A stretch of DNA of 64,000 nucleotides from a virus. Positions 1 through 64,000 of this stretch are shown here, one piece after another. Each line of letters starts with the position of its first letter. Position 1 is the first letter of the stretch. Made by a program: the position numbers and the translations under genes. The notes beneath the pieces are model-generated. The model ran no database searches. It saw only the letters and a program-made list of their open reading frames with translations, and was not told the origin of the DNA. The DNA lies in the IMG/VR virus record IMGVR_UViG_3300034012_002457, positions 4,542 to 68,541 of that record; one strand, given 5' to 3'.

Positions 1-20
1 AATATAAGGATAGTTCTGGC

Positions 21-275
21 GTGCCAGTAAGTATGAGTGGATATACTGTTGTTTCTAAGCTTTATAATCGACTTGGCACTGCAAAGCTTGCGGATTTTTC
101 GGTTAATTATGTAAGCCAAGCTAGCGGTATTTTCAAGATTCGCCTAGAAGCATCTGGCACAAGTGGAATTACAGAACAAGGTCAATATGATGTTTTAATA
201 ACAGAGCCAAGTGGGGATGTGTATTATTTGCTAGAAGGCAATGCCTATATCAATCCTGGGATTAGTTGCAAATGA
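21..275 (+). CDS. Virion/tail-associated protein, probably the 3' part of a gene starting before the window
   Basis: ORF with a YDVLIT...YYLLEG pattern typical of baseplate/tail accessory proteins; lies directly before the fibre genes. Confidence 0.5.
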   Translation: MPVSMSGYTVVSKLYNRLGTAKLADFSVNYVSQASGIFKIRLEASGTSGITEQGQYDVLITEPSGDVYYLLEGNAYINPGISCK

Positions 276-568
276 CAGTTGTCGTAGGATCTTCTGATAG
301 CATTGTTAATGTTACAACGGCATCTGCCCCAATTGTAACAACTAGTGCCGTAGGGCCTCAAGGGGCTCAAGGTCCTCAAGGGCCTGCCGGCCCTCAAGGG
401 CCTCAAGGGCCAGCGGGTCCCCAGGGCCCTGCTGGACCAGCCGGCCTAGTTGTCAATGATGCAGATAAAATAGATAAAAGTGTGGTGTATTACGACAGCG
501 CCACTTCCACATTTAAAGCAGATTCAATCTGGACTGCTATCACCCTTGCTGACGGAGGCAATTTTTAA
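266..568 (+). CDS. Collagen-like (Gly-X-Y) tail fibre/adaptor protein
   Basis: About 10 GPQ/GPA triplets; C-terminal DGGNF motif. Confidence 0.8.
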   Translation: MQMTVVVGSSDSIVNVTTASAPIVTTSAVGPQGAQGPQGPAGPQGPQGPAGPQGPAGPAGLVVNDADKIDKSVVYYDSATSTFKADSIWTAITLADGGNF

Positions 569-2121
569 TGGCCAACACTCTTCGCATTAAACGACGCGCC
601 TCCGGCTCTCCTGGGGCACCAGCATCACTGGCAAATGCCGAACTTGCTTACAACGAAGTTGATGATGTTCTTTATTACGGTAAGGGAACAGGAGGAGCAG
701 GTGGCACTGCCACTACGGTTCCGGCCATTGCTGGTTCTGGTGCATTTTTAACACTAAGTAGCGCTCAAACTGTTTCAGGAAATAAAACATTCACTGGAAG
801 CGTTGACTTAACTGGCTCTAGCGCAACGGCTGCCACTGCAACCACAAGCGATAGTAGCACCAAAATCGCTACCACAGCTTTTGTTAAGGCCCAGAATTAT
901 TTAACAGGTAACCAGACAATCACTTTTACTGGTGATGCATCCGGCTCTGGTTCAACTTCTGTCACTCTGACACTGGCCAACGCCGGCACGGCTGGCACTT
1001 ACACCAAAGTCACCACTGATGCGAAAGGTCGTGTTACCTCCGGCACCACGCTCAGCGCCACCGACATCCCGACGCTGACGGCGGCCAAGATCAGCGACTT
1101 TGATACGCAGGTTCGCACCAACCGGCTGGATCAAATGGCGGTCCCGACCGCCTCGGTGTCGCTGAACAGCCAGAAGATTACCAACTTGGCCACGCCCACC
1201 GCTGATGGTGATGCCGCCACTAAAGCGTATGTGGATGCGTCTCGTAATGGTCTTGATGTAAAGGCCAGCGTCCGAGTTGCCACTACGGCCAATATCACGC
1301 TGTCTAGCACGCAAACCATCGACGGCGTGGCGGTAATTGCCGGCGACCGTGTGTTGGTCAAGGATCAAAGCACGGCCAGCGCCAATGGTATTTACGTGGT
1401 GGCAGCTAGCACCTGGTCTCGCGCCACTGATGCTGACACGGACGCCGAAGTCACCTCCGGCATGTTCACTTTTGTCGAGGAAGGCACAACTAATGCCGAC
1501 AGTGGTTGGGTGCTGAGCACTAACAACCCCATTGTTGTTGGCAGCACTTCGCTGACCTTTGCTCAATTCTCTGGAGCTGGTCAGATTACGGCTGGCGCAG
1601 GTCTGACCAAGACCGGCAACACCATTGACGCTGTTGGCACTTCTAACAGAATCACGGTTAATGCCGACTCCATCGACATTGCCTCCACCTATGTCGGCCA
1701 GACCAGCATCACCACGCTGGGCACCATCGGCACCGGCACCTGGAACGGCAGTGTCATCGGTGCAAGCTTTGGTGGCACTGGCGTTAACAATGGCTCTAGC
1801 ACGATCACGCTGGGCGGCAGTCTGACCTTCTCCGGCGCATTTACCACTTCTATTACGGTTACTGGCAATACAAGCGTGACGCTGCCAACCAGTGGCACTT
1901 TGGTTAATAGCGCGGTTACCACACTTTCAAGCCTTTCGTCTATTGGCACCATTACAACTGGCACTTGGAACGGCAGTACAATTGCTGTGGCTAATGGCGG
2001 CACCGGCGCCACTACGCTCACTGGTTTAGTGAAAGGGAATGGCACTTCAGCGTTTACTGCTGCAGTGGCAGGCACTGATTATCACGATACCAACTCGACC
2101 ATTGATGGCGGCACCTTCTAA
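568..2121 (+). CDS. Tail fibre protein
   Basis: Gly/Thr/Ser-rich; TKIATTAFV, YTKVTTDAKGRVT and VRVATTANITLS fibre motifs; repeated GTWNG and VANGGTG; ends in DGGTF. Confidence 0.9.
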   Translation: MANTLRIKRRASGSPGAPASLANAELAYNEVDDVLYYGKGTGGAGGTATTVPAIAGSGAFLTLSSAQTVSGNKTFTGSVDLTGSSATAATATTSDSSTKIATTAFVKAQNYLTGNQTITFTGDASGSGSTSVTLTLANAGTAGTYTKVTTDAKGRVTSGTTLSATDIPTLTAAKISDFDTQVRTNRLDQMAVPTASVSLNSQKITNLATPTADGDAATKAYVDASRNGLDVKASVRVATTANITLSSTQTIDGVAVIAGDRVLVKDQSTASANGIYVVAASTWSRATDADTDAEVTSGMFTFVEEGTTNADSGWVLSTNNPIVVGSTSLTFAQFSGAGQITAGAGLTKTGNTIDAVGTSNRITVNADSIDIASTYVGQTSITTLGTIGTGTWNGSVIGASFGGTGVNNGSSTITLGGSLTFSGAFTTSITVTGNTSVTLPTSGTLVNSAVTTLSSLSSIGTITTGTWNGSTIAVANGGTGATTLTGLVKGNGTSAFTAAVAGTDYHDTNSTIDGGTF

Positions 2122-2170
2122 GAAGGCAAAGCCATTTATCCTGCCTAAATAGGCTTTAAGAGGACGCCAC

Positions 2171-2863
2171 ATGGCAAATGTTATCAAGATTAAGCGCTCA
2201 GCCGTAGCCAGTAAAGTCCCTACTACTGGCGACTTGCAGCTTGGTGAGCTTGCAATTAACACATTTGACGGCAAACTTTATACAAAAAAAGATAATGGCA
2301 CCGCTTCCATTGTTGAAATTGGTGGCAGCAGCACAGGTGTTACAAGTTTTTCTGCTGGAACCACTGGTCTCACGCCAAGCAGTGCAACGACTGGTGCAGT
2401 TACGCTTGCTGGCACACTTGCTGTAGCTAACGGTGGCACGGGTGTTACTAGTAGCACGGGTTCGGGCAGCAACGTGCTGAGCACTAGCCCGACGTTGGTA
2501 ACCCCGCTGCTGGGCACGCCCACCTCCGGCACACTCACCAACTGCACCGGCTACACCTTTGCCAACATCGCCAGCAAGCCAACGACGCTCAGCGGCTACG
2601 GCATCACTGATGGTTTCAGCAATGCCGGCGGCAACGTCTCTGGTGATATCACCATGACAGGCACTGGCGCCATCAAGGTTGCCAACGGCACGACGGCCCA
2701 GCGCCCAACACCTGCCTCAGGCCACCTCCGTTACAATACAACGCTTGGATGTCTTGAAGCCTATGTCCAAAGTGCATGGCAAATTATTGCTAATACTGCA
2801 TTGGATTATGGTTTAATTACCACTGCTGCTGACACCACTTTTGATTACGGAGCCCTGGTCTAA
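2171..2863 (+). CDS. Tail fibre protein
   Basis: N-terminal IKIKRS...GELAIN..DGKLY domain; KPTTLSGYGITD and GTTAQRP..LRYNTT fibre motifs. Confidence 0.85.
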   Translation: MANVIKIKRSAVASKVPTTGDLQLGELAINTFDGKLYTKKDNGTASIVEIGGSSTGVTSFSAGTTGLTPSSATTGAVTLAGTLAVANGGTGVTSSTGSGSNVLSTSPTLVTPLLGTPTSGTLTNCTGYTFANIASKPTTLSGYGITDGFSNAGGNVSGDITMTGTGAIKVANGTTAQRPTPASGHLRYNTTLGCLEAYVQSAWQIIANTALDYGLITTAADTTFDYGALV

Positions 2864-3360
2864 TGCCTACCGCCGTTCAGTTCCGCAGAGGAACCACCAC
2901 CCAGCATTCTAGTTTTACCGGCGCCCTTGGCGAGGTCACTGTTGACACTGACAAGGACGTTGTTGTTGTCCATGATGGCAGTCTTGCTGGCGGCTATCCA
3001 ATGGCCGGCACATCTATTGCCCAAACTTTTAGCAAGGCTCAACGTGGTGCAATCACTGCACTCACTGATGGTGCCACCATTACGCCTGATTTTTCTGCGG
3101 CGAATAATTTTAGTGTTACGCTTGGTGGTAATCGAACCTTAGCCAATCCCACAAATATTACCGCTGGCCAGAGCGGCATCATTGTAATTACGCAAGATGG
3201 CACAGGAAGTCGGACGCTGGCATTTGGCTCCAATTGGAAATTCCCAAACGGCACCGCTCCAACATTAACGACAACAGCAAGCAAGATTGACGTGTTGGCA
3301 TATTATTGCGAGTCTGCATCGAGAATTAGTGCTCAATTGCTGACGAACATGGGCGGTTAA
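2863..3360 (+). CDS. Tail fibre protein with Mtd-like N-terminal domain
   Basis: VQFRRGTT.QHSSFTGA.GEVTVDTDK.VVVHDG resembles the major tropism determinant N-terminal domain; C-terminal domain paralogous to the end of 63189..63968. Confidence 0.8.
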   Translation: MPTAVQFRRGTTTQHSSFTGALGEVTVDTDKDVVVVHDGSLAGGYPMAGTSIAQTFSKAQRGAITALTDGATITPDFSAANNFSVTLGGNRTLANPTNITAGQSGIIVITQDGTGSRTLAFGSNWKFPNGTAPTLTTTASKIDVLAYYCESASRISAQLLTNMGG

Positions 3361-3417
3361 GTCGATTTAATGCAATCAATGTTGTATGGTCAAGGGAGTA
3401 AAGCTTCATTCGCAGCC

Positions 3418-3612
3418 ATGTCTTTTTCCATTGACGATAAATGGTACGAGCAAAAAACTGAAATGCTTTCAGAGGCTCTTCAGGAGCTTCTTACGGACGG
3501 CGATGCAGCCAAAGCCAAGCAAGGGCTGATTGATGCCATTGCTTCGTGGACCAGCTATCACGAAGAAGAGCTGGCCAAATGGAACCGGCTTAAAGCTCTT
3601 CTGGGCCTTTGA
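3418..3612 (+). CDS. Hypothetical protein
   Basis: ORF; ATG at 3418 preferred over the upstream start at 3370. Confidence 0.6.
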   Translation: MSFSIDDKWYEQKTEMLSEALQELLTDGDAAKAKQGLIDAIASWTSYHEEELAKWNRLKALLGL

Positions 3613-3994
3613 GCTGATAGGTGATACGAAGCTCTCCTCCGAGAGCCTTCACAGCTTCGCTGGCATCCGCTGGCGGGGCTTTTTCAATCATGACGGACGG
3701 AACAATGGCATCAGACAAGGGTGTGACAATGGCATCAGGGAAAAGCTTTTTAGCTTGATCAGCTAAAGCATTGGCTTTTGTTTCTCTTTCTTCCTTTTCC
3801 CATTGTTTTACTAATACTGCCGCTTGTTCATCCACTTTTTCCATGACAATTTTGGTTTTCCACTCTGCCCAATCTGGCCGGCAGTAGGCCATGAGCATTT
3901 TGAACCATGGTTGAAAAGCAAGAGAGGGCCGTTTGGTAACGGCCCATAATCCTATTTCGTAGCACAGAGCATTAAACCAGCTTTGCCCGCTCAT
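3590..3994 (-). CDS. Hypothetical protein in lysis operon
   Basis: ORF coupled (4-bp overlap) to the endolysin stop. Confidence 0.6.
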   Translation of the reverse strand: MSGQSWFNALCYEIGLWAVTKRPSLAFQPWFKMLMAYCRPDWAEWKTKIVMEKVDEQAAVLVKQWEKEERETKANALADQAKKLFPDAIVTPLSDAIVPSVMIEKAPPADASEAVKALGGELRITYQLKGPEEL

Positions 3995-4935
3995 CCTTCT
4001 TGATAGACACTGACAAAGACAGTGCCAGTTTTAGTGAGGGGAAGAATGCGATCACGAAGATCAATATTATGACAGCGCACGCAACCATGTGTTGGGAAAA
4101 GAGGTTGCTTGGGTGCCCATGCGCCAGGCCAGCCGCATGCGCTGCCGCCACCATGGATCATAATCCCAGCCCGACCATTGCCAGCTTCTTGATTTTCCAG
4201 CTCTACTAAATCAAAACTGTACCAGCCATAGGCCATCAGCGTGCGATCATAGGCAGGCTTGTTTCCTTTTTTCTCATAGTCTTTATAAATGGCACCAACT
4301 TTGTAAAGCCCAGGAGGCGTGTCTGAATTTTGCAGCTTAAATTCATTGTCAGAATATTGCCCGCGAGCAAGACAAGGAATTTCCCATAAAAATTCGCCTT
4401 CAAAATTAAAGGCTTTCATTGTTTCACTAATGTCATTAACAATGAGATGGGAATCTCCTTTTTTAAAGCCAAACTGTTGAGGCTTTTTCTTGGGACCAAT
4501 CATGATAATTTGTGTGGATTCAGGAGCATATTCCTTCATTAGCTTAGATAGCTTCGTTGGATAGTCGGGATCAGTGGCATAGCGCTGCTCCTTTAATGCA
4601 CGAGCTGCTGCATAACGATTGGGCGCGTTATTAATGCCTTTAAAATGGCGATAGTCTTTATACCAACGAGTGACAAGATAATCAATGCATGCAGCAAGGC
4701 TGGGAAAATCAATAAAACCAGCCTTAATGGTCACCCACTGACCGTCGTACCATTCTTGAGTGGTTGTGGCAGTGCCAGGTCCCTTCAAGCCAAGATAATT
4801 GTTTTTGCCACTAGTGCGCTTACCAAAGCCACTTTCTAAGCAGCATTGTGCTGCGACAAGCTCGGGATAGCGAGCGCCGCAACGACGGGCTGTCTGGAAG
4901 CATTCATCCCAGAATGCCCTATTGTTAGCCCACAT
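3991..4935 (-). CDS. Endolysin: GH73/FlgJ-type glucosaminidase fused to a YkuD L,D-transpeptidase-like domain
   Basis: AQCCLESGFG..NNYLGLKG and YATDPDY (GH73); TPPG.Y, IMIHGG...THGCVR (YkuD HxxxCxR). Confidence 0.85.
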   Translation of the reverse strand: MWANNRAFWDECFQTARRCGARYPELVAAQCCLESGFGKRTSGKNNYLGLKGPGTATTTQEWYDGQWVTIKAGFIDFPSLAACIDYLVTRWYKDYRHFKGINNAPNRYAAARALKEQRYATDPDYPTKLSKLMKEYAPESTQIIMIGPKKKPQQFGFKKGDSHLIVNDISETMKAFNFEGEFLWEIPCLARGQYSDNEFKLQNSDTPPGLYKVGAIYKDYEKKGNKPAYDRTLMAYGWYSFDLVELENQEAGNGRAGIMIHGGGSACGWPGAWAPKQPLFPTHGCVRCHNIDLRDRILPLTKTGTVFVSVYQEG

Positions 4936-4944
4936 GGCTAAGCC

Positions 4945-5088
4945 TCAGTTCTTCACGCGGAAGACAGTCTTCAGTCCTTCCATGAGGAGTTGAAGCACGT
5001 TGTTACTTTTCCAGGGAGAACGATCAAGAATTTGATCGGCGGCGGCAATTAAAATACCACCAATAACAAACCACTCAGCTCCGCCCAT
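4945..5088 (-). CDS. Small membrane protein, putative holin
   Basis: Manually read 47-aa ORF MGGAEWFVIGGILIAAADQILDRSPWKSNNVLQLLMEGLKTVFRVKN directly upstream of the endolysin. Confidence 0.6.
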   Translation of the reverse strand: MGGAEWFVIGGILIAAADQILDRSPWKSNNVLQLLMEGLKTVFRVKN

Positions 5089-5116
5089 TGTTATAAAGCG
5101 AATTTATATCTTTAGC

Positions 5117-5326
5117 TTAGCGTCGAATTTCCAATGAACGCACTCTACTTTCTAAAGCCGTAATATTTTCAGTGAGTGTGTCAAGCTTTTCCGTGATGCT
5201 TTCAATTTGCGTGGCCACTTTTACCTGCTGATGCCCAACTGTAACCAGCATTGCGCCAGTGGATAGCAGCATGCCAGCCGTTAATGTGGCCACAAAATTA
5301 GCAAAACCTTCTTGAAAGCTTTTCAT
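5117..5326 (-). CDS. Membrane-anchored coiled-coil protein (lysis cassette)
   Basis: One hydrophobic segment followed by a heptad pattern. Confidence 0.55.
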   Translation of the reverse strand: MKSFQEGFANFVATLTAGMLLSTGAMLVTVGHQQVKVATQIESITEKLDTLTENITALESRVRSLEIRR

Positions 5327-5413
5327 TGCTGGCAGCGCATTTATCAATTATAGACATTCTCAGCAGGGCAAATTTAGCGGTTAGATTAGTGGCAAGAAAA
5401 TTAAATATGCGCC

Positions 5414-5893
5414 ATGCCAATTGCGAATGGTCCCGATGAGCTATTACATTCTCTCATTGAACTTCGCCCTGGAGATGCACGACGCCGATTTAGAAAGAGC
5501 ATTTTTGAAGACTATCCGTTGAAAGGACCGTTCGGGCAGTGTGCCTGCGCCTACTGCGGCAAGTGGAACGAAAAGCTTACTTTGGACCACATTGTTCCCA
5601 AAAGCAAGGGCGGTCCGCATTTTGCAAAATATAACTTAGTGCCATCTTGCAAAAGCTGTAATTTAGACAAAGGGGCAGAGCGTATTTTTGAATGGTGGAG
5701 GCCGCAACAATTTTGGACGCCTCGTCGAGAAGAAATTTTGACGAGCTGGGTGCATTGCCATAGCTTTGTCAGCGCTCACACCTCCCTGCAAGATGTGGAG
5801 GCATATGCCGAGGATCGCGGCCTTTATATTCCTTCGCAAGAAAAAGCCCCCATTGTTGGGGGCTTTCTATTAGGAACAGTTTGCGCTGCTTAG
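5414..5893 (+). CDS. HNH endonuclease
   Basis: CAYCG...TLDHIVPKSKGG...NLVPSCKSCNLDKG. Confidence 0.9.
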   Translation: MPIANGPDELLHSLIELRPGDARRRFRKSIFEDYPLKGPFGQCACAYCGKWNEKLTLDHIVPKSKGGPHFAKYNLVPSCKSCNLDKGAERIFEWWRPQQFWTPRREEILTSWVHCHSFVSAHTSLQDVEAYAEDRGLYIPSQEKAPIVGGFLLGTVCAA

Positions 5894-6261
5894 CAATCGT
5901 TAATAGGAGAGAACATGGGCTCATCAATTGCCCTTTCTCCAATGCGAGCGCCAGGCATGGGGCAGAAGCCATCTTTGCAATTGTTTTCAATGGCATCAAG
6001 GGCTTCCTTCTCTTGCTCCATTTCCATGGCAAAAATGAGAGCCTTTAGATACCACTTGGCTTTCTTTAAATCTTCTAAGCCGTTTTTGTTTTCATAGCGC
6101 CAAATATATTTGAGCACATTGCCCTTAAGAAAGCCACGAAAGGCTTCAGGGCTCATGCAAGCTTCTAGTGCTTCAATGGCCTCGATGCCACCAGATGCAT
6201 AGTGCATGGGGCTGTTAACTGGATCAAACACTTTAGGGCGACCTTCAAAAGGAACAGTCAT
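5890..6261 (-). CDS. DUF3310 family protein (T7 gp1.7-like nucleotide kinase family)
   Basis: DPVNSPMHY..GGIEAIE...GNVLKYIWRYENKNGLEDLKKAKWYL; start MTVPF at 6261. Confidence 0.85.
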   Translation of the reverse strand: MTVPFEGRPKVFDPVNSPMHYASGGIEAIEALEACMSPEAFRGFLKGNVLKYIWRYENKNGLEDLKKAKWYLKALIFAMEMEQEKEALDAIENNCKDGFCPMPGARIGERAIDEPMFSPINDC

Positions 6262-6961
6262 TGGCTTCAAAAGCATCAAAAGCCTCTCGGAACAGAGGCC
6301 GTGCCAGCAAGGATAGTGCCTGAGCATAGGCTTGGATTTCACCTTGAGCATCTGCTGGTGAGCGAAGGCTGATGAAATGCAGCAATGCTTGCAAACTACA
6401 GGTCCAGGTGAAGGAAGTATAGAGCGACGTGGGCAGTACGCCACGAGCTTGTTCTTTACTCACACCAAGCGCCATGAGCGTCTGATAAGCGCCTTTGGCG
6501 GCCTGCAAGCCCTTGGCATATTCAATCATGGCTATCTCATTGGAGCGGCCTTCCAGGGGGCCGGCTGAGGCTTGTTTATTGCTATCGCTTTGCTGGCGAA
6601 ACTCACGAGGCATGTAAAATTCCTCACTATCAGCTTCACAATATCTAAAGCTTTTCTCATTCCAGCCCAATTGGTCATTGGCATAAGTGCCGCCAATAAC
6701 GTGCTTCCACCATTGCCGAGCAATGAAGAGAGGAGCTTTAACTTGCCACTTTGTTACAACACCACGAAACGGGCTGGTATGTTGATGCTTAACTAAATAA
6801 TTCAGGAGTTTTTGATCTTTCTCCGACCATTCAGCGCTGCTTTGGCCAAAAGATTGGCGAGCATCGCAGACGATATCAATAGAACTGCCCATCCAGTCAA
6901 TAAGACGCACAAAGCTGATGCCATCGTTCAAAGGATCAATAGAGGAGTTAATGGGAGCCAT
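6245..6961 (-). CDS. thyX: FAD-dependent thymidylate synthase
   Basis: HTSPF, PLFIARQWWKH, NEKSFRY, EQARGVLP, FISLR..AQGEI. Confidence 0.92.
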   Translation of the reverse strand: MAPINSSIDPLNDGISFVRLIDWMGSSIDIVCDARQSFGQSSAEWSEKDQKLLNYLVKHQHTSPFRGVVTKWQVKAPLFIARQWWKHVIGGTYANDQLGWNEKSFRYCEADSEEFYMPREFRQQSDSNKQASAGPLEGRSNEIAMIEYAKGLQAAKGAYQTLMALGVSKEQARGVLPTSLYTSFTWTCSLQALLHFISLRSPADAQGEIQAYAQALSLLARPLFREAFDAFEANDCSF

Positions 6962-7307
6962 GAAACAGAGAGGCCGGGCGCAAACGCTGCAAGCTGATTG
7001 TAGGCGAGATCTTGGTTTCTGAATGCCAGACAACTACTGCCCGTTTCTTTCCACCATTAAAAACAAAACCAATGAGAGTACCGACAATGCTAGTCAGCAT
7101 CCATCCTGCTGCTGTTGGCTGCACATATACCACTTCTTCTCCAGGGCACCATTCGTGATCGCGTGGGGTGTGTGGAAGCTGAAATGGACGGTGCTCCGTA
7201 GCTTTAATTACGGCTTTCTTTCCATCGTCCACCTTGTAAACAAACTGTCTGCCATAGCCCCTCCTGGTTAGGCTAAAGCAAACAGTTTTGGAATAATGTC
7301 CACGCAT
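6948..7307 (-). CDS. Hypothetical protein (start uncertain)
   Basis: ORF overlapping the thyX start. Confidence 0.45.
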   Translation of the reverse strand: MRGHYSKTVCFSLTRRGYGRQFVYKVDDGKKAVIKATEHRPFQLPHTPRDHEWCPGEEVVYVQPTAAGWMLTSIVGTLIGFVFNGGKKRAVVVWHSETKISPTISLQRLRPASLFHGSH

Positions 7308-7667
7308 TTCTCTATTCCAGTAGAGTTAAGCTATCAAGGCCGTCCTTACATTGCTGCCATGGGTCCGTTTGAACGCAGTTTAGAAAGAGACTTCGCTTTG
7401 GCTGCCAATAAGCGTGCCATTGCAGAATGCTCTGACGTGGAAAAACTGCGGGAAGTGGCAGTAAATTTAATGGAAGGTTGGTCCAACATGCAAGAGGCTG
7501 TGGGCTCGTTGGTTAAGGAAAACCTGGAGCTGCGTCAAGCCATGTCCGTGAAAGAATGGGATTTGCAAGCTGCTGCTGAACTGCTCGATGAAGCTACGCA
7601 AATGGTCAATGACGAAGTGCAGCGGCAATCTTCTCAAGCCAAAAGGCGTCTTTGGCCGTTTGGCTAG
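7296..7667 (+). CDS. Hypothetical protein with NblA-like helical segment
   Basis: SLERDFAL...DVEKLREVAVNL...SLVK resembles the NblA pattern by eye. Confidence 0.45.
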   Translation: MSTHFSIPVELSYQGRPYIAAMGPFERSLERDFALAANKRAIAECSDVEKLREVAVNLMEGWSNMQEAVGSLVKENLELRQAMSVKEWDLQAAAELLDEATQMVNDEVQRQSSQAKRRLWPFG

Positions 7668-7965
7668 TCAATAAAAACACTCTCCATCCTCCCATTGTGG
7701 CGAGGTTGAACTTTCGGGCATCACGCTCATAACCACTGCCGGTAACGTGACGGCCTCGATTGAAAGTTCCGCCTTGGATTTCAATGAGGCTATTGGATGG
7801 GAGGTGAGCGAAGTCAGCCCGATAACGCTTAGATCGTTTTGATTTTGCATAGCGCTCTTGAAAATCAGCTTCCCAAGTGGGAACATCACTGAATTCTCTG
7901 ATCAATGTAAGATCGGGATAGTGAGCTTGCCACAGTCCGAGAAACTGATCTTCAAGGGCACTCAC
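7606..7965 (-). CDS. PD-(D/E)XK endonuclease (DUF559/Vsr-like, possible resolvase)
   Basis: YRADF...IEIQGG...RH...YERDARKFN.A...GWRV. Confidence 0.75.
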   Translation of the reverse strand: MSALEDQFLGLWQAHYPDLTLIREFSDVPTWEADFQERYAKSKRSKRYRADFAHLPSNSLIEIQGGTFNRGRHVTGSGYERDARKFNLATMGGWRVFLLTSQTAKDAFWLEKIAAALRH

Positions 7966-7968
7966 GCA

Positions 7969-8553
7969 TCAGACGGCAGCGAAAGATACTTTAGCGCCTT
8001 GATTCTGATACTTTCCTTTGCCATAGGCTTGGCCTACGTCGCCAGAAAGCTGCATAAACATGATTTGCACTATGCCTTCATTGGCATAAATGCGAGCCGG
8101 AAAAGCCAGGGGATTGACAATACAAATAGTGAGAAAGCCAGACCAACCAGGCTCAATTGGCGTAACGTTAATGATGGTGCCTTGACGTGCATACGTACTT
8201 TTCCCATCGCATATGCCCATCACATTGTTGGGCATCGTGATGCGTTCAAGACTAACGCCTAATGCGTAGGAAAAAGGAGGTAAAACAAAGAAAGTGCTGC
8301 CCAGTTCTTCGATGGGCGTCGCTTCATACATGACGCCCTCGTCAAACTTCTTCACATCTAGCGCCTTGGCTTCTTGGTTGTTGTTGATGACCATGAAGCC
8401 CTTGGGAGACAGGCGGAGGTCGTAACCAGCGTGCGACAAACCGTAGGACAATGCCTTGGTGCCATTGTCAAGCTCACGGCGCTTTTCGCCAGTGAAGGGG
8501 AAGATGATGTCGTTTTCAGCGAGGATGCTGATTTCCTTGTCAGCGAGAAGCAT
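7969..8553 (-). CDS. dcd: dCTP deaminase
   Basis: SYGLSHAGYDLRL, GKSTYARQG, TPIEPGWSG, YANEGIVQ, GKYQNQ. Confidence 0.93.
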   Translation of the reverse strand: MLLADKEISILAENDIIFPFTGEKRRELDNGTKALSYGLSHAGYDLRLSPKGFMVINNNQEAKALDVKKFDEGVMYEATPIEELGSTFFVLPPFSYALGVSLERITMPNNVMGICDGKSTYARQGTIINVTPIEPGWSGFLTICIVNPLAFPARIYANEGIVQIMFMQLSGDVGQAYGKGKYQNQGAKVSFAAV

Positions 8554-8740
8554 CGTTTGAAGAGCGAGAGAACAAGCCCATGGTGAGCCAAACAAGAATT
8601 GCAGCAGGCCAAAAAGGCACGGACGGCCAGATTGCCTGGACCGCCCATGCCCCTAAACAAGCCGCTCCAAAACTAACGCCCAAGACAATGCCAACTGCCA
8701 AAAGGTAGATTGGCCAGTCAATGGGTTCGGAGCGCTTCAT
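8540..8740 (-). CDS. Small membrane protein
   Basis: Two hydrophobic segments. Confidence 0.6.
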   Translation of the reverse strand: MKRSEPIDWPIYLLAVGIVLGVSFGAACLGAWAVQAIWPSVPFWPAAILVWLTMGLFSRSSNDASR

Positions 8741-8742
8741 GA

Positions 8743-9027
8743 TCAGAACAGATCGTCAGAAGACGAGGAGCGGCTGCTGCTGCCAGCGCCGTTGCCATCG
8801 TTCTTCCAGAAGCTGGAATAAGCCTTGGGGCTGTTCTCCATCTTGTTGACGGTCACTTGCCCTTTGTAATGAGGGGAAGTGTCCTTATCGCGCTTGTCGT
8901 TGTCCCACAGCGCCACGCGGAAGCTGTAGTTACCTTGGGCGTTGGGGCCGGCTTTTTTAGCAGCATTGAGAATGTCGGGAGTGAGATCGACGGTGCCGCT
9001 AAATACGGGCAGATTGCCAGAGGGCAT
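8743..9027 (-). CDS. Putative single-stranded DNA-binding protein
   Basis: Small beta-rich protein (PHYKGQV) with a flexible tail ending in DDLF; in an operon with exonuclease and Sak. Confidence 0.65.
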   Translation of the reverse strand: MPSGNLPVFSGTVDLTPDILNAAKKAGPNAQGNYSFRVALWDNDKRDKDTSPHYKGQVTVNKMENSPKAYSSFWKNDGNGAGSSSRSSSSDDLF

Positions 9028-9098
9028 TGGTTGTTCCTCAAAGGAGTGTAGTGGGCCCTGGACGGGCTGCTCCAGCTTAAGCCCGTTTCACCAAAAGG

Positions 9099-9866
9099 CT
9101 ACGCTCCACGGTCCATAGAAATTGTTAAGGGCATTCCGCCTGGATAGTGGTCAAAGAAATACTGTTGCGTCTTCTGCACCATCAAGCCCGCTTGCATGGC
9201 CAATTCCCCTGCCGATAGGCTCACCACCTGCGCTTCTTGCCCTTTTTCTGTATCGGGGTCATAAATGGCGATGGCGCAATGCGCTTCGTTGATTTCAATG
9301 TCATACATCTGCTCAATGGCCTGCACATAAGCACCGAGCTGCATCCGATAGTCGGCTAGCTGTGTATCAGGCTTTTGTTTGTAGCTGGTCTTCCAATCGA
9401 GCAGCGCATAGTCGCCATTGTTCATCTTGGCGAGCATGTCAAACGTTCCTGAGTAGCCAATCTGCCTCGCATTGTCATACCAAGCAATGGCGCTTTCAAT
9501 GAGAAGAGGACTATCTACTTTCTCAAGGAACGATGAAATGGAAGTGAAATAGGGCACATAATTTGGATGGGAATCAAGATGGCAATTCACATCCTCTCCA
9601 TTCCATAGATCCTCTAAAACGCCATGCAACCAGTTGCCACGATCAACGGCATTACGAGTGCGGCGATTCGCCTCTTCATTGCCCACTTTTTTGCGCCAGT
9701 TCATGAGCGCCGCAATTTTGCCAGGGGGCGAACACGCGCTCGCAATAGTCGTCACAGAGGGCAAAACACACCCTCCGGGGACATTGGGAAAATCGTCGCA
9801 GAGATAGTATCTCCTTTTGTCTATCTGCAGCCGGTTGGGTTCGTATCGTGCGAGCTTGGGCATCAT
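9099..9866 (-). CDS. PD-(D/E)XK exonuclease (Cas4/lambda-exo-like)
   Basis: PSVTTI, RGNWLH, GYSGTFD, LLDWKTS, QLGAY. Confidence 0.88.
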   Translation of the reverse strand: MMPKLARYEPNRLQIDKRRYYLCDDFPNVPGGCVLPSVTTIASACSPPGKIAALMNWRKKVGNEEANRRTRNAVDRGNWLHGVLEDLWNGEDVNCHLDSHPNYVPYFTSISSFLEKVDSPLLIESAIAWYDNARQIGYSGTFDMLAKMNNGDYALLDWKTSYKQKPDTQLADYRMQLGAYVQAIEQMYDIEINEAHCAIAIYDPDTEKGQEAQVVSLSAGELAMQAGLMVQKTQQYFFDHYPGGMPLTISMDRGA

Positions 9867-9898
9867 GAGCCTGCTTAGACACAAATCGTAACAGGCCA

Positions 9899-10141
9899 TT
9901 AGTGGCTGCCATAGCTTTTTGTGCAATAATTTCCGTTTTTATACGTGCCCAACGGGCAAGTGGTATTTGGCACGGAATTGATGGACCACTTCCTTTCATT
10001 GCCTGCGCTAGGCGCACAATAGCCAGACAGTGAATAGTATCCCAGTGGACAAGTGTTGCCCACTTTTTGAATGGGAAAGGTTTGCGCCAATGTGGAAAAT
10101 GGCGAGCAAACAATGCAGTAAATAGTGAGAATGGTTTTCAT
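9899..10141 (-). CDS. Small secreted Cys-repeat protein
   Basis: Signal-like N-terminus; two TCPLGxY....YC repeats. Confidence 0.65.
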   Translation of the reverse strand: MKTILTIYCIVCSPFSTLAQTFPIQKVGNTCPLGYYSLSGYCAPSAGNERKWSINSVPNTTCPLGTYKNGNYCTKSYGSH

Positions 10142-10458
10142 TTTTCGTTTACATCCCAAAAGTAATCGCAGCCTTCTTCGGTGAATGGCGGCGTTTCGAT
10201 ATAGCTTTGCCAGCGACTAGCAGGCGCGATATAACGCCAACAATTTTCGCGGACAGGACATTCACCGCCTTGGCACATTGCAATGTCAGACATGAGGATT
10301 TTGCGTGAAATTTGAGCAAGATACTGCCTATCCACAAGAGGATCGTCAGCAAGAACTTTGAAAACAGCAGCAATGCGAAGATCGTTACTGAGGCCATCGT
10401 CAGGCCAATTCCAAAATGCCTCGTGGCATTTGTCAAGGAGGGCTTCATGATTCTTCAT
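10138..10458 (-). CDS. Hypothetical protein with Cys-rich C-terminus
   Basis: DIAMC.G.ECP.R.NC.RY...C.YFW. Confidence 0.6.
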   Translation of the reverse strand: MKNHEALLDKCHEAFWNWPDDGLSNDLRIAAVFKVLADDPLVDRQYLAQISRKILMSDIAMCQGGECPVRENCWRYIAPASRWQSYIETPPFTEEGCDYFWDVNEK

Positions 10459-10672
10459 GAACGATGGTTGATGGGCGAATACTTTCCATTTCTTCTAGAA
10501 CGGCAGCAAAACCATCAATAATGTTGCTGTCGCAAAAGCCAGCCCCACGGAGGAAGTGGGAAAAGTTTTCAATCACTTCACGACAAAAATTAGTGTCGGA
10601 AGTCATGGTTAAATGGAGATCGCCTTCGCGATAGCCATAAGTCCATTTTCCTATCGGGAAATCATGGTCCAT
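10445..10672 (-). CDS. Hypothetical protein
   Basis: ORF with F..FLRGAGF motif common in phage proteins. Confidence 0.6.
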   Translation of the reverse strand: MDHDFPIGKWTYGYREGDLHLTMTSDTNFCREVIENFSHFLRGAGFCDSNIIDGFAAVLEEMESIRPSTIVHEES

Positions 10673-10785
10673 AGCAAATAAACGAGGAGGGCAACGGTAA
10701 GGGCAATGAGAAAAACCAAAAGGAAAAGTCCTAATGGGTCATGAGCCAAATAAGGCGGAAGGAGATTCAGAAATGGGAAGTCCAT
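10651..10785 (-). CDS. Small membrane protein
   Basis: Manually read 44-aa ORF MDFPFLNLLPPYLAHDPLGLFLLVFLIALTVALLVYLLWTMISR. Confidence 0.5.
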   Translation of the reverse strand: MDFPFLNLLPPYLAHDPLGLFLLVFLIALTVALLVYLLWTMISR

Positions 10786-10842
10786 CGCTGTCTAAGCACA
10801 AGGATCCAGCAAAGGCCCGCGCAAGGCGGGCCGCTGCTAGGT

Positions 10843-11784
10843 CTATTGCTTTTTTGCGACGAACGCTGCCACTTTGGCTACCATCTCGTCCACTGTTGTG
10901 GCCGCAATGATGATGTCCAGCTCAGCTCGCATATCGGCCTTGGTAATGCGAATTTGCTGGTCTTTGGCCCAGAGGGTGACCATGGCAGAAACGACATTGC
11001 CGAAATGCTGCCAACTCTTAATTTCAGTGGCGCGGGTCATGCCGAGCGTATCGAGGGCCGCTTTACCGGCAGCAAGGCTACGCTGTTCATCTTGATAGCC
11101 CAACGGATTGGCCTTGCAGAAGCTGGTTAGAGCTTCTTTAGCATCGAAAGCGGAGGCAGAAGCTGCCTCTGTTCCAGTATCAGCAGCATCTGCTGCAACT
11201 GGCGCTTCCTTCTTGCTTCCCCGCGTTGCAGGCTTCGGAGTTTCCTGTTGGAGCGCGAGTTTGGTCGTTGCTTTTTCATCTTCCTTGGGGATGTCTTCGC
11301 CTGCATAAAGACGCAAACCGAGGCCAGTGAAGGTGGCAATGCACTTAACGGCAGCACGCTGGCAGTTGTCGCTGATGGCCCGACCATCAAGCTGCTGGAT
11401 GGCATTGTGCTTGCGGTCCATGACGGGGAAGATCAGCGCTGTAGTGCGCTTGATGCCGTCCGTCAAATAGGGGCGCAGGTAGTAGTAGCCGGGGCCGCCG
11501 AACACCACTTCGCCAATGGTCTTTTCTTCAAAGGCCACGAACAGCGTAGGAAAATGCTCCTTGAGGTAGCGGTAGGCAAATGGCCAGGACAGATAGGACA
11601 GGCCCTTGTAGTCCTTCTCGATGTGAGGGCCAATGTCGGGAGTGTCGTAAGCCTTCTTGAACTGGTCGGCAGTGATCTCAAGTGGGGCAAACACGCCGTT
11701 GTATCGGTCCATCATGGCCTGTTTGGAAAAATCGTCCATTTGGGAAAAATCGAAAGGGGAATGAACAGTGAAAGAAGAGGCCAT
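10843..11784 (-). CDS. Sak3/DUF1071 single-strand annealing protein
   Basis: GLSYLSWPFA, PVMDRKHNAI, QRAAVKCIA..GLGLRLYAGEDIP. Confidence 0.85.
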   Translation of the reverse strand: MASSFTVHSPFDFSQMDDFSKQAMMDRYNGVFAPLEITADQFKKAYDTPDIGPHIEKDYKGLSYLSWPFAYRYLKEHFPTLFVAFEEKTIGEVVFGGPGYYYLRPYLTDGIKRTTALIFPVMDRKHNAIQQLDGRAISDNCQRAAVKCIATFTGLGLRLYAGEDIPKEDEKATTKLALQQETPKPATRGSKKEAPVAADAADTGTEAASASAFDAKEALTSFCKANPLGYQDEQRSLAAGKAALDTLGMTRATEIKSWQHFGNVVSAMVTLWAKDQQIRITKADMRAELDIIIAATTVDEMVAKVAAFVAKKQ

Positions 11785-12047
11785 CAGGACGGATTGCGCT
11801 TGGAAGTGAGGCCATCTCCGTAAAACAGGACAAACTTTTGCTCTACTTCCTCATTAGGAAAGACCAGGGAGCAGCCAGGGAGGGGCCAGTCAGGCACTAC
11901 ACGGGCATCGTTCACGTCCTCTTCGTACTTGGGGTCGTAGCCCTCCTCAAAGCAGCCAATCTCCCAAATCAATTTGACTTCACCATCACCATGAGAAATC
12001 AAAAATTGCTCGGCAGCATTTTTAAGCTGAGAGACTTTCATCGTCAT
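11784..12047 (-). CDS. Hypothetical protein
   Basis: ORF coupled to neighbours. Confidence 0.55.
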   Translation of the reverse strand: MTMKVSQLKNAAEQFLISHGDGEVKLIWEIGCFEEGYDPKYEEDVNDARVVPDWPLPGCSLVFPNEEVEQKFVLFYGDGLTSKRNPS

Positions 12048-12363
12048 CCTCCAAAACAGACAAAAGGGAATCAGGAGAATCCTTGAGAGAAACAGCGTAA
12101 TCCTCGATCAAGGAAAATGCACCGTCAGCCAGTGTGGCACTGCCTTCCCAAACTGGCGTGGAACGTATTAGACGCTCCATCGTTTCGCTCAAGGACAGGC
12201 GGGCTTCGTGGGCAATGTTGGTGAGATGGAGGAAGGCAGTGTCAGTCATCGTGAAGTGACGACCCTTCTTCGCTTCGCCGTAGCCAGGAGGTTTTACGGG
12301 CAATGCAATCATGGCCAGTATGGACAACGTGGCCATGTTAGCCATAGTTGCCCAGGGCGTCAA
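12022..12363 (-). CDS. Ribbon-helix-helix (CopG-like) DNA-binding protein
   Basis: KKGRHFTMTDTAFLHL..IA.EARLSLSETMERLIR; first gene of the leftward operon, divergent from the primase. Confidence 0.65.
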   Translation of the reverse strand: MTPWATMANMATLSILAMIALPVKPPGYGEAKKGRHFTMTDTAFLHLTNIAHEARLSLSETMERLIRSTPVWEGSATLADGAFSLIEDYAVSLKDSPDSLLSVLEDDDESLSA

Positions 12364-12454
12364 CCATGGGCTTTGTGAAGCTCGCCTTAAGAAACGGCAG
12401 GGGCCTGACAGGCCGGCTTTTTCCTGCTAGAAACGCCCTATCTCTTGCTACGCC

Positions 12455-14431
12455 ATGGCATTTTCTATTCTGGAGCACCTCGGCAAACTGGAGCCCAGCG
12501 ATCACGCAGGCAAATATATCTGCCCAGCATGCGAAGGCAACGACTTTTCCGTTAACGAAGAAACCGGCGCATACAACTGTTTCAACGACACTTCCGCAAA
12601 GCATCGCGCTGAAATTCGCAATGCATTGGCACCATTGGAACGATGGGAACGTCCGCAGCGCCCCTATCAAAGATATACTTTCTCCTACGCAAACCGTGAT
12701 GGGGAAACGGTTCTGGAGGTGGTGCGCGACGATTCGTCGGGCAAGAAAAGCATTCGCCAGCAATATCCAACCATTCCTTCCAGCGTACAAAAACGCAAGA
12801 AAGTAATTGACGAAATTAGAACAAACATACTGCCCTATCGTTATCAAGAAGCCATTGATTTTTCCAAGGCAAATAGTTTGCCAATCTTTGTCGTTGAAGG
12901 CGAATTATGTTGTGACAGACTTTGGGAAGTTGGGCTTCCTGCTGTTACTTTTCTTGGAGGCAGTGGGCAATATCGAAGCAACGGTGACTATTCTTTACTA
13001 TTTCGCCAGCACCAATTAGTTCTCTGTCCAGACCGTGATGAGCCTGGCGTGGCTCTCATGCGTGAAGTGGCGGCTGATAACCCTGGCTCACAGTGGCTCT
13101 ATGCGGAGCCGGACAGTTTTGAATGGGAAAGCCTGCCACAAAACGGCGGCTATGACATGGCCGATTGGTTGGATGACGGTGCCGACCAAGAACTGATTCT
13201 TGCCTCCATCGTCTTTAAAGACCGGCACGAGGGCCGCGACGGGCGGCCCTCTTTTGAGGAGATTATCGCCACATTTGAACGCATGGTTGGCCTTTACAAC
13301 AACGATGCGAGAGTAATTTTTGAAGCGAGAGAGTGGCTAACGCTTCATGAAGTGAAGATGCCAGCCACGGAAGTGGAGAAGCTCCTGGCTGAAGCAAGAT
13401 CCCGCGTGCATGGCCGTGAGGAGATGGAAGTGATGGACGCTAAAACCATCGCCATGTCTGAAGATTCTCGCGCTTGGACCATTGCAGGCATCCTGCCGGA
13501 GAGCAGCGTCATGCTGCTGGCTGCAGCGCCTGGTAGCGGCAAGAGCACGCTTCTATACAACTGGGCATTGCACGTTGCCACTGGCTCTCCATGGAGTCGT
13601 CGCCGTTGCAAGAAAGGCAAATCTCTCATCATTCAATGCGACGAGCCAGTGGTCGATGCTGCAGAAAAAATGCAAATTATTGGCTACGACGACAACGAGA
13701 ATTTAGATAAGGGCGACATTGGCTTTATTGACCGCTGGCGCTTCAATAACATCCCTCAGCTTTTGTCTTATATCAAAAAGCATCGCCCGCAGCTCATCAT
13801 GATTGACAGTCTCACCTCCTGCCTTGCTGGCATGGACGTGGATTTGATTCGCTCTGACGCTGGTAATTGCATTTACGAACTCCGTGACATTGCCAATGAA
13901 TATGAATGCAGCATTGTCATCCTTCACCACTTAAACAAAAGTGGTGGCATTCGTGACAGTTCCAGCTTTGAGGCCAACGTTAGTGAAGTGGTGAAGCTTT
14001 ACCGGCAGGACAATAACTACGACACAACTCAGTTCATCTTTGAATGGACAAAGAGTCGTAGTGGCCTAGCTGGCAAGCATTTCCTGCGGCGAGATCCGGC
14101 CACGTATGGTTGGTTCTATGAAGGGCCAGTCAATGGCGGCAGGGATGATCTTGATCGTTTGGTGCAGGCCGTTGACACGCAGAACACGCGACGGTTTGAC
14201 CGCATGGCATTGTCCCGGCACGTGAGCAGCTTTGACAGCAATTTGGCTGGCCGCCTTGCTGAACAGGCCCGCCGTCAAGGGCTGTTAACTAGCAGCTTCA
14301 ATGTGGGCCCGAATGGTGAGCGTACTCGCCTCTACCAATCGTGGAACTACAAAGAAGAGGATTTCACTGTTTCCGCTGCCGCTGCCGCTGTTCCTGAACC
14401 TGTCGTTGAAGACGACGATATCTGGTTTTAG
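12455..14431 (+). CDS. DNA primase-helicase (Zn finger + TOPRIM + RecA-like AAA_25 helicase)
   Basis: CPAC...YNCF; VVEGE..CD, CPDRDEPG; Walker A AAPGSGKST, IMIDS, ILHHLNK. Confidence 0.9.
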   Translation: MAFSILEHLGKLEPSDHAGKYICPACEGNDFSVNEETGAYNCFNDTSAKHRAEIRNALAPLERWERPQRPYQRYTFSYANRDGETVLEVVRDDSSGKKSIRQQYPTIPSSVQKRKKVIDEIRTNILPYRYQEAIDFSKANSLPIFVVEGELCCDRLWEVGLPAVTFLGGSGQYRSNGDYSLLFRQHQLVLCPDRDEPGVALMREVAADNPGSQWLYAEPDSFEWESLPQNGGYDMADWLDDGADQELILASIVFKDRHEGRDGRPSFEEIIATFERMVGLYNNDARVIFEAREWLTLHEVKMPATEVEKLLAEARSRVHGREEMEVMDAKTIAMSEDSRAWTIAGILPESSVMLLAAAPGSGKSTLLYNWALHVATGSPWSRRRCKKGKSLIIQCDEPVVDAAEKMQIIGYDDNENLDKGDIGFIDRWRFNNIPQLLSYIKKHRPQLIMIDSLTSCLAGMDVDLIRSDAGNCIYELRDIANEYECSIVILHHLNKSGGIRDSSSFEANVSEVVKLYRQDNNYDTTQFIFEWTKSRSGLAGKHFLRRDPATYGWFYEGPVNGGRDDLDRLVQAVDTQNTRRFDRMALSRHVSSFDSNLAGRLAEQARRQGLLTSSFNVGPNGERTRLYQSWNYKEEDFTVSAAAAAVPEPVVEDDDIWF

Positions 14432-14455
14432 AATTGACCAAATTTCACGAAAACC

Positions 14456-15202
14456 GTGCAAAGCATTGCCGTTTGGTTTTCTTGCGGAGCGGCTAGCGCT
14501 GTTGCTGCTTATAAAACCCTTGAGAAATACAAAAATTCTCACCATGTGCGAATTATCAATAATCCCGTAGCAGAAGAGGATCCAGACAATCATCGCTTTC
14601 TTCTTGATGTAGAGGAATGGTTGGGCTACAAAATTGAGTTTGCTAAAAATTCAAAATATCCCTCGTGCTCGTGCGTTGAAGTGTGGTCTGATCGCAAATT
14701 TATGAGCGGACCAATGGGGGCCCCTTGCACAATGGAACTAAAAAAAAGAGCTAGACAGCAATGGGAAAAAGACAATCATATGGATTGGCATGTACTTGGA
14801 TTTACATACGATGAAAAAAATAGGCACGAGCGTTTTGTTGCAACAGAACGCAATAATGTAATCCCCGTGCTTATTGACGAAAAAATTACAAAAAAAGAAT
14901 GCTTTGAAATAATTGCTGCTGCTGGCATTGCCTTGCCTTCCGCTTATCTACGAGGCTATCCCAATGCCAATTGCATTGGTTGTGTTAAGGCAACTTCTGC
15001 CACTTATTGGAATCACGTTAGACAGCAAGATCCAGCGGTTTTTGAAGCGAGAGCAAAGCAGTCCAGGGATATCGGCTGCAAACTTGTTCGATGGAAAGGG
15101 AAGAGAATATTCTTGGATGAATTGCCAGAAAATGCAAAAGGAAGGAAAATGAAAAATATGAATTTTGAGTGTGGAATATTTTGCGAAGAACGCTTGCTCT
15201 AG
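14456..15202 (+). CDS. PAPS reductase/PP-loop family protein
   Basis: VWFSCGAASA, CTMELKK, GFTYDE..R, YPNANCIGCVK, C-terminal ECGIFCE; GTG start; AT-richer than neighbours. Confidence 0.75.
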   Translation: MQSIAVWFSCGAASAVAAYKTLEKYKNSHHVRIINNPVAEEDPDNHRFLLDVEEWLGYKIEFAKNSKYPSCSCVEVWSDRKFMSGPMGAPCTMELKKRARQQWEKDNHMDWHVLGFTYDEKNRHERFVATERNNVIPVLIDEKITKKECFEIIAAAGIALPSAYLRGYPNANCIGCVKATSATYWNHVRQQDPAVFEARAKQSRDIGCKLVRWKGKRIFLDELPENAKGRKMKNMNFECGIFCEERLL

Positions 15203-15212
15203 TCAATAGTGA

Positions 15213-15237
15213 GGGAGGCTCTGTAACCAGCCTCCCC
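15213..15237 (+). terminator. Hairpin, possible terminator
   Basis: gggaggct..agcctccc inverted repeat after the stop; weak U tract. Confidence 0.4.
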
Positions 15238-15291
15238 GCCGTCTACCGCAGCGGACGACTTATTAGATTGTAAGAAATATTTGTCATTGCC

Positions 15292-15450
15292 ATGAAGATT
15301 ATTTGGAACGATGAGCCAACGGCGCCTGAAGCGCCGTTTTTTGCTGCACCTCAAGCGGAAGAAGAACTAGAGCCTCTCGATGAAGAGGAAGAGGAGGAAG
15401 AGGAGGATTCGCCAGCGTGCTCCTGGCGGGGACAGGGCTTTGGCTCTTGA
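15292..15450 (+). CDS. Small highly acidic protein
   Basis: Manually read 52-aa ORF MKIIWNDEPTAPEAPFFAAPQAEEELEPLDEEEEEEEEDSPACSWRGQGFGS. Confidence 0.55.
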   Translation: MKIIWNDEPTAPEAPFFAAPQAEEELEPLDEEEEEEEEDSPACSWRGQGFGS

Positions 15451-15770
15451 GCGTGTGCCATTCTGAGCACTGGCACAATTGCGCTTGGCCGGTGTGCTTA
15501 TAGTGGTTCCGGAAAGTCCCGCGAGTAACCACTCATCAAAGCGAGCCTTTCCAGCCTTGCTGGCCTTCCAGGCGGAGCGTAGCCCCCAAGGGCGGAGCGC
15601 TCCAGATCTAGGCCAAGACTCCCTAAAAACAACGGGCTAGATAAGGCCATAAACCTCCGCTAGGCCGTTCAAGACATAGTGGAGCCCCCAAGGGCGGAAC
15701 GTGCAGGACAAAGGCCAAAGAAGCCTTCAAACAAAAATCCTGCTACTAGCATTGCAACGATTAATTTCAA
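15451..15770. other. Non-coding region, candidate replication origin
   Basis: Downstream of the primase; 16-bp direct repeat agcccccaagggcgga (15581, 15683); GCGGAGC and GCGTAGC mini-hairpins. Confidence 0.45.
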
Positions 15771-15773
15771 ACA

Positions 15774-16007
15774 ATGCTTAACGCTCCGCGCTCCGTTGAC
15801 CACTTGCCCTTGCTTGTGCATAACGGAGTGGAAATTCAGCCAATTATTCATTACGGCTTTTCATCGCCTAATAAAGGGCCACGTCCAGCTTCTCGCACTC
15901 TCTATGGAGCACGCGATAACAATGGAGAGCGCCATTGGCGCTCTAGTCTTGATGAAATTCAACAATTAATAGATAAAGGCTTTGCTATTGACAATGCTGA
16001 GCAATGA
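15774..16007 (+). CDS. Hypothetical protein
   Basis: ORF. Confidence 0.6.
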   Translation: MLNAPRSVDHLPLLVHNGVEIQPIIHYGFSSPNKGPRPASRTLYGARDNNGERHWRSSLDEIQQLIDKGFAIDNAEQ

Positions 16008-16162
16008 CCAAGCTTTCTGCTGATGAAATTAATCGTCTCATTGACGAAAAAATTCGCCAGCACGAAATTAGAGTGGCTCTGACAAGCGGCGCTATTGGCG
16101 CCGCTCTTTTTCTAGGCATCTTTCATGCCATTGGTTTATTGAATCATGACCTTCGCCCCTGA
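16004..16162 (+). CDS. Small membrane protein
   Basis: Manually read MTKLSADEINRLIDEKIRQHEIRVALTSGAIGAALFLGIFHAIGLLNHDLRP; ATGA overlap with the upstream gene. Confidence 0.6.
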   Translation: MTKLSADEINRLIDEKIRQHEIRVALTSGAIGAALFLGIFHAIGLLNHDLRP

Positions 16163-16328
16163 ATTTCCGGCATCCCAAGAGTTGTCTGATAATGAATGGC
16201 AAGAGCTTTGCAAATTGAAAGCTGCCATTGATGAAGCTCCGGCCACTGTCGTGGCCTCGCAAATGGAACGTTTCACTGAGCTATTCGTGCGTACTCTCCA
16301 TGGAAAGGGAGATACAATGCATGGATGA
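16146..16328 (+). CDS. Hypothetical protein
   Basis: ORF. Confidence 0.6.
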   Translation: MTFAPEFPASQELSDNEWQELCKLKAAIDEAPATVVASQMERFTELFVRTLHGKGDTMHG

Positions 16329-16340
16329 ATAGAAAAGCGT

Positions 16341-17090
16341 ATGGCACGGCCTGAGATTACGTTTGGCAGTCCAGAAGAGGAGCTTGAATATGCTTCCAAT
16401 GCATTGAAGAAAGCTGGTATTTCTGAAAGCCAGTTTGAAGCAGTTCGTGACACGCAAGTGCATGGTGGTACTGGTGCAGCAGGCTATAGCAAAGATATGC
16501 TTGGCCTTAGGCGATGGATGGTGCAAGAATTATTGGCGGCGTCAATGAGCAATCGCCAGATTGCGAATGTTCTGAAGCTAAGTAAAGAAACAGTCAATGG
16601 TGATAGGAAGTTTAATCGCCTGCTTTATACAGAAGAAATTTTGAAGAATCAAGACGTGCATCGCGCACGTCTTCTCAAGGAGCAGATGGACCTCAAGGAC
16701 ATGGCTCTGCAAAGTTTTGAGAATAGTAAAAAGAAACGAATTATTACAATGTCCGACAATAATGGGCAAAGTAATGAAACCGTCCGGCTTGAAGAAACGG
16801 CTGGCGATTCAGCATTTCTGACCGTGGCAAAGAACAGTCTTGTGGAGCAGGCCAAGTTATTGGGCCTCCACGAGGCCCGGCCAGTGGAGCAGCAAGATAC
16901 CAGCTATAGAAAGTTCCTTCAGGATTTGTCCACAACCATTCAAAAAGAAAAAGAATCTAAAGCTACAGAAGAACGTCGCGAGAATGCGCTACCAGCCAGC
17001 GCCGAAGCCATTAGCTTCGATCCATCGCCAGAAAACGAACAGTGGCCCGAGACGGTGCCTTTACAAACAATTAATGAAGACGACTATTGA
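16341..17090 (+). CDS. HTH protein, probable terminase small subunit
   Basis: MSNRQIANVLKLSKETVNGD HTH followed by a helical region and GD.AFL...EQAKLLGL, a terS-like pattern. Confidence 0.55.
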   Translation: MARPEITFGSPEEELEYASNALKKAGISESQFEAVRDTQVHGGTGAAGYSKDMLGLRRWMVQELLAASMSNRQIANVLKLSKETVNGDRKFNRLLYTEEILKNQDVHRARLLKEQMDLKDMALQSFENSKKKRIITMSDNNGQSNETVRLEETAGDSAFLTVAKNSLVEQAKLLGLHEARPVEQQDTSYRKFLQDLSTTIQKEKESKATEERRENALPASAEAISFDPSPENEQWPETVPLQTINEDDY

Positions 17091-17135
17091 CAGGCATGGC
17101 TAGCCTGTGCATACTGCCATGGTTGCCAGTCTCTT

Positions 17136-17561
17136 TTGGACTCTTCTTTCTCCACCGTCAACGACTTCTTGCGCCAGGCAGCCGATGCCAAAGCCAGCAA
17201 GAAGGAGGCTATCGCCTCCTCTATTTCCCCTCATCTGCAAGATCCGGGCACTGTTGGCGTGCCTCCTAAGTTTTCCAAGGCCATTGACTATCTCGTGGGC
17301 AACTATGGCGATGAAGCCTACCGGCAAATTGCCTTGTTCGCCCTTGGTAAGTGGTTTGAAACCCACACTGAAGCAGCGGAAGACTTCTTCGGAACTGGCC
17401 AGCTTCCTGAAGCCTGCGCTTGCCTGATGGATGCCACGCGCATCAGCGACAGTCTGCATCTCGTTTGTGAAGTGGGCAGTCTTGGCGGCAGTGAGGAATG
17501 GAAGGAAATGCTGGAGAAGGAAATCAGCCAGGCCATTTTGGAAGACATTGAAGAGCGATGA
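17136..17561 (+). CDS. Hypothetical protein
   Basis: ORF downstream of a TTGACA...CATACT promoter at 17087. Confidence 0.65.
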   Translation: MDSSFSTVNDFLRQAADAKASKKEAIASSISPHLQDPGTVGVPPKFSKAIDYLVGNYGDEAYRQIALFALGKWFETHTEAAEDFFGTGQLPEACACLMDATRISDSLHLVCEVGSLGGSEEWKEMLEKEISQAILEDIEER

Positions 17562-17722
17562 ACGTCTGTCGCACTTTCCTTATCACCACTGCTGACGGCC
17601 AGCGCATTGCTTTAGGAGCCATATCTCCTAAACAGGCAGAGCATTTTTTGGCCGTGCTTCGGCCTGATTTGAAGGTGGCATTGGTGGAAGAAATTAAGCC
17701 GTTGCCTGAGCCTGAACCGTGA
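17558..17722 (+). CDS. Hypothetical protein
   Basis: Manually read 54-aa ORF with 4-bp overlaps on both sides. Confidence 0.55.
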   Translation: MNVCRTFLITTADGQRIALGAISPKQAEHFLAVLRPDLKVALVEEIKPLPEPEP

Positions 17723-17928
17723 AGCATCTTGTTTTCATCGAGCCCAACTACATTGTTTGTGCTTGGCACCTTAATGAATTCAGTGGAAGCTTTCGCTTGG
17801 GCAAGTTCCTTTTGGCCTGGCGCAATGCTTTACCTCCAGGCTCAGTCATTTATGGCGACACTCATTTGTATGACAGCTTTGGTGAGTTCGTCTTACAATT
17901 TGATCGTTTTCAGCTCCATCTGTATTGA
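17719..17928 (+). CDS. Hypothetical protein
   Basis: GTGA-coupled ORF. Confidence 0.5.
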   Translation: MKHLVFIEPNYIVCAWHLNEFSGSFRLGKFLLAWRNALPPGSVIYGDTHLYDSFGEFVLQFDRFQLHLY

Positions 17929-17931
17929 ACA

Positions 17932-18333
17932 ATGGACGGGCAATTGACGCTCCTGGCGGAGCTTGTTCCAACAGTGCATATTTGCATTCCTCCTGAACTT
18001 GAGGAAGATGCCAAGGCATTGGCTGCAGAGAATCCTCCCATCCATCCTGCATGGGCTAAGGCCAAGCGTCGCGGGAGGCATTTTGTCATCAGCACCAACA
18101 ATCTCGATGACATTTCGGAGATTGCAGACTTTGCTCGCTGCTGCATCGAAGAACCGGCTGCTCCCCTAACGAAGGCCAAGCGACAGGCTCTGCAGATCCT
18201 GCTGGATAGGGCCTATCGGCATGCTGAACTGGAGCCGATGGGGCATTGCCATTGCATGGCCGTTAAGTGGCGGGAGAAGCCGCTGAGCACAGGAGTTGTG
18301 GCTAAGCACTTGCGCGGCAATAAGAAACGCTAA
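17932..18333 (+). CDS. Hypothetical protein
   Basis: ORF. Confidence 0.6.
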   Translation: MDGQLTLLAELVPTVHICIPPELEEDAKALAAENPPIHPAWAKAKRRGRHFVISTNNLDDISEIADFARCCIEEPAAPLTKAKRQALQILLDRAYRHAELEPMGHCHCMAVKWREKPLSTGVVAKHLRGNKKR

Positions 18334-18413
18334 TCATTGCAAGGCTTGACGAGGGAATGGCTGGCCTGTAAATTGCCAGCAAGCAAGACCGATCTTGCCT
18401 CGCGTTTGAAACC

Positions 18414-18749
18414 ATGACCTCTGCACAACTTTCCAGGCTGTTGCCTGATAACGGCATCAGCGCTTTCAATGCACAAGGCGAAATGGTAATGAGCCTCGGC
18501 AAGCCCGTTGTTCAAGCCTATTTCTCCATGGATGAACTGCAAGAGTTTGTTTGCACGCTGGAGAAAGCCATTGAAGATGAGCCTAGCTTTGCTCAACGCA
18601 TGGGCTTGCAGCGCATCCTTTGTCATTTTCTCGTGAGCCTCGACATGATTCAACGCAATCATGAAGAATTCTTGCAACAGGCCCCTTCAGGCGCTGATCT
18701 TGAAGAATATATGATGAGCTACTCTAAAGCCGTTAAAGGAACCTTCTGA
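18414..18749 (+). CDS. Hypothetical protein
   Basis: ORF after a TTGACG-N17-TAAATT promoter; aaaccATG context. Confidence 0.65.
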   Translation: MTSAQLSRLLPDNGISAFNAQGEMVMSLGKPVVQAYFSMDELQEFVCTLEKAIEDEPSFAQRMGLQRILCHFLVSLDMIQRNHEEFLQQAPSGADLEEYMMSYSKAVKGTF

Positions 18750-18754
18750 CGATC

Positions 18755-19108
18755 ATGCACATCCCTCCTTTTAAAACTGATGGCGATGAAGCTGAATACT
18801 GGCAGCTTTTTGATCGCTATAAAACGCGCTATCTCGATTGCATGGAAGACGTGAAGGACGCCATGTTTCCTGACTATTCCTACACGCAACTTAGTGGCTC
18901 TCTCATTGATTGCGTTCGTCACGTTGCTGATGAAATTATTTATGCAGCGACGGACGATTTTGAACGGGCTCATCCTGAATACAAGGGCGATGACATTGGC
19001 TTCTACGTAAGACCTGGCAGTCTTAAGGACAGCATGAAAGAAGCCCTAAAGGACTTTTGGCATGGAGACATCAATGACAATGGAGGCGAAAGCGATGATG
19101 ATTCCTGA
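18755..19108 (+). CDS. Hypothetical acidic protein
   Basis: ORF. Confidence 0.6.
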   Translation: MHIPPFKTDGDEAEYWQLFDRYKTRYLDCMEDVKDAMFPDYSYTQLSGSLIDCVRHVADEIIYAATDDFERAHPEYKGDDIGFYVRPGSLKDSMKEALKDFWHGDINDNGGESDDDS

Positions 19109-19262
19109 AGATTACGAAAACGATCCGCTGCTGGATTGGGACTATGAGCAACGGAAACAACGTCCGCTTACGTTGCAACAGTTAGAAGATCGTCTTGCTT
19201 TTTGGCGAGAGCGACAGAACAGGCTTTATTTGGAGCTTTACCGTGCCGCCACTTCCATCTAA
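19095..19262 (+). CDS. Hypothetical protein
   Basis: ORF with GGAGG RBS. Confidence 0.55.
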   Translation: MMIPEDYENDPLLDWDYEQRKQRPLTLQQLEDRLAFWRERQNRLYLELYRAATSI

Positions 19263-19274
19263 CCGTTGCCAATT

Positions 19275-19604
19275 ATGACTTTCCCCATCACCCCACCGCC
19301 GGAGCTAATACAGCAATGGCTTGGCGAGTTCTTTGGTTGCACTGTTAGTGGTGAACTTGCTGATTCAGAGCGATTCCTTGCCGCTCGCGCCGCCCAATGG
19401 GGTGCAGACCAGGAGCTGGAGGCGTGCGTAAGGCTGCTAGAGCTGTCCGACAAAAACGCACGGGATTTTCTGTACTGCGCCCGCCGCCCCGAGTCGCAGA
19501 GCTTGAAGGAGCAGGCGCTGGCTGAGCTAGCTGAATGGGAGAACGTTATGGACATTGCACCCGATAGTCCCATCCGCCGCGCACTGGAGCAACTCGATGA
19601 CTAA
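19275..19604 (+). CDS. Cyanophage-type hypothetical protein
   Basis: ITPPPEL.QQW...AAQWGADQELEAC...ARRP..SLKEQAL pattern recalled from cyanophage proteins. Confidence 0.65.
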   Translation: MTFPITPPPELIQQWLGEFFGCTVSGELADSERFLAARAAQWGADQELEACVRLLELSDKNARDFLYCARRPESQSLKEQALAELAEWENVMDIAPDSPIRRALEQLDD

Positions 19605-19914
19605 CTACAAAATGCAACGATTCAATGGTAAAAGTAAAACGTGGGAAGACATTGACACAGCTCATGCTGTCTTAGACGTTTGCGAAGCCGTTCAATCTTT
19701 AGAGGCAGACGTAAAGTTTGCCATCAAAGACTTGCGTGAGTCAGTATTAGCCCTTACTAATGCAGTGTGCCAGCTAAAGCAAGAAAACGAAACTCAACGT
19801 ATCAAAATGCTTCGCATGGCCAATGCCATCGCCAATCAATTGCCAAATAGAAACAAATTCTTTGCTGATTGCTTATGTGACGACGATTCCCCTATAAATC
19901 CTCCTCTTCCATAG
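19597..19914 (+). CDS. Hypothetical coiled-coil protein
   Basis: ORF. Confidence 0.55.
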   Translation: MTNYKMQRFNGKSKTWEDIDTAHAVLDVCEAVQSLEADVKFAIKDLRESVLALTNAVCQLKQENETQRIKMLRMANAIANQLPNRNKFFADCLCDDDSPINPPLP

Positions 19915-20067
19915 TCAATCCTCTAAAGCCCCATCAGGGGCTTTTTCTTTTGTCCATGAATGGTCGCCAGGGATGGGCTCAGTGCCATATTCCCAATCGT
20001 CATATTCCTCCCCGTTCCTCAGCCATCGCGCTAAACGCTCACGATCTTGCTCAGGCGACAGTTTCAT
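19915..20067 (-). CDS. Small acidic hypothetical protein
   Basis: MKLSPEQDRERLARWLRNGEEYDDWEYGTEPIPGD... Confidence 0.5.
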   Translation of the reverse strand: MKLSPEQDRERLARWLRNGEEYDDWEYGTEPIPGDHSWTKEKAPDGALED

Positions 20068-20115
20068 GCCCCGGCCAGCAATGTATAGGCCGAGTCTAGC
20101 TGGCTTCGTATAGGC

Positions 20116-20343
20116 AAAAAGAAAGGAGGGCTTTCGCCCTCCCTTCCCTTTGTGTGGCCTCCGATACGACGGCTCCCATCGAGCCCTCCTCCAGAAGATC
20201 AGCAATGGGGACAATGCGCCTCGCAGGGAACCATGATAGACCCTTGGCCGAACCATACAGTCTGGCCCGCATTGTCAGTCGCGCTTGTCCTTACGGCCCG
20301 CCTTGCGACGGGAGCAGCGATTAAGCCGCCTAAGCCGACCACT
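20116..20343 (-). ncRNA. Structured non-coding RNA (~190 nt plus terminator), family unknown
   Basis: TG-TATAGT -10 at 20349-54; 5'/3' closing helix; 9-bp helix; GNRA-capped hairpins; intrinsic terminator at 20116-20145. Confidence 0.65.
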
Positions 20344-20461
20344 TCCTTACTATACACCCCCATTGGCCGTTTAGTTCACAGGGAGCTTGACAAGCGTGTC
20401 ACAATAGTCAGAACGCCTGCAGCGATGCTTGCGTTCCTCGCTAGCCACTCTCTCTGTTTTG

Positions 20462-20812
20462 ATGCTACGTTTCATTTTCCCCCTTCTGCTGCTTGGCAGC
20501 GCTCCTGTCCAAGCGGCGGCTTTGTCGTGCGGACAAGCCAGTCACTATGGCATTGGCGATGGCTATCACGGCCAAACCACTGCTAGCGGCGCTCGCTTCA
20601 ATGCCTACGGTCTCACTGCTGCCCACCCCTCGCTTCCTATGGGCACCAAAGTGCAAGTGAAGAATCGTGACAATGGCAAGACCGTAGTGGTGACAATTAA
20701 TGATCGCGGCCCATACTCTGGCGGGCGCATCCTTGATTTGTCCTACGGAAGCTTCTCTCGCATTGCTTCTCCTGGCCAGGGCGTTGCCCGCATCTGCCTT
20801 TCTCGCCTTTAA
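20462..20812 (+). CDS. rlpA: RlpA-family septal-ring lytic transglycosylase (DPBB)
   Basis: Signal peptide; GQASHYG...TASGARFN...TAAHPSLPMGT...INDRGPY..GRILDLS. Confidence 0.9.
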   Translation: MLRFIFPLLLLGSAPVQAAALSCGQASHYGIGDGYHGQTTASGARFNAYGLTAAHPSLPMGTKVQVKNRDNGKTVVVTINDRGPYSGGRILDLSYGSFSRIASPGQGVARICLSRL

Positions 20813-20815
20813 ACC

Positions 20816-20992
20816 ATGAAAAACTTCGCTTCTTTCTTTCTCGTCATGATGGCCTTTTCAGTGGCTGGTATGGTAATTGCGAAAGCGCCAGACCCGGCTG
20901 CTGATCATGAAGGGCTGGCTAAGTGCCTCAAGCTTCACCCTGAGCGCTATTGCCGCATTGCCAATGGTTTCCCCGTGAGCATTCAGCCTTAG
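20816..20992 (+). CDS. Small secreted/membrane protein
   Basis: Manually read 58-aa ORF with signal peptide and C....P.RYC. Confidence 0.6.
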   Translation: MKNFASFFLVMMAFSVAGMVIAKAPDPAADHEGLAKCLKLHPERYCRIANGFPVSIQP

Positions 20993-21014
20993 TCAAGCTT
21001 TCCTGACAGCCCCC

Positions 21015-21043
21015 TTGACAGGGGGCTTCTTCTCCTTCATACT
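21015..21043 (+). promoter_or_regulatory. Sigma70-type promoter
   Basis: TTGACA-N17-CATACT. Confidence 0.65.
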
Positions 21044-21075
21044 GGCCCTGTCCATCGCTGGCGACAGCTTAAACC

Positions 21076-21342
21076 ATGACGCAAACTCCATTTCTCACCA
21101 ACACGCAACGCGCCATCTCTCGCATGGTTGCAGACACGGTGGGCTTCAAACTATCTTCCTACAACTCAGCAGATCGTGCTATTGCTCGCACTATTTTGCT
21201 AGAGCACGAGAAGAAAGCGCCCGAGCATCTTTCTGCCAAAGAGTTTACAAAAGCAATGGCAGGCAAGAATCACAAGCGAACAAAAGATTTCATTCGCACG
21301 CTTGCTGATGCCATGCAAGACGAAATCTGGCGCACGTTGTAA
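21076..21342 (+). CDS. Hypothetical protein
   Basis: ORF with aaaccATG context. Confidence 0.65.
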   Translation: MTQTPFLTNTQRAISRMVADTVGFKLSSYNSADRAIARTILLEHEKKAPEHLSAKEFTKAMAGKNHKRTKDFIRTLADAMQDEIWRTL

Positions 21343-21346
21343 ACAA

Positions 21347-21559
21347 TGGGGCAGAGCGGAAGATGCATGCTTCCACATTGCGCTCCCTAAACATGCTGGC
21401 CACTACTTGGGCTAAGTGGTGGGGAAAAACAATTGGTGCCAGTCAATTGATAATCTAGCCTCTGTTTTGAAACTAAGGGTGTCGTCGAACAGTGCAGGGA
21501 GTTCCAGCGGATTCATCTCGCGATTGACCCTGCATTAAGCGCATGCTCGTAAGTCCCCA
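21347..21559 (+). ncRNA. Putative structured intergenic RNA
   Basis: Ends pair (tgggg..gagc / gctc..cccca); internal hairpins ccactactt/aagtggtgg and tgcaggg/ccctgca; no credible ORF. Confidence 0.4.
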
Positions 21560-21650
21560 GCCTTTTGTTTCATTTTGTTACAGAAGGGGCCACCAGGCCC
21601 CTTTTTTCGTACTATTGGCTCAAGCCGCGAGGCCTTCTCTCTGTTTAACC

Positions 21651-21929
21651 ATGGATAAAACCTCCTTCATCCGCCAGTTCATTTATCGCGCTGGCCCCTC
21701 CATCGTGGGCGTGGAGTTTGTCAAGCAAGACGGCTCCGTCCGCACGCTTCGCTTCAACCCTCGCGACAGCAAGGAGATCAAAGGCACTGGCAAGCCCAGC
21801 ACCAAGCCCTCGATCATCCGCTGCCGCGACTTCTCCATCGCTCGCAACGAAGGCCAAGGCGCCTGGCGCAGTTTTGATTGCGAGCGCGTGACTAAGATCA
21901 CGGCCAATGGTCAGACGGTTTGCTTTTAG
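21651..21929 (+). CDS. SH3 beta-barrel (DUF2693/WYL-like) protein
   Basis: FVKQDGSVRT...D......WRSF signature. Confidence 0.75.
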   Translation: MDKTSFIRQFIYRAGPSIVGVEFVKQDGSVRTLRFNPRDSKEIKGTGKPSTKPSIIRCRDFSIARNEGQGAWRSFDCERVTKITANGQTVCF

Positions 21930-21958
21930 GCGATAAGTAGCGCTAATGGCAAAAGGGC

Positions 21959-21987
21959 TTGACGCCCTCTCCGTTTCCACTTAATTT
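21959..21987 (+). promoter_or_regulatory. Sigma70-type promoter
   Basis: TTGACG-N17-TAATTT. Confidence 0.65.
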
Positions 21988-22035
21988 CTTTTTCAAGCGG
22001 CACTTCCGTCGCATCGTTCCTTCTCTTTCAAAACC

Positions 22036-23037
22036 ATGAGCCACCAATTCACCTCCGGCGCCTTTTTTCACGGCCAAGCCGCCTGGCACAAACTGGGCAC
22101 TGTCCTCGATGGCACCCTCCCCGCCCGTGAAGCTTTCCGCATGGCCAACGCTGATTGGCAAGTGAAAGCCTCGCCCATTTTCACCAGCGACATGCTGGAA
22201 ATTCCCGGCCATAAGGCCATCACCCGCGCTGACAACGGCACCGTCCTCTCCATTCAGAAAGACTCCTACAGCATCGTTCAGAACGAACAGCTCATCCGCA
22301 TTGCAGAGGCCCTGCACGAGGATGCCACGATGGATGCAGTGGTGGTACTGGCAGAAGGTCGCCGCGTGGCATTCACTGCAAAGGTGAACAATGCAGAAGG
22401 CGAAGTGGTGAAGGGCGACACCATCCACCAATATCTTGTTGGCTGCACCAGCCACGACGGCACTGTTGCCTTTCAAATCATGTTTAGCCCTGTGCGCGTT
22501 GTTTGCCAAAATACGCTCTCGGCTGCTCTAGGTCGTGCTGCTGCTGGCAGCAAGGCGAAGAAATTTGCCATTCGCCACACCACCAACGCAAACACCCTCA
22601 TCAGCAAGCTGCCTCAGCTCATCGACATGCAACGCCAGCAGTTCACTGGCGGCATGGAAGAACTGAAGGCTATGGCCAACAAGCCTTGCACGGCTGCTCA
22701 ATTCCGCGCCTATTGCGAGGAAGTGTTTGCTGATCAGCTTGTGGGCATGACCAACGACAAGCGTGGCGACACCACCACCGCCCGCCCCAAGAAGCTTGAA
22801 GACCTGGCTGCATGGGACAGCGTGGCCAACAAATTCGCTGGTGAAGGCATCGGCTTCAACATCCCCGGCGTGGAAGGGACCATGTGGGGCGCCTATCAGG
22901 CCATCACGGAGTATTTCACTCACGATGCAGGCCGCACCAAGGACTCCACGGAGGCTGCTCGCCAGCGCCTGGAAAGCCTCTACTGGGGCAGTGCTGGCGC
23001 CACGATCACCCGCGCTCATGCCTTGGCACTGGCTTGA
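22036..23037 (+). CDS. DUF932 family protein
   Basis: AWHKLGTV, Y.IVQNE, SHDG..AF...SPVRVVCQNTL, IRHT, GTMWGAYQAITEY..H. Confidence 0.88.
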   Translation: MSHQFTSGAFFHGQAAWHKLGTVLDGTLPAREAFRMANADWQVKASPIFTSDMLEIPGHKAITRADNGTVLSIQKDSYSIVQNEQLIRIAEALHEDATMDAVVVLAEGRRVAFTAKVNNAEGEVVKGDTIHQYLVGCTSHDGTVAFQIMFSPVRVVCQNTLSAALGRAAAGSKAKKFAIRHTTNANTLISKLPQLIDMQRQQFTGGMEELKAMANKPCTAAQFRAYCEEVFADQLVGMTNDKRGDTTTARPKKLEDLAAWDSVANKFAGEGIGFNIPGVEGTMWGAYQAITEYFTHDAGRTKDSTEAARQRLESLYWGSAGATITRAHALALA

Positions 23038-23133
23038 TAAGCAAGGCTGATGGTCAGGGGGCTTTACAGCCCCCTTTGTCATGAACTAACTTTAGTTTCG
23101 TTGAGGGGCGCGAGCCCCACCGCCTTCCAAGCC

Positions 23134-23508
23134 ATGACCGCCAAAGTCTTCACCACCTCCTGCCAGTGCCCCAACTGCGGCGGCACCGGCAAGCTGCCCC
23201 ACTACAGCCACATTGCTAACGGCGACTGCTTCGCCTGCCAGGGCACTGGCACTCTCCAGCTCCGCGACTTCATCGGCTCCAACCGTGACGTTGTGCTGGA
23301 CGTGGAAATGCTTCGCGGCAAGTTCTGGCATGCGTGGCTCCGTTGCCGCACCTGGACTAACGATTCTTCCACTATCAATGGCGTGAAGCAGAACTATCAC
23401 AACTGGGGCCGCGATCTGTGGTGCATCCGCATTGATGACGTGGATCAGGCTCGTGCCCTGTGGAAGAAAGCCAAGGCCATGGGCATCCAGGCCACCATCC
23501 TGGACTAA
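23134..23508 (+). CDS. Zn-finger (CxxCxGxG) protein
   Basis: CPNCGGTG...HIANGDCFACQGTG. Confidence 0.7.
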   Translation: MTAKVFTTSCQCPNCGGTGKLPHYSHIANGDCFACQGTGTLQLRDFIGSNRDVVLDVEMLRGKFWHAWLRCRTWTNDSSTINGVKQNYHNWGRDLWCIRIDDVDQARALWKKAKAMGIQATILD

Positions 23509-23584
23509 TTGTTTCGTTTTATAAACAAGGGGGCGCAAGCCCCCGCTTTCCAGCTAATTTCTATTTCGTACACGCCCTCCTTCC

Positions 23585-23845
23585 ATGACCTCCATCAATA
23601 TGAGCCAGCACAGTGGCCCCTCTGGCCGCTTCATCGTCAAAGAAATGCTCCATTTCCAAGACGGCACTGTGGCTGAGCATTGCACCAAAGAAACCACTGC
23701 CCTGCTCACCAAATTCCACGACCTCCCGCCTGTCAATAACTTCGGCATTTGGGTGGTGCCTGCCTCTGCCTACTACCTCGCCTCCTGGCAAGACATCAAC
23801 CCCTCCATCCGTAACGTCACCTTCGCTTACCGTCGCATCTCCTGA
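23585..23845 (+). CDS. Hypothetical protein
   Basis: ORF with early-gene leader. Confidence 0.6.
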   Translation: MTSINMSQHSGPSGRFIVKEMLHFQDGTVAEHCTKETTALLTKFHDLPPVNNFGIWVVPASAYYLASWQDINPSIRNVTFAYRRIS

Positions 23846-23847
23846 TC

Positions 23848-24123
23848 ATGCCCGCCTCCATCGTCCCCCACATCCCTACCATCCATCTCAATGGCACTGG
23901 AGCCACAACGCTCCGCCTTGAATACGAGAAGCTCTATTACGCCGTGCAGGACGCCATCGACGCACTTAGCGAAGCCACGCTCAATGGCCGCGACTTTTAC
24001 CCCCAAGGGCCTGATGCATACTATGAGGCCCGTGATCAACGCAATGAAGCCTTCTCCTGCCTCTATGCAGTGCGTGACTATGCAGGCCGCATCGTTGAAG
24101 GCATCGACGCCCAAGGAGCATGA
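23848..24123 (+). CDS. Hypothetical protein
   Basis: PTIHLNGT...NGRDFYPQG..AY..AR motif typical of phage early genes. Confidence 0.65.
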   Translation: MPASIVPHIPTIHLNGTGATTLRLEYEKLYYAVQDAIDALSEATLNGRDFYPQGPDAYYEARDQRNEAFSCLYAVRDYAGRIVEGIDAQGA

Positions 24124-24398
24124 CCATGCAAGCTCATGGCCTTTCCATCAACCAACGCAATCTGTTTTCTTATTTCCTGGCCCATAAGAAACGCCACAAG
24201 CACGCTCCCTGCTTTGTACCTAAGCTTCCCCTAGCAGGCTCCAATCTTCCCCTCTATCTCAATGCCCTAGAGGCTCTAGAAGCCAAGGGGCTCATCAGCG
24301 TGGATCGCTCAGCGCCGCATTACAGGGGCTGGATCATGAACCATGCCAAGGGCGTTTGTGAAGAAACGCAACAAGGCTTGACAGCCTCCTGGAAATGA
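24120..24398 (+). CDS. Hypothetical protein (winged-helix-like)
   Basis: ALEALEAKGLI.V; ATGA overlap. Confidence 0.55.
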   Translation: MTMQAHGLSINQRNLFSYFLAHKKRHKHAPCFVPKLPLAGSNLPLYLNALEALEAKGLISVDRSAPHYRGWIMNHAKGVCEETQQGLTASWK

Positions 24399-24406
24399 AC
24401 TAATTT
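24378..24406 (+). promoter_or_regulatory. Sigma70-type promoter
   Basis: TTGACA-N17-TAATTT; downstream ctaatttctatttcgtaca is identical to 23554-23572. Confidence 0.7.
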
Positions 24407-24448
24407 CTATTTCGTACAGGGCCGCGAGGCCCGCCCTCCTTCAAAACC

Positions 24449-24751
24449 ATGACTGCTCTCGCTCTCGTCTTCACTCTCGATAGCTTCCGCCCCACTCAAG
24501 GCCAGTGGTGGCGCCACGACACTTCGCGCAACATCGAACGCCGCGTGAAGCTGGTTGCAGCTCACCTTGGCTTCTGGCTCTGGACTGCAGACTTCCGTGA
24601 TGCCCATTCTGGCCGCATCCTTTCTCAGCGTTTCTTCTGCACCAAACCCAGCAGCGAAGAGCCCGTGGCTCTCTTTGAAAACCCCGATGATCGCCAGCGT
24701 TGGATGGAGATGCAATGGAAAGCACAGGAGGAGGCCAATGGAAACCGTTAA
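24449..24751 (+). CDS. Hypothetical protein
   Basis: ORF. Confidence 0.6.
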   Translation: MTALALVFTLDSFRPTQGQWWRHDTSRNIERRVKLVAAHLGFWLWTADFRDAHSGRILSQRFFCTKPSSEEPVALFENPDDRQRWMEMQWKAQEEANGNR

Positions 24752-24923
24752 CATCCTCGCAATCAGCAGCAAGGGCCGCAGCCGTATCGGCAAGGCCCTC
24801 ACCACTGCCATTGTTGAGCAAAACCATCACGACAAGCTTTTCATTGTCATTCCTGGCATGAATCAATGTCGATGGATAAAGAAAGACAACGACCCTGATT
24901 TTCGCATTGTTTCTGAGGATTAA
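24738..24923 (+). CDS. Hypothetical protein
   Basis: METVNILAISSKGRSRI...WIKKDNDPDFRIV; GGAGG RBS. Confidence 0.6.
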   Translation: METVNILAISSKGRSRIGKALTTAIVEQNHHDKLFIVIPGMNQCRWIKKDNDPDFRIVSED

Positions 24924-24925
24924 TC

Positions 24926-25093
24926 ATGGCTTCTCTTCAACTTTCCAATCAAGAACTTGCTTTGATGGCTTTGGTTTTCAATGAAGAATTAAAAAGAATT
25001 GAAAAAGAATTTGCAGAAGATTTAACTGATTCAGAATCTTACGCTTCTCAAATTAAACTTCTTCACCGTCGCATTCTTTCTTCCGTATCATGA
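24926..25093 (+). CDS. Hypothetical protein
   Basis: Manually read 55-aa ORF. Confidence 0.5.
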   Translation: MASLQLSNQELALMALVFNEELKRIEKEFAEDLTDSESYASQIKLLHRRILSSVS

Positions 25094-25266
25094 CTACTTT
25101 CATTCCCATTGTTAAAACTTCTCGCACTGGTCCCAATGGTCGCCTTATTCAATGCCCACATTGTAATTACGTTGCTTGCGTGGGTCATTTCAGTTGGTCT
25201 AGTTTAGTTTGCACTGGTTGTCATTCTTCTGTGGATAAAACCGATTGGACAATGGAGAAAAAATGA
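25090..25266 (+). CDS. Small Zn-ribbon protein
   Basis: Manually read; CPHC...CTGC; ATGA overlaps. Confidence 0.6.
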   Translation: MTTFIPIVKTSRTGPNGRLIQCPHCNYVACVGHFSWSSLVCTGCHSSVDKTDWTMEKK

Positions 25267-25571
25267 TGCATTACGTTTGCAACTACAGCGAAAACGGCCC
25301 GTATTGGCCAGCCACGCAGGGCCGCTATCAAGCAGCCCGCCTCAAAGAACTAATCTTTCACGTGCGCTTATGCATGGAAGATAATGACTATCAAATTGGC
25401 ATCTTTGATGAAAACAATGAATGTAAGGGCATGTGGTTAGATGAAGCCGAACCAGAGCCCGATGGCGAAGGTGGAATGGTTCTGCAAAAGCCTTGCTATG
25501 TGCTATATCGGCCTGGCAGCCTGAGTGCAGGCATGTGGAACCTTCATCTTTCTAAATTTAAGAAACGTTAA
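25263..25571 (+). CDS. Hypothetical protein
   Basis: ORF. Confidence 0.6.
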   Translation: MMHYVCNYSENGPYWPATQGRYQAARLKELIFHVRLCMEDNDYQIGIFDENNECKGMWLDEAEPEPDGEGGMVLQKPCYVLYRPGSLSAGMWNLHLSKFKKR

Positions 25572-25573
25572 TC

Positions 25574-25732
25574 ATGATTCTCATTGATTTCTTTAGCGAA
25601 GATTGCTGCAAAGGCACTGAATTAATCGAAGGGTGGTATTTTTATTCCGATAGCGATGATTCCATCATTGGGGGACCGTTTGAAAGTGAAGAGGCCGCCA
25701 TTCAGGCGGCCTTTGATGGCCATGGTTGGTGA
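25574..25732 (+). CDS. Small acidic protein
   Basis: Manually read; GWYF...GGPFESEEAA motif. Confidence 0.55.
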   Translation: MILIDFFSEDCCKGTELIEGWYFYSDSDDSIIGGPFESEEAAIQAAFDGHGW

Positions 25733-25894
25733 TTAATAAAAACTTGAATGGAAGGGTCCGGGTGAAAAATGTATTGTGAGATCCGGCTGGAAAATGTATT
25801 GTTCTGGAAAAAATTGGAACCGGCTGGTTTTTGTATTTTTGGATCCGGCCCGAAGCGTATCAGGCTCCCTGCCCGATTTTTCCGCCGCCTTGTT

Positions 25895-25913
25895 GATAAT
25901 GATTCTCATTTTT
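25895..25913. promoter_or_regulatory. Fur-box-like site
   Basis: GATAATGATTCTCATTTTT vs consensus GATAATGATAATCATTATC. Confidence 0.55.
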
Positions 25914-25920
25914 ACGGGGT

Positions 25921-25934
25921 AGTACATTTGTACT
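25921..25934. promoter_or_regulatory. Cyanobacterial LexA box
   Basis: AGTACATTTGTACT fits RGTACNNNDGTWCB exactly, within the palindrome gtagtaca-tt-tgtactac. Confidence 0.65.
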
Positions 25935-25948
25935 ACTTTTGGCCATTG

Positions 25949-26062
25949 ATAAGCTGAGCTGATCATTCCGGGCCGATCCATCAGCATCGCTTATCATATC
26001 AGGCATCCTGATCATTCCCTGGCCCTCCCATCAGCTCCGCTTATCTGATAAGCGCAGTTGAT
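25949..26062. repeat. Five LysR-type (T-N11-A) boxes ATMAG-N5-YTKAT
   Basis: Copies at 25949, 25980, 25998, 26030 and 26048. Confidence 0.65.
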
Positions 26063-26476
26063 ATAAAGAATTACACGCAATAAAGTATTCTCATCGTTGC
26101 ATCTTGCGCCACTAAATGTAGCTAACTGCCACGCGGCAGAATGCAACCTACTGTTTGCCGCTAACTGATGCTCACTGTGCGCCCTTAAATATAGCCTATT
26201 GTTTCGCGCTAAATATAAATATTTCAGAATGTAACGTAGCGCCGCAGTCTCGCCCGTCTCATGGTAGGCGCGCGCGCTTGCGCGGTTCCTCCTATGGGGG
26301 GCAGCCATGGCAGCAGCAGCAGCAGCCCCTACCATCCCTGCCCCCTCACAGCCCCTGGCTACTGGGCCACCTGTCAGGGTGGCCTACTGGCCCCTTCCTA
26401 GGGGCTACCTGCTAGGGGGCAAGCCTGTAATGTGGGGCCGTTGGCGCGAGCCAGCCCCCCCATCGCTTCCAAACCA

Positions 26477-28099
26477 ATGACCAAGACCAAGACCCTTAAG
26501 GCCGTCGACCCCCAGACCGGGGCCATCTTCACCCGCCGCACTGAGCGCTCCTACGTGGCTGCTGTTGTCTTCACCGATAGCAGGGGCGAGACTTGCTGCG
26601 ATTCTTGGTGTGGCAGGCCCGACCTGGCAGACAAGGCTCTAACCAAGGCTCGCAAGGGCTGCCCGTCTGCCCGCCTGGCCCCTGTAGTTGATCCTGCTGC
26701 CCCTGCCCCTGCCCCCCATCCCTGCAGCGCTGAGGCCGTGGCTGATGATGCCTGCCAGGCCCTGGCTGAGCTGAGCGCAGAGGCTGAGCCCGCCCCTGCC
26801 CCTGGCCCCCTGCTACCAGGAGAGGCCCCCCGCCCGGCCCCTGCCCCCTTTGTCTACAACTGGGCTCAGGGGGCCCTTGGAAAGCCAGCCCCTGCCCCTG
26901 AGCTGCCCGCTTTTGTCACGTATGGGCAGCAGCAGCAGCAGCCGCAGCAGGCCCCCGCCGCTGCCCCTGCCCCCTTAGTGCAGCCTGGCCCCCTGGCCCG
27001 CAAGACAGCCCCCGCTCACCTGCCCGCCGATGTGGCCGCCCTGCTGCAGCGGTTCGGCCTGACGCTTGAGGGCCTCCTGACCGTGGGGGCATCCAACGCC
27101 AAGCTGGCCAAGGGGGCGGCCCTGGCCTGGCCCGTGATCCTGCACCACCTGCCTGCCCGCTCCCTGGCTGCTGCCATCGCAGGCCCTGAGGCTGGGCCCA
27201 CGGCCCCCCGTTCGCGGCTGCCTGGCCTGGCTGAACTGGCCAAGGCCCAGAATGTCTACAGCCTGGCCCTGGCCCATAACGGCTGCCCCTGGGCCTCCGC
27301 TGGCTGTGCTGCTGGCTGCCTGGCCTGGGCTGGCCATGGGGGCCTGTCCGTGACGGTGGCCTCAGCCCGTGCCCGTCGCACCCTGGCGATGCTGGCCGAT
27401 GGCCCCGCCTACACTCGCGCCATTCTCTGGGCCATTGCTCGCGCCTACCGGCAAGCCCAGGCCAAGGGCCTGCCCCTGGCTGTGCGCCTACGTGGCACGG
27501 ACGATCAGCCCTGGCATCTGGCCCGCCTGAGCATCAGCCCCGCAGAGGCCCAGGCCATCGCCCGACGCTACGGCCTGCCCGTGACCCCTGGCCAGGGCCA
27601 GACTCTGCCCGAGGCTCTCAGCCTGGCCCCCGATGGCAGTATCCGCCTTTATGAGTACAGCAAGGCCCCCACAGACGGCCCCCTGGGCCTCCTGGCCCAG
27701 CAGCGGGCAGGATGGGACGTGACGGCCTCCCTAGCTGCTGACAGGCCAGACGGCCTCAGCCAGGCCCTGCAGGCCGTGGCCGCTGGGTTCCGTCTGGCTG
27801 TGCCTGCAGCATTCCCGAAGGGGCAGCCCCTGCCCGATGTGTTGATCCTCCGCGATGGCGAGACCGTGGCCCGCCTGCTGTGCCTTGATGGCGACGTGAC
27901 GGATCACCGCTGGGCCGACCCTGCAGGCCCCCAGCCCCTGGGCTTCGATGGCGTGGCTGTGCTGTTGAGAACCAAGCGAAGCCGGGGCCGTGGCCCTGCT
28001 GCTGATGCATTCAGCCTTGCTCCCATCGTTGGGGCCTGGCAGCCCCTGGCAGGCGGGGGCCAGGCAGCATTCAGCACCACACAATGGGAGGCCGCCTGA
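26477..28099 (+). CDS. GP88-like protein (Cys-motif) with Pro/Ala-rich N-terminal linker
   Basis: SNAKLAKG, CPWASAGCAAGCL..AGHG, VRLRGTDD, YEYSK, DGDVTDHRWADP; very GC-rich. Confidence 0.65.
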   Translation: MTKTKTLKAVDPQTGAIFTRRTERSYVAAVVFTDSRGETCCDSWCGRPDLADKALTKARKGCPSARLAPVVDPAAPAPAPHPCSAEAVADDACQALAELSAEAEPAPAPGPLLPGEAPRPAPAPFVYNWAQGALGKPAPAPELPAFVTYGQQQQQPQQAPAAAPAPLVQPGPLARKTAPAHLPADVAALLQRFGLTLEGLLTVGASNAKLAKGAALAWPVILHHLPARSLAAAIAGPEAGPTAPRSRLPGLAELAKAQNVYSLALAHNGCPWASAGCAAGCLAWAGHGGLSVTVASARARRTLAMLADGPAYTRAILWAIARAYRQAQAKGLPLAVRLRGTDDQPWHLARLSISPAEAQAIARRYGLPVTPGQGQTLPEALSLAPDGSIRLYEYSKAPTDGPLGLLAQQRAGWDVTASLAADRPDGLSQALQAVAAGFRLAVPAAFPKGQPLPDVLILRDGETVARLLCLDGDVTDHRWADPAGPQPLGFDGVAVLLRTKRSRGRGPAADAFSLAPIVGAWQPLAGGGQAAFSTTQWEAA

Positions 28100-28320
28100 T
28101 GGCCCGCCCGCCCCTGCCCCCCATCCTGGGCCCTGATGGCCAGCCCCTGGCCTGGGCCTCTCCTGGCCCTGATGGCCAGCCCCTGCCCCTCCTGACTGAG
28201 GCCCTGGCAGCCGTGCTAGCTCGCGACGCTGCAGCCCATGCCCACGCCCAGGCCATCAGGCAGGGGCTCTGCCCCCCTCCTGCCCCCTCTGCCCGCTGGC
28301 TGATCAGCGACCGCGACTAA
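28099..28320 (+). CDS. Hypothetical Pro-rich protein
   Basis: ORF overlapping the upstream stop; internal GPDGQPL duplication. Confidence 0.5.
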   Translation: MARPPLPPILGPDGQPLAWASPGPDGQPLPLLTEALAAVLARDAAAHAHAQAIRQGLCPPPAPSARWLISDRD

Positions 28321-28647
28321 GGGCCTCCTGGGCTCCTCTCCTGGCCCCTCAGGCAGCCCCTGAGGGGCTCTCTGTTGCCCATAGGCTGCCCCTGCTGGCT
28401 TGGCCTCTCTCCTGCTGCAGGGCCTCTCTTGGCTGATGGTGGGGATTAGAAGCCCTATTGCGAGCGATTCTCAACTAGACTGTACCATTTCAATACGTTA
28501 CAACTGTTCACCGTGAACAGACGCGGGCGAAACGCCAGTGGTAGCGTGGAGCAGTAGCACGGCAGTTTGTGGTTTGAGGGGCGCGGTATACCTCGTCAAA
28601 AGTGCAACCAAAAATGATCGAAAATGGCCAGCAATAAGTACAATTAC

Positions 28648-29142
28648 CTACCAATCAAGGGACTCAACGATAGCGCGTCCCACTGCTTCAGTGAGAATTT
28701 TTAATTCTTCGTGCGTAGCGTAGCTTTTGAAAGTATTTGCTTTGCTGCTAATTATCCATACATTTCCTTTTACGTAGCCTTTTGTTGGGTCAATGCGATC
28801 TAGGGACGGGCTATTTGCAATTCCTCCTGATCCTTTTCCGCGATAAGTGGACCATTCAAGAGGCATACCAAACACTGGGCAATGCGAGACGACAAGAGAG
28901 CGGATGTATTCATGATCAATGTCAAAGGGGAGATTTTTTTCTTTAGCGCGTTTACGAGCGCTTTTAACCATATCTTTTGTTTGCGTTAGCACGGGATTAT
29001 CTTTTTGATATTGTTTTACATTTAAGGCGTGGCATTGCTTGCACGAAGTATAAAGGCCATCTTTAGTGCCAGTATGTTTATAGAACTCACTCAAGGGCAT
29101 TATGATGCCGCATTTAGAGCATTGTTTTTGCTGCGAGTCCAT
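28648..29142 (-). CDS. HNH homing endonuclease
   Basis: CSKC..EFYK...CKQC; CPVFG...PSLDRIDPTKGYVKGNVWIIS.KAN. Confidence 0.88.
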   Translation of the reverse strand: MDSQQKQCSKCGIIMPLSEFYKHTGTKDGLYTSCKQCHALNVKQYQKDNPVLTQTKDMVKSARKRAKEKNLPFDIDHEYIRSLVVSHCPVFGMPLEWSTYRGKGSGGIANSPSLDRIDPTKGYVKGNVWIISSKANTFKSYATHEELKILTEAVGRAIVESLDW

Positions 29143-29865
29143 GCGAGAGGGACAATCGTTGCAAAGCTTAACAAGTAAAAAACTAGTAGTCACACGCTGA
29201 ATCAAGCCCTCGCAGAGGGCGCAGATGAAGCGTTCTCCTCTTCCTCCTCTAATGGAGGCGCCCAAAGCGCCGTAATGATGCACAAAGAAGCTGGCATTTT
29301 CTAAATTCGCGCATTTTCCTTGCATCGTCTATCGCTTAAAGCGGCCCCTTAGAGGGCCGCTGTTCTAGACAATATTACTTTTTCTTAAAAAAACAGCCCG
29401 TTCTGGCTGCTGCGTATAGTTTCCCAAGACCATTACTTAGGACTGGTCCAGCCTTTTTGTATTTCGCCACTCGCCAGTAGCTCCGTCCCTTTGGGGGACT
29501 CCGCATTATTAAGAGCACCGTGGCTTGTCTAGCCTTTTTAGCTCATCACTCCGCGCTTTAGGCGCTTCGTTGGAGGGGAAGGTGCTCGGGAGAGGCTAGC
29601 GAGGAGCGTCTAATTGCTCTGGAGGGGCGAAATTTAGACGCTGCTGCGCTTACGCATATCGTAAATGCTCTGTCAAGCTTTGTCAAGAGGCTCAAAACCC
29701 TTGCAAATACTAGAAAGGGGCCTAAAAGGCCCCGAAAACCATGGAAAAATTGCCCGTTTCTTAAGGATGTCTTCTGTTTTGTCAGGCAATGAAGAAGAAT
29801 GTATTAAAAACTACCAGTCAAATTGTTGATAGTGACTAGCCTGAAATGATCACCGCTAATTAATT

Positions 29866-30057
29866 ATGTGGGGCCTGCCAGAACGTCAACCATTTAACAT
29901 TGGCCCCTATAAACTTTGGCCTTGTTTTAGTAGGCCAGAATTTCAATGGTTTGCAGCAGTAGATGGCAAGCCTCTTTATTTCCGCACGTCCAATGAAGCG
30001 AAATTATTTTTCAATGATCTGCTAGCAGTGGACGATCCAGAAGGGCTATGCGATTAA
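29866..30057 (+). CDS. Hypothetical protein
   Basis: ORF. Confidence 0.55.
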   Translation: MWGLPERQPFNIGPYKLWPCFSRPEFQWFAAVDGKPLYFRTSNEAKLFFNDLLAVDDPEGLCD

Positions 30058-30148
30058 AGGAAGTTTTCCATTCCTGCATGGGAAAAATTGGCTAGCCTGC
30101 CTGTTGTAAGTTTTGGGGCCGTAAGGCCCTTTCTTGTCTCTGGAACCA

Positions 30149-31576
30149 ATGGTTGACAAAATTGCCCGCACTGGCAGGGTGCAAAGCTGGATGGAAAGCC
30201 CGAATGGACGGCTGCCGGTTAGCTGCACGGTGTTCAACGTGCAAGATTCAATGGAAGGAGGGGACGGCATTGAAGCGTCTTGGCGCTTTGTTAGCCATGG
30301 CCTGCGTAATGGTGCAGGAGTGGCGGTGCATCTTTCTGAGCTTCGCCCCAAGGGCGAAGAAAATGGCAAAGGCTTGGTTGCTAGCGGGCCTATCAGCTTT
30401 GGCAAAATCTATTCGACGCTCAATGAAATTCTGAGGCGTGGTGGTTTATACAAAAATGGAGCTGTGGTCCTGCATTTGGACTACACGCACCCTGACGCCA
30501 TGGAATTTGTCAATGTTTCCAGACAGGAACTGCCTTGGACGAAGCGTTGCCTTAATGTGGACGAGCAGTTTCTGGACAAGGCTTCGCCTGGGCTGATTAA
30601 TGCCGCTCTTCGTGCCATCTCTGCTGGCGACCTCTGGCTCAATAAAATTCGCTACAACGACAAAGGCGAGCGCATCAGAGCGAATGTATGCCTGGAAGTT
30701 TATCTTCCGCATCGTGGCACTTGCTTATTGCAGCACATTAATCTTGGCGCATGCAGCATTGATGAAATTAAAGGGGCGTTTGTTGAGGGCATGACGCAAC
30801 TGTGCGAGCTTCATGCTCAAACAGGCGTTGGCGACACTGGTGAATATCTTCCTCCCATTGTTGACAAGCAAGTGGGGCTTGGCCTGTTAGGTCTGGCTAA
30901 TTTCTTGAGCATTCATGAAATTAGCTATGCCGAATTTGGCAAAGCGCTAAAGGCGTTTAATCAGGAAGATCCAGAAGATTGGTATGAAGTGATGGACAAA
31001 CCAGTGGGCAATGCTGTGTTTGCCATTCACAAAGGCATTCATGCTGCGGCTGACATTGCGCGTGAGGCTGGAATGGACCGTGCCTTTGCCATTGCTCCCA
31101 CTGCATCGTGCTCCTATCGCTACCAGGATCTTCGTGGCTTTACAACCACGCCCGAGATTGCCCCTCCCATTGCTCGGGAAGTAGATCGTGATAGTGGCAC
31201 GTTTGGCGTGGAAAGCTTTGATTATGGTCCCGTGGAGACTGCAGCAGAGGTGGGCTGGGAAGCTTACAAGCTTGTTACAGACGAGCTTATTCGCATGTAT
31301 CAAGCGAGCGGATTGCTCCATGGCTATTCGTTTAATTCGTGGAGCGATGTGGTTGTTTATGACGAAGCCTTCCTGAAGGATTGGCTAGAATCTCCTCAGA
31401 CGAGCCTCTATTACAGCCTGCAAATTCTTCCGGACACTCAACGGAAGGATGATGCATATGCTGCATTGGACGACGATTTTAAGAGCATGTTTGGCTTAGA
31501 CGATGAGTCTGAAGCTGAAGGCCCTTCTGCATCTTGTTCCGTAGAGGCTGGATTCTGCGCTGCATGCGCTGAATAA
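30149..31576 (+). CDS. nrdA: Ribonucleotide reductase large subunit (short cyanophage Cyano-SP type)
   Basis: LPVSCTV, ANVCLEV, TCLLQHINL, AIAPTASCS, C-terminal CxxC. Confidence 0.88.
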   Translation: MVDKIARTGRVQSWMESPNGRLPVSCTVFNVQDSMEGGDGIEASWRFVSHGLRNGAGVAVHLSELRPKGEENGKGLVASGPISFGKIYSTLNEILRRGGLYKNGAVVLHLDYTHPDAMEFVNVSRQELPWTKRCLNVDEQFLDKASPGLINAALRAISAGDLWLNKIRYNDKGERIRANVCLEVYLPHRGTCLLQHINLGACSIDEIKGAFVEGMTQLCELHAQTGVGDTGEYLPPIVDKQVGLGLLGLANFLSIHEISYAEFGKALKAFNQEDPEDWYEVMDKPVGNAVFAIHKGIHAAADIAREAGMDRAFAIAPTASCSYRYQDLRGFTTTPEIAPPIAREVDRDSGTFGVESFDYGPVETAAEVGWEAYKLVTDELIRMYQASGLLHGYSFNSWSDVVVYDEAFLKDWLESPQTSLYYSLQILPDTQRKDDAYAALDDDFKSMFGLDDESEAEGPSASCSVEAGFCAACAE

Positions 31577-31579
31577 CAA

Positions 31580-31606
31580 AGAAAAAGGGGGCTTGCGCCC
31601 CCTTTC
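31580..31606. terminator. Hairpin terminator
   Basis: aaaaaggggg-cttgcg-cccccttt. Confidence 0.6.
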
Positions 31607-31638
31607 TGCTCCTCACACTTTCGCATAATAGTACGACA

Positions 31639-32406
31639 ATGATTGCCAAGACCAAGAGCCCCGATCTTTCCGTTGAAAATGAAGGCCCCTATCTTTCCAT
31701 GATTGCCAAGAAACGGCCTTGGCAGGCCGTGCCTGTGAGCAAAGGCAAGTTGCAAGAAGGGGGCGAGGATACGATTTTCTCGCTTCTTGCGTTGCGCCAT
31801 TTGGAACTGCCTGTGAAGGACTTTCTGGAGCAGGGGCTGCAGAAAGAGCTTCCTTCTACGCCTGGCATTGTTGAGGCGCTGCGTCATAACCAGCAGGATG
31901 AGCAGCGTCATGATGAGGCGCTGAACTATGTGACGGCTGCCCATGGCACGAATGAAAAGGCGGAGAAAGAAGCCCTGAACATCCTGAAAGCATGGCAAGA
32001 GCATCCTGCCCATCCCATTTTGAAAGCTGCCATTTTGGAGCGCAGCATTTTCTTTGTGGTCTTGCCATTTTTCCGCTTTAACGGCGACATTGGCATTCGC
32101 ACTGTGGCTGCTGATATTAGTCGGGATGAGATTACGCACGTTGGCGTGCATAGTCTGATTGCTCGGGAGCTTGGCGAAACTGCTGGGCAGAGCCTGAACA
32201 AACTGCGCCGGGCCACTGCATTGTGGGCCTTTGATCAGCTTGGTGCCCATAGCAACAAATGGTTGGACAAAGACTTTTGGTTGCGTCAAAGTGACAATTT
32301 GTTTGAGAAGGGCAGGGCTGAGGAACTGAACGACACGGCTCGCAGTCGGATGCCGGCGTTCTTTGAGGCAGCAAATAATGATCTACCTAGCTATGGTCGT
32401 GCATAG
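31639..32406 (+). CDS. nrdB: Ribonucleotide reductase small subunit (ferritin-like)
   Basis: Two ExxH motifs (DEQRH, DEITH); directly after the large subunit. Confidence 0.8.
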   Translation: MIAKTKSPDLSVENEGPYLSMIAKKRPWQAVPVSKGKLQEGGEDTIFSLLALRHLELPVKDFLEQGLQKELPSTPGIVEALRHNQQDEQRHDEALNYVTAAHGTNEKAEKEALNILKAWQEHPAHPILKAAILERSIFFVVLPFFRFNGDIGIRTVAADISRDEITHVGVHSLIARELGETAGQSLNKLRRATALWAFDQLGAHSNKWLDKDFWLRQSDNLFEKGRAEELNDTARSRMPAFFEAANNDLPSYGRA

Positions 32407-32409
32407 CCT

Positions 32410-32473
32410 GGAAAGCTAAGACAGCGCTGGGCAAATAGCCCAGAAGAGCCGGGTGCAATTCCCGGCCTTTCCA
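32410..32473 (+). ncRNA. D-armless tRNA-like structure (pseudo-tRNA)
   Basis: Acceptor ggaaag/ctttcc+a; anticodon stem ctggg/cccag; T-stem ccggg-TGCAATT-cccgg. Confidence 0.55.
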
Positions 32474-32489
32474 TTGTTAATTGTTTCTA

Positions 32490-33071
32490 ATGAGCGCCTT
32501 CGTCACAAGCGACACGCACTTTGGCCATGCCAAGATTCTGGAATTTATGCGTCCAGACGGGGCATTGTTGCGTCCGTTTTCCTCATTGGAAGAAATGCAT
32601 GAAACGCTCGTAGAGCGTTGGAACAACATTGTCCATGCCAAAGACAGAGTGTACGTATTGGGAGACGTGGCCATCCCAAGGTCTGGCTTGCATGTTTTAG
32701 ACCGTCTTAATGGCAGTAAGGTGTTGGTTCGCGGGAATCATGATATTTTTAAGTTTCAGGATTATGCAAAATATTTTGATGACATAAGAGGCGCATTCTT
32801 TCGTGATGGGCTAATTTATACGCATATTCCCGTGCATCCTGCAAATTTAACCGGACGATATGTTGGCAATATACATGGCCATTTGCATTGTCATTTAATT
32901 AGGCATGACGATGGAACCATTGACAAAAGATATTTCAATGCATGTGTGGAAGTAAATAATTTTACGCCAGTAGCGTTAGATTGTATACAAAACTATTTTG
33001 GCCTGGGCCATGGACGAGCGTCGGACGTTCAACACGCCGATCAGGGAGCCATGGAACGCGCCCATCCATAA
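32490..33071 (+). CDS. Calcineurin-like metallophosphoesterase
   Basis: SDTHFGH, LGD, GNHD, THIP, HGHLH. Confidence 0.9.
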   Translation: MSAFVTSDTHFGHAKILEFMRPDGALLRPFSSLEEMHETLVERWNNIVHAKDRVYVLGDVAIPRSGLHVLDRLNGSKVLVRGNHDIFKFQDYAKYFDDIRGAFFRDGLIYTHIPVHPANLTGRYVGNIHGHLHCHLIRHDDGTIDKRYFNACVEVNNFTPVALDCIQNYFGLGHGRASDVQHADQGAMERAHP

Positions 33072-33207
33072 TATTTTGAAGGCCATTGATAATCACATGG
33101 CTTTATATTTGCGCTATCGCGACCCTTGGCATTTACAACAGGCAGCAATGCTGAGGAACTATTTAAGAGAGCTTAAGGCTTACATTCATAAGAAAGAAGG
33201 AAAATAA
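33010..33207 (+). CDS. Hypothetical protein
   Basis: ORF. Confidence 0.55.
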   Translation: MDERRTFNTPIREPWNAPIHNILKAIDNHMALYLRYRDPWHLQQAAMLRNYLRELKAYIHKKEGK

Positions 33208-33241
33208 TTTAACTTTCTTTTCCATTGTCGTGTATCTGGCG

Positions 33242-33255
33242 GTAACAATTGTTAC
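33242..33255. promoter_or_regulatory. NtcA box
   Basis: Perfect GTA-N8-TAC palindrome GTAACAATTGTTAC, 13 nt before TAGCTT. Confidence 0.7.
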
Positions 33256-33295
33256 AGAAAAAGAGGCGTAGCTTTAAAGAAATAGCGATAGTCTG

Positions 33296-33457
33296 ATGAC
33301 AACGCTTGTTTATCGTGGCGTGCCCTATTCAATGGAACAGGAGCATGAAGCTTTTTCTCAATGGTGGAGCTTCATCCATCGTCCAGTGTTGTGGCTTGTT
33401 TATCGCGGACAAAAATACCGCCCCTGCCAATTTGACAAGGGCGGCAAGCGAGCTTAA
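33296..33457 (+). CDS. DUF4278 family peptide
   Basis: Manually read 53 aa with two LVYRG..Y motifs: MTTLVYRGVPY...LVYRGQKY. Confidence 0.8.
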   Translation: MTTLVYRGVPYSMEQEHEAFSQWWSFIHRPVLWLVYRGQKYRPCQFDKGGKRA

Positions 33458-33462
33458 TCGCC

Positions 33463-33564
33463 TCAGGCCACGCAATAGCGATGGCCGTGCAGCGAAGCCA
33501 ACTGAGCCTTGCGAAGACGGGCAGCTTTTTCAAGCTGCTGCTTCACGAGCAACAGAGTGTTCAT
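33463..33564 (-). CDS. Riboswitch-controlled downstream peptide
   Basis: MNTLLLVKQQLEKAARLRKAQLASLHGHRYCVA; in-frame alternative ATG at 33576. Confidence 0.65.
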   Translation of the reverse strand: MNTLLLVKQQLEKAARLRKAQLASLHGHRYCVA

Positions 33565-33577
33565 GGCGCTCTCCATG

Positions 33578-33630
33578 GTCCACCTCCCGTTCCGTAGGTG
33601 GGTGTCATGCGCCCCATGCGGGGTGAACGT
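33578..33630 (-). promoter_or_regulatory. Glutamine-II (Downstream-peptide) riboswitch
   Basis: CGUUCA-CCCC..GGGG-CGCA...GGAACGGG with ccaccu/aggugg pseudoknot potential; TG-c-TAAGCT -10 just upstream. Confidence 0.75.
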
Positions 33631-33648
33631 AGATGCAGCTTAGCACGA

Positions 33649-33722
33649 TACCCTCGGTGGGAGTCGAACCCACACTGGAGCGATTTTAAGTCGCTTGCCT
33701 CTGCCGGTTGGGCTACAAGGGC
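33649..33722 (-). tRNA. tRNA-Leu(TAA), short variable arm, no encoded CCA
   Basis: GCCCTTG/CGAGGGT acceptor; AGCGA-CTTAAAA-TCGCT; GTGGG-TTCGACT-CCCAC. Confidence 0.88.
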
Positions 33723-33724
33723 TA

Positions 33725-33866
33725 GACATCGAGGCGTCGAGGCGGGGCTTCAATCCGCCTTTGTACGACATTTAACCACGGGTCGGCCCATGGCCTCGAT
33801 TGGTCTGCAAGACAGTGCCTGCCACTGTCTAGTTGTAACGCTGGCCAGCGTGCTTCGCGAAAGCCT
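33725..33866 (-). ncRNA. Structured RNA upstream of tRNA-Leu
   Basis: Stems gacagtg/cactgtc, atcgagg/cctcgat, ccatggg/cccgtgg, aggcgg/ccgcct; extended -10 TGcTATGCT. Confidence 0.5.
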
Positions 33867-33890
33867 CAAAAGCATAGCATGAGCGTTTCC

Positions 33891-34154
33891 TCATACGTCA
33901 TATTCCTTGCATTCCTGGCTGTCGGGGTGGGCCCGGCAGTAATCGTCAAACGTGCCTTCATCATCGAGGCATTGCTCCAGCGCTTCAATTTGCCCCAGAC
34001 GCTTGGCATAGTCCTTGAGCTTGGGCAATAGCACGGGAATATAAAGGTGTTCGGCTGCTAGAAGCTGCAGAGAAGTTTGCTTACTAGTGGTGCCATTTTC
34101 AAGAAGCGCAATTAAAAACTGCGTTTCTTGCATAGTTAATTTGCAATAAGCCAC
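33891..34154 (-). CDS. Hypothetical protein with CP12-like C-terminus
   Basis: Ends FDDYCRAHPDSQECKEYDV, matching the CP12 C-terminal motif (YC..NP...EC..YD). Confidence 0.6.
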   Translation of the reverse strand: MAYCKLTMQETQFLIALLENGTTSKQTSLQLLAAEHLYIPVLLPKLKDYAKRLGQIEALEQCLDDEGTFDDYCRAHPDSQECKEYDV

Positions 34155-34185
34155 GCCAATAAAGAACTATTGTTTGAAAATCATA

Positions 34186-35553
34186 CTAGGAGATTAAGCT
34201 TTCGATCCATCCAATGTCATCATCTTTAGATGCAGCCAAGATTGCACCAGCCATTGCAAACGCTAAGTCGTCAATCCCCGTAGCCTTGCCGCCAGTAACT
34301 GTCCATTGTCCACTGGGCTTGTAAGTGACAGTAAGGTTTTTGATTTGCATGATGGCTTTCTCGTGGCGATATAAATTAATTTGCCCTGCATTGAACAATT
34401 CCCGCATTTTGCTGAAAGCCTTCATTTTGGAACTAACGGTCCAAGTTAGTTCCGTAATAGGCAGATCACCGGCAAGAGTTTGAATGGTGCCAGCACTATT
34501 GAACTGGTCCATCACAATTGTGTCAAAGACGTATAGGCGATGCTGCTCTTTTATCCAATCTTCCACTGCATTGATATTCACTTCCATCCTTCCATTGATT
34601 TCAAAATCAGCAGCAAAGGAATGGAATTTATCAACGACTAACGTGCCGTTTTCAAAATGAACAATACAAGCAGTGTAATCATCACGGCCAACCCCACCTC
34701 GGGCAGGGTCCAGGGCCAAGACATAAGCACCTTGGAATTGGGCTCTGGGTGGTAAAGCCGCTCGACGGTCATCAATACAGGCGTCAACAACATCACTGGA
34801 AACAAGAGCTGAAAGATTACTGGCAAATTGAGCGCCATATTCCACTTTAAATTTTTCAGGGTCGCGCTGTCTTTCTGTGTCAAGAAACTCTTGCGAAATG
34901 CGAGGGTTCATCTCCCACGTTGGGAGGTTTACGGCTTGCATGAAAGGGAAGCGGCCAGACGCTGCTTCTTTGAAATGCTGATAGAAGATGCCGTCAGTAA
35001 GCCAGGGGGAGGATAGTTCTAGGATGCGCCCATGACCGCCAAACTGAGCGATAGAAGGAGAAAGAGCGTCATAAATGCCACGTCCGCCGGAGTTAGCATC
35101 GCCTTCTGTGGCGAATGCAAGTTCATCAAAAACAGCACCGGCGCAAGCGAGACCACGAGCAGCACGCCCGGAAGTTGGTATAGCTTTAAAAACGCAGTGG
35201 TTACTAATTTCAATGATGTCGGCAGTTTCACGAACAATCTCTTGAGCGAAGGGACTTTCGATGATGAGCTGCCGGATGTTGTTTAGAGCAATGCGAGCCT
35301 GATCTTGACTGTTCGCAACAGTAACAACGTACCAGCGTTCTCCTTTTCTTACTTTACGACGATATTGTTCCTCTAGGACGAAACACATATAGATGCAGGC
35401 AATGGCTGCCATGAGCGTTTTGCCTGAGCGTCGCCCGAGAGCCCACACTGCATGCGACTTGCCGGGCTGAAAAAATTCATCGAGAATTTCAGCCTGTTTA
35501 GGAAAAAGCTCTAAATGAAGAGCGTGTTTGGCAAAGTCTGAACAGCGAAGCAT
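34186..35553 (-). CDS. terL: Terminase large subunit
   Basis: GRRSGKT Walker A, VFDE Walker B, LSSP, EYGAQF, ALDPA, DQFN, DDLAFA. Confidence 0.9.
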   Translation of the reverse strand: MLRCSDFAKHALHLELFPKQAEILDEFFQPGKSHAVWALGRRSGKTLMAAIACIYMCFVLEEQYRRKVRKGERWYVVTVANSQDQARIALNNIRQLIIESPFAQEIVRETADIIEISNHCVFKAIPTSGRAARGLACAGAVFDELAFATEGDANSGGRGIYDALSPSIAQFGGHGRILELSSPWLTDGIFYQHFKEAASGRFPFMQAVNLPTWEMNPRISQEFLDTERQRDPEKFKVEYGAQFASNLSALVSSDVVDACIDDRRAALPPRAQFQGAYVLALDPARGGVGRDDYTACIVHFENGTLVVDKFHSFAADFEINGRMEVNINAVEDWIKEQHRLYVFDTIVMDQFNSAGTIQTLAGDLPITELTWTVSSKMKAFSKMRELFNAGQINLYRHEKAIMQIKNLTVTYKPSGQWTVTGGKATGIDDLAFAMAGAILAASKDDDIGWIESLIS

Positions 35554-36050
35554 TACAACAATGATGAGAGAGGCTGCAAATAGTGCTTGGGAACGAAGAA
35601 AGCTGGACGACCTTTAACATGCTCTTTTTTCCATTGATCTTTCATGGCGTCTTCGCTTTTTATCCAGCCATGCACAAGAGTTTTTTGGTTTTCAATGGTC
35701 ACGAGAACAAATATTTTTCCAGGCTTTTCGTCTAATTGCACCACTAAATCATAGTAGTGGCGAGCACGAGTTTTAACATCAATGTTGGGAGGGAGGTCTG
35801 CGGAGCCTCGTTTGGCCGTGGTTTCCTGGTAGAGGAAGTGCTCCATGTCGAGCAGAGCGGCGACGGCCATTTCTCCTGCTGCTCCAATGAGATGGAGGCG
35901 AAGGGCTTCGCTGCCTGATGCTGGGCCGTTGTTCCGACCCTTAAGACCTAGTGCAGAATTGACGGTTTGACGGCGGTTGGCTTCGGCGTAGACAGCCTTT
36001 CGCTGCTCGTCGCTGAAGGCAAATTGCAGAGGGCTAGCCATACTGGCCAT
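35553..36050 (-). CDS. PD-(D/E)XK-like hypothetical protein
   Basis: GAAGEMAVA...D....IDVKT. Confidence 0.6.
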   Translation of the reverse strand: MASMASPLQFAFSDEQRKAVYAEANRRQTVNSALGLKGRNNGPASGSEALRLHLIGAAGEMAVAALLDMEHFLYQETTAKRGSADLPPNIDVKTRARHYYDLVVQLDEKPGKIFVLVTIENQKTLVHGWIKSEDAMKDQWKKEHVKGRPAFFVPKHYLQPLSSLL

Positions 36051-36097
36051 AGCAACCAGGCCAATGTAGCCAGCTTTTAGAATGAAAGCAATACATA

Positions 36098-38194
36098 ATG
36101 GCCTTAAGAAAATCAATGGATAACGAAATGGTTGATTTGGGGCATGCTTCCGAGGGCGGATTGCGTGCTGACGGCCTGCAAAACGTGCTCATTGGCATGG
36201 GCACCAGCCGGGACAAGGGCCAGTACACCAAGACCACGGCTACAATTTTTCTAACGCAAGAAGAACTAGAGAATTTGTATGGTGAATGGCTGCCTCGTCG
36301 CATTGTTGACATTTATGCTGACCAAGCCACTCGGAAAGGCTTCAAAGTATTGTTTGGCGGAGATGGCGTTAGAGCCGAAGAGGTGCAAGGTATTGAGCAG
36401 GTAATTGAAGATTTATATATTCTGGAATATTTAAATTTGGCGGCAAAGAATTCTCGCCTTTATGGCGGGGCCTGTTTGCTGCTGTTTATTGATGATGGTC
36501 GTCCGGCCTATATGCCAGTGGACAAACGTAATATTCGCCGCATTGAAGAAATCGAATGTTTAGACCGTTGGCAAATTGCACCAGTCATCACTGAAGAAAA
36601 TCTATATGACTATTCAAAGGCAACGTACTATCAAATTATTTCCGGCGATTTAATTAATGAGCCCACTTTGTCCTACATCCATAGAGATAGGATTTTGCGC
36701 TTTGATGGAGATTGGCTGCCCTATCGCATTAGGCAACGCAATTACGGCTGGGGCATGAGCAGCCTTCAAACTGTTTATGACAGCTTCCGGCATTATTGGA
36801 CTGGCTTGAATTCAGCGGCTACGTTGCTCACTGAGTTTGACATTTTTGTGCATAAAGTGAAGGGACTTGCGGCAATGCTGGCAGCCGGAAAGGAAGGTGC
36901 TGTCAGGGATAGGCTGCAAGTGAATGATATGAGCAAGAGCATCTATCGCGGTTATGCGATTGATGCAGAGAAAGAAGAGCTTGAATTTATTAGCCGCAAT
37001 TTTGGCGGCATTGGGGAAGTGTTGGAGAAGCTGCGCGTGGACATTATTGGCGCCAGCAAAATTCCTCATACCGTGCTGTTTGGCGAAAGCCCGAGCGGAC
37101 TGGGTTCGACTGGCCGCAGTGAAGAGCGTGATTTCGCCAAAACGCTTGCTGACTATCAAAGCGTCCATTTCAAACGGCCTATTAAGAAGCTGATGGAATA
37201 TATCATGCTGAGCAAAGAGGGGCCAACGAATGGAAAGCTGCCCGAATCTTGGCGCATCTCCTTCAATCCATTGTTTGAACTCAATGAGCGAGAAATGGCC
37301 GACGTGCGGGCGCGTGTGGCGGCTGTGGATGGCCGCTACATCCAGCTTGGCGTGCTGAGTCCGAAGGAAGTGGCGGACGCCCGTTACGGCGGTTCTGAGT
37401 GGAGCATGGAGCTAACGCTCGACCCAACTGTCATTCGCGAACTTCCTGCTCAAGGTGGGGGTGGTTCCACTCAAGGACGGAGTGGTTTCGCTGTGCCGCC
37501 TGGCGGTCGCGATCCGATGGACGAAGAGAATGGCACGTTACCGATGGATGGCAGCCGGGAAGTGGAAGATTCGGCTGGCTTGTTCCTGCCTCGCGATCTT
37601 GAGAAAGTGCGTGGGGATGTGGAATTTACTGACAAGGAGCTGCATTCTCGCGCTGTTAGCGCAGCCAAGGCGAAGTTTAAGGTGTGGCCCTCGGCTTACG
37701 CAAGCGGCTATGTGGTGCAGCAATATAAGCAAATGTTTAAGAAAAAGCACGGCTCATTAAGCGGCGCTTTCAAAGGAGACGAAGGCGAAATTCATGCCGA
37801 TGATCTTGAGCAATGGTTCAAAGAAGAGTGGGTGAGGATTGGCGCCAATGGCGAAATCATGGGGCCATGCGGCGGACGTGGCGAAAAGGAGGGCAAGCCA
37901 AAGTGTTTACCTAAGGCCAAGGCTCAGGCTATGAGCGAAGAAGAGCGGCAAACGATTGTTGCCCGTAAGCGCAAGGCCGATCCCGATCCAGAGCGCCGTG
38001 GCCCGGCAAAGATGGTCAGCAGCAAAGTGGATGCTATTGACCCATTAAAAACCAGCGGCCTAGTGCTGGGAGATGTGGACGAGGCTTCGTTGATTTCGGA
38101 AGAAGATATTGACGCCGCATTGAATCAATGGAAACAAGAAGCGCCGGAACGGTTTAAGGACATTCTGGAGGCCGAGGATGTCCAACCCTCTTAA
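36098..38194 (+). CDS. Portal protein (DUF1073/HI1409 type) with C-terminal DUF5872-like extension
   Basis: RIVD..A..ATRKG, RLYGG, IHRDR, IPHTVLFGESP.GL.STG; PSAYASG and WFKEEWV..CG...KCLP modules. Confidence 0.85.
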   Translation: MALRKSMDNEMVDLGHASEGGLRADGLQNVLIGMGTSRDKGQYTKTTATIFLTQEELENLYGEWLPRRIVDIYADQATRKGFKVLFGGDGVRAEEVQGIEQVIEDLYILEYLNLAAKNSRLYGGACLLLFIDDGRPAYMPVDKRNIRRIEEIECLDRWQIAPVITEENLYDYSKATYYQIISGDLINEPTLSYIHRDRILRFDGDWLPYRIRQRNYGWGMSSLQTVYDSFRHYWTGLNSAATLLTEFDIFVHKVKGLAAMLAAGKEGAVRDRLQVNDMSKSIYRGYAIDAEKEELEFISRNFGGIGEVLEKLRVDIIGASKIPHTVLFGESPSGLGSTGRSEERDFAKTLADYQSVHFKRPIKKLMEYIMLSKEGPTNGKLPESWRISFNPLFELNEREMADVRARVAAVDGRYIQLGVLSPKEVADARYGGSEWSMELTLDPTVIRELPAQGGGGSTQGRSGFAVPPGGRDPMDEENGTLPMDGSREVEDSAGLFLPRDLEKVRGDVEFTDKELHSRAVSAAKAKFKVWPSAYASGYVVQQYKQMFKKKHGSLSGAFKGDEGEIHADDLEQWFKEEWVRIGANGEIMGPCGGRGEKEGKPKCLPKAKAQAMSEEERQTIVARKRKADPDPERRGPAKMVSSKVDAIDPLKTSGLVLGDVDEASLISEEDIDAALNQWKQEAPERFKDILEAEDVQPS

Positions 38195-38858
38195 TCCGCT
38201 TTCGGAATTCTCCGCTTCCATTGTTCGCTTTGATGCCGAATGGAACTACGACCCAATTAGCGGGCGTTATCGCGGAGCAAATGGACGTTTTCTTTCTCAA
38301 GCCGCTGTGGAGGCATTAGTCGATGGTCGCATTTCTAATCTTGGTCGGCTCCTACGCCGTTATACAAATATGCTTGATCGTGGCGATATCACGCTGGATC
38401 AGTGGCAACAAAGCGTCAGGGAAGCGTTGAAGCTGGCCCACGTACAGGCTGCAATGATTGGCAGTGGGGGTCGCAATAGCATGACACCAGTTGAATGGGG
38501 CCGCATCGGCCAGAGGCTTCGTGCTGAATACCGTTATTTGGAGGTTTTTGCTCGCGATCTTTTGGCTGGGAGCGTATCTACTCCCATGGCTCTTGCTCGT
38601 ATTGGGATGTATGCTGAAAGTGCGCGAGGTGCTTACTGGGAAGGCACATCCATGCGCCAGGAACGGCAAGGATATAGCCTGATGCGGCGCATCCTTGACA
38701 GCCAGGCCAAGCATTGCCAAGACTGCCTGGACTATGCAGCGCGAGGCGTTGTGCCAATTGGCAGTCTGCCCCTACCCGGACAGCGCTGTGCGTGCCGTTC
38801 CAATTGCAAATGTAAGGTAAAGTATCTGCGTCAGCAAGCGCCTGTCGTGGCGGTTTAG
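38178..38858 (+). CDS. Minor head/head morphogenesis protein
   Basis: After the portal; C-terminal HCQDC...PG..C.C.SNCKC (Mu gpF-like). Confidence 0.7.
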   Translation: MSNPLNPLSEFSASIVRFDAEWNYDPISGRYRGANGRFLSQAAVEALVDGRISNLGRLLRRYTNMLDRGDITLDQWQQSVREALKLAHVQAAMIGSGGRNSMTPVEWGRIGQRLRAEYRYLEVFARDLLAGSVSTPMALARIGMYAESARGAYWEGTSMRQERQGYSLMRRILDSQAKHCQDCLDYAARGVVPIGSLPLPGQRCACRSNCKCKVKYLRQQAPVVAV

Positions 38859-38860
38859 TC

Positions 38861-39556
38861 ATGGATGTGTTGATTGGAAGCACCGGCCTGATTGGCGGCA
38901 TTCTCCAGGAACATCAGCAGTTCAACCATTCGTACAATTCCAGCAATTTGTATCGCGCTTCATTACTAAATGGCACGATTGATAAGTTGTATCTAGCGTG
39001 TCTTCCGGCGGAGAAATGGAAGGCCAATCAAGATCCGGCAAAAGATTTCTTCAACATGCAAGAAATTGCAGCCACTATTCGCCCCTGGGAAACAAAGGAA
39101 ATTATCCTCTATTCCACCATTGACATTTATAAACATTCTTTTGGCAGTTTGGACTATGGGCGCGTGAGGCGCATCTTTGAACTGCTTGTGAAATCAATGT
39201 TTCCAAATGGCGTGGTAAAAATTATTCGTCTTCCTGGATTGTTTCACAAGCGCATTAAAAAGAACGTTTTGTTTGATTTGCTAAATAATAATAATGTTGA
39301 TCAAATTAACGGAAATTCTGCTTATCAATGGTACGACTTAAACGATCTATGGGAAGACACTTTAGAGATTAAGGAAGCTGGAATTTACGATTTATTTTCT
39401 GAGCCCATTGAAACGCAGGAAATTCTTGATCGTTTCTTTCCTGAAGCCAAAGTGAGCTATGGCTCCCGTATTGACTATCATTGCGGGAGTTATAAGTACG
39501 GCAAAGAAGAAATGCTTGCAAAAATGGAGGCGTTTATCAATGCTTATCGGAATTAG
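38861..39556 (+). CDS. NAD-dependent epimerase/dehydratase-like protein
   Basis: LIGSTGLIGG Rossmann motif, STIDIY, YG..R, IRLPGLF. Confidence 0.8.
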   Translation: MDVLIGSTGLIGGILQEHQQFNHSYNSSNLYRASLLNGTIDKLYLACLPAEKWKANQDPAKDFFNMQEIAATIRPWETKEIILYSTIDIYKHSFGSLDYGRVRRIFELLVKSMFPNGVVKIIRLPGLFHKRIKKNVLFDLLNNNNVDQINGNSAYQWYDLNDLWEDTLEIKEAGIYDLFSEPIETQEILDRFFPEAKVSYGSRIDYHCGSYKYGKEEMLAKMEAFINAYRN

Positions 39557-40283
39557 TGCGATTGGCTGGGAGCCAGAACAGGAGGAGCAAATCTTAAGCG
39601 CCAATGCCGGGGCGTTTAATCTGCTGGAGATTGTTCCTCATCGAGTGTTTCAGCAACGCCTTGATTATGCAGACTTAGCAAAGAAATATAGGGAAGAATA
39701 TGGTCTTTGGGCATATTCTGCTCAAGCTTTGTTTTTCGGCAGCAATGTAGAAAGTTTTGAAAATACCGAGGCCACTCAAGAGCATTTATTGCGCGTTATT
39801 AGGCTAGGTTCTTTTATGGGAATTAAGCGCTTTGTTCTTGGCAGTCCCGGTCTCCGGCGTGGAAGTCCTGCCTGTTTAATGAACGTGCTTCGCCGCATGG
39901 ACAAGATTCTGGAAGCCAATGATGCCATTCTGTGCATTGAACCAGTGGCACGGGCATTTGGCGGAAAATATTTTCACACTGTTGGTGAAATTGTCAATTT
40001 AATTGATTATTACAATTTGAAAAATGTCAAGACCATGCTCGATACAAACAACGCATGGCTAGAGGGCGATAGCCCTAAAAAGATATTGGGACATTATCTT
40101 CCTTACATTGCTCACGTGCATATCAGCGACACTGATAATGGACCACTATTAAATAAATATGAGCACGAGCAAATTAGAGAAATGCTGGGCATGCATGGTT
40201 ACCAGCTTGGCATTATTCGCGAACTTTTTAAGGCTAAAAATTATCTTCGTGAATATCCACTGTTCAGGCAAATCTATGCCTGA
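39540..40283 (+). CDS. Sugar-phosphate isomerase/epimerase (TIM barrel)
   Basis: VLGSP..R, CIEP, MLDT.N, HVHISD. Confidence 0.8.
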   Translation: MLIGISAIGWEPEQEEQILSANAGAFNLLEIVPHRVFQQRLDYADLAKKYREEYGLWAYSAQALFFGSNVESFENTEATQEHLLRVIRLGSFMGIKRFVLGSPGLRRGSPACLMNVLRRMDKILEANDAILCIEPVARAFGGKYFHTVGEIVNLIDYYNLKNVKTMLDTNNAWLEGDSPKKILGHYLPYIAHVHISDTDNGPLLNKYEHEQIREMLGMHGYQLGIIRELFKAKNYLREYPLFRQIYA

Positions 40284-41248
40284 TTGATAATGGTTTGAAT
40301 GTGGTTTTTAATGGCATAGACACCTTGAATTTTGCCAGTAAAAATAGAAACAAAGTTATCACGCTGGCGATAAACAGGCATACGATTGGCACTTCTGTCT
40401 TTAATCTTGGCCTTGGTAGAGCACACTGGCGCCACGGGTCTTAGATATAAATTAAAGTCCGGCCAATATTGCCTTGCATGATCCTCCATTTTTAAGCGAT
40501 GGAGATTGTAGTCGTGATCGTCGTAATTGTCAACAGGACGAGCGCTTTGCGACAAAATCCCATGCTTTACGTGGCTCAAAGACATAAGCCCTTCGCCATA
40601 GGGATAGAGGGAGAATAATTCTCCGTCAATGTAAGTAAGTGCGCCAAAGGGAAGAGGCCGTTCAATGGTATAGAGCATCATCATGACGCGCTCAAAAAAG
40701 CAATTCTCTTCTGGCTTCAAAAGAAAGTTGTTAGTGCAATCAAGCACTAAATCATAGTCTTGTTGTAAAAGGGGAAGTTCATTGGCAACTATTTCTTCAT
40801 GCACAACAAATGGCGAGAGAAGGGCTTGAAAATATTCTCCTGCCAATGCAGGGTTGATAAATTTTTCTGACGTGGCAATGGCACAGGAAGTGTTGTCTAG
40901 CCACGGGGCGTAAACCACGCGATGCGGCCATTCATCAAAAATTGTCAAAATTGTTGTGTCGTCCAACAAGCTTTCGTCTTGCGAAACAGCGTACAAATTG
41001 TCCGTAATGTCTTCAATAAGATGACCGTAGTCTTTTAAGAACGCATGGAAAGTAGTGCGGCACAATTGGCGCGTCCTTCCATTTCGTGCATAGTGATAGC
41101 CATAGTGCAAGCGATTCTGATTGATCAGCGATGCCTCGCTAATCAAATGATCATTGCGCTCGTAAATCGTAATGTTGTGTTCTTTGCTGAACTCTTTGGC
41201 TAGATGACAGCCCACCCAGCCGCCTCCGATGATGGCAATATTTTTCAT
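40274..41248 (-). CDS. FAD-dependent oxidoreductase
   Basis: IIGGGWVG, AS..NQNRLHYGYHYAR, TGKI. Confidence 0.85.
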   Translation of the reverse strand: MKNIAIIGGGWVGCHLAKEFSKEHNITIYERNDHLISEASLINQNRLHYGYHYARNGRTRQLCRTTFHAFLKDYGHLIEDITDNLYAVSQDESLLDDTTILTIFDEWPHRVVYAPWLDNTSCAIATSEKFINPALAGEYFQALLSPFVVHEEIVANELPLLQQDYDLVLDCTNNFLLKPEENCFFERVMMMLYTIERPLPFGALTYIDGELFSLYPYGEGLMSLSHVKHGILSQSARPVDNYDDHDYNLHRLKMEDHARQYWPDFNLYLRPVAPVCSTKAKIKDRSANRMPVYRQRDNFVSIFTGKIQGVYAIKNHIQTIINQA

Positions 41249-41946
41249 CAGATGTCAAGACAGAGGACTGGCTGCACGCCTTGCCAATTGCTTTTGGCTT
41301 TATAGAGGTCTAACTGGGGGAAATATTCAATGCGACGGGCAAAACCAGTGCCATATGCGTCTGAATGGCCTTGGTAGTTCCATTCGTCGGGACCATGGCG
41401 ATCAGGATGATAAACGTGAGTGGGTGCGTCGTTTAATTTCCAGAGCATGTAGTCCTCGTTTGGCACGCCCCATTGCTTCCACCTTTGCAGAGCCTCAGGC
41501 GAGCAGTCCGTGTTTCGGATGGCCATCAAGCGGTCCTTGTGGCGCAGGAGGTAGTCCATGCGATACAGGCCAATGCTCATTGATGGCGTGCCCTTGAGGG
41601 CCACTTTTTCTGGACTGTCTACTGGCAACGACAATGCAAGTTCGTAAAACAAGGGACCAGCGATGCAGGTGTCGTGCAGAAGGAACCAATAGTCGCTGTG
41701 GATGTTGTTATCGACAATTTCAATGAGAGGAGTGTATTCAAAAGAGTTTTGCGGCGTCAAAAGCATTGGCACACCTTCGTAGTCCGCAATAGTTAGCGAG
41801 TCCTCCCATCCACCATTGACAATCAAAATACGTTCTTTGGTAATGCCGTTTTTGAGCAGGGAGGGCACGATCACCTGCAGTGTATGCGTTGCAAATTTCC
41901 GGCAAGTGCTAATGCAGAAGCGCATTGAAGCTGGTGATAGTCGCAT
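41248..41946 (-). CDS. GT-A-fold glycosyltransferase-like protein
   Basis: NSFEY...WFLLHDTC.AGP.F; within the glycosylation cluster. Confidence 0.6.
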   Translation of the reverse strand: MRLSPASMRFCISTCRKFATHTLQVIVPSLLKNGITKERILIVNGGWEDSLTIADYEGVPMLLTPQNSFEYTPLIEIVDNNIHSDYWFLLHDTCIAGPLFYELALSLPVDSPEKVALKGTPSMSIGLYRMDYLLRHKDRLMAIRNTDCSPEALQRWKQWGVPNEDYMLWKLNDAPTHVYHPDRHGPDEWNYQGHSDAYGTGFARRIEYFPQLDLYKAKSNWQGVQPVLCLDI

Positions 41947-42008
41947 GGTTCGTCTCCTGCGCCCATAGTATAAACGCGGCTTATGATGGCGAAGATTCTT
42001 GTTTTGTC

Positions 42009-43226
42009 ATGGCAAAAATTCTGTATTGCGGCGATGCTTTTGTGGAAACTGGCTTTGGCCGTGTGGCGGAAAACCTGCTTCCAGCCTTAGCTGAGCATCA
42101 CGAAGTGAGCGTGTTGGCCGTTAATTACCATGGGGATCCAGACAAAGAAGCGCGTAAATATGACACTTATCCGGCCATGCTGCATGGCTCCGACCCATTC
42201 GGCTCCCATCGCATTGGGGAATTGGTACAAAAGATTAAGCCGGATTTGGTATGGGTGACCAATGACATTTGGATAGGTATCAGCTTGTGGAAAGCGATTA
42301 AGGATTTCAAGAAAAGTATTGGCTTTAAGTTTTTTGTGTACACGCCAATTGACAGTTACGGTTTATTCCCTGAATTGTTGGAACCTATCAATGAATGGGA
42401 CGGCGTAGCCACTTATACAGAATTTGGCGCGGAAGAGCTTCGCAAGATTAATTATGAAAAACCGATTGGCATTATGGGGCATGGTACGGACTTTGCAAAA
42501 TTCTTCTCAATGGATAAAAGGGAATGCCGTGAAAAGCTTGGCGTGCCGCAAGATGTTTTTATTGTTTTTAATGGCAATCGCAATCAGCCGCGTAAACGCA
42601 TTGATTTAACTATCAAGGGTTTCATTAAATTTGCAAAAGACAAACCAGATGCAAGATTATGGTTAAACATGGGACGTAAAGACATGGGATGGGATTTGAT
42701 TCCATTGTTCAAGCGCGTAGCGAGAGATGAAGGTTACGATCCAACTGGAAAACTTATCCTGACAAGTCCAAGCTTTTCAACAGACAATTGCCTTACTGTT
42801 GAACAATTAAATATGGTTTACAACTCCTCCGACATTGGCATCAACACTTGCATTGGGGAAGGTTGGGGCCTAGTCAACACTGAACATGCAGCCACTGGCG
42901 TGGCTCAGTTGGTGCCGGATCATACAAGTTGCAAGGAGATCTTTAGTGGCGTGCCGCGCATTGCCATTGAAAGCTGGGAGGTGGACAGGAATTATGGCCT
43001 TGACCGTGGCCAGCCATCGCCAGATCATTTAGCCGAACTGCTCACGATGTACTATGAAAACCGAGGGCAATTAAAGGATGATGGTAAATGGTGCAAGCAG
43101 CGCATTGAAGAATTCACCTGGCCTGATATTACTCAACAGATGTTGGATCAAGTGGAAACAATCTTGGCTATGGAGCCAGAAGAGCCTGAATTCAAGGGCT
43201 TTGGTACTCCCGCAAAAATTGATTAA
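42009..43226 (+). CDS. GT4 family glycosyltransferase
   Basis: TGFGRV, NRNQPRKR.D, GEGWGL...EHAA.G. Confidence 0.88.
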   Translation: MAKILYCGDAFVETGFGRVAENLLPALAEHHEVSVLAVNYHGDPDKEARKYDTYPAMLHGSDPFGSHRIGELVQKIKPDLVWVTNDIWIGISLWKAIKDFKKSIGFKFFVYTPIDSYGLFPELLEPINEWDGVATYTEFGAEELRKINYEKPIGIMGHGTDFAKFFSMDKRECREKLGVPQDVFIVFNGNRNQPRKRIDLTIKGFIKFAKDKPDARLWLNMGRKDMGWDLIPLFKRVARDEGYDPTGKLILTSPSFSTDNCLTVEQLNMVYNSSDIGINTCIGEGWGLVNTEHAATGVAQLVPDHTSCKEIFSGVPRIAIESWEVDRNYGLDRGQPSPDHLAELLTMYYENRGQLKDDGKWCKQRIEEFTWPDITQQMLDQVETILAMEPEEPEFKGFGTPAKID

Positions 43227-43948
43227 TGGCCATGCAGATTTCTCAAATTTTTCTAACCACTGATCCAGAAGAAAAACTTTCCCCTTTTCTTCAATATGCC
43301 ACTAGCACCATTGATACAGTATTTCCTAAAGCCAACCATGTAATTTACAACAATGAGCAACTCCGTGATTTCATTGCTTCTGTTTATGGTGGGCACGTTT
43401 TATGGGCTTACGATTCGCTACGTCCTTTTTCGTATAAAGCTGATCTTGGGCGCTTCTGTCTCCTCAATTATTTTGGCGGCTGGTATTTCGACATTGCTAT
43501 TCGCGCTGTTAATGCTGTGGACGTGGGAGATCGCATTAAATTTTTAGCCTTCCGCGACATCCAGCGATTTAGCTACACCAGTTGGGCTTGTGCCACAACT
43601 GTTTTGTATTCTCAGCCCAACAACGAGGCATTACAAGCTGCCATTGAAATGATTGTGGCCAATTGCGTGGAACAATACTATGGCATCACGCCGTTGTGCC
43701 CCACTGGCCCCACACTTCTTGGCAAAGCTTTGGCATGCAACGGAAGCCAGGCAGATTTTGTTTATGGCGATTATTTAGAGCTAACGCCTACGCACGAGCA
43801 GAAGAACAGGGCGTTTGTGCTTCCCGATGGCACTATTATGGCGTGGAGCAAGCCAGCCGGAGGTGGTGACCTCACTGGACTGGGCGCTAAGAGCGTCAAC
43901 AATTACAACGAACTATGGGCCGCGAGGCAAGTGTATGAAACCATCTGA
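43226..43948 (+). CDS. GT32 (OCH1-like) glycosyltransferase
   Basis: YKADLGRF..L..FGGWYFD, PTGP..LG. Confidence 0.82.
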   Translation: MAMQISQIFLTTDPEEKLSPFLQYATSTIDTVFPKANHVIYNNEQLRDFIASVYGGHVLWAYDSLRPFSYKADLGRFCLLNYFGGWYFDIAIRAVNAVDVGDRIKFLAFRDIQRFSYTSWACATTVLYSQPNNEALQAAIEMIVANCVEQYYGITPLCPTGPTLLGKALACNGSQADFVYGDYLELTPTHEQKNRAFVLPDGTIMAWSKPAGGGDLTGLGAKSVNNYNELWAARQVYETI

Positions 43949-44651
43949 TTGCACAATTTACGCAGTATGCATTCAAAACGAAAAAGTTCGCTACGAAGCA
44001 CAATCAAGAATTGTCCCAATTCTGGGCGGCGCCTGGAATACTGTTGATGCAGAGCGCAGGGCTTTACGAGAACAAGGCTATGTGTTTGATGACGAAGGAG
44101 CTTTTCTTTCTTCTTTAAATAGGCGATGGGGAGAACTGTCTTGTGTGCATTGGATGCTGCTGAATGCTGAAGAAGCAAATATTGGCAATGCTCAATATCG
44201 CCGGAATTGGATAGAACCTAAGTCTGGATGGTATGCAGAGGATGTACTTTACGTGCCAGAGCCGGCTGTGTTTAGTTGCACTTTGGAGCAGCAGTTTTAT
44301 GGTGGCCATTCCGCTTTTGATGCTCCCGCTATCACTCGCGAACTCGCTGATACTGGCGCCTGGGCATTCACGCGAGAAGAAATTGACAAATTATGGGCGC
44401 AAAATTTATTTATTGGCTGCAATATGGCTCGCGGTCCGAAGCAGTATTACAAACAATTTATGACCACTTTATTTGTTTGTTTATTGCCCATTTGGGAAAA
44501 ACATAAAGAACATTTTCTTTCCATTGAAGACTATGACAAACGGGCTCTGGCCTTTATTGCCGAACGCCTATTGACTGGCTTGGTTTTGTATCGTGACAAA
44601 TTCTTTCCTGGCATAACCATTGAAACAGCGCCGATAGGATTTATTCATTGA
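43935..44651 (+). CDS. DUF4422-like glycosyltransferase
   Basis: N..WGEL...W, IG.AQYRR, CNM, R..AFIAERL. Confidence 0.75.
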   Translation: MKPSDCTIYAVCIQNEKVRYEAQSRIVPILGGAWNTVDAERRALREQGYVFDDEGAFLSSLNRRWGELSCVHWMLLNAEEANIGNAQYRRNWIEPKSGWYAEDVLYVPEPAVFSCTLEQQFYGGHSAFDAPAITRELADTGAWAFTREEIDKLWAQNLFIGCNMARGPKQYYKQFMTTLFVCLLPIWEKHKEHFLSIEDYDKRALAFIAERLLTGLVLYRDKFFPGITIETAPIGFIH

Positions 44652-44677
44652 GTATGCTTAAAGAAAGCATTACGACC

Positions 44678-44941
44678 ATGACCAAAAAAGAAAAACAGGC
44701 CAAAGTGGCCAAAGTGATGCGTGAGTTTAAAGCTGGCACTTTAAAGGGCAGTGGTGGCGAGAAAATTAAAGACAGGAAGCGTGCGATTTCAATTGCCCTC
44801 TCGGAGGCCGGCATGAGCCGTCAGGGTAAGAGCGATGAATATTGGGACAATTATTTCATGACCCTCATTGGAGAAGAAGAAGAGGAAGAGGGTATGGAAG
44901 AAGAAGAAATGGAGGATGCGTCCTGCGGAAAAAAGCGCTGA
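44678..44941 (+). CDS. DUF6496-like small basic protein with acidic tail
   Basis: KVAKVMREFKAGTL..SGG.K...RK.AI.IALSEA. Confidence 0.7.
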   Translation: MTKKEKQAKVAKVMREFKAGTLKGSGGEKIKDRKRAISIALSEAGMSRQGKSDEYWDNYFMTLIGEEEEEEGMEEEEMEDASCGKKR

Positions 44942-45288
44942 GGGGTGACGCAGAAAGCTTCTCCCCTCCTGCTGGCGTTAGAAGCGCTGCTCGTCGTGGC
45001 CTGGAGCTTCGCAAGAAGCATGGAAAAGGCGGACTAACTACGCAAGAGGCCGGGAAGCAAGGCATTGGTAGCGGCGTGGCTCGCGCTAGTGATCTAGCTG
45101 GTGGTGGAGCCGTAAGCTTCGCCACAATTAAGCGTATGGCTGCTTTCTTTTCTCGCCACGAGAAAAACAAGAGCGGCGGAGAAAACGATGCTGGTTATAT
45201 TGCTTGGCTGCTATGGGGCGGCGATGCCGGTAGGGCGTGGGCAAATCGCATTATTAAGATGGTAGAAAGTCGTCAAAAAGACCAATGA
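44929..45288 (+). CDS. Head-associated domain, probably expressed by -1 frameshift from 44678
   Basis: PP.GV...A.RGL...G.ARA..L...RM..FFSRH...IAWLLWGGDAG domain lacks a good start; A AAA AAG at 44929. Confidence 0.65.
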   Translation, partial: KKALRGDAESFSPPAGVRSAARRGLELRKKHGKGGLTTQEAGKQGIGSGVARASDLAGGGAVSFATIKRMAAFFSRHEKNKSGGENDAGYIAWLLWGGDAGRAWANRIIKMVESRQKDQ

Positions 45289-45593
45289 GCGAATATGTGC
45301 GCGTCATCGAAGAAGAAGACGAAGGCATTGGTCTTTTGAAGGCGCTAGCCATTCTTTCCGCAAACGAACACCGCAATACTTCCCAGTGGGAACTCGTTGA
45401 AAAGCAATGCTTTAAGAATGGTCGCTTAGATGAAACTCACATCTATGTGATGAGTGTTTACGAAAAGCCCGACCCTCATTTTGACCCCACCAAGTTTCTC
45501 ACGTTTGAAATTGAGGCGATGGCTAAAGCTTATATCATGGAAGGCATTGAAAGTCAACTTAGCGAGCTTCGCGGAGATGACGACGAAGATTAA
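45285..45593 (+). CDS. Hypothetical acidic protein
   Basis: ATGA-coupled ORF. Confidence 0.6.
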   Translation: MSEYVRVIEEEDEGIGLLKALAILSANEHRNTSQWELVEKQCFKNGRLDETHIYVMSVYEKPDPHFDPTKFLTFEIEAMAKAYIMEGIESQLSELRGDDDED

Positions 45594-45871
45594 TGTCGCG
45601 TATGGGCGATAAAAGACGGATAGCCCATCAGCCATAACACGCTTATCCCATAGAGGCCGCTGAGGGTGCGAATTTGCACGCAGTCTGGCGGGACAGTGGC
45701 GCGTTCAATGCGTGAATAAGAGCTTTGACTGATATGGAGAATTTCAGCCACATCCTTTTGTGAAAGGCCGCTATTTAAGCGAGCGTCCTTGACACGCTGA
45801 GCAATGAGCAATCGCGCCTGCTGGTGCGGCATTTTAAGCACATCGGCGTTGCTCTTTGCCAGGAACATCAT
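45590..45871 (-). CDS. XRE-family HTH transcriptional regulator
   Basis: RVKDARLNSGLSQKDVAEILHISQSSYSRIE. Confidence 0.85.
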   Translation of the reverse strand: MMFLAKSNADVLKMPHQQARLLIAQRVKDARLNSGLSQKDVAEILHISQSSYSRIERATVPPDCVQIRTLSGLYGISVLWLMGYPSFIAHTRH

Positions 45872-45934
45872 AACGCTAGTCGAAATTGAATAAGCTTTTT
45901 TATTGTAATAACAATTTTTTGGTAAAGTATAAGC

Positions 45935-47131
45935 ATGAGCACCACATCTTGTCGGTACGATTTCTCGCCAATTGAGAAATACGAAATGACGCCAGAAGGC
46001 TATCTTCGGGCGTGGGCTTCGATTGCTCGCACTGGCATTCAGCTCTATACAGATGCTGATGGCTCTGTGCGGCGAGAGTATCGTCCAGAAACAGAAGTGG
46101 CGTCTCCCGAGAGTCTTGCTTCGTTTGCGGGCAAGGCAATCACTTCGGAACATCCCCCTGTTCTTCTTGATGCCGACAATACTAAAGACTACCAAGTGGG
46201 CTTTAGCGGCACTGAGATTGTCTATGACAATGGTTTCGTCAAGGCCGTGATGACAATCACGGACAAGGATGCCATTGAGCGTATTATGCGGGGAGATGCT
46301 CGTGAGGTAAGCGCTGGCTACAGGGTGAATTATGATCCCACGCCTGGCGTTACAGAAAGTGGCGAAAATTACGATGGCATCCAAAAGGAGATCATCGGCA
46401 ATCACATCGCTATTGTTCGTCGGGGCCGCGCTGGCCCGCAAGTGAAGCTCCATCTTGATCGCCAAGATGCAGCCGATCTATCTTTATTCTCTACTACAGG
46501 AGACCATCTAATGACTGCAAAAGTCGTTTTCGATGGCGCCGAGTTTGAGGTGACGGAGAGCGTTGCTCTTGCGATCACCAAAGAACGTGAAGACGCCAAA
46601 ATGTCCTACGAGGACATGAAGAAAAAATACGACGAGCTGCAGGCCGCTGCCGATTCCATGAAGTCCGAAATGGACGCCATGGCTAAGGAAATGAAGGGCA
46701 AGTGTGATTCCGCTGAGGGTCGCGCCGATGCTCTGGCCGAGCACGTTGAAGAACTGAAAGGCGAACTGGCTGCCGCCAAGGAAATCAATCTTGATTCCAT
46801 GGTTGAAGAGCGTCTTGCTCTGATTGAAAAGGCTAAGCCCGTCCTGGATGCCGCTTATGAATTTAGCGGCAAGGAAGCCCGTGAGGTGATGGTGGATGCC
46901 ATCAAAGCCGTGCGTGGCGACAGCGTTGACCTGGCTGAAAAGTCTGACGACTATGTTCAAGCCATGTTTGACACTCTGGCCGAATCGTCCCGTGATGATT
47001 CTGTTGCCACTGATGAGCTGCGTAAAGCCGTAGCTTCCATTGCCTCTCCCATGAGCGCACCGTCTTCCTACATGGAAACGCTGCAAAATGCATGGAAGAA
47101 GCCCCTCTCCATCTCTAAGGAGGCTAAGTAA
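45935..47131 (+). CDS. DUF2213 prohead protease/scaffold
   Basis: TPEGYL, ARTGIQ.Y, IT.EHP, EVSAGY, NHIAIV.RGRAG; coiled-coil C-terminus. Confidence 0.88.
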   Translation: MSTTSCRYDFSPIEKYEMTPEGYLRAWASIARTGIQLYTDADGSVRREYRPETEVASPESLASFAGKAITSEHPPVLLDADNTKDYQVGFSGTEIVYDNGFVKAVMTITDKDAIERIMRGDAREVSAGYRVNYDPTPGVTESGENYDGIQKEIIGNHIAIVRRGRAGPQVKLHLDRQDAADLSLFSTTGDHLMTAKVVFDGAEFEVTESVALAITKEREDAKMSYEDMKKKYDELQAAADSMKSEMDAMAKEMKGKCDSAEGRADALAEHVEELKGELAAAKEINLDSMVEERLALIEKAKPVLDAAYEFSGKEAREVMVDAIKAVRGDSVDLAEKSDDYVQAMFDTLAESSRDDSVATDELRKAVASIASPMSAPSSYMETLQNAWKKPLSISKEAK

Positions 47132-47133
47132 TT

Positions 47134-47694
47134 ATGGCCGTAACTTTCTCCGCCTCGGGCACTGCCTCCGCTGGTGGTGTGCAGCAGGCTTATGCCCTGA
47201 CTCACACCGCCTATCTGGAAGGCGGTCTGTCTGACATCCGCGACAACACCATCTCCACCTGCGTTAACGAAACCGGCGCTGTTGTGCCTTTCGGTGACGT
47301 GGTGGTCTATAACAATGCCGGCACCGTTGCCAACTCTGCCGTTACCATCTCTGGCGCTTCTGACACCGTGCTGGGCATCAATGCTCTCACCTATGTGGAC
47401 GAGACCGCCGAAGACGCCAATGGCCGTCCTGGCGTTAAGGACGAGCAAGCCATGAACGTGGTGAACGAAGGTGCCGTGGCCGTCTACGTGACTGGCGCCG
47501 TCACCCCCAAGTCTGTGGTTCGCGTGCTGTATTCGGCAAGCGGCACTGGCAAGGCTGGTCAGTTCTCGCACGCTTTCGCCTCGGGCAAAACTGTCCGCCT
47601 GGCCAACGCTCGTTTCCTCACCTCCACCACTAGCAGTGGTATTGCCCTGCTGGAGCTGAATGGTCCGAGCTTCACCCTCTCTGCTGATTCTTGA
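47134..47694 (+). CDS. Head decoration/cement protein
   Basis: Between scaffold and capsid; VPFG..V, G.VAV. Confidence 0.75.
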   Translation: MAVTFSASGTASAGGVQQAYALTHTAYLEGGLSDIRDNTISTCVNETGAVVPFGDVVVYNNAGTVANSAVTISGASDTVLGINALTYVDETAEDANGRPGVKDEQAMNVVNEGAVAVYVTGAVTPKSVVRVLYSASGTGKAGQFSHAFASGKTVRLANARFLTSTTSSGIALLELNGPSFTLSADS

Positions 47695-47709
47695 TAGGAG
47701 GCCCTACCA

Positions 47710-48612
47710 ATGTCTGAATTCCGTATGGATGAAGCGGGTCTGTTTCTTGAGCGTCAGCTTGAGTTCATCCGCCCCCAAGTGTTTGAAGTGCAGTATGCGG
47801 ATATCAAATATCCGACTGTGCTGCCCGTGACTTCTGAAGCCGGTCCTGGCGCTCAGACCTTCACCTACCGCATCATGGATGCCACTGGTGAGTTCAAGCT
47901 GATCGCTGATGCCGCTGATGATCTGCCCCGCGCCGACATCAGCCAGACCGAGAAGAGCATCAACATCCGTTCCTTCGGCGGTAGCTTCGGCTACACCGTG
48001 CAGGAACTGCGTGCTGCTCAAATGGCCAACATCGCCCTGGAGCAGCGTCGTGCTGCTGCCGTGCGTCGCGCTTACGAAGAGAAAGTGGAAGATCTTGCTT
48101 TCTTCGGTGAGAGCACCGTGGGTCTGTCTGGCTTCTTCAACAACTCCACCGTGGATGTGGTGGCCGCTGACAAGTGGTTCAGCACTGCCACTGCCCAGGA
48201 AATGCTGGAACTGCTGAACTATGGCGTGACTGCCATTATCAACGCTTCCAAAATGAAGGAGCAGCCCGACACCATTCTGATGGCTTGGGAAGATTACAAC
48301 AAAGTGAGCACCACTCGCAATTCCGATTCTTCGGACGTGACCGTGCTTGAGTACTTCCTGCGTACCAACCCTTACATCCGCAACGTTGAGCCCATCAACC
48401 AACTGGATGCTGATAACAGCGTGCTGAACACCAACCGCATGGTGGTGTACAAGCGTGATCCTGAGAAAGTGCAACTGCACGTTCCTCAGCCCCTGGAGCT
48501 GTTCCCCCCTCAGCAGCGCGGTCTGGAATTCATCGTTCCCGCCCATGCTCGCGTTGGTGGTGTGGCCCTGTACTATCCCAAGAGCGTTATCTACGTTCAG
48601 GCCAACGCCTGA
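47710..48612 (+). CDS. Major capsid protein (DUF2184 family)
   Basis: FLERQLE.I, DDLPRAD, YTVQELRAA, GFFN, GGV..YYP; strong codon bias. Confidence 0.9.
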   Translation: MSEFRMDEAGLFLERQLEFIRPQVFEVQYADIKYPTVLPVTSEAGPGAQTFTYRIMDATGEFKLIADAADDLPRADISQTEKSINIRSFGGSFGYTVQELRAAQMANIALEQRRAAAVRRAYEEKVEDLAFFGESTVGLSGFFNNSTVDVVAADKWFSTATAQEMLELLNYGVTAIINASKMKEQPDTILMAWEDYNKVSTTRNSDSSDVTVLEYFLRTNPYIRNVEPINQLDADNSVLNTNRMVVYKRDPEKVQLHVPQPLELFPPQQRGLEFIVPAHARVGGVALYYPKSVIYVQANA

Positions 48613-48665
48613 GGATAGTTAACAAGGAAGGGGCGTTAAGCTATTGACAATTGTTTTTTTGAACA

Positions 48666-49052
48666 ATGCTCATTGCTTATCGTCCCGAACTTGAAAATCC
48701 CCCTCGTGAGGCGGGCTTCGGAATTATCACTAGAACTGGTCTCATCCAGCTTGTTCCAGGACTGAATCAGGAAATCCCTGATGATAAATGGAGCGAAGCC
48801 AAGGAGAACATTGCAGTGAAGAAGCTCATGGCAATTGGGGCAATCGAAGAGATGAAAGAACAAGTGATGGTAGAGGATCTGCCTGAATCTGTTCAAAGTC
48901 TTGCCGAACTGCCCCTCACTCAAGCCATTCGCGCCATTGAACTCATCCATGATGCTGATCGCTTAGCTGATTGGAAGAAAATCGAAGGCCGAATTCGCGT
49001 GAGGAATGCTATTGCCAAACGCACTGAAGCCATTCGCATTGGAAAAGCTTAA
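48666..49052 (+). CDS. Head-tail region hypothetical protein
   Basis: Position after the capsid gene. Confidence 0.6.
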   Translation: MLIAYRPELENPPREAGFGIITRTGLIQLVPGLNQEIPDDKWSEAKENIAVKKLMAIGAIEEMKEQVMVEDLPESVQSLAELPLTQAIRAIELIHDADRLADWKKIEGRIRVRNAIAKRTEAIRIGKA

Positions 49053-49054
49053 TT

Positions 49055-49366
49055 ATGGCCGTCACCTACGCCAGTTTTTTGGACAGGTTTCCTGAATTCA
49101 CTCCCCATCCATCGGGGATTGTGAATGGTGCCATTACAGAAGCAACTTACGATGCCTCGGCTGACGTGTTTGGGGACCAAACTGATAGGGCAGTTAAGTT
49201 TTTAGCTGCTCATATTATTGCCGTACAACTTGCTCAGATGGGCATCCAAATTGGTGCCACTGACGGAAAAGTTTATGGTGAGGGGCTTGATGCTTCTCAA
49301 TATGGTCAAGAGTTTAAGCGTCTCTTGAATTCTCTTCCTTCAACTGCCGTTGGCTTTGTTATATGA
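49055..49366 (+). CDS. Head-tail adaptor (DUF4054)
   Basis: F..RFPEF...LAAH...SQYGQEF..L. Confidence 0.8.
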   Translation: MAVTYASFLDRFPEFTPHPSGIVNGAITEATYDASADVFGDQTDRAVKFLAAHIIAVQLAQMGIQIGATDGKVYGEGLDASQYGQEFKRLLNSLPSTAVGFVI

Positions 49367-49752
49367 GCAACCTTCTGGATCCACTTGCTAATGCCACTTT
49401 GGTATGGTATGTGGCTTCTGGCTATGTGCTTGATAGCGAAACCGGCAATTATGTGGCTGTTGCAACTGGCATTACTTATTATGCATCGTTGCGGCAAAAG
49501 CGTGCTCCGCAGTATGATCATCTTCTCGGAGCAGATCAAACGGCAGTTTACATGGAGGGGAGACTCACGTCTCCTCTTGCTTTTTCTGGAGTGACGCCTG
49601 GTGATTCTGCTCAGGCGACCATCAATGGAAGGGAAGGGCGTTTTGAACTATTGCCAAACGAGGAAATTGCTATTCATTATTGGCAATTCCTCGGCACGCC
49701 AATTAGGGGAATTTTTAGACTAATTGGCAAAGGAAGCGTGGACAACGCTTAA
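49363..49752 (+). CDS. Putative head closure protein
   Basis: Synteny. Confidence 0.55.
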   Translation: MSNLLDPLANATLVWYVASGYVLDSETGNYVAVATGITYYASLRQKRAPQYDHLLGADQTAVYMEGRLTSPLAFSGVTPGDSAQATINGREGRFELLPNEEIAIHYWQFLGTPIRGIFRLIGKGSVDNA

Positions 49753-49787
49753 TCACTTTCCCTTTTCATTGCTGAGGATTTCCTCTC

Positions 49788-50366
49788 ATGCTCTACCATC
49801 CCACTGAACTGGTAAAGAGCCAAGACGTGATTGTGCGCGTTGGCTCTATTGGCGGCACCACCCGTCCAGTTATCACCCAGAGCGGCGCCACCTTTACCGT
49901 GAGCGGTGCTCCTACGCTTTACACTCTGCAAGCTGCCACCACGGCCTCTGTGGCCTTCAATGATGGCAACCAAGAATTTTACCTGCTTGGCGGTGGCGGT
50001 TTCGCTGATAGCGTGATTACCACTTCGCAAGCTACGGCTTCTGTCACCTCCTACTTCCAGAAGGATGTTGATGGCACCACCTTCATCCCGAATAGCTTTG
50101 ACGAAGCTTTCCAGGTGATTAGCGCTTCGCGGTACGACAAGAACCATGAAGTGTATGTGGAAATTAACAAGCAGCTCGGCGTGAGTGGCACCACTTATTA
50201 CTATGACCGTGTGGCCTTCACCGCTTGTGTAATGAACTACAACGAGAGCTATCCGGCTGACAATCTTGTGGAAGTCACCTTCGACCTGACCAGCCGTGGC
50301 CGCATTGGTATCCACCAAAATGCCTCTGAAAGCGGTTCGATCATTCCGACTGCTCCTAATAGCTGA
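49788..50366 (+). CDS. Major tail tube protein
   Basis: Beta-rich; YNESYPADNLVEVTFDLTSRG; high-expression codon bias; followed by a terminator. Confidence 0.75.
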   Translation: MLYHPTELVKSQDVIVRVGSIGGTTRPVITQSGATFTVSGAPTLYTLQAATTASVAFNDGNQEFYLLGGGGFADSVITTSQATASVTSYFQKDVDGTTFIPNSFDEAFQVISASRYDKNHEVYVEINKQLGVSGTTYYYDRVAFTACVMNYNESYPADNLVEVTFDLTSRGRIGIHQNASESGSIIPTAPNS

Positions 50367-50390
50367 TTCACTTTCCATTGAAAGTTTGCT

Positions 50391-50417
50391 AGCCTCTCCT
50401 TACGGGGAGGCTTTTTA
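50391..50417 (+). terminator. Intrinsic terminator
   Basis: agcctctcc-ttac-ggggaggct followed by a T tract. Confidence 0.75.
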
Positions 50418-50419
50418 TT

Positions 50420-50830
50420 GTGAATATTTCTCAGCTCAGAGAGACTGTCACTGAGTTACTATCTGCATCTCCAAATTTGGTTGGTACTTATACCCTGCCA
50501 AATGGATCTACACTGCCTGCCGTTTATGTGGTTGGGCAACAGAGTGTGCCCAAGGAATGGAAAGTGAAGGGGCTAGAGGTGACAATGCGACAGTTTCCCG
50601 AGCTTATTTCTAGGTCTCCACTGGGGGGAACGACAAAAGTCACGCAAGTTTGGGAAGTGATTTTAGTACAATATACGCCTAATGATAATGCGATTGCTTT
50701 GGCTATGGATAGGATGATCAGAAGGTTCCCTGATGCCACACCAAGATATTTCCCTGGCGATGACGTGGCATACGAGCGCTGTAGGTTTATGGTGCCCGAT
50801 CTTATTCTTCGACCATTGATTGCATCATGA
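50420..50830 (+). CDS. Putative tail terminator protein
   Basis: Synteny; GTG start. Confidence 0.5.
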   Translation: MNISQLRETVTELLSASPNLVGTYTLPNGSTLPAVYVVGQQSVPKEWKVKGLEVTMRQFPELISRSPLGGTTKVTQVWEVILVQYTPNDNAIALAMDRMIRRFPDATPRYFPGDDVAYERCRFMVPDLILRPLIAS

Positions 50831-51282
50831 GCGGCGTCATTGTCGGCGGCAGTATTATCAATGCAAAAATTTTAGAGAAAAAACTGGCTCAAGCCTTTGA
50901 AACTTGGGCCGAGGAAGATTTGGACGACGGATATTTTGAAGATCAATTCAAGGATGATAAGTGGAATTATCCGGGTTATACGAGAAGAAAAAGCGGAGAG
51001 AATGCTGGTACTGTCCGTAATATTTATGACCTTGGGGAGCTTTATCAAAGCGGAAAAGATAGTTTCAAAATCACGCAAGGAGCCAACGACATCACTGCAT
51101 CGTGGAACTGGGACGCCAAGAATGACAGTGGGCGGGGCTATGCATGGTACGTCCACGAAGGACTGTCAACCAATTTAGAGCCAAGGCAGTGGACTGACGT
51201 GTTTCAGCAACGCAATTTATTCGATGGCAGCAATGTAAGCAAGGCGCTACGATCTCGCATACGCACAGCATTGAACAAATGA
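50827..51282 (+). CDS. Putative tail completion/neck protein
   Basis: R.IYDLGEL..S...YAWYVHEG...PRQW (HK97 gp10-like). Confidence 0.65.
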   Translation: MSGVIVGGSIINAKILEKKLAQAFETWAEEDLDDGYFEDQFKDDKWNYPGYTRRKSGENAGTVRNIYDLGELYQSGKDSFKITQGANDITASWNWDAKNDSGRGYAWYVHEGLSTNLEPRQWTDVFQQRNLFDGSNVSKALRSRIRTALNK

Positions 51283-51542
51283 AAACTGATTATTTATGGA
51301 GTGACGACAGAGCTGTCCATGCGATCAACAATACGATAGAAGGCACAGCGCTAGAGGCTGGAATTTTGTGTCTTATTTCCTGCAGGGAAGAGGCTGTTAG
51401 ACTTTCTAACGAAAATCATTCAATGCTGGTTGAAATTCCCAAAGAATTTCGCTCTTCCAATGAACGAGTGAAAGTATTCAACGCATTGTTAAACATCCTT
51501 GATCATGAGCAAATACAGCTTCCTAGTTCAGACCAAAGCTGA
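51279..51542 (+). CDS. Hypothetical protein
   Basis: ATGA-coupled ORF. Confidence 0.5.
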   Translation: MKTDYLWSDDRAVHAINNTIEGTALEAGILCLISCREEAVRLSNENHSMLVEIPKEFRSSNERVKVFNALLNILDHEQIQLPSSDQS

Positions 51543-52041
51543 AGACTATTTTGAACTGCTGCCGGATTTGCGTTTAAAAAAGTATGGCGGCTGGTTGGTT
51601 GCTGAGGCCATTGAACAAGAAGAAATCAGTAAATTACAAAGCCAGTCCACTATTCGCGCCGTTCAATTAGCCAAGCGTATTGCATCAGCCAAAGGCGTTG
51701 GCCTAGATGAAGCGTTTAATCTGCTTCAAGGTGGTGGCAGTTCTATTACGGAGGCAGAGCTACTGGCAGACTATACGGAGGAAACACTGAGCATGATTAC
51801 CAGCGGATCATCTGTCGAGAGTACAAATGCTCGCATGGTCACTGCTTTTATTCGCTCTCGTGGGCAAGGCATGGTTGATGGCGAGTGGAGTGATCTTGCT
51901 GATTGGGAATTGGATGATACAAAAGCGTTGCCACGTAAATATATCGCTAAGGTGGTAGAATTTATTGCTGCAGAGCAAAATGCAGAAATGCAGGAGGCTG
52001 CAACGGAAAAAAAAGCAGCGAAGAGGGTTTCTCCTCAATAG
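51505..52041 (+). CDS. Tail assembly chaperone (gpG-like)
   Basis: Upstream of the tape measure; slippery A8 run at 52007. Confidence 0.75.
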   Translation: MSKYSFLVQTKAEDYFELLPDLRLKKYGGWLVAEAIEQEEISKLQSQSTIRAVQLAKRIASAKGVGLDEAFNLLQGGGSSITEAELLADYTEETLSMITSGSSVESTNARMVTAFIRSRGQGMVDGEWSDLADWELDDTKALPRKYIAKVVEFIAAEQNAEMQEAATEKKAAKRVSPQ

Positions 52042-52481
52042 CTGAACGGCAAGAAAGTCTTGCCAGAAAACAATTGAAAAATTTGACAGACTGGAACGAG
52101 ATTTATTTTCGTCTTTCATCGTCGGACATGCATGATCCTCGATGGAATGCAGACCAATTTGGCTTACAGCCTATTGACGACGTAAAACGTGCATTGAAAT
52201 ATTTGGATAAACATGATATAGCAAAATACAATGTACAGAGCATTGCCATTGCAAAATTTGGCACAATGGCGGCTGGCATGATGGCTGGCAAAAAATCCAA
52301 GGTAAAGCCAGAAGATTTTCTGCCATTTGACACAAAATCAATCAAGAAAGACAATGGCTTGACAGATGCAAGCTTGATTGTTCTTCAGCGACTAATGAAG
52401 ACGCGAAAGATGGACGGAAGAGTGATTGCATTGCTGGCCGACGAAATGAAAACCTTTGCTGGACGTAATCAGGAGCAATGA
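52007..52481 (+). CDS. Tail assembly chaperone -1 frameshift extension (gpGT-like)
   Basis: -1 frame is open from the A8 run to 52481. Confidence 0.75.
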
Positions 52482-52518
52482 TTATAGAATGAAGGGAAAA
52501 GTAATCGTATAAAGTAAG

Positions 52519-55500
52519 ATGGCAGCTCAAGACGCCGAACTGAAGCTTAAGGTAAGTCTTGACCTGGCGTTTTTTAGGCAACAACTAATAGGACTTGGCC
52601 AAGCTGCAGCGGGTTACAAAATTCCCGTGCAGGTTCAATTTGATAGGCGTAGTGTACAGAACGAACTTAATGCGCTAGGAAGAAATATTAGCCAAAGAAC
52701 ATATCGCCTTGAAGTTGCGACTAATTTAGCGGCAGAAATTAAAAATGCTGGCACCCTCGCGAAGGCATTGCGAGGACTAGATAATGCTGTTCAGAAAAAT
52801 AAGGGAATTGCTAATCGAACGGTTACTGGGCAAGCGGTTGGCACGGTAGACGCAAGCTCTTTTTCGGCAATGCTCAATAGAGCGACAAAGCCTGCGTTAG
52901 AGGCGCTGTACCAGGCAATGGCGAAGGCGAAAATTCCCATGGCCGATGTTGGGCGCGGAACCGTCAATGAATTAAGAACTTCAATAATTAGCGGCGTCCC
53001 CGCAATAACACGAGACATCGCCCAAGGATTGGCAAATGGTTTAGACCCCAAGCTCAAAGAAAATGGGCGCGAAGGCGCAAAGTCCTTTATTGATGCATTT
53101 AAGAGCGCAACTGGCATTGCATCGCCATCCAAAATATTTAAACAACTTGGCGAATTTAGTGCTGATGGCTTGGAAATTGGTTTCCTAAATGGCTTAAGAG
53201 AGTTCAAGGGCAAAGCTGTCGCTGAAATCAAGAAAATTGTTGCTCTAATGAAGTTGGAACTCGCTTCTGTGGGTGACGTGAATCTTAGGGCCGGAATAGG
53301 GGGCGCTCGGGGTAATGTTCGCGGTGGAGTTCAGTATATGGGGCCAATAGGGCCACTTCCTCTTGGCAGCGCACAGCCATGGGCACGTGGTGATCGAGGG
53401 ATGTATGGCGGTGGCGGATATGAGCCTTATATGGCTACGCAAGGTTTTGGAGCAGGTGGAAGAGGCGCTTCAAATGCCAGAAGTGTGTTTGCTTCTCCTT
53501 CTATGCTTGGCCTGGGTCAACTGGCATTACCGGCTGCAGGTCAAACTTCTGCCAGCATTTCTCAGCAAGCCCGTATTGCCCAGGCATATGCGCGATCTAG
53601 CGAGCGCGGTGCGTCTGTCTTTGGCGAAGATATTTATCGTCAAGGGCTAAGAACAGCAGCCGGACAAGTGCCAATGGGTGGCGGACGCTTCTTGCCTCCT
53701 GGCGGTGGTGGAGGTGGAGGACCGAGTGGGGGTGCGGGTGGTTTTGGTATGGGAGACTTTGGTCGTGCCATGGGAGGTATTAATCTTCCTGGCGCAGGGA
53801 CTATTCGCGAGCTTGGTAGTGAATTCGGCTTTGCTACTAAACAAGTTTTATTGTTTGGACAAGCTTATAAATTGTTAGGCTTTGCTCAAGATTTACCCTC
53901 CCAAGTTGGCAATGCCGTAAGTAAATTACAGAGCTTCAGAAATACTTTATCCTCTATAACTGGCAGCGCAAAAGAAGCTGGTCAAGCAAATCAATTTATC
54001 CTTGAAACCGTAGATAAATACAATATTCCATTGCAATCTGCTCGCGATGGTTTCACAAAGCTATTTGCTTCCATGGCACCCGCTGGATTTTCGGCAGGTG
54101 AAATTCAAGATTTATTTTTAAGCATAAGTAAAGCAGCGGCTACTTTTGGCATGAGTGCCGACAAAGTGGATCGCGTTAACTATGCTTTTGCTCAAATGGC
54201 TAGTAAGGGCCAGGTGATGAGCGAGGAACTAAAAGGACAATTAGGCGATGTGCTGCCTGGTGCTATGGGCATTTTCGCAGAAGCTGCTGGGTTTAAAGGT
54301 CCAGATGCTATTCAAAAATTTGGCAAAGCGTTGGAAGACGGCGCGTACAAAGGACAAGCGATGCGTGATTTGTTAAAAAATGTCACGATCGTAATGAATA
54401 AAGAGTTTGGTCCAGGCGCAGAAGGTGCTGCGAGAACTTTCCAAGGTGTTATCAACCGCATGCAAAATTCAACTCAGCTTTTTTATGAAAGCTTTGAGCC
54501 GGTTGCTGTGGGTTTTCTTAATAGTGTTGTTGTTCCCATTACAAGCGGCATCAAGACAATTACCGATGGTTTTACCGCCTTCCTTTCAGGCACTCAAGCG
54601 CAAACAGCGGGCGGCTCGGCATTCGCAGCGCAGTTAAAAGAATTAAAGCCAGCGTTTGATGGAATTCAGAGAAATATTCAATCTCTATTGCCCATTTTCT
54701 CTCAATTTGGTCAAATATTATTGCAAGTTAGTAAGTTCCTGATTCAAATTGCTGGCAATCCCGTTGTCGGATATTTAGCAAAACTTTACCTTGTTGCGCT
54801 TCCCATCAATTTAGTTTTTGGACGCATTGCTACAACCATTGGCTCGGTCTATGCCTCGATGACAACATTAAATGTTGGATTACTGGCAGGGGCTCAACGG
54901 TTCAAGACTGTTGACATGGTAATGAAAGGTTTTAATTTAACGGCTGGTCAAGCAACGGGTGTTTTAAGGGGTATTGCACCGGCGCTAAATGCTGTGACGC
55001 TTGGGCTAAGAGCTTTTGGCGCTACGGCAATTTTGGCTGGTATTTCATTGGTTATTGAGCGAATTATGTCCCTCAAGGGAGCTGTTGACAGCGTGCGCCA
55101 ATCCACGCAAATGATGCTTGCGAGTATTTCGTCAATGGCAAATAGTGGCGCAGTCCGAGAACTGAAAAATCTGGGCAAAGATATTGGAAAACAGGTTTCC
55201 ACTTTTGAAGGCTTGCGTCCTTTTGTTTCCGGCCAAGGTGGCAGAGGGCTTCCTGCTAAAAGATTGACGCCTCAAGCTGCCGCAACCATGGAGGAAATTG
55301 GGCTTGGAGGATTTGTCGGAAAAGATGTATTTGACAAACCATATGTCAAAGACTTTGTAAATGCTTCAAGAATTATTGAAGAACGACTCATATCTCTTCG
55401 TAAATCAGCAGCTTCTGTCAAGGAGAAACTGCCCTTGGCGGAACAAGCTGCTGCCGATCTGGCCAAGCAAACCAAAGCCCCAGAAATCACACCAATTACC

Positions 55501-56805
55501 AGTGATTCTGGAGATGGAAAAGGCAAAACAAAGCGAATTCCCTTTGAACAAATTGCTGATTATGAAAGTCAGCGTCAAGCAAAAATGGCGGCGTCCGATA
55601 AAGAACGTCGCTTAAGTGAACTAATTCGCGATGCGAGATTACAAGGGAATGAGGCGGAAGCTGAAAGCTTAGAGGCATTGCGCCCTGCCCTTGAGATTCG
55701 CGGAAAGATTGCAAGCCTAGAAGAATTTAGAAATATGCTGATTAACAAAGAAAATCAGATTGTTGGCAAATCATTAACACAGCAGCAGTTTAACAATAAA
55801 CTGCAAAATGCGAATGTCGAGCTATATGTATTACGCAACGAATTGCAGGAAACTTTTGACAAGCTTAAGGTGGATGAAGCAAAAAGGGCAAAAGATGAAT
55901 TAAAGGATCTTGACGACAAGATTAAAAAACAGCAAGAGTTTCAAAAACTTTTAAATGCCACTCAAATGGCTGCTGGGACAATGAGCCCAATTGAAATGGC
56001 TCGCGCTCAACAGCAGCAGCAGTTTGCTGATGACATGGCAAGGGCAAAAGAACTTGGTGCCAGTCAAGTGGAACTGGCTGATCTCGCCAAAGCTCAAGCC
56101 GCCATTCCTGCTGTCGGCTCATTGGAAGAGGCCATGAATAAACTTAAGGGGGAATTGAAAGATTTAACAAGTCTCAATGAAGTTGTTAAAAACTCTGCGA
56201 AAGGGATTGGGGAGGCATTCGGCAATTCTTTCAAAGAAATTGTCAATGGCTCAATGACTGCCCAAGAGGCATTGGCTTCTTTCTTCCAAAACATAGGAGA
56301 TTATTTCCTTGATATGGCGGCAAGGATGATTGCGAAATGGATGGAAATGCAAGTTATTGGCCTTGCACAAAATCTTTTATCCGCATTCTCCGGTGTCGGC
56401 GGAGGCGGGAGCAATGTCTTTGGCGGCGGTGCTCGGGGGCTCAGCACAACAGTTGGCTTTGGCACTGGTATTAGCGGTTTTGCCAATGGTGGTATTGCCG
56501 GGGGCGGCATTATTCCACTTAAAGCCTTTGCAGATGGCGGGACTGTGCAGGGGCCAACCCTTGGTCTTGTTGGTGAGGGGCGTTATAATGAAGCCATCGT
56601 ACCCCTCCCGGATGGACGCTCCATTCCGGTGGAATTACAGGGTTCTAATTCAGGCGATATAAACGTAATCGTAAATGTAGATGCGAAAAACACTCAAGTG
56701 TCTGGCGACGAAGGACAAGCAAGGGCTCTTGCAAGTGTTGTTAGTTCGGCAGTGCAAGCGGAACTCATCAAGCAAAAACGCCCTGGTGGACTCTTGAGGC
56801 AATAA
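52519..56805 (+). CDS. Tape measure protein
   Basis: 1428 aa, helical; IASPSK, QMASKGQVMSEELKGQLG, FADGG..GE...EAIVPL. Confidence 0.92.
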   Translation: MAAQDAELKLKVSLDLAFFRQQLIGLGQAAAGYKIPVQVQFDRRSVQNELNALGRNISQRTYRLEVATNLAAEIKNAGTLAKALRGLDNAVQKNKGIANRTVTGQAVGTVDASSFSAMLNRATKPALEALYQAMAKAKIPMADVGRGTVNELRTSIISGVPAITRDIAQGLANGLDPKLKENGREGAKSFIDAFKSATGIASPSKIFKQLGEFSADGLEIGFLNGLREFKGKAVAEIKKIVALMKLELASVGDVNLRAGIGGARGNVRGGVQYMGPIGPLPLGSAQPWARGDRGMYGGGGYEPYMATQGFGAGGRGASNARSVFASPSMLGLGQLALPAAGQTSASISQQARIAQAYARSSERGASVFGEDIYRQGLRTAAGQVPMGGGRFLPPGGGGGGGPSGGAGGFGMGDFGRAMGGINLPGAGTIRELGSEFGFATKQVLLFGQAYKLLGFAQDLPSQVGNAVSKLQSFRNTLSSITGSAKEAGQANQFILETVDKYNIPLQSARDGFTKLFASMAPAGFSAGEIQDLFLSISKAAATFGMSADKVDRVNYAFAQMASKGQVMSEELKGQLGDVLPGAMGIFAEAAGFKGPDAIQKFGKALEDGAYKGQAMRDLLKNVTIVMNKEFGPGAEGAARTFQGVINRMQNSTQLFYESFEPVAVGFLNSVVVPITSGIKTITDGFTAFLSGTQAQTAGGSAFAAQLKELKPAFDGIQRNIQSLLPIFSQFGQILLQVSKFLIQIAGNPVVGYLAKLYLVALPINLVFGRIATTIGSVYASMTTLNVGLLAGAQRFKTVDMVMKGFNLTAGQATGVLRGIAPALNAVTLGLRAFGATAILAGISLVIERIMSLKGAVDSVRQSTQMMLASISSMANSGAVRELKNLGKDIGKQVSTFEGLRPFVSGQGGRGLPAKRLTPQAAATMEEIGLGGFVGKDVFDKPYVKDFVNASRIIEERLISLRKSAASVKEKLPLAEQAAADLAKQTKAPEITPITSDSGDGKGKTKRIPFEQIADYESQRQAKMAASDKERRLSELIRDARLQGNEAEAESLEALRPALEIRGKIASLEEFRNMLINKENQIVGKSLTQQQFNNKLQNANVELYVLRNELQETFDKLKVDEAKRAKDELKDLDDKIKKQQEFQKLLNATQMAAGTMSPIEMARAQQQQQFADDMARAKELGASQVELADLAKAQAAIPAVGSLEEAMNKLKGELKDLTSLNEVVKNSAKGIGEAFGNSFKEIVNGSMTAQEALASFFQNIGDYFLDMAARMIAKWMEMQVIGLAQNLLSAFSGVGGGGSNVFGGGARGLSTTVGFGTGISGFANGGIAGGGIIPLKAFADGGTVQGPTLGLVGEGRYNEAIVPLPDGRSIPVELQGSNSGDINVIVNVDAKNTQVSGDEGQARALASVVSSAVQAELIKQKRPGGLLRQ

Positions 56806-56811
56806 CTAGTT

Positions 56812-57153
56812 ATGGCCACATTCCCTTCCATTGACCCTGCTTTTGACGCTCAAAAGCGCAGTAAGCCTCGCTTGCGGACTGTACAATTTGGCGATGGGTA
56901 TGAACAAAGACTTTCCTACGGAAACAATCAAAATCCCAAGGAATGGTCAGTTATGTTTATGGTTGACAACACTGATGCCGATACCATTGAAACCTTCCTA
57001 GATGCCCGTGGCGAAGATGGTCAATCCTTTGATTGGACGCCTCCCAATGAGGCTACGGCTTATAAATGGGTGTGTGATGAATGGAACAAGAGGATAGTGG
57101 GTGAAAATTTTAATGAAATTAGTGCTGTTTTTCGTCAAGTTTTTGAACCTTAA
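56812..57153 (+). CDS. Distal tail protein (lambda gpM-like)
   Basis: VQFGDGYEQR, FL......SFDWTPP, FRQVFEP. Confidence 0.88.
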   Translation: MATFPSIDPAFDAQKRSKPRLRTVQFGDGYEQRLSYGNNQNPKEWSVMFMVDNTDADTIETFLDARGEDGQSFDWTPPNEATAYKWVCDEWNKRIVGENFNEISAVFRQVFEP

Positions 57154-57156
57154 ATA

Positions 57157-58050
57157 ATGGCTTACGCTGCATGGAGTGCTAGCACCGCTTATGCTGTTGG
57201 CGACGTTGTTCGCGCCAGCAGTTTACAAGCTAGTGGCCTTGTCTTTTATTGCGCCATAGCTGGCACTTCGGCTGCTTCTCAGCCCGCTTGGCCCACTGAT
57301 ATTGGCAGCATCATTGTTGATGGAACAATAACTTGGAAGGCCTTTAGCAGTGTTTACGAGGAACTTGCAACAATAGCGCCCAGTGCCATTATTGAACTTT
57401 TTGAAATGACTTTAGATGGCAATTTACACGGAAGCACGGATACTTATCGTTGGCATAATGGCTGCAATGCTAATGTCACTGGAAATATTGTATGGAATGG
57501 CAATAGTTACATTCGCCTGCCCGTACAGGCCGAAGGTTTTGAATATAGTAATACCGGCATGTTGCCTCGTCCAACATTAACCATTAGCAATCTTGATGGC
57601 ACCATGACCACATTGCTATTATTGGTTAATGCCACCACGCCCGGCAATGATTTAGGGGGCGCTACAGTTAAGCGTATTCGCACATTAAGGAAATATCTTG
57701 ATGGTGAAGCCAATGCCGATCCTCATGCAAAATTTCCCGATGAAGTTTGGTATATAGATAGGAAGACAAACGAAAATCGTGATTCGGTGAGTTTTGAACT
57801 TGCTAGCAAATTTGACTTGGCTGGTGTCATGATTCCCAAGCGACAAATTATTGCAAATATTTGTCAATGGCAATATCGAAGCTCTGAATGTGGCTACACA
57901 GGAAGTGGTTACTGGGACGCAAATGATAGTGTCGTGGGGACGTTAGCGCAGGATAAATGCGGCAAGCGTCTTAGCTCCTGCAAGTTGCGTTTTGGTGAAA
58001 CTGCCGAGTTGCCCTTTGGGAGCTATCCAGGCGCTGGTCTTACGCAATGA
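57157..58050 (+). CDS. Minor tail protein (lambda gpL-like)
   Basis: RPTLTISN, C.WQYRS.ECGY...D.CGKRLSSCKLRF Fe-S motif. Confidence 0.9.
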   Translation: MAYAAWSASTAYAVGDVVRASSLQASGLVFYCAIAGTSAASQPAWPTDIGSIIVDGTITWKAFSSVYEELATIAPSAIIELFEMTLDGNLHGSTDTYRWHNGCNANVTGNIVWNGNSYIRLPVQAEGFEYSNTGMLPRPTLTISNLDGTMTTLLLLVNATTPGNDLGGATVKRIRTLRKYLDGEANADPHAKFPDEVWYIDRKTNENRDSVSFELASKFDLAGVMIPKRQIIANICQWQYRSSECGYTGSGYWDANDSVVGTLAQDKCGKRLSSCKLRFGETAELPFGSYPGAGLTQ

Positions 58051-58760
58051 AACTCAATAAATCCATCCAAGAGGCTGCACTGGAGCACGCCAAGGCGGAG
58101 TTCCCAAGGGAATCCTGCGGCTTGGTGGCCGTGGTCAAAGGTCGGAAGCGGTATTTCCCCTGCCGCAACATGGCGGAAACGCCAGACGAACATTTTGTAC
58201 TGGATCCTGCCGACTACGTTGCCGCCGAAGAGCAGGGCGAAATCGTGGCCGTGGTGCATAGCCACCCCAAAACCAACCACGCACCATCCCAAGCCGACCG
58301 CGTTGCCTGCGAGAAATCCGGCCTGCCCTGGCACATTGTCAATCCCCAAACCGAACAGTGGGGATATTGCGAACCCGAAGGCTTTGAGCTGCCGTATGTA
58401 GGACGTAGGTTTGTGTTTGGAATTGTAGATTGCTATACATTATGCCGCGATTGGTATAACCGCGAGTTTGGCTTAAATTTAAGAGACTACGATCGTCGTG
58501 ATAAGTTTTGGCTTAAAGGCGATAATTTGTATTTAGATAATTTTGCAAACGAGGGTTTTCGCTTGATTTCATTGGATGAATTGCAATATGGTGATGCAAT
58601 TTTAATGCAACTCGCGTCGCCCCTCCCGAATCATGCTGCCATTTACATGGGAGATCAAACAATTCTTCATCATCTACAGGGAAGATTAAGTAGTCGTGAC
58701 ATCTATGGTGGCTATTATTTAAAAAGCACTGCTAAGGTTTTGCGGCATGAAAGTCGTTAA
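58047..58760 (+). CDS. Tail assembly protein (lambda gpK-like; JAB + NlpC/P60)
   Basis: PRESCG, VHSHP...PSQAD; DCYTL...NHAAIY.G...ILHH. Confidence 0.9.
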   Translation: MKLNKSIQEAALEHAKAEFPRESCGLVAVVKGRKRYFPCRNMAETPDEHFVLDPADYVAAEEQGEIVAVVHSHPKTNHAPSQADRVACEKSGLPWHIVNPQTEQWGYCEPEGFELPYVGRRFVFGIVDCYTLCRDWYNREFGLNLRDYDRRDKFWLKGDNLYLDNFANEGFRLISLDELQYGDAILMQLASPLPNHAAIYMGDQTILHHLQGRLSSRDIYGGYYLKSTAKVLRHESR

Positions 58761-59418
58761 GGTTTATGGCGCTCTTCGTAAAAAACTAGGCAGGTGTCGT
58801 TTTCAGTTTGAAGCTGACACTCCGGCTCAGGCATTAAAGGCATTGTGTGTAAATTTCCCAGGTCTGGAGAAGTGGCTATTAGATAGTGAGAAAGATGGCG
58901 TTGGCTATCGTATTACTCTTGGGAAAGAAAAAATTACAGAAAATAATATAAGCATGATGGCTTTCCCCTGGAGCGAGCGTGAGGTTTTTAGTATCACTCC
59001 AGTTATCGCTGGTGCAGGCCAGGGCGGCGGCCAAATCTTGGCAGGCATCGGTCTTGTCGCACTGGCAATTGTCGCCGGTCCAGTTGCAGGCGGTTTCCTT
59101 GGTTTAGGTGCTGGCCTAAGCGGTGTTGGCGGAGGTATCGCAGCATCTGGTTTGATTGGTGGTGCAGCCGCATCTGCCTTGGGATTTGTCGGTTTGTCTC
59201 TTGCCATTGGTGGCGTCGCACAAGCACTTTCACCCGCCCCAGTTCAATCCACAACCACGACAGAACGCGGACGCGACGCTGCAAAGTTTGAATCTTTCAC
59301 CTTTTCTGGTATTGTCAACACCGCTAAGCAAGGATTGCCTGTACCAATTGCTTATGGACGTGTATTTGTTGGCTCTGCCGTTCTTTCTAGTGGTCTTGAT
59401 GTTGATCAATTGATATGA
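58747..59418 (+). CDS. Tail assembly protein (lambda gpI-like; ubiquitin-like fold)
   Basis: VKVYGAL, PVIAGAG, NT..QG.PVP.AYGR..VGS. Confidence 0.9.
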   Translation: MKVVKVYGALRKKLGRCRFQFEADTPAQALKALCVNFPGLEKWLLDSEKDGVGYRITLGKEKITENNISMMAFPWSEREVFSITPVIAGAGQGGGQILAGIGLVALAIVAGPVAGGFLGLGAGLSGVGGGIAASGLIGGAAASALGFVGLSLAIGGVAQALSPAPVQSTTTTERGRDAAKFESFTFSGIVNTAKQGLPVPIAYGRVFVGSAVLSSGLDVDQLI

Positions 59419-62400
59419 CACGCATTGTTGGCGCTGGTGGTGGTGGCGGAGGTGGATGCTTCCTGGGACATACGCTTGTTCGCGTTCCAGGTGGTGAGCA
59501 TCGTATTGATGAGCTACAGCCCGGCGATCTTGTCCTAAGTTTTGACCACACCGGCCAAGTCCACGAAGCCAAGATTCTCAAGGTTCATGAGCACAAAGGC
59601 GAGCGCGTCGTCCGTTATACGCTCTGGGGCGGGCAGCATCTTGATGCCACCCCCAACCACTGGGTGCTTAACCAGTTCAATGCCTTTGTCGAAATCGACA
59701 CACTCAGTTCTGATGATTGCCTTGTTGATGTCAACGGCCACCTGCGCCCCATCGTCAGCAAAACCGAAATCGGTACTGGCACAGTTTACAACCTGACAGT
59801 AGAAGGACATCACACCTTCATCGCCAACAACATCCGCGTCCACAACGCCGGCCTGGGTCTTGGTATTGCTGGCGCCGGCGGTGGGGGCGGTGGTGGTGGC
59901 AAAGGCGGCGGTGGTGGAGGATCTAGCCGCACCCCAACAGAAGCCGACGACTCACTGCAGTCAGTTCAATATGCCAGCGTGCTGGATCTGCTATGCGAAG
60001 GCGAAATTGACGGCATTGAAAACGGCGAAAAAGGCATTTACTTAGAAGGCACCCCAGTCCGCGACGCTGCCAACAATCCAAATTTTGAAGGCTATACAGT
60101 CGTCACCCGCACTGGCACGCAAGCCCAGAGCTACATCAGCAACGCGATTGGCACCGAAAGCGAAGAGAGCGTCAACGTCGAAGTTGTTAACGCCACTCCT
60201 GTTGTCCGTACCATCAGCGATTCCGACGTGGATCGTGTGCGCGTCACGCTTCAAGTTCCATCACTGCAAATCATCGAAGACGACGGCGACATTGTTGGTC
60301 ACAGCGTCCAAATTCAAATCCAAGTGCAATACAACGCCGGCGGCTACACAACCGTCGTAGATGACACGATCAGCGGCAAAACCAGCAATCGCTATCAGCG
60401 CGATTACATGATTCCGCTGTCTGGTGCGTTTCCAGTTGACATCAAAGTTGTCCGTGTCAGCGCCGATGAATCCAGCACCAAACGCCAAAACCTCACCTAC
60501 TGGTTCAGCTACACAGAAATTATCGACGAAAAACTGCGCTACCCAAATAGCGCACTCTGTTACCTGCGGTTTGATTCCCGCCAGTTCGACTCAATCCCAA
60601 CCCGTAAGTATCTGATTCGCGGGCAAAAAATCCAACTGCCCAGTAACGCCACCGTCGATACCACCACCTATCTAGGCCGCGTTACTTATGCCGGCGTCTG
60701 GGACGGCACTTTTGGCGCAGCAACTTGGTGTAACGATCCGGCTTGGTGTCTCTGGGACTTGCTCACGAACACCCGTTACGGCGCCAGCATTCCCACCAGC
60801 AGCCTGGATCGCTACGACTTCTATGCAATTTCCCAATATTGCAACGCCCTTGTTGACAACGGCAAAGGTGGCTTGGAACCCCGTTTCTCCTGCAACCTGC
60901 TAATTAACAGCCGCGACGAGGTTTATAACGTCATCCAAGAGATGACCAGCCTGTTCCGTGGCATCGCTTACTACGGCGCCGGCTCACTAGTGCTCCAGCA
61001 AGACAAGCCGACCGACTCGCAGTATTTGCTGGGACCAAGCAATGTCGTTGACGGCATTTTTGTTTATAGCGGCACATCACAAAAAGCACGCCATAGCGTT
61101 GCCACTGTTGCTTGGCAGTCTTACGACACCTTGGGTGAAGTTGAGTACGAATACATCGAAGATGCAGACGCTGTAGCCAAATACGGCATCATCAACAAAG
61201 ACATCAAAGCCCTCGGTTGTTACAGCCAAGGTCAAGCGCACCGCGCTGGTAAGTGGGCACTCCTTAGCGAACAAAACCTGACTGAAACAGTTACCTTCTC
61301 GGTGTCTATCGACAGCGGCATCATCTTGCGCCCTGCAATGGTGATTGACATTGCCGACCCGATGAAGGCTGGCACACGTCGCAGCGGGCGCATCAATTCT
61401 GCAACCACAACAGCAATAACTATCGACAACAACAGTCTGACCGTCAACGTATCTAGTAGCCCAACTATTTCGGTCTTGATGCCAACCGGCTTGGTTGAAA
61501 CACGCACCATTGTTAACATTTCAGGCCGCATTATCACAGTCAACAGCGCCTTCAGCGAAGCCCCCAACGCCAACGCAATCTGGCTCATCCAAACCAGCGA
61601 CATCGAAGCACAACAGTTTCGCGTTCTTAATGTTGCTGAATCGGAAGACGGCATCTACGGCGTCACCGCCCTGCAGTACAACAGCAGCATTTACAACGCG
61701 ATTGAAAGCGACAATACTCTGACCACCCGCGACATCAGTAACCTCAGCGATCCACCTGATCCGGTCAGCAGCATCAGCGGCACTGAATATCTCTATCAAG
61801 ACGGCCAAGGTGTATTTTCGGGCTTCAGCCTTAGCTGGATCAGCCCCAAGGAACGTGTTTCTGAGTTTCGCATCAAATACCGAATTGACAACGACAACTG
61901 GCAGCAAATCAATACGACATCACCATCAACAAAAATTCTTGATACACGCCCTGGAACGCTTTACATCCAAATCCAGGCATATAGCTATTTGAACAAAGGC
62001 AGTGCAATCGCCACCGCGCAATTCCCGCTTGTTGGCAAAACCGCCGTTCCCGGCAATGTCCAAAACCTCAGCTTTGAGGCCATCAATGCCAATTCAGGTC
62101 GTCTGCGCTGGGATGAAACCGTAGACCTCGATGTGAAGGTTGGCGGCAAAATCCACATCCGCCATAGCAACCTGACGGATGGTTCAGCTAGCTGGAGCAA
62201 CAGCGTCGATCTGATCCCCGCCAAATCCGGTAGCGCTACTGAGGCCATCATCCCGCTGGTGGAAGGCGAGGTGCTGGTCAAGTTTGAAGATGACGGAGGC
62301 CGCCAAAGCGCCAGCGAAACTAGCATCATCATCGACTTGCCCGACACGCTGGCACCACTCACGCTGATCAACCGGCGCGAAGACCAAGACGCCCCACCAT

Positions 62401-63164
62401 TCCAAGGCACCCGCACCAACACCTTCTACAGCGACGAATTTGACGCCCTGACACTGGATGGCTCAGAACTTCTGGATGACGTGCCTGATGTGGACGCTAT
62501 GGTGACATTTGACGTAATTGGGGATGTTCAAAGTTCTGGCACTTATAATTTCGCCAACACTGTTGATTTTGGCAACATATATTCCATTGACTTCAGTCGT
62601 TATTTTGTCACTCGTGGTTATTTCCCGAGTGATTTGGTTGATAGTCGTTTGGGGGAAGTAGACACTTGGAGCGATTGGGACGGCGGCGTGATTGACTCTG
62701 TAAACGCAGTGCTTGAACTTCGCAGCACCACTGACAATCCCAGTAGTAGTCCAACTTGGAGTGCTTGGCAACCCTTTGTTAATGGTACGTTCCGTGGCCG
62801 TGGTTTTCAATTCCGTACCACATTGACTAGTAGTGACATTGCAGAAAACATCCTCGTCGATGAGCTGGGCTACCTCGCCACCGTCCAACGCAGAACTGAG
62901 CAAAGCAACGCTGCGACCAGTGGCACCACTAACACGGCAATAACCTTTCCTTATCCATTCTTCACTGGAACTGCAAGTATTGGCGGACTCAATGCTTATC
63001 TGCCTAGTGTTGGCATTACTGCACAAAACATGCAGGCAGGAGATTATTTCCAAATTGGTAGCGTTACTGACAGCGGTTTTGTTATTAGCTTCTATGATTC
63101 CAGCGCCAATCCAATTACGCGACAATTTACGTGGAGCGCCACCGGATATGGTAAACGCGCTTAG
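59415..63164 (+). CDS. Central tail tip protein (lambda gpJ-like) with N-terminal Hint domain
   Basis: DLLCEGEIDG, LRYPNSA, NDPAWCLWDLLT..RYG, EPRFSCN, QAHRAGKW, FN3 repeats. Confidence 0.92.
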   Translation: MTRIVGAGGGGGGGCFLGHTLVRVPGGEHRIDELQPGDLVLSFDHTGQVHEAKILKVHEHKGERVVRYTLWGGQHLDATPNHWVLNQFNAFVEIDTLSSDDCLVDVNGHLRPIVSKTEIGTGTVYNLTVEGHHTFIANNIRVHNAGLGLGIAGAGGGGGGGGKGGGGGGSSRTPTEADDSLQSVQYASVLDLLCEGEIDGIENGEKGIYLEGTPVRDAANNPNFEGYTVVTRTGTQAQSYISNAIGTESEESVNVEVVNATPVVRTISDSDVDRVRVTLQVPSLQIIEDDGDIVGHSVQIQIQVQYNAGGYTTVVDDTISGKTSNRYQRDYMIPLSGAFPVDIKVVRVSADESSTKRQNLTYWFSYTEIIDEKLRYPNSALCYLRFDSRQFDSIPTRKYLIRGQKIQLPSNATVDTTTYLGRVTYAGVWDGTFGAATWCNDPAWCLWDLLTNTRYGASIPTSSLDRYDFYAISQYCNALVDNGKGGLEPRFSCNLLINSRDEVYNVIQEMTSLFRGIAYYGAGSLVLQQDKPTDSQYLLGPSNVVDGIFVYSGTSQKARHSVATVAWQSYDTLGEVEYEYIEDADAVAKYGIINKDIKALGCYSQGQAHRAGKWALLSEQNLTETVTFSVSIDSGIILRPAMVIDIADPMKAGTRRSGRINSATTTAITIDNNSLTVNVSSSPTISVLMPTGLVETRTIVNISGRIITVNSAFSEAPNANAIWLIQTSDIEAQQFRVLNVAESEDGIYGVTALQYNSSIYNAIESDNTLTTRDISNLSDPPDPVSSISGTEYLYQDGQGVFSGFSLSWISPKERVSEFRIKYRIDNDNWQQINTTSPSTKILDTRPGTLYIQIQAYSYLNKGSAIATAQFPLVGKTAVPGNVQNLSFEAINANSGRLRWDETVDLDVKVGGKIHIRHSNLTDGSASWSNSVDLIPAKSGSATEAIIPLVEGEVLVKFEDDGGRQSASETSIIIDLPDTLAPLTLINRREDQDAPPFQGTRTNTFYSDEFDALTLDGSELLDDVPDVDAMVTFDVIGDVQSSGTYNFANTVDFGNIYSIDFSRYFVTRGYFPSDLVDSRLGEVDTWSDWDGGVIDSVNAVLELRSTTDNPSSSPTWSAWQPFVNGTFRGRGFQFRTTLTSSDIAENILVDELGYLATVQRRTEQSNAATSGTTNTAITFPYPFFTGTASIGGLNAYLPSVGITAQNMQAGDYFQIGSVTDSGFVISFYDSSANPITRQFTWSATGYGKRA
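59457..59846 (+). other. Hint (intein-like) domain, 130 aa
   Basis: CFLGHTLV...IDELQPGDLV...ATPNHW...VYNLTVEGHHTFIANNIRVHN; +1 residue is Ala. Confidence 0.88.
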
Positions 63165-63188
63165 AATGTGTGAAAACTGCTGGTAAAC

Positions 63189-63968
63189 ATGCCTCCCCAA
63201 GCAGACTATGTAGTTAGCAATGGCACCGGCGCTAGCGTAAGAAGCGACATTAATAGTCAACTTGCAGCAATTGTTAGTAATAACAGCGGCGCCGTCGAGC
63301 CTTCCACCACTTATGCCTTTCAATGGTGGGCCGATACAACTACTGGCTTATTAAAAATTCGCAATGCCGCCAACTCAGCTTGGGTAACTGTTGGCACACT
63401 GGCCACCGCAAACCTTGGTCTATTGACCACCACCTCCGCTGCCAGCACCTATCTCGCCTTAGCGGGTGGCACCATTACCGGCACTCTTGAAATTGGTTCT
63501 GCTGGTTCGCTGGTGTTTGAGGGCAGCACCGCCGATGGCAACGAAACCACGCTGGCGGTTACGGACCCCACCGGCGACCGCACGATCACCTTGCCAGATG
63601 CCACTGGGACTGTGCCTCTGTTAGGCTTGGCGCAGAGTTTTACTGCGGCTCAACGTGGTAGCATTACAGCGCTGACTTCGGCCAGTACGATCACTCCTGA
63701 TTTTGCTTTGGCTAACAACTTCAGTCTGACCTTGGGGCATAACGCCACGCTGGCGAACCCCACCAACCTGACCGCCGGCCAAAGCGGCGTGATCTTCATC
63801 ACGCAAGACGCCAGCACCGCCTACACCCTGGCCTTTGGCAGCTACTGGGACTTCAGCGGCGGCACCGCCCCGACTGTCACGAGCACGCTGTCGGCGGTGG
63901 ACTGCTTGGTCTACGCGGTCCGCAGCAGCACCAGCATCCACGCCCAACTGATCACGAACCTGAGCTGA
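63189..63968 (+). CDS. Tail fibre protein
   Basis: VRSDIN..L.AI, WADTT..LLKIRN, FEG.TAD..ETTL..TDPT.DRTITLP; C-terminus paralogous to 2863..3360. Confidence 0.85.
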   Translation: MPPQADYVVSNGTGASVRSDINSQLAAIVSNNSGAVEPSTTYAFQWWADTTTGLLKIRNAANSAWVTVGTLATANLGLLTTTSAASTYLALAGGTITGTLEIGSAGSLVFEGSTADGNETTLAVTDPTGDRTITLPDATGTVPLLGLAQSFTAAQRGSITALTSASTITPDFALANNFSLTLGHNATLANPTNLTAGQSGVIFITQDASTAYTLAFGSYWDFSGGTAPTVTSTLSAVDCLVYAVRSSTSIHAQLITNLS

Positions 63969-64000
63969 GACATGGGAGTTCCCGGAAGCGCCAATTTTCT

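Follow-up and report, generated by a model that had tools for sequence, protein, structure and literature searches.

An ordered stack of host-regulator-like boxes and repeats, possibly a control platform, precedes exchangeable gene cassettes in S-CBS4-like cyanosiphoviruses

A gene-free stack of boxes and repeats of about 500 bases was found inside the non-coding stretch 25733-26431 of the window, i.e. the 64 kb of DNA that were analyzed. The window is part of the complete 68.5-kb virus record IMGVR_UViG_3300034012_002457 (IMG/VR), which is related to Synechococcus siphovirus S-CBS4. As the stack is conserved, ordered, and closely matched in places to the sites of host DNA-damage and metal regulators, its sequence indicates that the block probably couples the expression of phage genes, or replication, to the condition of the host cell. 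Observed directly were the elements and how they are ordered and conserved, the fit of two of them to consensus sequences of host regulators, and the exchange of the genes behind them. Our tentatively favored reading is that of a modular platform for control in cis, gated by host signals and placed before accessory cassettes. Equally tentatively, the platform may be assigned to uncultured freshwater siphoviruses resembling S-CBS4, in which it would lie between small rightward genes and an exchangeable cassette.

Composition and extent of the block

A preliminary description of this DNA had placed Fur, LexA, and dyad motifs in a gene-free block, and all of the motif positions that it gave were reproduced in the sequence. 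It had missed four direct repeats (25755-25864) and an array of iterons of about 24 bp (26105-26240). From left to right the block comprises four 24-bp direct repeats, a Fur-family-like palindrome, a LexA box, five dyads, an AT-rich piece, and the iterons. The features of the region are as follows (window positions; strand where assigned).

23037-23051: isolated high-scoring dyad, ATAAGCAAGGCTGAT, spanning the stop of a DUF932 gene and the start of the next gene
25574-25732, plus strand: acidic 52-aa ORF (family k5/c15), last of the upstream run of small genes, ending just before the block
25755-25864, plus strand: A-array, four direct repeats of about 24 bp with a CCGG-N9-10-GTAT core, starting at 25755, 25780, 25817, and 25841
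25894-25908: core of the Fur-family-like 7-1-7 palindrome, TGATAATGATTCTCA, one mismatch from TGAGAATNATTCTCA
25895-25910: Fur-like box GATAATGATTCTCATT, the site of the preliminary description, confirmed here
25921-25934: LexA-consensus box AGTACATTTGTACT, inside a perfect 8-2-8 palindrome (25919-25936)
25949-26062: five 15-bp dyads in two units of about 49 bp, starting at 25949, 25980, 25998, 26030, and 26048
26058-26086, plus strand: the sole sigma-70-like match in the block, TTGATA-17-TAAAGT (9/12), its first hexamer overlapping the fifth dyad
26063-26095: AT-rich piece with two ATAAAG(A/T)ATT motifs (26063, 26080), repeat family D19
26105-26240, plus strand: D-array, five to six degenerate direct repeats of about 24 bp, of the type GCGC-TAAAT-TAGC-TACTGTTT
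26241-26268: right edge of the shared block, ending in CATGGTA, from the alignment of relatives
26269-26476, plus strand: GC-rich leader of the downstream cassette, holding a doubtful 57-aa ORF
26432-28099, plus strand: GP88-family gene (PF17338), probable start ATG at 26477
28648-29325, minus strand: HNH/endonuclease VII-like homing endonuclease at the far end of the cassette

The gene-free character of the block was borne out by an alignment of nine close relatives, in which substitutions showed no codon-position bias in any overlapping ORF (19/83, 18/84, and 19/84). ORFs running across the arrays are translated repeats. An Rfam search of 24000-31000 at E ≤1 returned two sub-threshold chance rows only, and the sole tRNA, at 33649-33722, lies outside the block. 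All genes flanking the block point rightward. The 52-aa ORF is also present in syntenic position in relatives, and a family search with it gave no match. The earlier claim that the next gene starts more than 400 bp after the last box depends on the start codon: it is correct for the ATG at 26477 (415 bp) and incorrect for the GTG at 26432 (370 bp).

The sigma-70-like match is weak because promoter-like sites were no more frequent than in shuffled sequence (2 found, 1.9 expected). A promoter scan of the junction of Fur-like box, LexA box, and dyads in two relatives (L065 and L034) was negative, and a hexamer called there by hand was discarded, lacking the required T at position 6.

Regulator-like boxes and phased dyads

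The LexA box AGTACATTTGTACT fits exactly the 14-bp cyanobacterial LexA consensus (RGTACNNNDGTWCB / AGTACWNWTGTACT) as given in PMC3091678. The window contained this one palindromic site (two strand-matches), whereas shuffled sequences averaged 0.19 and reached two in 1 of 100 cases. It is also the single site of the whole 68.5-kb genome, even when one mismatch is allowed, and only 1 of its 16 columns varied among the nine close relatives. In most of 23 distinct phage rows, compared by eye and unscored, the right half TGTACT is kept and the sixth base of the left half varies; L048 (GCGTAC) is an exception. Most of the host LexA sites in Table 1, the relevant part of PMC3091678, show the same half-site asymmetry. 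The phage encodes no LexA DNA-binding domain of its own. Among the literature listings searched, no paper evidently dealt with LexA boxes of cyanophage genomes.

The neighboring Fur-like box (Fur/Zur/PerR family) agrees with 16 of the 19 positions of the E. coli Fur consensus. At up to 3 mismatches, this 19-nt consensus matched the window once, in the block, as opposed to 0.00 times in shuffles. The palindrome TGAGAATNATTCTCA at up to 2 mismatches gave four matches where 0.27 were expected, and the only site with a single mismatch was that in the block. Palindromes of this 7-1-7 form are Fur boxes in other bacteria: TGAGAATGATTCTCA precedes Fur-regulated operons of E. faecalis, and the Xanthomonas Fur consensus offers a further comparison. 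Among 35 related loci, a Fur-like site with at most 2 mismatches was present in 16 and perfect in three; the others have CATATGCG-type tracts or nothing at its position. Both assignments made in the preliminary description, LexA and Fur family, thus hold at the level of sequence, the former by exact agreement with the published consensus and its repetition in relatives only within the block, the latter by a palindrome one mismatch from the 7-1-7 form that is perfect or nearly so in 16 of the 35 loci. The Fur-like stretch, moreover, recurs as an 89% match at 25567-25585, at the beginning of the 52-aa ORF upstream (repeat family D7).

In the window the dyads follow the pattern ATMAG-N5-YTKAT at spacings of 31, 18, 32, and 18, and their consensus across relatives is ATAAGC-N3-GCTTAT. 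Their units share the conserved linkers CATTCC-N-GGCC. Fifteen strand-matches were counted in the window, compared with a mean of 1.14 and a maximum of 4 in 100 shuffles. Five of the nine dyad sites of the window are packed into 114 bp, and a reversed control pattern had no match in the 68.5-kb genome. Each dyad varied at 0-1 of its 15 columns among the nine close relatives.

These dyads had been taken for LysR boxes, a label that is not supported. All five satisfy T-N11-A, as about 1 in 16 positions does by chance, and the label is non-diagnostic because any A-T-N11-A-T string satisfies it. LysR-type regulators usually use a recognition and an activation site upstream of a promoter, usually with the regulator gene divergent. 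The array consists instead of five equivalent dyads with 31/18 phasing and no divergent gene, and the ORFs scanned showed no LysR-family gene. As in phage immunity operators, similar dyads are repeated at fixed spacing. No repressor or Cro gene lies beside them: the flanking ORFs contain no HTH, and the single HTH_3 gene is 20 kb away. That HTH_3 protein (45593-45871, minus strand) and a weakly GerE-like ORF (16341-17090) were considered as dyad binders and rejected, both being core genes that also occur in S-CBS4 and G002, which lack the arrays. No candidate binder was found that co-varies with the dyads.

The preliminary description had proposed to look for the same boxes in related phages, and they do recur there. 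Retrieval with two adjacent dyads alone gave the set of 35 IMG/VR loci, in which block order and dyad phasing are repeated. The strict LexA consensus is present in 29 of them, and GTAC-N4-GTAC adjoins the dyad array in 32, on one side only in 30 and on both sides in 2. Counting that of the window, there are 26 distinct dyad arrays. Of 128 gaps between dyads, 115 measure 18 (53) or 31/32 (62); eight measure 49/50 and five are of other lengths. In four to five distinct lineages (L034, L059, L062/L065, and L054/L063) only 0-2 nt separate the Fur-like box, a LexA box, and the first dyad, which is how stacked operators are arranged. In the window itself the three box types are 10-12 nt apart and do not abut. 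This tight packing in relatives is compatible with the multi-input sensor suggested earlier. The sequencing runs, 24 in number and all of DNA, were mostly labelled as lake-water metagenomes.

In relatives, LexA boxes number as many as 4 (in one additional locus 5), Fur-like boxes as many as 2, and dyads as many as 8. Their LexA boxes, one to four in number, occur solely within the block, including all of those in three near-complete relatives (3, 3, and 1). Such numbers, together with consensus-strength host boxes where no promoter can be called and their position on a multicopy replicating genome, speak for the sponge proposed in the preliminary description, i.e. boxes that act in trans, titrating host LexA, a protein of the Fur family, and a third factor as the genome amplifies, so that host regulons are derepressed. 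We nevertheless regard a sponge as highly improbable. The window offers few sites, one LexA box and one imperfect Fur-like box, and many relatives carry other repeats in place of these modules. For a sponge, order, 31/18 phasing, and position before a cassette would not have to be constant; that order and phasing are conserved speaks for an assembly that acts in cis. The companion idea of a platform that coats DNA with host proteins found no specific support.

When 24500-27500 was compared with cultured phages by BLAST, only S-CBS4 matched, and only in the upstream gene. S-CBS4 lacks the block, the A-type repeats, and the LexA boxes, and has one isolated dyad only. Its deposited record opens exactly where relatives carry the block, and multiple short protein-binding repeats are typical of packaging sites, attachment sites, and transposon ends. 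That the block is such a site is extremely improbable, given that it is missing from S-CBS4, that the terminase genes are 8-10 kb away on the other strand, and that no matching inverted repeats occur elsewhere; inverted A-units and a matching far end of the insertion were likewise not found. No integrase, resolvase, or ParB domain was found in the phage, and a lysogeny context is therefore not evident. A search of 185,579 species genomes with the dyad pair gave 20 scattered matches, none in a record titled as cyanobacterial.

Repeat arrays and the downstream cassette

The A-array pattern matched the window five times, four of them in the A-array, with no minus-strand match. Relatives, among them those without dyads, have a related array, GACCCGGCTAG-N4-5-GTATC. 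Searching with the A-array pattern gave at least 119 matches, chance ones included, and three or more units in a row in 24 of the 72 new loci examined. The D-array is far more variable than the boxes, with 67 of 145 columns differing among the nine close relatives, and its alignment gaps of 24 and 48 bases correspond to whole 24-bp units. The ATAAAG(A/T)ATT motif is inverted in L024 and recurs in the 34-bp repeat units of L012.

These arrays invite comparison with the iteron-type origins of plasmids and phages, such as RK2 oriV, P1 oriR, and F ori2, which the block resembles in its arrays of direct repeats of about 22-24 bp, their variable copy number, and an AT-rich piece followed by a GC-rich stretch. 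If the block were such an origin, arrays and dyads would load an initiator, the AT-rich piece would melt, and the LexA and Fur sites would modulate firing or activating transcription. Two arrays of 22-25-bp repeats (four A-units and five to six D-units), each repeat of about two helical turns, would suit this role, as would the dyads adjoining the AT-rich piece. The iteron number changes by whole units among close relatives, and different phages have different repeat modules at the same place, as expected of origin-specificity modules. The minimum of the cumulative GC skew falls at about 29-30 kb, 3 kb from the block, and the maximum about 30 kb beyond. All the same, we consider an origin unlikely. 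The skew is not a clean two-arm pattern, the AT-rich piece measures just about 33 bp, and the DnaA-box-like motif TTWTNCACA had no match in 40 blocks. The neighboring gene is an exchangeable, enzyme-like GP88 or DUF7227 gene and not a Rep gene; no initiator gene is adjacent, and primase/helicase is 12 kb distant. The cultured S-CBS4, which has the same primase/helicase-type backbone, does without the block.

Downstream of 26268, sequences of the type of the window and L008 diverge completely from those of the L039 type. The gene that follows is exchanged between phages and may be GP88, DUF7227, or another. GP88 and DUF7227 are not detectably related (hhalign probability 0.1), and a constant link of the block to a single superfamily was therefore abandoned. 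In the window, the GP88 gene has 63-71% G+C compared with about 49% in its surroundings, and its product has a variable N-terminus with a P/A/Q-rich linker. GP88 had no PDB sequence match and no Foldseek PDB match at E ≤0.001; in BFVD it matched GP88 or uncharacterized proteins only, plus one 'Gp37/Gp68-like' row, and in the Atlas GP88 clusters only. The doubtful 57-aa ORF (26307-26480) overlaps the next start by ATGA, and most changes relative to L008, in an alignment read by eye, alter the residue.

This sharp break between otherwise near-identical blocks, with alternative genes behind it, could mean that the block is a recombination or cassette-exchange boundary, that is, a conserved landing stretch beside free-standing homing endonucleases where accessory genes change places, with repeats that are by-products or sites of recombination proteins. 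In line with this, HNH endonuclease genes lie just upstream in many relatives as well as at the far end of the cassette, and in S-CBS4 the gene preceding RNR directly follows the upstream gene. As the main explanation we judge it very unlikely. It leaves the exact host-regulator consensus boxes, the dyad phasing, and the low variability of the boxes unexplained, the other end of the insertion bears no inverted repeat copies, and integrase and resolvase were not found. Integrons are LexA-regulated platforms in which cassettes are inserted behind a fixed promoter and an attachment site. The block is similar in being a constant non-coding platform with a LexA box that is followed by exchangeable single-gene cassettes, and differs in having no integrase and no attC-like cassette ends. 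Cassette exchange is more likely driven by homing endonucleases than by an integrase. A block that stays constant while GP88 and DUF7227 genes are swapped fits a platform serving whichever cassette comes next.

Proposed mode of control and related systems

In the control platform favored here, host LexA would occupy each consensus box, the neighboring 7-1-7 palindrome would be bound by a Fur-family protein of the host, and a dimeric factor of phage or host origin would bind cooperatively to the phased dyads. The A- and D-arrays would load additional proteins into this assembly. The bound proteins would jointly determine if rightward transcription begins inside the block or runs across it. In this way, DNA damage and the metal status of the host would govern the expression of the cassette and possibly of the genes for nucleotide metabolism that follow it. 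We infer each of these binding events, as well as a promoter and the direction in which control acts. Counting for the platform, the boxes vary at only 0-1 of 15-16 columns each, compared with the 67 of 145 in the D-array. Counting against it, the promoter is not convincing, its 9/12 match being no better than shuffles, and two direct-repeat arrays with eight to ten units in total exceed the needs of an ordinary promoter.

The block bears on how cyanophages sense the state of their host and on whether siphoviruses of picocyanobacteria delay or condition their development. As a DNA target it is concrete and widely conserved: in dozens of genomes of lake phages, a fixed position holds a phased operator array, a Fur-type box, and between one and four consensus SOS boxes. 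Three further repeat families (A-array, dyads, and D-array) are defined by it, and it marks the genomic site at which accessory genes (GP88, DUF7227) are exchanged.

Phage switches controlled by SOS boxes are known from tectivirus GIL01, coliphage 186 (tum), and CTXphi; in these, host DNA damage alters phage gene expression, and GIL01 has no classical repressor of its own. The block shares with them consensus host LexA boxes in a phage control region, sometimes several in a row. It differs in that no promoter, lysogeny gene, or small LexA co-factor was identified with it, and in that LexA boxes are stacked with a Fur-family box and phased dyads between two iteron arrays, in uncultured cyanosiphoviruses. 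A bolder variant, which we rate as quite unlikely, would make the block the point at which a developmental switch without a repressor is decided by host regulators. LexA, the Fur-family protein, and a third dimer, together with the two loading arrays, would keep the phage in a quiet carrier state; DNA damage or a changed metal supply would release it, and accumulating copies would drain the host pools of the same regulators. If true, such a switch would be a molecular basis for nutrient- and stress-dependent pseudolysogeny in picocyanobacteria.

The lambdoid operator clusters and the lambda origin consist of 15-19-bp dyads at fixed spacing, in the origin with an AT-rich stretch adjacent. Similarly, the block has three to eight like dyads at conserved center-to-center distances with an AT-rich piece directly after them. 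In contrast to the lambdoid arrangement, its dyads alternate 18- and 31-bp gaps with conserved linkers, no divergent repressor and cro genes flank it, it does not lie within an initiator gene, and no HTH protein co-varies with it. The block is also reminiscent of an earlier case in which a cyanophage borrows a regulator of its host for the timing or conditioning of phage genes, from which it differs in that the regulators would be of the LexA and Fur families and in that several types of site are gathered in one gene-free siphovirus hub. Outside the block, the dyad at the stop of the DUF932 gene is also present in the loci L033, L045, L046, and L061.

Anatomy and setting of the gene-free block

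The window spans bases 4542-68541 of its source record, which comprised 68,541 bases with direct terminal repeats and was rated as a complete virus. Among 50,697 deposited phage records, Synechococcus siphovirus S-CBS4 was the only relative of the window, and its match was limited to one small gene upstream of the gene-free block (25733-26431). Near-identical DNA was listed for 24 DNA runs, labeled mostly as lake-water metagenomes.

Gene map of the window
568-3360 (-), tail fibres
3991-4935 (-), endolysin
between endolysin and primase/helicase in map order, leftward, nucleotide and recombination genes
12455-14431, primase/helicase
up to 25732 (+), long run of small rightward genes
26432-28099 (+), GC-rich gene of the GP88 family (PF17338), directly after the block
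28648-29325 (-), HNH endonuclease
from 30134, ribonucleotide reductase (RNR), assigned from ORF sizes and from gene order shared with the annotated S-CBS4 record
34186-36116 (-), terminase, assigned likewise
from 36098, portal, assigned likewise

A tRNA-Leu gene (anticodon TAA, 33649-33722, minus strand) had the nucleotide-metabolism genes on one side and the terminase on the other. Free-standing HNH endonuclease genes were present in several places, including 5414-5893 and 28648-29325. The latter was flanked by two more gene-free stretches, 28321-28647 and 29326-29865, the second of which carried two hairpins rich in GC. Across the window, cumulative GC skew reached its minimum at ~29-30 kb.

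Elements of the block
25755-25864, A-array, four direct repeats of ~24 bp each
25894-25908, Fur-like 7-1-7 palindrome
25919-25936, perfect palindrome holding the LexA box
25949-26062, five dyads (15-bp ATMAG-N5-YTKAT sites) in two ~49-bp units with conserved linkers
after the dyads, 33-bp AT-rich piece with two ATAAAG(A/T)ATT motifs within 26063-26089
26105-26240, D-array, five to six degenerate direct repeats of ~24 bp
26268, end of the conserved right edge
after 26268, GC-rich leader belonging with the next gene

All motifs that the preliminary description had placed here were found at their positions; its inventory of Fur, LexA and dyad boxes stood, but the anatomy was richer, including the A- and D-arrays. 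The stretch was also confirmed as non-coding by its substitution pattern: among nine close relatives, substitutions were even across the three codon positions in every overlapping ORF. Rfam and tRNA searches revealed no RNA gene within the block.

Boxes, candidate binders and a possible control function

Judged from its sequence, the block was rated as a candidate phage control region built on putative host-regulator sites. We tentatively favor the reading that it is a cis-acting control platform, on which LexA and a Fur-family protein, both from the host, would stack together with a third dimer upstream of an exchangeable cassette. The quality and exclusivity of the box consensus sequences argue for this reading. 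The dyad pattern gave 15 strand-matches versus 1.14 in shuffles, with five of nine sites packed into 114 bp, and its reversed control gave 0 matches across the whole genome. The LexA pattern yielded one palindromic site versus 0.19 expected, the sole one in the genome even at one mismatch. With ≤3 mismatches, the Fur consensus (that of E. coli) matched only in the block versus 0.00 expected. All three patterns exceeded the chance expectation.

The LexA box of the window was identical to AGTACWNWTGTACT, the consensus that PMC3091678 gives for cyanobacteria, and a half-site asymmetry was common to most phage copies and most host sites in that paper. No LexA DNA-binding domain was encoded by the phage. 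The perfect Fur-type form TGAGAAT(C/G)ATTCTCA occurred in three relative loci (L054/L063 and L057); Enterococcus faecalis operons under Fur control have this form as their Fur box, the Xanthomonas Fur consensus is close to it, and a picocyanobacterial Fur, Zur or PerR may read it. The Fur-like palindrome of the window also copies the start of the upstream ORF at 89%. By sequence, the block qualifies as carrying LexA and Fur-family boxes. Among the papers listed by literature searches, none evidently dealt with LexA boxes of cyanophages.

Over ninety distinct sites, the dyad consensus was ATAAGC-N3-GCTTAT, position 3 also admitting C. The earlier LysR label agreed with the T-N11-A rule, but trivially, and the context features that define a LysR site were lacking. 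Single dyads also occurred at gene junctions outside the block, where their excess over chance was modest. One (23037-23051) reached from the stop of a DUF932 gene into the start of the gene that follows, at a junction shared by four relatives; another lay in the terminase-portal gap of S-CBS4 (record 7283-7297) and of relative locus L065 (12565). These junction dyads hint at a trans-acting factor that may have several targets.

None of the candidate dyad binders co-varied with the arrays. The HTH_3 (Cro/CI-type) gene (45593-45871, minus strand, 93 aa), the only one in the genome and leftward inside the rightward structural module, was rejected as a core gene present in five of five genomes checked without co-variation. 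The 249-aa ORF 16341-17090 (+), with a sub-threshold GerE/LuxR-type HTH (E 7e-4), was likewise core, present in S-CBS4 and without co-variation. An ATTGT-N4-ACAAT palindrome was observed in the gap upstream of the HTH_3 gene (~45903-45916).

The all-rightward gene context favors the control-platform reading. Against it count the lack of a callable promoter in promoter scans of the block, a dyad binder that cannot be named and two extra repeat arrays left over, the A- and D-arrays having matched no nameable element. By function, SOS-box-controlled phage switches and lambdoid operator clusters would be the closest analogues; by shape, iteron origins are closest. The features that define an iteron origin or an immunity region by context were absent from the block.

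Recurrence and modularity among relatives

With the GP88 protein as query, 25 IMG/VR loci were recovered, several with the same upstream layout even at 59-66% protein identity. A gene-independent scan with two adjacent dyads alone gave 35 loci, which are not independent: they represent 26 distinct arrays including that of the window, four are contigs already among the GP88-found loci, and one (L055) looks like a chance match. The preliminary description had proposed looking for its boxes in related phages; the strict LexA consensus was present in 29 of the 35 loci and a Fur-like box (≤2 mismatches) in 16. GTAC-N4-GTAC adjoined the array in 32 (one side only in 30, both sides in 2), and at least three A-units of CCGG...GTAT type were present in 22. 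No LexA-consensus box of three near-complete relatives lay outside the block. When species genomes (596 billion bases) were scanned with the same dyad pair, the 20 matches were scattered and none (0/20) lay in a record titled cyanobacterial; therefore, the block is a phage feature not seen as prophage.

Dyad gaps over the 35 loci were 18 (53 times), 31/32 (62), 49/50 (8) or other values (5). Box order and phasing favor the control platform, as do the abutting boxes of several lineages and the low box variability among the nine close relatives, 0-1 of 15-16 columns versus 67/145 in the D-array. A sponge titrating host regulators, as first suggested, would need neither order nor phasing, and with such small site numbers it is very improbable.

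The block is modular. Some phages kept the A-array followed by quite different repeat modules, and two loci (L024, L026) kept LexA boxes and dyads with a different A-unit sequence. D-array sequence differed between lineages, and in close relatives gaps of 24 and 48 bases corresponded to whole units. A-arrays of at least three units occurred in 24 of 72 further IMG/VR loci examined, 10 of these with LexA boxes or dyads behind them. S-CBS4 had no block, A-units or LexA box; its upstream gene joined directly to the gene before RNR. The repeat architecture would suit an iteron-type replication origin, but with a block that is not universal in the phage group, no adjacent initiator and no DnaA boxes, such an origin is unlikely. 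A packaging site, attachment site or transposon end is extremely improbable, the corresponding enzymes and matching ends being absent.

The deposited S-CBS4 record was opened exactly at the junction (69420 / 1) where relatives carry a 4.3-kb block-plus-cassette insertion. An unannotated S-CBS4 ORF, homologous to window 25245-25571, spans the record ends (L001 end / L002 start). In many relatives an HNH_3-type gene was inserted immediately before the block, upstream of the A-array. In L012 (4682-4982), the place of the dyads was taken by 300 bp of very AT-rich sequence containing five 34-bp repeats; these repeats multiply the ATAAAGAATT motif, of which the window has two copies at 26063-26089. 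Tracts of 8-9-bp units (CATATCGG / CATATGCG) were found in L047 (5040-5160), L043 (9490-9600) and L048 (2980-3030) between A-array and LexA box, the place of the Fur-like box in the window.

The exchangeable downstream gene

Similarity between phages with a near-identical block broke at 26268, and such phages carried DUF7227 (E 7e-75), without detectable relationship to GP88, in place of GP88. A mere cassette-exchange boundary would account for this mosaic, but it leaves the boxes without explanation and is quite improbable. No mention of PF17338 was found in the literature searched. The GP88 domain had a confidently predicted fold (pLDDT 86.7), to which sequence and structure searches matched no solved structure; structure matches were only phage proteins without assigned function. 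Matches with radical-SAM or Fe-S names were far below significance. The gene was a compositional outlier, with 63-71% G+C versus ~49% around it; the long GC-rich form of relatives had 65-72% versus 52-65% for their loci. The N terminus of the protein was variable (over the first ~130-200 residues in most relatives), with a proline/alanine/glutamine-rich linker, and three cysteines were invariant.

Follow-up and report, generated by a model that had tools for sequence, protein, structure and literature searches.

Convergent small-peptide genes in a lake-water cyanophage, one behind a glutamine-II riboswitch and the other behind a likely NtcA box

A lake-water cyanophage, whose nearest isolate is the siphovirus Synechococcus phage S-CBS4, carries two tiny genes arranged tail-to-tail that are best explained, with a probability of roughly 0.6, as a nitrogen-status-controlled phage peptide pair made up of a riboswitch unit and an NtcA-operator unit. 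The pair lies in a 64,000-nt stretch of IMG/VR record IMGVR_UViG_3300034012_002457 (positions 4,542 to 68,541; hereafter the window), where it appears to occupy the junction of the phage's two transcription blocks. A 53-aa open reading frame (ORF) on the plus strand faces a 33-aa ORF on the minus strand, with 5 bp (33458-33462) between the two stop codons and 3–5 bp in relatives. Since the first unit would be switched on by glutamine and the second repressed by NtcA in nitrogen shortage, both peptides would be made in nitrogen-replete hosts. They most likely act on the host's nitrogen-assimilation machinery, with glutamine synthetase as the leading candidate target. Regulation by a glutamine riboswitch and regulation by NtcA are both already known in cyanophages; what is new here is that the two controls are divided between two genes, in a lake-water relative of siphovirus S-CBS4. 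The features of the locus, in window positions, are as follows.

33242-33255, no strand assigned: perfect 14-bp palindrome GTAACAATTGTTAC, which fits the NtcA consensus GTA-N8-TAC
33269-33274, plus strand: -10 element TAGCTT (TAN3T type), separated by 13 nt from the box and by 21 nt from the ATG
33296-33457, plus strand: gene for the 53-aa double-YRG peptide (phrog_5049; DUF4278-like, below threshold)
33406-33446, minus strand: intrinsic terminator, made up of a G+C-rich hairpin of 13-14 bp (33446-33416) with a U tract behind it
33463-33564, minus strand: gene for the 33-aa basic helical peptide MNTLLLVKQQLEKAARLRKAQLASLHGHRYCVA, the helix half of phrog_545
33569-33574, minus strand: Shine-Dalgarno sequence GGAGAG, 4 nt ahead of the conserved ATG
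33579-33632, minus strand: Glutamine-II riboswitch aptamer (RF01704) with P1, P2, and a CGUUC/GAACG pseudoknot
33637-33645, minus strand: extended -10 promoter TGcTAAGCT, with a predicted transcription start at about 33630, where the aptamer core begins
33649-33722, minus strand: tRNA-Leu(UAA), adjoining the riboswitch promoter on its upstream side (context)

The elements described in the original prediction, namely the perfect palindrome 13 nt before TAGCTT and the 53-aa ORF with two YRG motifs on the plus strand, and the extended -10, the riboswitch, the 33-aa ORF, and the 5-bp stop gap on the minus strand, were all recovered. For comparison, we used 19 related viral loci (68–96% identity in the 53-aa peptide).

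The minus-strand RNA is, as judged from its sequence and covariation, a Glutamine-II (Downstream-peptide) riboswitch, the identity originally proposed for it, and glutamine would be its ligand. It matched the RF01704 covariance model in full (model positions 1-60), scoring 42.4 bits (gathering score 33; E 5.6e-7), and the match was unchanged when the whole virus record was scanned. In an alignment of 13 sequences with 15 pairs, 193 of 193 aligned base-pair cells were paired and 8 of the 15 pairs showed compensatory changes; in the control, in which the partners were slid by 1-3 columns, 0-1 pairs changed on both sides and 44–70% of cells were paired. A pseudoknot pair was C-G in six sequences and U-A in seven. 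Among the related loci, 9 of 19 passed the RF01704 gathering score, and the aptamer was recognized by motif in 11 of 19.

Transcription of this first unit would start from the extended -10 element, whose sequence TGnTAnnnT lies exactly 6 nt ahead of ACGTT in 13 of 13 leaders; given this position, the RNA 5' end would be the first base of the Glutamine-II aptamer. When glutamine is scarce, the 5' strand (CGUUCACC) could pair with a GG..GAGCG stretch overlapping the ribosome-binding site, and glutamine would stabilize the CGUUC/GAACG pseudoknot and free that site, so that the 33-aa peptide would be translated only at high glutamine, as with an ON switch. Both the ON direction and the idea of competing structures are taken from what PMC6212724 and PMC6698751 say of such riboswitches. 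The same duplex between the 5' strand and the ribosome-binding site was predicted for each of the 13 leaders, with energies of -4.8 to -7.3 kcal/mol next to -4.6 to -6.8 kcal/mol for the pseudoknot duplex, and it surpassed shuffled sequences weakly (0.025-0.47 of shuffles did as well). The minimum free energy (MFE) fold of the leader was no better than that of shuffles (z -0.04), and in it the ribosome-binding site was not clearly hidden.

Both reading frames are conserved beyond what chance would give, as the excess of variable sites at third codon positions indicates: the counts at positions 1/2/3 were 13/7/25 for the 33-aa ORF, in which 14 codon columns vary only synonymously, and 24/20/42 for the 53-aa ORF. 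The minus-strand frame was kept at 33 aa in 12 of 12 sequences, and this reading, rather than one of 37 aa, is the conserved one, in agreement with the original prediction. The 37-aa reading would begin at an in-frame ATG (33576-33574) that lies inside the ribosome-binding-site stretch ATGGAG, itself kept in 12 of 13 leaders (the exception is S-CBS4), and its frame is not kept. In L006 and L021 this ATG falls in another frame, and for the five further clade members whose leaders read ATGGAGG (L012, L013, L014, L016, and L018) it is not listed as the start of the peptide frame; it is probably not the real start.

The two peptides appear to represent two related cyanophage small-protein families, phrog_545 and phrog_5049. 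The 33-aa peptide matched phrog_545 over profile positions 1-23 of 55 only, a partial match confined to the helix (E 8.8e-7), and the 53-aa peptide matched phrog_5049 over positions 1-41 of 47 (E 6.6e-6), in a collection (PHROGs) that has no curated cut-off. The description of the products as two DUF4278-like peptides holds in part for the longer one, which reached 19.2 bits with DUF4278 (PF14105; E 0.0016; relatives, 15.4-23.3 bits); this is below the Pfam gathering score of 25.3, so the YRG repeats are present yet the peptide cannot be filed as a member. It fails for the 33-aa peptide, which matched neither DUF4278 nor any other Pfam family at E <= 10. Nor does HGHRY stand directly in place of YRG, as had been suggested, since the peptide's own clade has a GYRPCVA tail, of which HGHRYCVA in the window is a variant. 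Inspection by eye of the other two frames revealed no frameshifted YRG tail in the window. In the wider family, tails vary freely and the conserved core is the helix, a basic stretch of 25 residues (MNxLxLVKxQLxKAARLxxAQLAS).

AlphaFold2 predicted a helix over residues 3-32 of the 33-aa peptide (pLDDT 80) and a hairpin-helix-hairpin topology for the 53-aa family (pLDDT 63). The predicted complex between the two families (score 0.02, mark 0.32) says nothing either way. For the 33-aa peptide, ESM Atlas gave no usable match and the PDB sequence search was empty; the same PDB search with the 53-aa peptide returned only chance-level tyrosine hydroxylase matches (E 0.5-0.7), and NCBIfam held nothing relevant for the peptides. 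A scan of genome contigs with the 53-aa family gave one match, to a 1.2-kb contig that had been placed in an Aquiluna metagenome-assembled genome and is taken to be a phage fragment. A protein-cluster look-up returned metagenome sources only, and both families appear restricted to phages and metagenomes.

The proposal that the peptides tune host glutamine synthetase found no support in these searches: against Pfam, NCBIfam, and PDB sequences, neither peptide showed similarity to IF7 or to the IF17 C-terminal region, and DUF4278 is described as corresponding to the N-terminal portion of IF17, a portion that glutamine synthetase inactivation does not need (PMC6316151). Reviews give the small proteins behind glutamine riboswitches the label 'IF17-like' with no test behind it (PMC6316151). 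Nearly as likely as not, the regulation is as described and the peptides bind a component other than glutamine synthetase, such as PII/PipX/NtcA signaling, a transporter, the translation apparatus, or a phage protein, with the nitrogen signals serving only to time production to well-fed hosts. The missing sequence or profile link to the inactivating factors favors this explanation, as does the fact that DUF4278 is not the glutamine-synthetase-binding part of IF17; so do the near-invariance of a helix core that matches no named family or solved structure and the apparent confinement of both families to phages and metagenomes. Pointing back to glutamine synthetase, its control is the only functional lead in print for such riboswitch-controlled proteins, as far as the account in PMC6212724 goes, and the 33-aa peptide is basic (pI 10.45), like the IF proteins, whose action is described as electrostatic (PMC6316151).

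For the second unit, the preferred reading is a -10-only promoter that would be overlapped by an NtcA operator, at which the complex of NtcA and 2-oxoglutarate would silence the gene for the 53-aa double-YRG peptide when nitrogen is short. The plus-strand promoter has no recognizable -35 and no TG extension, which counts against this reading in that such a promoter would be expected to need an activator. With the transcription start predicted near 33281 from the conserved -10, the box would span -39 to -26 (centre about -32.5) and cover the core promoter. It is found at -54/-55 from the ATG in 10 of the 19 related loci, always with the same 13-nt spacing to TAGnnT, which is itself present at the equivalent place in 19 of 19, whether or not a box precedes it. 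Ten box-bearing sequences were compared, namely the window and nine loci (L005 was left out, being identical to L004 over the stretch compared); 11 of 14 box columns were invariant against 2 of 13 in the adjoining spacer, and mean column conservation was 0.96 for the box, 0.97 for the -10, and 0.61 for the spacer. The perfect palindrome is unique in the window, and allowing up to three mismatches adds one match, as chance predicts.

In the NtcA-activated class of promoters, GTA-N8-TAC lies about 22 nt (N22) ahead of a TAN3T -10. This geometry was not found, the spacing being 13 nt in the window and in all box-bearing relatives, and no conserved TAN3T lies at N22 from the box in the window or the related loci. 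Sites of NtcA-activated promoters are centred near -41.5, and those of the NtcA-repressed gifA at -30.5 and -28.5 (PMC6316151). The gifA-type arrangement, in which an NtcA consensus site overlaps the core promoter, is the one predicted here, and the palindrome, called an NtcA box in the original prediction, is a likely NtcA site positioned like the repressed gifA type rather than the activated one. No NtcA-type box occurred within 200 nt of the riboswitch promoters (0 of 13).

We consider it doubtful that the palindrome is instead the operator of another dimeric regulator, of phage or host, or a functionless relic. Such a reading would draw on the generic nature of a perfect palindrome, on the N13 spacing in place of the canonical N22 of NtcA activation, and on the relatives in which the box is degraded on both half-sites (six) or deleted (three more) while the -10 and the gene persist. 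Against it, the GTA and TAC ends persist in the four variants with altered inner bases, GTA-N8-TAC is found 13 times in the window where 3.4 would be expected, and S-RIM2 and DSL-LC03 have GTAAC-N4-GTTAC boxes ahead of their homologous peptide operons. The single occurrence of the palindrome in the window also speaks against it, as phage repressors usually have several operators. Taken over the related loci, the box is missing from 9 of 19 and the aptamer from 8 of 19, and the two assort independently, so neither control is essential and the two are not coupled.

The RNA of the riboswitch unit would end at the intrinsic terminator embedded in the opposite gene, within the last codons of the 53-aa ORF, those for RGQKYRPCQFDKGG. 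The terminator fold has -30 kcal/mol (z -2.36); every one of the 12 sequences with the riboswitch gene has the hairpin and a GGTATTT(T/C)T tail, and the 80-nt MFE fold draws the hairpin in 11 of them (not in L017). On the plus strand, the fold at this place is weaker and has no U tract. Contigs in RNA libraries from two studies span 33394-33588 and 33398-33557; they may derive from carried-over DNA and are a weak hint of a small RNA, and the uncovered parts of 33100-33800 are uninformative.

A further explanation, which we regard as clearly unlikely, is that the minus-strand unit is mainly a regulatory RNA: a glutamine-sensing transcript of about 225 nt would be complementary at its 3' end to the final ~50 nt of the plus-strand message, and an unterminated plus transcript would be antisense through the unit. 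The tail-to-tail layout would then be the device, by transcriptional interference or RNA duplex formation, with the peptide secondary. The close spacing of the stops in relatives and the short RNA-library contigs matching the unit are in keeping with it, as are the position of the minus-strand terminator inside the plus-strand ORF and the finding of no plus-strand terminator at the locus. Precedents are the tail-to-tail antisense effect between gifA and glnA discussed for Nostoc (PMC11288750) and the Prochlorococcus Yfr6 RNA, at first considered non-coding (PMC6212724). The clear coding constraint on the 33-aa frame argues against this explanation, together with the conserved ribosome-binding site and start codon, the retention of the same helix in the non-convergent genes of T4-like phages, and the occurrence of each unit without its partner in related loci and S-CBS4.

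The pair resembles a system of marine picocyanobacteria, in which Glutamine-II riboswitches precede DUF4278 or IF17-like genes (Klahn et al. 2018, PMC6212724; structure in PMC6698751) and in which, in Prochlorococcus MED4, a perfect NtcA site is reported for one riboswitch-controlled DUF4278 gene (PMC6212724). The same aptamer stands directly before a very short ORF for a basic small protein, and an NtcA-type site is part of the regulatory picture. However, the window belongs to a lake-water phage related to siphovirus S-CBS4 and not to a marine cell, the peptide behind its riboswitch is a helix of 33 aa that does not match DUF4278, and its NtcA-type box belongs to the second, convergent gene and not to the riboswitch gene.

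In Synechocystis, gifA and gifB encode IF7 and IF17 and are repressed by NtcA, gifB also having a glutamine-I riboswitch. The window would share with them the logic of being OFF through NtcA in nitrogen shortage and ON through glutamine; as in gifA, the box lies over the core promoter (-30.5 in gifA), and the products are small and basic. Unlike gifA and gifB, the window's peptides have no detectable homology to the glutamine-synthetase-binding part, its aptamer is of class II rather than class I, its two controls are divided over two genes, and glutamine synthetase is only a candidate target.

The T4-like cyanomyoviruses have small-gene operons by the ribonucleotide reductase gene, in which phrog_504 is followed by phrog_545 or phrog_5049; the S-RIM2 peptide matched phrog_545 (E 2e-33), and the DSL-LC03 peptide matched phrog_5049 (E 2.8e-11). 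Glutamine-riboswitch-like leaders were found in 6 of 9 sampled T4-like loci at E <= 0.1, with 1 of 9 at the Rfam gathering score, and in 4 of the 6 loci with a riboswitch match before homologous peptide genes GTA-N8-TAC lay at most 46 nt ahead of the aptamer. These operons (S-RIM2, DSL-LC03) thus share with the window the homologous peptides, the riboswitch-like leaders, and the boxes just upstream. There, however, box and aptamer stand in series before one co-directional operon, whereas the window has separate convergent genes with one control each; likewise, the T4-like phrog_545 protein holds the helix and two YRG motifs in one 54-aa chain, whereas in the window the helix and the double YRG are split. 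It seems quite improbable that the convergent genes recreate this fused T4-like protein under separate 2-oxoglutarate and glutamine control, with the 25-residue basic helix, and not DUF4278/YRG, as the effector, a glutamine-gated inhibitor of glutamine synthetase analogous to IF7 and unrelated to it in sequence, and the NtcA-gated double-YRG peptide as its partner or antagonist in trans.

The closest arrangement in an isolate is that of S-CBS4, which has the window's synteny, running from the terL side through a tRNA and a Glutamine-II aptamer (44.9 bits) to a peptide, gp007, annotated as 'hypothetical protein'. S-CBS4 gp007 is 80% identical to the 33-aa peptide over residues 1-25 but is 39 aa long and retains one YRG motif. 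Opposite gp007, where the window has the YRG peptide, S-CBS4 has a 64-aa 'rnf-like' ORF that is unrelated to that peptide and lacks the box. Our literature search found no paper linking S-CBS4 with a riboswitch.

As a test system the locus is unusually small and clean: a 54-nt aptamer comes with its own promoter and terminator, the 33-aa peptide is short enough for synthesis, and natural variants exist with or without each control. The analysis also indicates the helix, rather than the YRG repeat, as the conserved core of this phage family, which changes the part to test. Should the peptides indeed act on nitrogen assimilation, the phages that infect lake-water picocyanobacteria would read two host nitrogen signals to time their interference.

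Two further genes were noted beside the pair. The tRNA-Leu(UAA) gene, overlooked in the original prediction, ends 3 nt before the extended -10, and a tRNA is found at the equivalent place in S-CBS4 (Thr), L003, and L021. A gene for a CP12-domain protein lies on the same strand, two genes upstream, and its presence nearby supports the view of the region as a cluster of small genes acting on host metabolism.

The window comprises bases 4542-68541 of a 68,541-bp IMG/VR virus record that carries direct terminal repeats and a completeness rating of 100%. Among isolates, Synechococcus phage S-CBS4 comes closest, sharing 72% nucleotide identity across the phosphoesterase-to-terminase region, and many lake-water metagenome runs contain DNA near-identical to the window's. 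All elements of the original prediction, namely two small convergent genes with an NtcA-type box before one and a glutamine riboswitch before the other, were found where it had placed them, at the junction of a plus-strand block and a minus-strand block:

30134-31573, plus strand: ribonucleotide reductase (PF02867)
plus-strand block, plus strand: further ORFs without Pfam matches
ending at 33207, plus strand: 69-aa ORF of the plus-strand block
33242-33255, plus strand: GTA-N8-TAC palindrome (the box)
33269-33274, plus strand: TAGCTT, -10 element
33296-33457, plus strand: gene for the 53-aa double-YRG peptide
33564-33463, minus strand: gene for the 33-aa peptide
33632-33579, minus strand: glutamine riboswitch (RF01704)
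33649-33722, minus strand: tRNA-Leu of the minus-strand block
33891-34154, minus strand: 87-aa CP12-domain ORF (PF02672, 22.9 bits against a cut-off of 22.7, E 1.5e-4)
34186-35553, minus strand: terminase, similar to S-CBS4 terL

Comparison with Rfam bore out the riboswitch, with a score of 42.4 bits against a gathering score of 33. P1, P2 and pseudoknot pairs were counted in an alignment of 13 leaders (the window, S-CBS4 and 11 related viral loci), and all 193 cells held standard pairs, with both sides changed in 8 of the 15 pairs; the terminal pseudoknot pair was C-G in six sequences and U-A in seven. When the 3' partners were shifted by 1-3 columns as a control, 44-70% of cells paired and 0-1 pairs were compensatory. 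TGnTAnnnT lies exactly 6 nt upstream of ACGTT in 13/13 leaders, so that transcription is predicted to begin with the first base of the aptamer core; the window's copy of this promoter occupies the 16-nt gap downstream of the tRNA. ARAGORN detected no tRNA immediately upstream of the riboswitch promoter in seven loci (L006, L011-L014, L016 and L018), where the upstream sequence nevertheless closes with a T-arm resembling GGTTCGATTCC and then an acceptor-like stretch; these ends suggest tRNA remnants or atypical tRNAs, and the pattern suggests a constant association of tRNA 3' ends with the riboswitch unit.

The conserved minus-strand frame is 33 aa long, and all 12 sequences with the riboswitch gene encode a 33-aa peptide. 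Variable sites at codon positions 1/2/3 numbered 13/7/25, with synonymous-only variation in 14 codon columns. An in-frame ATG further upstream in the window was rejected as the start: it sits inside a conserved ATGGAG stretch serving as the ribosome-binding site, falls in a different frame in L006 and L021, and is not recorded as the start of the peptide frame in the five further clade members whose leaders contain ATGGAGG. Sixteen nucleotides past the stop codon, a 13-14-bp G+C-rich hairpin with a U tract forms the predicted terminator, again in 12/12 sequences. This hairpin lies within the codons for RGQKYRPCQFDKGG of the plus-strand gene, so that one stretch is read in two ways; its plus-strand version is weaker and lacks the U tract, and no terminator was found for the plus-strand unit.

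RNA-library contigs from two studies span 195 nt (33394-33588) and 160 nt (33398-33557), and both spans end about 10 nt past the predicted terminator, which weakly suggests a small minus-strand RNA. The contigs may also be DNA carry-over; those of a third study came from relatives, one of which has no riboswitch unit.

For the plus-strand gene, 19 relatives (68-96% identity) were found in IMG/VR contigs, together with 11 protein clusters, all metagenomic, and the sole isolate with a homologue was the T4-like phage DSL-LC03 (38.5% identity). Variable sites by codon position were 24/20/42. The only "cellular" match among genomes of 185,579 species, a 1.2-kb contig in an Aquiluna MAG, is probably a misbinned phage fragment. 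TAGnnT stands 21-22 nt upstream of the ATG in 19/19 loci, and no recognisable -35 or TG extension was seen in this promoter. GTA-N8-TAC occurs exactly 13 nt upstream of TAGnnT in 10 of the 19 loci; these fall into three sequence groups and four variants, each of which retains GTA and TAC. Across the 10 box-bearing sequences (the window and nine related loci), conservation was 0.96 for the box and 0.97 for the -10, against 0.61 to 0.72 for the spacer and flanks. Both half-sites are degraded in six relatives and the intergenic stretch is deleted in three, with the -10 and the gene retained in each case. A (T/G)GTATC motif (33231-33236 in the window), about 11 nt upstream of the box, is also conserved, including in relatives without the box.

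According to PMC6316151, classical NtcA activation requires a site centred near -41.5, and gifA, which NtcA represses, has its sites at -30.5 (Synechocystis) and -28.5 (Anabaena). Taking the -10 element as -12 to -7, the box would span -39 to -26, a geometry that argues against classical activation and is consistent with repression from a putative NtcA site. Since the gene is retained without the box, a dispensable operator fits better than an essential activator site. In the window's group, the 200 nt preceding each of the 13 riboswitch promoters contain no box; the two controls are therefore truly split.

The 53-aa peptide matched phrog_5049 (E 6.6e-6) and fell below threshold for DUF4278 (19.2 bits vs 25.3). 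The 33-aa peptide had no match in Pfam and matched phrog_545 over its first 23 positions only (E 8.8e-7). In full-length phrog_545 proteins (the 54-aa one of S-RIM2, for example), the helix of the 33-aa peptide precedes two YRG repeats, and phrog_545 and phrog_5049 cross-match weakly across the YRG part. A profile of the 33-aa family against 1.84 billion representative proteins returned 16 clusters (E <= 0.001), metagenomic for all looked up; several over-long gene calls among them include a translation of the aptamer. Because the helix is near-invariant while the tails differ (YRG-type, or short non-YRG, the latter mostly with cysteine), we take the helix as the family core. AlphaFold2 predicted a single helix at residues 3-32 of the 33-aa peptide (pLDDT 80, about 90 for the first 20 residues), whose pI is 10.45.

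With the 33-aa query, tblastn returned 208 phage records, 205 of them Synechococcus phages or cyanophages, with mostly weak individual E-values. Nine T4-like loci were sampled (S-RIM2, DSL-LC03 and seven of 16 entries in an evenly spread listing), leaving out S-CBS4, five more S-RIM2 isolates, two more ACG-2014f isolates and a chance-level Stenotrophomonas phage match. A glutamine-riboswitch match (E <= 0.1) preceded the small-gene operon in six of the nine, reaching the gathering score in one only, and GTA-N8-TAC lay <=46 nt upstream of the aptamer in four of those six. Both peptide types thus follow both signals in other cyanophages too, whereas the serial box and aptamer and co-directional genes of the T4-like phages are split over two convergent genes in the window. 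Around each small ORF of these operons (L022, L023 and L025-L031), CGTTCA and GGAACG elements alternate; GGAACG stands about 40 nt upstream of the phrog_545/phrog_5049 gene start in 9/9 loci, and in three an annotated ORF separates the 5' CGTTCA from the next GGAACG, the two lying about 230 nt apart.

Glutamine riboswitches in T4-like cyanophages (PMC9964418, PMC9602691), NtcA sites in cyanomyovirus genomes (PMC3037559) and DUF4278 genes with both signals (PMC6212724) have been published. What is new is the same regulatory logic in lake-water relatives of the siphovirus S-CBS4, a promoter, aptamer, peptide gene and terminator joined in one self-contained unit, a 33-aa form consisting of the helix only, and the division of the two controls between a pair of convergent genes whose coding sequence harbours a terminator.

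The Glutamine-II element has been shown to be an ON switch, with a ligand-stabilised pseudoknot proposed to compete with an RBS-hiding structure (PMC6212724, PMC6698751). The best duplex of the 5' strand (ACGUUCACC or ACGUUUGCC) with the region before the start codon had the same shape in 13/13 leaders: CC pairs with GG of the ribosome-binding site, and CGUUC with a second, degenerate GAACG copy (GAGCG in the window). Its energy is about that of the pseudoknot duplex, and shuffled controls equalled it in 2.5-47% of trials; the plain minimum-free-energy fold was uninformative. With modest confidence, we propose that this duplex would be the OFF-state structure.

The regulatory logic indicates, with fair confidence, that both products would be made in a nitrogen-replete host. 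Host glutamine synthetase, the target in the original prediction, is a hypothesis that we do not state with that confidence; it derives from the published "IF17-like" label of DUF4278 proteins and from regulation matching gifA/gifB. Against it, DUF4278 corresponds to the part of IF17 without which inhibition still occurs, and PMC6316151, the source for this, calls the picocyanobacterial role unproven. Searches of Pfam, NCBIfam and PDB sequences found no link between the peptides and glutamine synthetase inactivating factors, and we found no paper whose title or abstract addresses such factors encoded by phages, nor any joining S-CBS4 to a riboswitch. The CP12-domain ORF lies two genes upstream of the riboswitch unit on the same strand. 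CP12 is a small Calvin cycle regulator known from cyanophages (PMC7760959), and its adjacency is consistent with a cluster of small proteins retuning host metabolism.

Four related viral loci (L010 330-366, L011 477-513, L014 315-351 and L016 600-636) have a match to abiF RNA (RF03085) above the gathering score, placed 0.9-1.2 kb before the YRG gene; in S-CBS4 (L001 3013-3050) a match falls just short of the cut-off (34.3 vs 37 bits), and the window had no RF03085 match. The window contains 13 copies of GTA-N8-TAC where 3.4 would be expected, mostly inside ORFs by our own reading of the ORF list. At 29801-29842 (plus strand), GTATTAAAAACTAC is followed after exactly 22 nt by TAGCCT, the box-to-(-10) spacing canonical for NtcA-activated promoters; this site is intergenic, about 330 nt upstream of the ribonucleotide reductase ORF at 30134.

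Follow-up and report, generated by a model that had tools for sequence, protein, structure and literature searches.

What can an intein-like domain do at the N-terminus of a phage tail protein when it lacks the residue on which canonical splicing relies? The question is raised by a gene of a lake-water phage, IMG/VR virus record IMGVR_UViG_3300034012_002457, of which we analyzed a stretch of 64,000 nucleotides (positions 4,542 to 68,541), hereafter termed the window. The gene encodes a gpJ-like central tail fibre protein with the reading order MTRIVGAGGGGGGG, CFLGH...IRVHN and AGLGLGIAGAGGGGGGGGKGGGGGGSSRTPTEADD. The first-pass annotation of this DNA had described an IxGAGGGGG motif duplicated around an N-terminal Hint domain, and the open reading frame and its translation confirm that layout. 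The relevant features, in window coordinates, are the following.

58047-58760, + strand: gpK-like tail assembly protein, with a JAB/JAMM peptidase (aa 5-99) and an NlpC/P60 peptidase (aa 119-233)
58747-59418, + strand: gpI-like tail assembly protein, with a ubiquitin-like (Ubl) beta-grasp domain (aa 1 to ~91), Gly-rich hydrophobic helices and a C-terminal plug-like domain
58999-59019, + strand: PVIAGAG (P85-G91), closing the gpI Ubl domain, whose last strand ends ITPVIAGAG
59415-63164, + strand: gpJ-like central tail fibre / tip attachment protein with N-terminal Hint, 1249 aa
59415-59456, + strand: leader (N-extein) MTRIVGAGGGGGGG, 14 residues, in which an oligo-Gly run comes after a hydrophobic-x-G-[AS]-G motif and residue -1 is Gly
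59424-59455, + strand: direct repeat copy 1, encoding IVGAGGGGGGG, the reference copy of repeat family D1
59457-59846, + strand: mini-Hint / A-type-BIL-like domain, aa 15-144, delineated by Pfam, AlphaFold2, PDB matches, conservation and dN/dS
59847-59900, + strand: C-flank with +1 Ala145, linker AGLGLG and the duplicate of the leader motif, IAGAGGGGGGGG, disordered in the AlphaFold2 model
59865-59896, + strand: direct repeat copy 2, encoding IAGAGGGGGGG, 84% identical to copy 1
59901-59903, + strand: Lys163 in the oligo-Gly tract GGGGKGGGG, the candidate amine nucleophile should the Hint ligate
59922-63164, + strand: conserved gpJ body, beginning SSRTPTEADDSLQS and aligning with lambda gpJ from HTPREAKDNLKS onward

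The protein is a lambda-like tip attachment protein J by domain content (Pfam FNIII-A_GpJ at 1.4e-40, Phage-tail_3 at 4.4e-11) and by its position after gpL, gpK and gpI. phrog_31, ‘central tail fiber J’, matches aa 162-976 at 1.3e-232, and the body aligns with 1734 isolated-phage records. The module shares gene order, protein families and a homologous gpJ body with the lambda L-K-I-J module, whereas lambda gpJ starts MGKGSSKG and has neither a Hint nor a hydrophobic-x-G-A-G leader. Lys163 is common to Hint-bearing gpJ, Hint-less alleles and lambda gpJ, and its column is invariant in 11/11 sequences of one alignment (A2).

The inserted segment (C15...H143-N144) comprises 130 residues, too few to hold an endonuclease. 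Pfam searches returned four Hint-clan families, Intein_splicing (4.4e-7), Hint (1.4e-6), PT-HINT (2.7e-4) and Hint_2 (1.3e-3), all under their gathering scores (30.3 versus 35.8, 28.5 versus 29.7, 21.6 versus 27.7 and 19.5 versus 28.4 bits). AlphaFold2 modeled residues 12-145 at pLDDT >93, with disordered flanks. In a profile search of the PDB, the Clostridium thermocellum bacterial intein-like domain (BIL) 2LWY ranked best (2e-14), followed by the gp41-1 intein (1.5e-11); closeness to BILs or inteins is judged here from such PDB sequence matches. Foldseek found 65 PDB chains at E<=1e-3, with BIL, intein and Hedgehog domains among the matches listed, with Tetrahymena BUBL BIL2 at the top (3.6e-11), followed by the Ssp DnaB intein, 2LWY and gp41-1 (range 4e-11 to 9e-10). 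Besides the fold, the domain has the N-terminal Cys nucleophile (Cys15, position 1 of the Hint, 59457-59459) and block B Thr-x-x-His (T79-x-x-H82) of the HINT superfamily. At its C-terminus stands His143-Asn144 (59841-59846), as in class 1 inteins and type A BILs; the +1 residue is Ala145 (59847-59849), where a class 1 intein has Cys, Ser or Thr. His-Asn followed by a non-nucleophilic +1 residue defines type A BILs (PMC4031507, PMC7765530). The inserted domain is a mini-Hint, A-type-BIL-like and related to inteins, set in an oligo-Gly leader. Ala145 and the size of the domain bear out the earlier description of a noncanonical Hint with neither +1 nucleophile nor endonuclease, and its remark that BILs of this kind mainly cleave agrees with the literature.

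Likeness to 2LWY extends to a target TM-score of 0.87, Cys1, the C-terminal His-Asn, the missing +1 nucleophile and the occurrence of tandem copies. The expected chemistry would also be similar, namely cleavage with minor amine-mediated splicing (PMC4031507). In contrast, the BILs described in PMC7765530 lie in hypervariable regions of nonconserved bacterial proteins, while the gpJ Hint is fixed at one site of a virion protein of phages, its oligo-Gly leader at the very N-terminus. Empty alleles of that site coexist with it in one population, and a duplicated leader motif surrounds it. With mini-inteins (gp41-1, Ssp/Npu DnaB, Mtu RecA), it shares the horseshoe Hint fold, blocks A, B, F and G, optional insertion into an essential gene where the site is conserved, and purifying selection. 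It differs from them in having Ala, Gly or Lys at +1 instead of Cys, Ser or Thr, an N-extein of only about 5-25 residues, flanking direct repeats and no endonuclease, with no homing gene seen nearby.

To follow the domain across relatives, we compiled 220 complete domains in 150 representative clusters. Cys1 and the terminal His-Asn occur in 220/220, and Gly stands at -1 in 187. The +1 residue is Lys in 123, Gly in 79, Ala in 10, Arg in three, Ser in two and Gln, Leu or Val in one each, so that a nucleophile is present in only 2/220 domains (both Ser), with Cys or Thr in none. Within the 120 closest homologues, +1 is Ala in all 121 domains. T79, H82, N86, V124, N126, T134 and R141 are retained in 81/81 distinct close Hints, and an alignment of 16 diverse sequences left G-1, C1, F2, T79, H82, R141, V142, H143, N144 and G+2 invariant. 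The Hint is a target of strong purifying selection, with dN/dS of about 0.10 compared to 0.18-0.22 for the adjacent 130 codons of the gpJ body (170 pairs). Mean identity across 53 proteins was likewise higher in the Hint (49.8%) than in the gpJ body (39.9%), and the two largely co-diverge (r = 0.66).

Among uncultivated phages, a Hint on gpJ is a widespread architecture. Of 8000 candidates scored, 703 proteins matched at E<=1e-3, the best 120 of which all share it, and a relative is encoded in at least 590 IMG/VR stretches. A search of 50,697 isolated phage records did not find the architecture. There, tblastn with gpJ aa 1-170 yielded 25 records, all below 32% identity and none linkable to gpJ; they fell in terminase, helicase, gyrase, methyltransferase or hypothetical genes, the best being a 565-aa hypothetical protein among unannotated genes of a Ruminococcus phage. 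The two closest genome matches were short metagenome-assembled contigs labeled Pseudomonadales and Cyanobacteria; because binning of phage contigs is unreliable, we name no host.

Hint-less alleles occur close to the window gene, whose own 90% cluster includes 1108-aa members without the domain. For scoring, we took the 80 IMG/VR loci closest in the gpJ body (77 scored, 4 given as unscored). A Hint was present in 58 of the 77 scored, and 19 carried an intact gpJ without it. Mapping the state on the gpJ body tree gave 11 changes, at least seven of them forced by starred branches, counts that do not separate gain from loss. One Hint-less and one Hint-bearing locus (L163 and L016) are identical across 930 nt of the gpJ body. 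Both alleles also coexist in a lake-water run (X6), in which one contig matches the Hint-bearing sequence with 0 differences and another joins 59449 to 59904 via 25 nt of Gly/Lys codons. For read joints, we used this X6 contig, whose shorter side spans 136 letters, and disregarded joints in which one side had just 21-23 letters, since these are likely artefacts of Gly-codon repeats in other organisms. Tandem two-Hint forms exist as well, with copies 53-79% identical and GGGGK after each Hint. In a further contig (P0130), an internally deleted Hint is fused in frame; if real, this form suggests that an N-terminal extension of gpJ may be tolerated.

The Hint is dispensable in gpJ. The proposal that it generates the mature gpJ N-terminus does not hold up as a necessity, since intact Hint-less alleles are found in near-identical phages, and an obligatory maturation role is not supported. 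Population behaviour is intein-like: an optional insert at one conserved site, repeatedly gained or lost among near-identical phages and sometimes present as a tandem pair. We found no homing endonuclease or other mobility device with the Hint, so its gain is inseparable from recombination that reshuffles the gpJ N-terminus. A useful module would give the same pattern of presence in 58 of 77 close relatives, conservation beyond that of the body and co-divergence with it.

The flanking direct repeats measure 32 nt, are 84% identical and lie 441 nt apart, and Hint-less DNA holds a single copy, as expected if loss of a repeat-flanked insert leaves exactly one. In 43 representative proteins, the seven residues before Cys1 matched the C-flank of the same protein at 5.14 of 7 positions, above all 2000 shuffled pairings (mean 4.33, maximum 4.77), indicating that the duplication is not due to chance. 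Some variants lack the second motif and read IIGSGG, Hint, GGGGKGGG (L083-L087, P0196 and others). Hint-less gpJ carries the leader motif natively: it occurs in Hint-less alleles and in isolated-phage gpJ proteins that have no Hint. We considered whether the leader is a scar of Hint loss and rejected this, as these isolated-phage gpJ proteins, of about 43% identity, have a leader of the same type.

The two genes upstream add a further element. gpK matches Pfam Prok-JAB (9.1e-17), NLPC_P60 (8.7e-15) and phrog_30 (1.4e-117). Its residues E22, H71, S72, H73, S81, D84 and C129 are invariant in 26/26 homologues, and we take all but C129 to be the JAMM metal and catalytic set. gpI matches phrog_32, ‘tail assembly protein’, over its full length at 3.9e-46 and aligns with lambda gpI. 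AlphaFold2 modeled its aa 1-88 at pLDDT 85-93, and its best 20 PDB fold matches were all MoaD, SAMP1, CysO, Urm1 or related beta-grasp proteins, albeit weak (E>=3.7e-3). P85 and G89 are invariant in 26/26 gpI homologues; the lambda equivalent of this Ubl end is VPRVAGAKSGG (aa 91-101), the motif VAGAK of lambda being retained as IAGAG here. A beta-grasp gpI with a conserved terminal Gly beside a gpK with the JAMM motif makes a TAPI/TAPK pair, and the earlier recognition of a Ubl gpI and a JAB gpK beside gpJ was correct. Iyer et al. predicted in 2006 that the gpK JAB cuts at the conserved Gly ending the gpI Ubl (PMC1779556). The gpJ leader shares with that Ubl tail the form hydrophobic-x-G-[AS]-[GK], and Halomonas phage H4907 has IEGAG in both. 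Covariation between gpI tail, gpJ leader and post-Hint motif showed a small excess (0.2-0.26 of 4 positions) across 57 related triples; for gpI tail and post-Hint motif, own pairings scored 2.40 of 4 against 2.14 shuffled, a value reached in 2/5000 shuffles. Given the small excess and the relatedness of the triples, we claim only a shared motif form and not co-evolution. A predicted complex of the gpK JAB (aa 1-115) with gpJ aa 1-185 scored 0.05 against a mark of 0.32, which is neutral on binding. The gpI stop overlaps the gpJ start (ATGA), placing gpJ in the -1 frame, and nothing was seen at this junction that argues for frameshifting into a gpI-gpJ fusion.

Together with the close relatives that lack it, which suggest that the tail does not need the insert and that it is optional and self-removing, these data lead us to favor, as reasonably probable, an A-type-BIL-like element that has been gained and lost recurrently and excises itself, by cleavage or by amine-mediated splicing. 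Once gpJ is translated, the Gly14-Cys15 bond would shift to a thioester, and Asn144 would cyclize, cutting the bond between His-Asn and Ala. The Hint might then be released by plain N- and C-terminal cleavage; alternatively, the freed alpha-amine of Ala145 might attack the thioester, which would amount to type A BIL splicing. This sequence of thioester, Asn cyclization and amine attack has been described for type A BILs (PMC4031507), which can also splice via the freed alpha-amine. Either route would leave gpJ with a Gly-rich N-terminus, IxGAGGGG...K, resembling that of Hint-less alleles. Judging by lambda tip architecture, a 15-kDa Hint left in place on every chain of the gpJ trimer would probably interfere with assembly of the tail tip, and for this reason selection would keep the Hint chemistry intact. 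C-terminal cleavage alone would leave the invariance of Cys1 and block B unexplained, giving room for a thioester role beyond disposal.

One such role, close to the second idea of the first-pass annotation and unlikely in our view, is ligation: the Hint would hold the leader's C-terminal Gly as a thioester and pass the acyl group not to the +1 alpha-amine but to another amine, either Lys163 (an isopeptide, as for BUBL BIL2) or one on a partner in the tail tip, for example gpI or the tape measure. The Hint might also interplay with Ubl-conjugating defences, as the first-pass annotation proposed. We keep ligation as a minority reading because the best-ranked fold match, BIL2 from the BUBL1 locus (Tetrahymena thermophila, PDB 6Y75/6TMM, target TM-score 0.80), performs such chemistry; its providers' account is of an ATP-independent isopeptide between a Ubl C-terminus and Lys. 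That Hint, too, directly follows a Gly-ended ubiquitin-type tail and has Lys downstream. The invariance of Cys1 and block B despite so short a leader, the resemblance of the leader to the gpI Ubl tail and the Lys that follows each Hint within a flexible Gly stretch (GGGGK in tandems, +1 Lys in many domains) are in line with it. However, the BUBL N-extein is a whole ubiquitin-like domain and its product an isopeptide conjugate, while the gpJ N-extein is a 14-residue leader that only resembles a Ubl tail, the Ubl itself residing in the separate gpI. Intact Hint-less alleles with the same leader and Lys are also common, so no ligation product can be essential, and the Lys is found even in lambda gpJ, which has no leader or Hint. 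A broader version, distinctly improbable, holds that leader and post-Hint copy mimic the gpI Ubl tail, with the Hint as an optional activator independent of ATP and E1 and the JAB domain processing or deconjugating the product in a self-contained conjugation cycle.

The shared motif invites another account, quite unlikely in our view, in which the gpK JAB cuts after hydrophobic-x-G-A-G in both gpI and gpJ. The Hint would then travel as a propeptide passenger, removed with the leader by a cut at the post-Hint copy, and the duplicated motif rather than Hint chemistry would rescue gpJ. The recurrence of one motif form in three places (gpI Ubl end, gpJ leader and downstream of the Hint), the better match of own gpI tail and post-Hint pairs, the invariant JAB catalytic residues and the predicted gpI cut are consistent with this, as is the virion structure of lambda gpI, resolved only from residue 101, immediately past VAGAKSGG. 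Yet variants without the second motif would receive no rescue, and invariant catalytic residues and a dN/dS of 0.10 are unexpected for a passive passenger; the motif covariation is confounded by relatedness, and JAB cleavage is a prediction for gpI and a conjecture for gpJ. A Hint silent in vivo and retained as a virion N-terminal decoration or gpJ assembly domain would suit the well-folded model, purifying selection, co-divergence with the body and the in-frame remnant in P0130. This is very improbable, considering that the exceptionless residues are the catalytic ones at both junctions and that the Hint is optional among near-identical phages; moreover, three 15-kDa domains would probably find little room at the tip. 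Canonical splicing by an ordinary class 1 mini-intein is the least credible, close to negligible. Intein-like blocks A, B, F and G, the close structural matches to gp41-1 and DnaB mini-inteins, the conserved site with empty alleles and Ser at +1 in two loci (L131, L140) would fit, but splicing of that type requires a +1 nucleophile (PMC4031507), and the invariant Ala of the closest homologues and the near-complete lack of +1 nucleophiles family-wide contradict it.

Our search of freely available main texts revealed no paper on a Hint or BIL in a phage central tail fibre. New here are the spread, conservation, selection and dispensability of the Hint on gpJ and a native leader motif resembling the gpI Ubl tail. 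If the self-removal reading is right, intein-like elements in a phage structural gene make up a large natural family that lacks a +1 nucleophile and is strongly selected. Its natural alleles, which number in the hundreds and have no, one or two copies at the same site, would provide a comparison set for splicing and cleavage in which no side chain acts as nucleophile, an example of how Hint elements lacking an endonuclease endure in virus populations and a source of small self-cleaving or ligating domains whose -1 residue is Gly and whose +1 residue is Gly or Ala. The motif shared by the gpI Ubl tail and the gpJ N-terminus would, in addition, make the long-unexplained role of the JAB domain in lambda-like tail assembly testable.

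The 68,541-bp record, bounded by direct terminal repeats and covered by the window from base 4542 to base 68541, has near-identical counterparts in lake-water metagenome runs. The window carries a lambda-like tail-tip module:
52519–56805, tape measure protein
56812–57153, gpM
57157–58050, gpL
58047–58760, gpK, with JAB and NlpC/P60 domains
58747–59418, gpI
59415–63164, gpJ, in which MTRIVGAGGGGGGG precedes a domain of 130 residues (Cys15 to His143-Asn144) and AGLGLGIAGAGGGGGGGGKGGGGGGSSRTPTEADD follows it
Our reading of the gpJ frame matched the N-terminal sequence in the first-pass annotation letter for letter. Downstream of gpJ, an ORF of 259 aa (63189–63968) without a Pfam match has PHROG matches only to ‘tail protein’ or function-unknown families (best 1.4e-22) and probably encodes a side-fibre or fibre-associated protein.

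Four Pfam families of the Hint clan matched the gpJ N-terminal domain, each scoring under the gathering score. AlphaFold2, run on a 16-sequence alignment, predicted residues 12–145 as folded (pLDDT >93) and the 14-residue leader and residues 146–174 as disordered. Profile searches of PDB sequences returned 2LWY, a bacterial intein-like (BIL) domain of C. thermocellum, as the best match (2e-14), followed by the gp41-1 intein (1.5e-11) and the Tetrahymena BIL2 domain (8e-11), while Foldseek ranked BIL2 of the BUBL1 locus highest (3.6e-11), ahead of Ssp DnaB, 2LWY and gp41-1. The domain has a block A Cys, a block B Thr-x-x-His and a terminal His-Asn followed by Ala at +1, and its 130 residues leave no room for an endonuclease. 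Given this His-Asn end and +1 Ala, the definitions of BILs and inteins in passages of published sources (among them PMC4031507 and PMC7765530) class it, by its sequence, as type-A-BIL-like and not as a canonical intein. The Ala and the small size likewise bear out the earlier description of a non-canonical Hint with neither a +1 nucleophile nor an endonuclease.

Relatives of this Hint are widespread. Querying with gpJ residues 1–170 yielded 703 proteins at E ≤ 1e-3 among 8,000 scored candidates, the best 120 being 65–90% identical and all containing gpJ domains. Among 1.84 billion cluster representatives searched, 4,977 matched at E ≤ 1e-3, 426 of them reaching ≤1e-10 and 74 reaching ≤1e-30; many of the best 150 are 1,200–3,400 residues long, with the Hint behind a leader of ~5–25 residues, and in many the gpJ signature GGKGGG...E-x-P-D-S-L lies within ~20–40 residues after it. 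IMG/VR holds at least 590 stretches with such relatives, and single genomes of 185,579 species hold 40 matching loci, ten at ≥45% identity and mostly on contigs of metagenome-assembled genomes. Matches there include a 704-kb Castellaniella contig and an Oxalobacter contig, both candidates for an inducible prophage with a relative. Among 50,697 isolated phage records, 1,734 contain a gpJ-body homologue and 25 match the Hint, none of the latter linkable to gpJ. Literature searches turned up no relevant account of phage tail fibres that carry a Hint or BIL; a phiCbK paper that surfaced concerns inteins of terminase and reductase.

Related Hints also occurred in two other contexts. Closely related domains are found in a second family (P0159, P0163, P0180, P0181, P0183, P0187, P0204, P0205 and others) of mostly 400–1,100-residue, secreted-looking proteins, for which the papers searched offered no description. 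A signal-peptide-like start closing in ARGGGG/CF leads into two to five abutting Hints joined by HN/KGG(G)/CF (slashes mark domain borders) and a Gly-rich stretch, and some members add a hydrophobic segment and a Tim44-like domain (PF04280, 1.6e-10 to 1.3e-25). Proteins of ~1,080–1,290 residues (P0219, P0247, P0249, P0254, P0255, P0260, P0266, P0282 and P0286) instead have a pair of Hints towards the C-terminus; the leading one closes with His-Asn and the second, without His-Asn, forms the extreme protein end.

Sequence constraint on the gpJ Hint is strong. The 150 representatives yielded 220 complete domains, of which all 220 have Cys1, all 220 end in His-Asn and 187 have Gly at residue −1. 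The +1 residue is Lys in 123, Gly in 79, Ala in 10, Arg in three, Ser in two and Gln, Leu and Val in one each; within the close clade, all 121 domains have Ala there. Across 81 distinct close Hints, pairwise dN/dS was 0.10 (170 pairs), and the adjacent 130 codons of the gpJ body gave 0.18–0.22. Cys1 and Val-His-Asn were preset by the search pattern for these 81, all of which also keep the seven remaining conserved positions, which were free of it. Hint identity correlates with gpJ body identity over 53 diverse proteins (r = 0.66), and certain pairs have Hints far closer than their bodies (for example, 82% versus 43%), which together indicate that inheritance is mostly vertical and that there is also some exchange or mosaicism of the body.

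The domain is optional in gpJ. The 90% cluster of the window gpJ includes 1,108-aa members lacking the Hint (Hint−) that read MTRILGAGGGGGGGGGGKGGGG...SSRTPTEADD. Among the IMG/VR loci nearest the gpJ body (a set of 80, 78–97% identity over 320 residues), the Hint was present in 58 and absent from 19; four were left unscored, including L167 and L168, both earlier read as Hint+. On a tree built from 930 nt of gpJ body, the Hint itself excluded, its state requires 11 changes, at least seven forced by well-supported branches, counts in which gain, loss and recombination cannot be separated. One Hint− locus (L163) and one Hint+ locus (L016) do not differ at all over these 930 nt. Direct repeats of 32 nt, 84% identical and 441 nt apart, bracket the Hint and its linker, and the Hint− allele has the DNA of one repeat copy. 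Both forms occurred in a single lake-water run, X6, where one contig had zero differences to window positions 59270–59800 and another linked 59449 with 59904 by a 25-nt stretch of Gly and Lys codons. Metagenomic contigs may be chimeric at Gly-codon repeats; the Hint− form was nonetheless present in 19 separate contigs and five 1,108-aa cluster members. Tandem two-Hint forms also exist (P0002, P0154, P0166 and P0225; copies 53–79% identical). In P0130 (1,165 aa, one 4.5-kb contig), an in-frame internal deletion leaves ~56 residues from the Hint start (Cys15 to roughly residue 70) joined to the Gly/Lys tract; this is a copy in decay or else an artefact of assembly in Gly-codon repeats.

The leader follows the form hydrophobic-x-G-[AS]-G plus oligo-Gly, and most family members carry it again downstream of the Hint, separated from it by a short linker such as AGLGLG or GGHRERYP. 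IQGASTGGG flanks the Hint on either side in L106 and L116, as does ISGSGGG in L113 and L118; other members have a clean insertion with no second copy (IIGSGG/Hint/GGGGKGGG). Same-protein copies matched at 5.14 of 7 positions versus 4.33 when shuffled (maximum 4.77 in 2,000 shuffles). We considered the leader as a by-product of the Hint and ruled this out, because Hint-less gpJ proteins of isolated phages (~43% identity) begin alike: MSAAEWIEGAGGGGKGGGG in Halomonas phage H4907, MSQLIQIEGAGGGG in Acinetobacter phage Silvergun and MRNIIGYGGGKGG in Ralstonia phage Dina. Lambda gpJ, unlike these, begins directly at MGKGSSKG.

A similar motif, hydrophobic-x-G-[AS]-[GK], ends the ubiquitin-like (Ubl) domain of gpI, as PVIAGAG in the window and VAGAK in lambda, with P85 and G89 invariant in 26 of 26 homologues. 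In H4907, the tail of gpI and the leader of gpJ are both IEGAG, and among five phages looked at, gpI-tail-like leaders begin the Hint-less gpJ of L276 (H4907), L278 (Silvergun) and L280 (Dina). Since a shuffle test on 57 distinct gpI/leader/post-Hint triples gave small excesses only, confounded by relatedness, we claim a shared motif form and not co-evolution. Passages of Iyer et al. 2006 (PMC1779556) predict a gpK JAB cut in gpI at a conserved Gly and mention gpI fused to gpJ in some cases. The motif likeness suggests that the gpI tail (58999–59019) and the gpJ N-terminus (59415–59456) may be acted on by a common factor, for which the gpK JAB peptidase is a candidate. Excerpts of published lambda work describe a tip lumen holding three gpI copies, gpI resolved from residue 101 in one study and 135 in another with its N-terminal domain unseen, virions lacking gpK by mass spectrometry, and gpL, gpI and N-terminal gpJ equated with a single T5 hub protein. 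Gene content around gpI also varies. Five loci (L083, L084, L087, L088 and L150) encode two tandem gpI paralogues upstream of a Hint+ gpJ, each with its own Ubl domain and tail motif. In Dina, an annotated toxin/HicB-like antitoxin pair on the opposite strand (locus positions 210–799) separates a tail gene from the gpJ homologue, occupying the place that gpI has in the other modules.

The first-pass annotation proposed that the Hint may make the mature gpJ N-terminus. This holds trivially, in that the Hint must get out of the way, but Hint− alleles contradict any need for it. Asn cyclisation would leave gpJ beginning AGLGLGIAGAGGGGGGGGK..., similar to the Hint− start TRILGAGGGGGGGGGGK..., and cleavage of clean-insertion variants would give GGGGKGGG; the predicted remnant resembles the native gpJ N-terminus. 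Just one feature is not fully explained by self-removal, namely that Cys1 and block B do not vary despite a leader of throw-away size; it keeps amine-mediated splicing, or thioester transfer to another amine, in play as routes the Hint may take. In type A BILs, according to passages of PMC4031507, attack of a freed alpha-amine on the N-terminal thioester can splice, with cleavage dominating. Excerpts on BIL2 have its structure providers reporting that a Ubl C-terminus and a Lys become joined by an isopeptide without ATP, and those of the Bil defence paper describe the central tail fibre being conjugated with Ubl, with no site named in them. The Hints of L131 and L140 (match near 3351–3896; RVHN/SGLGDG), with Ser rather than Ala or Gly at +1, could be capable of canonical splicing and serve as natural controls on what this residue does. 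Taken together, these patterns fit an intein-like element that works by BIL chemistry and that the phage can do without; its flanking repeats would mediate recurrent gain, loss or reshuffling, and selection would keep it self-removing.
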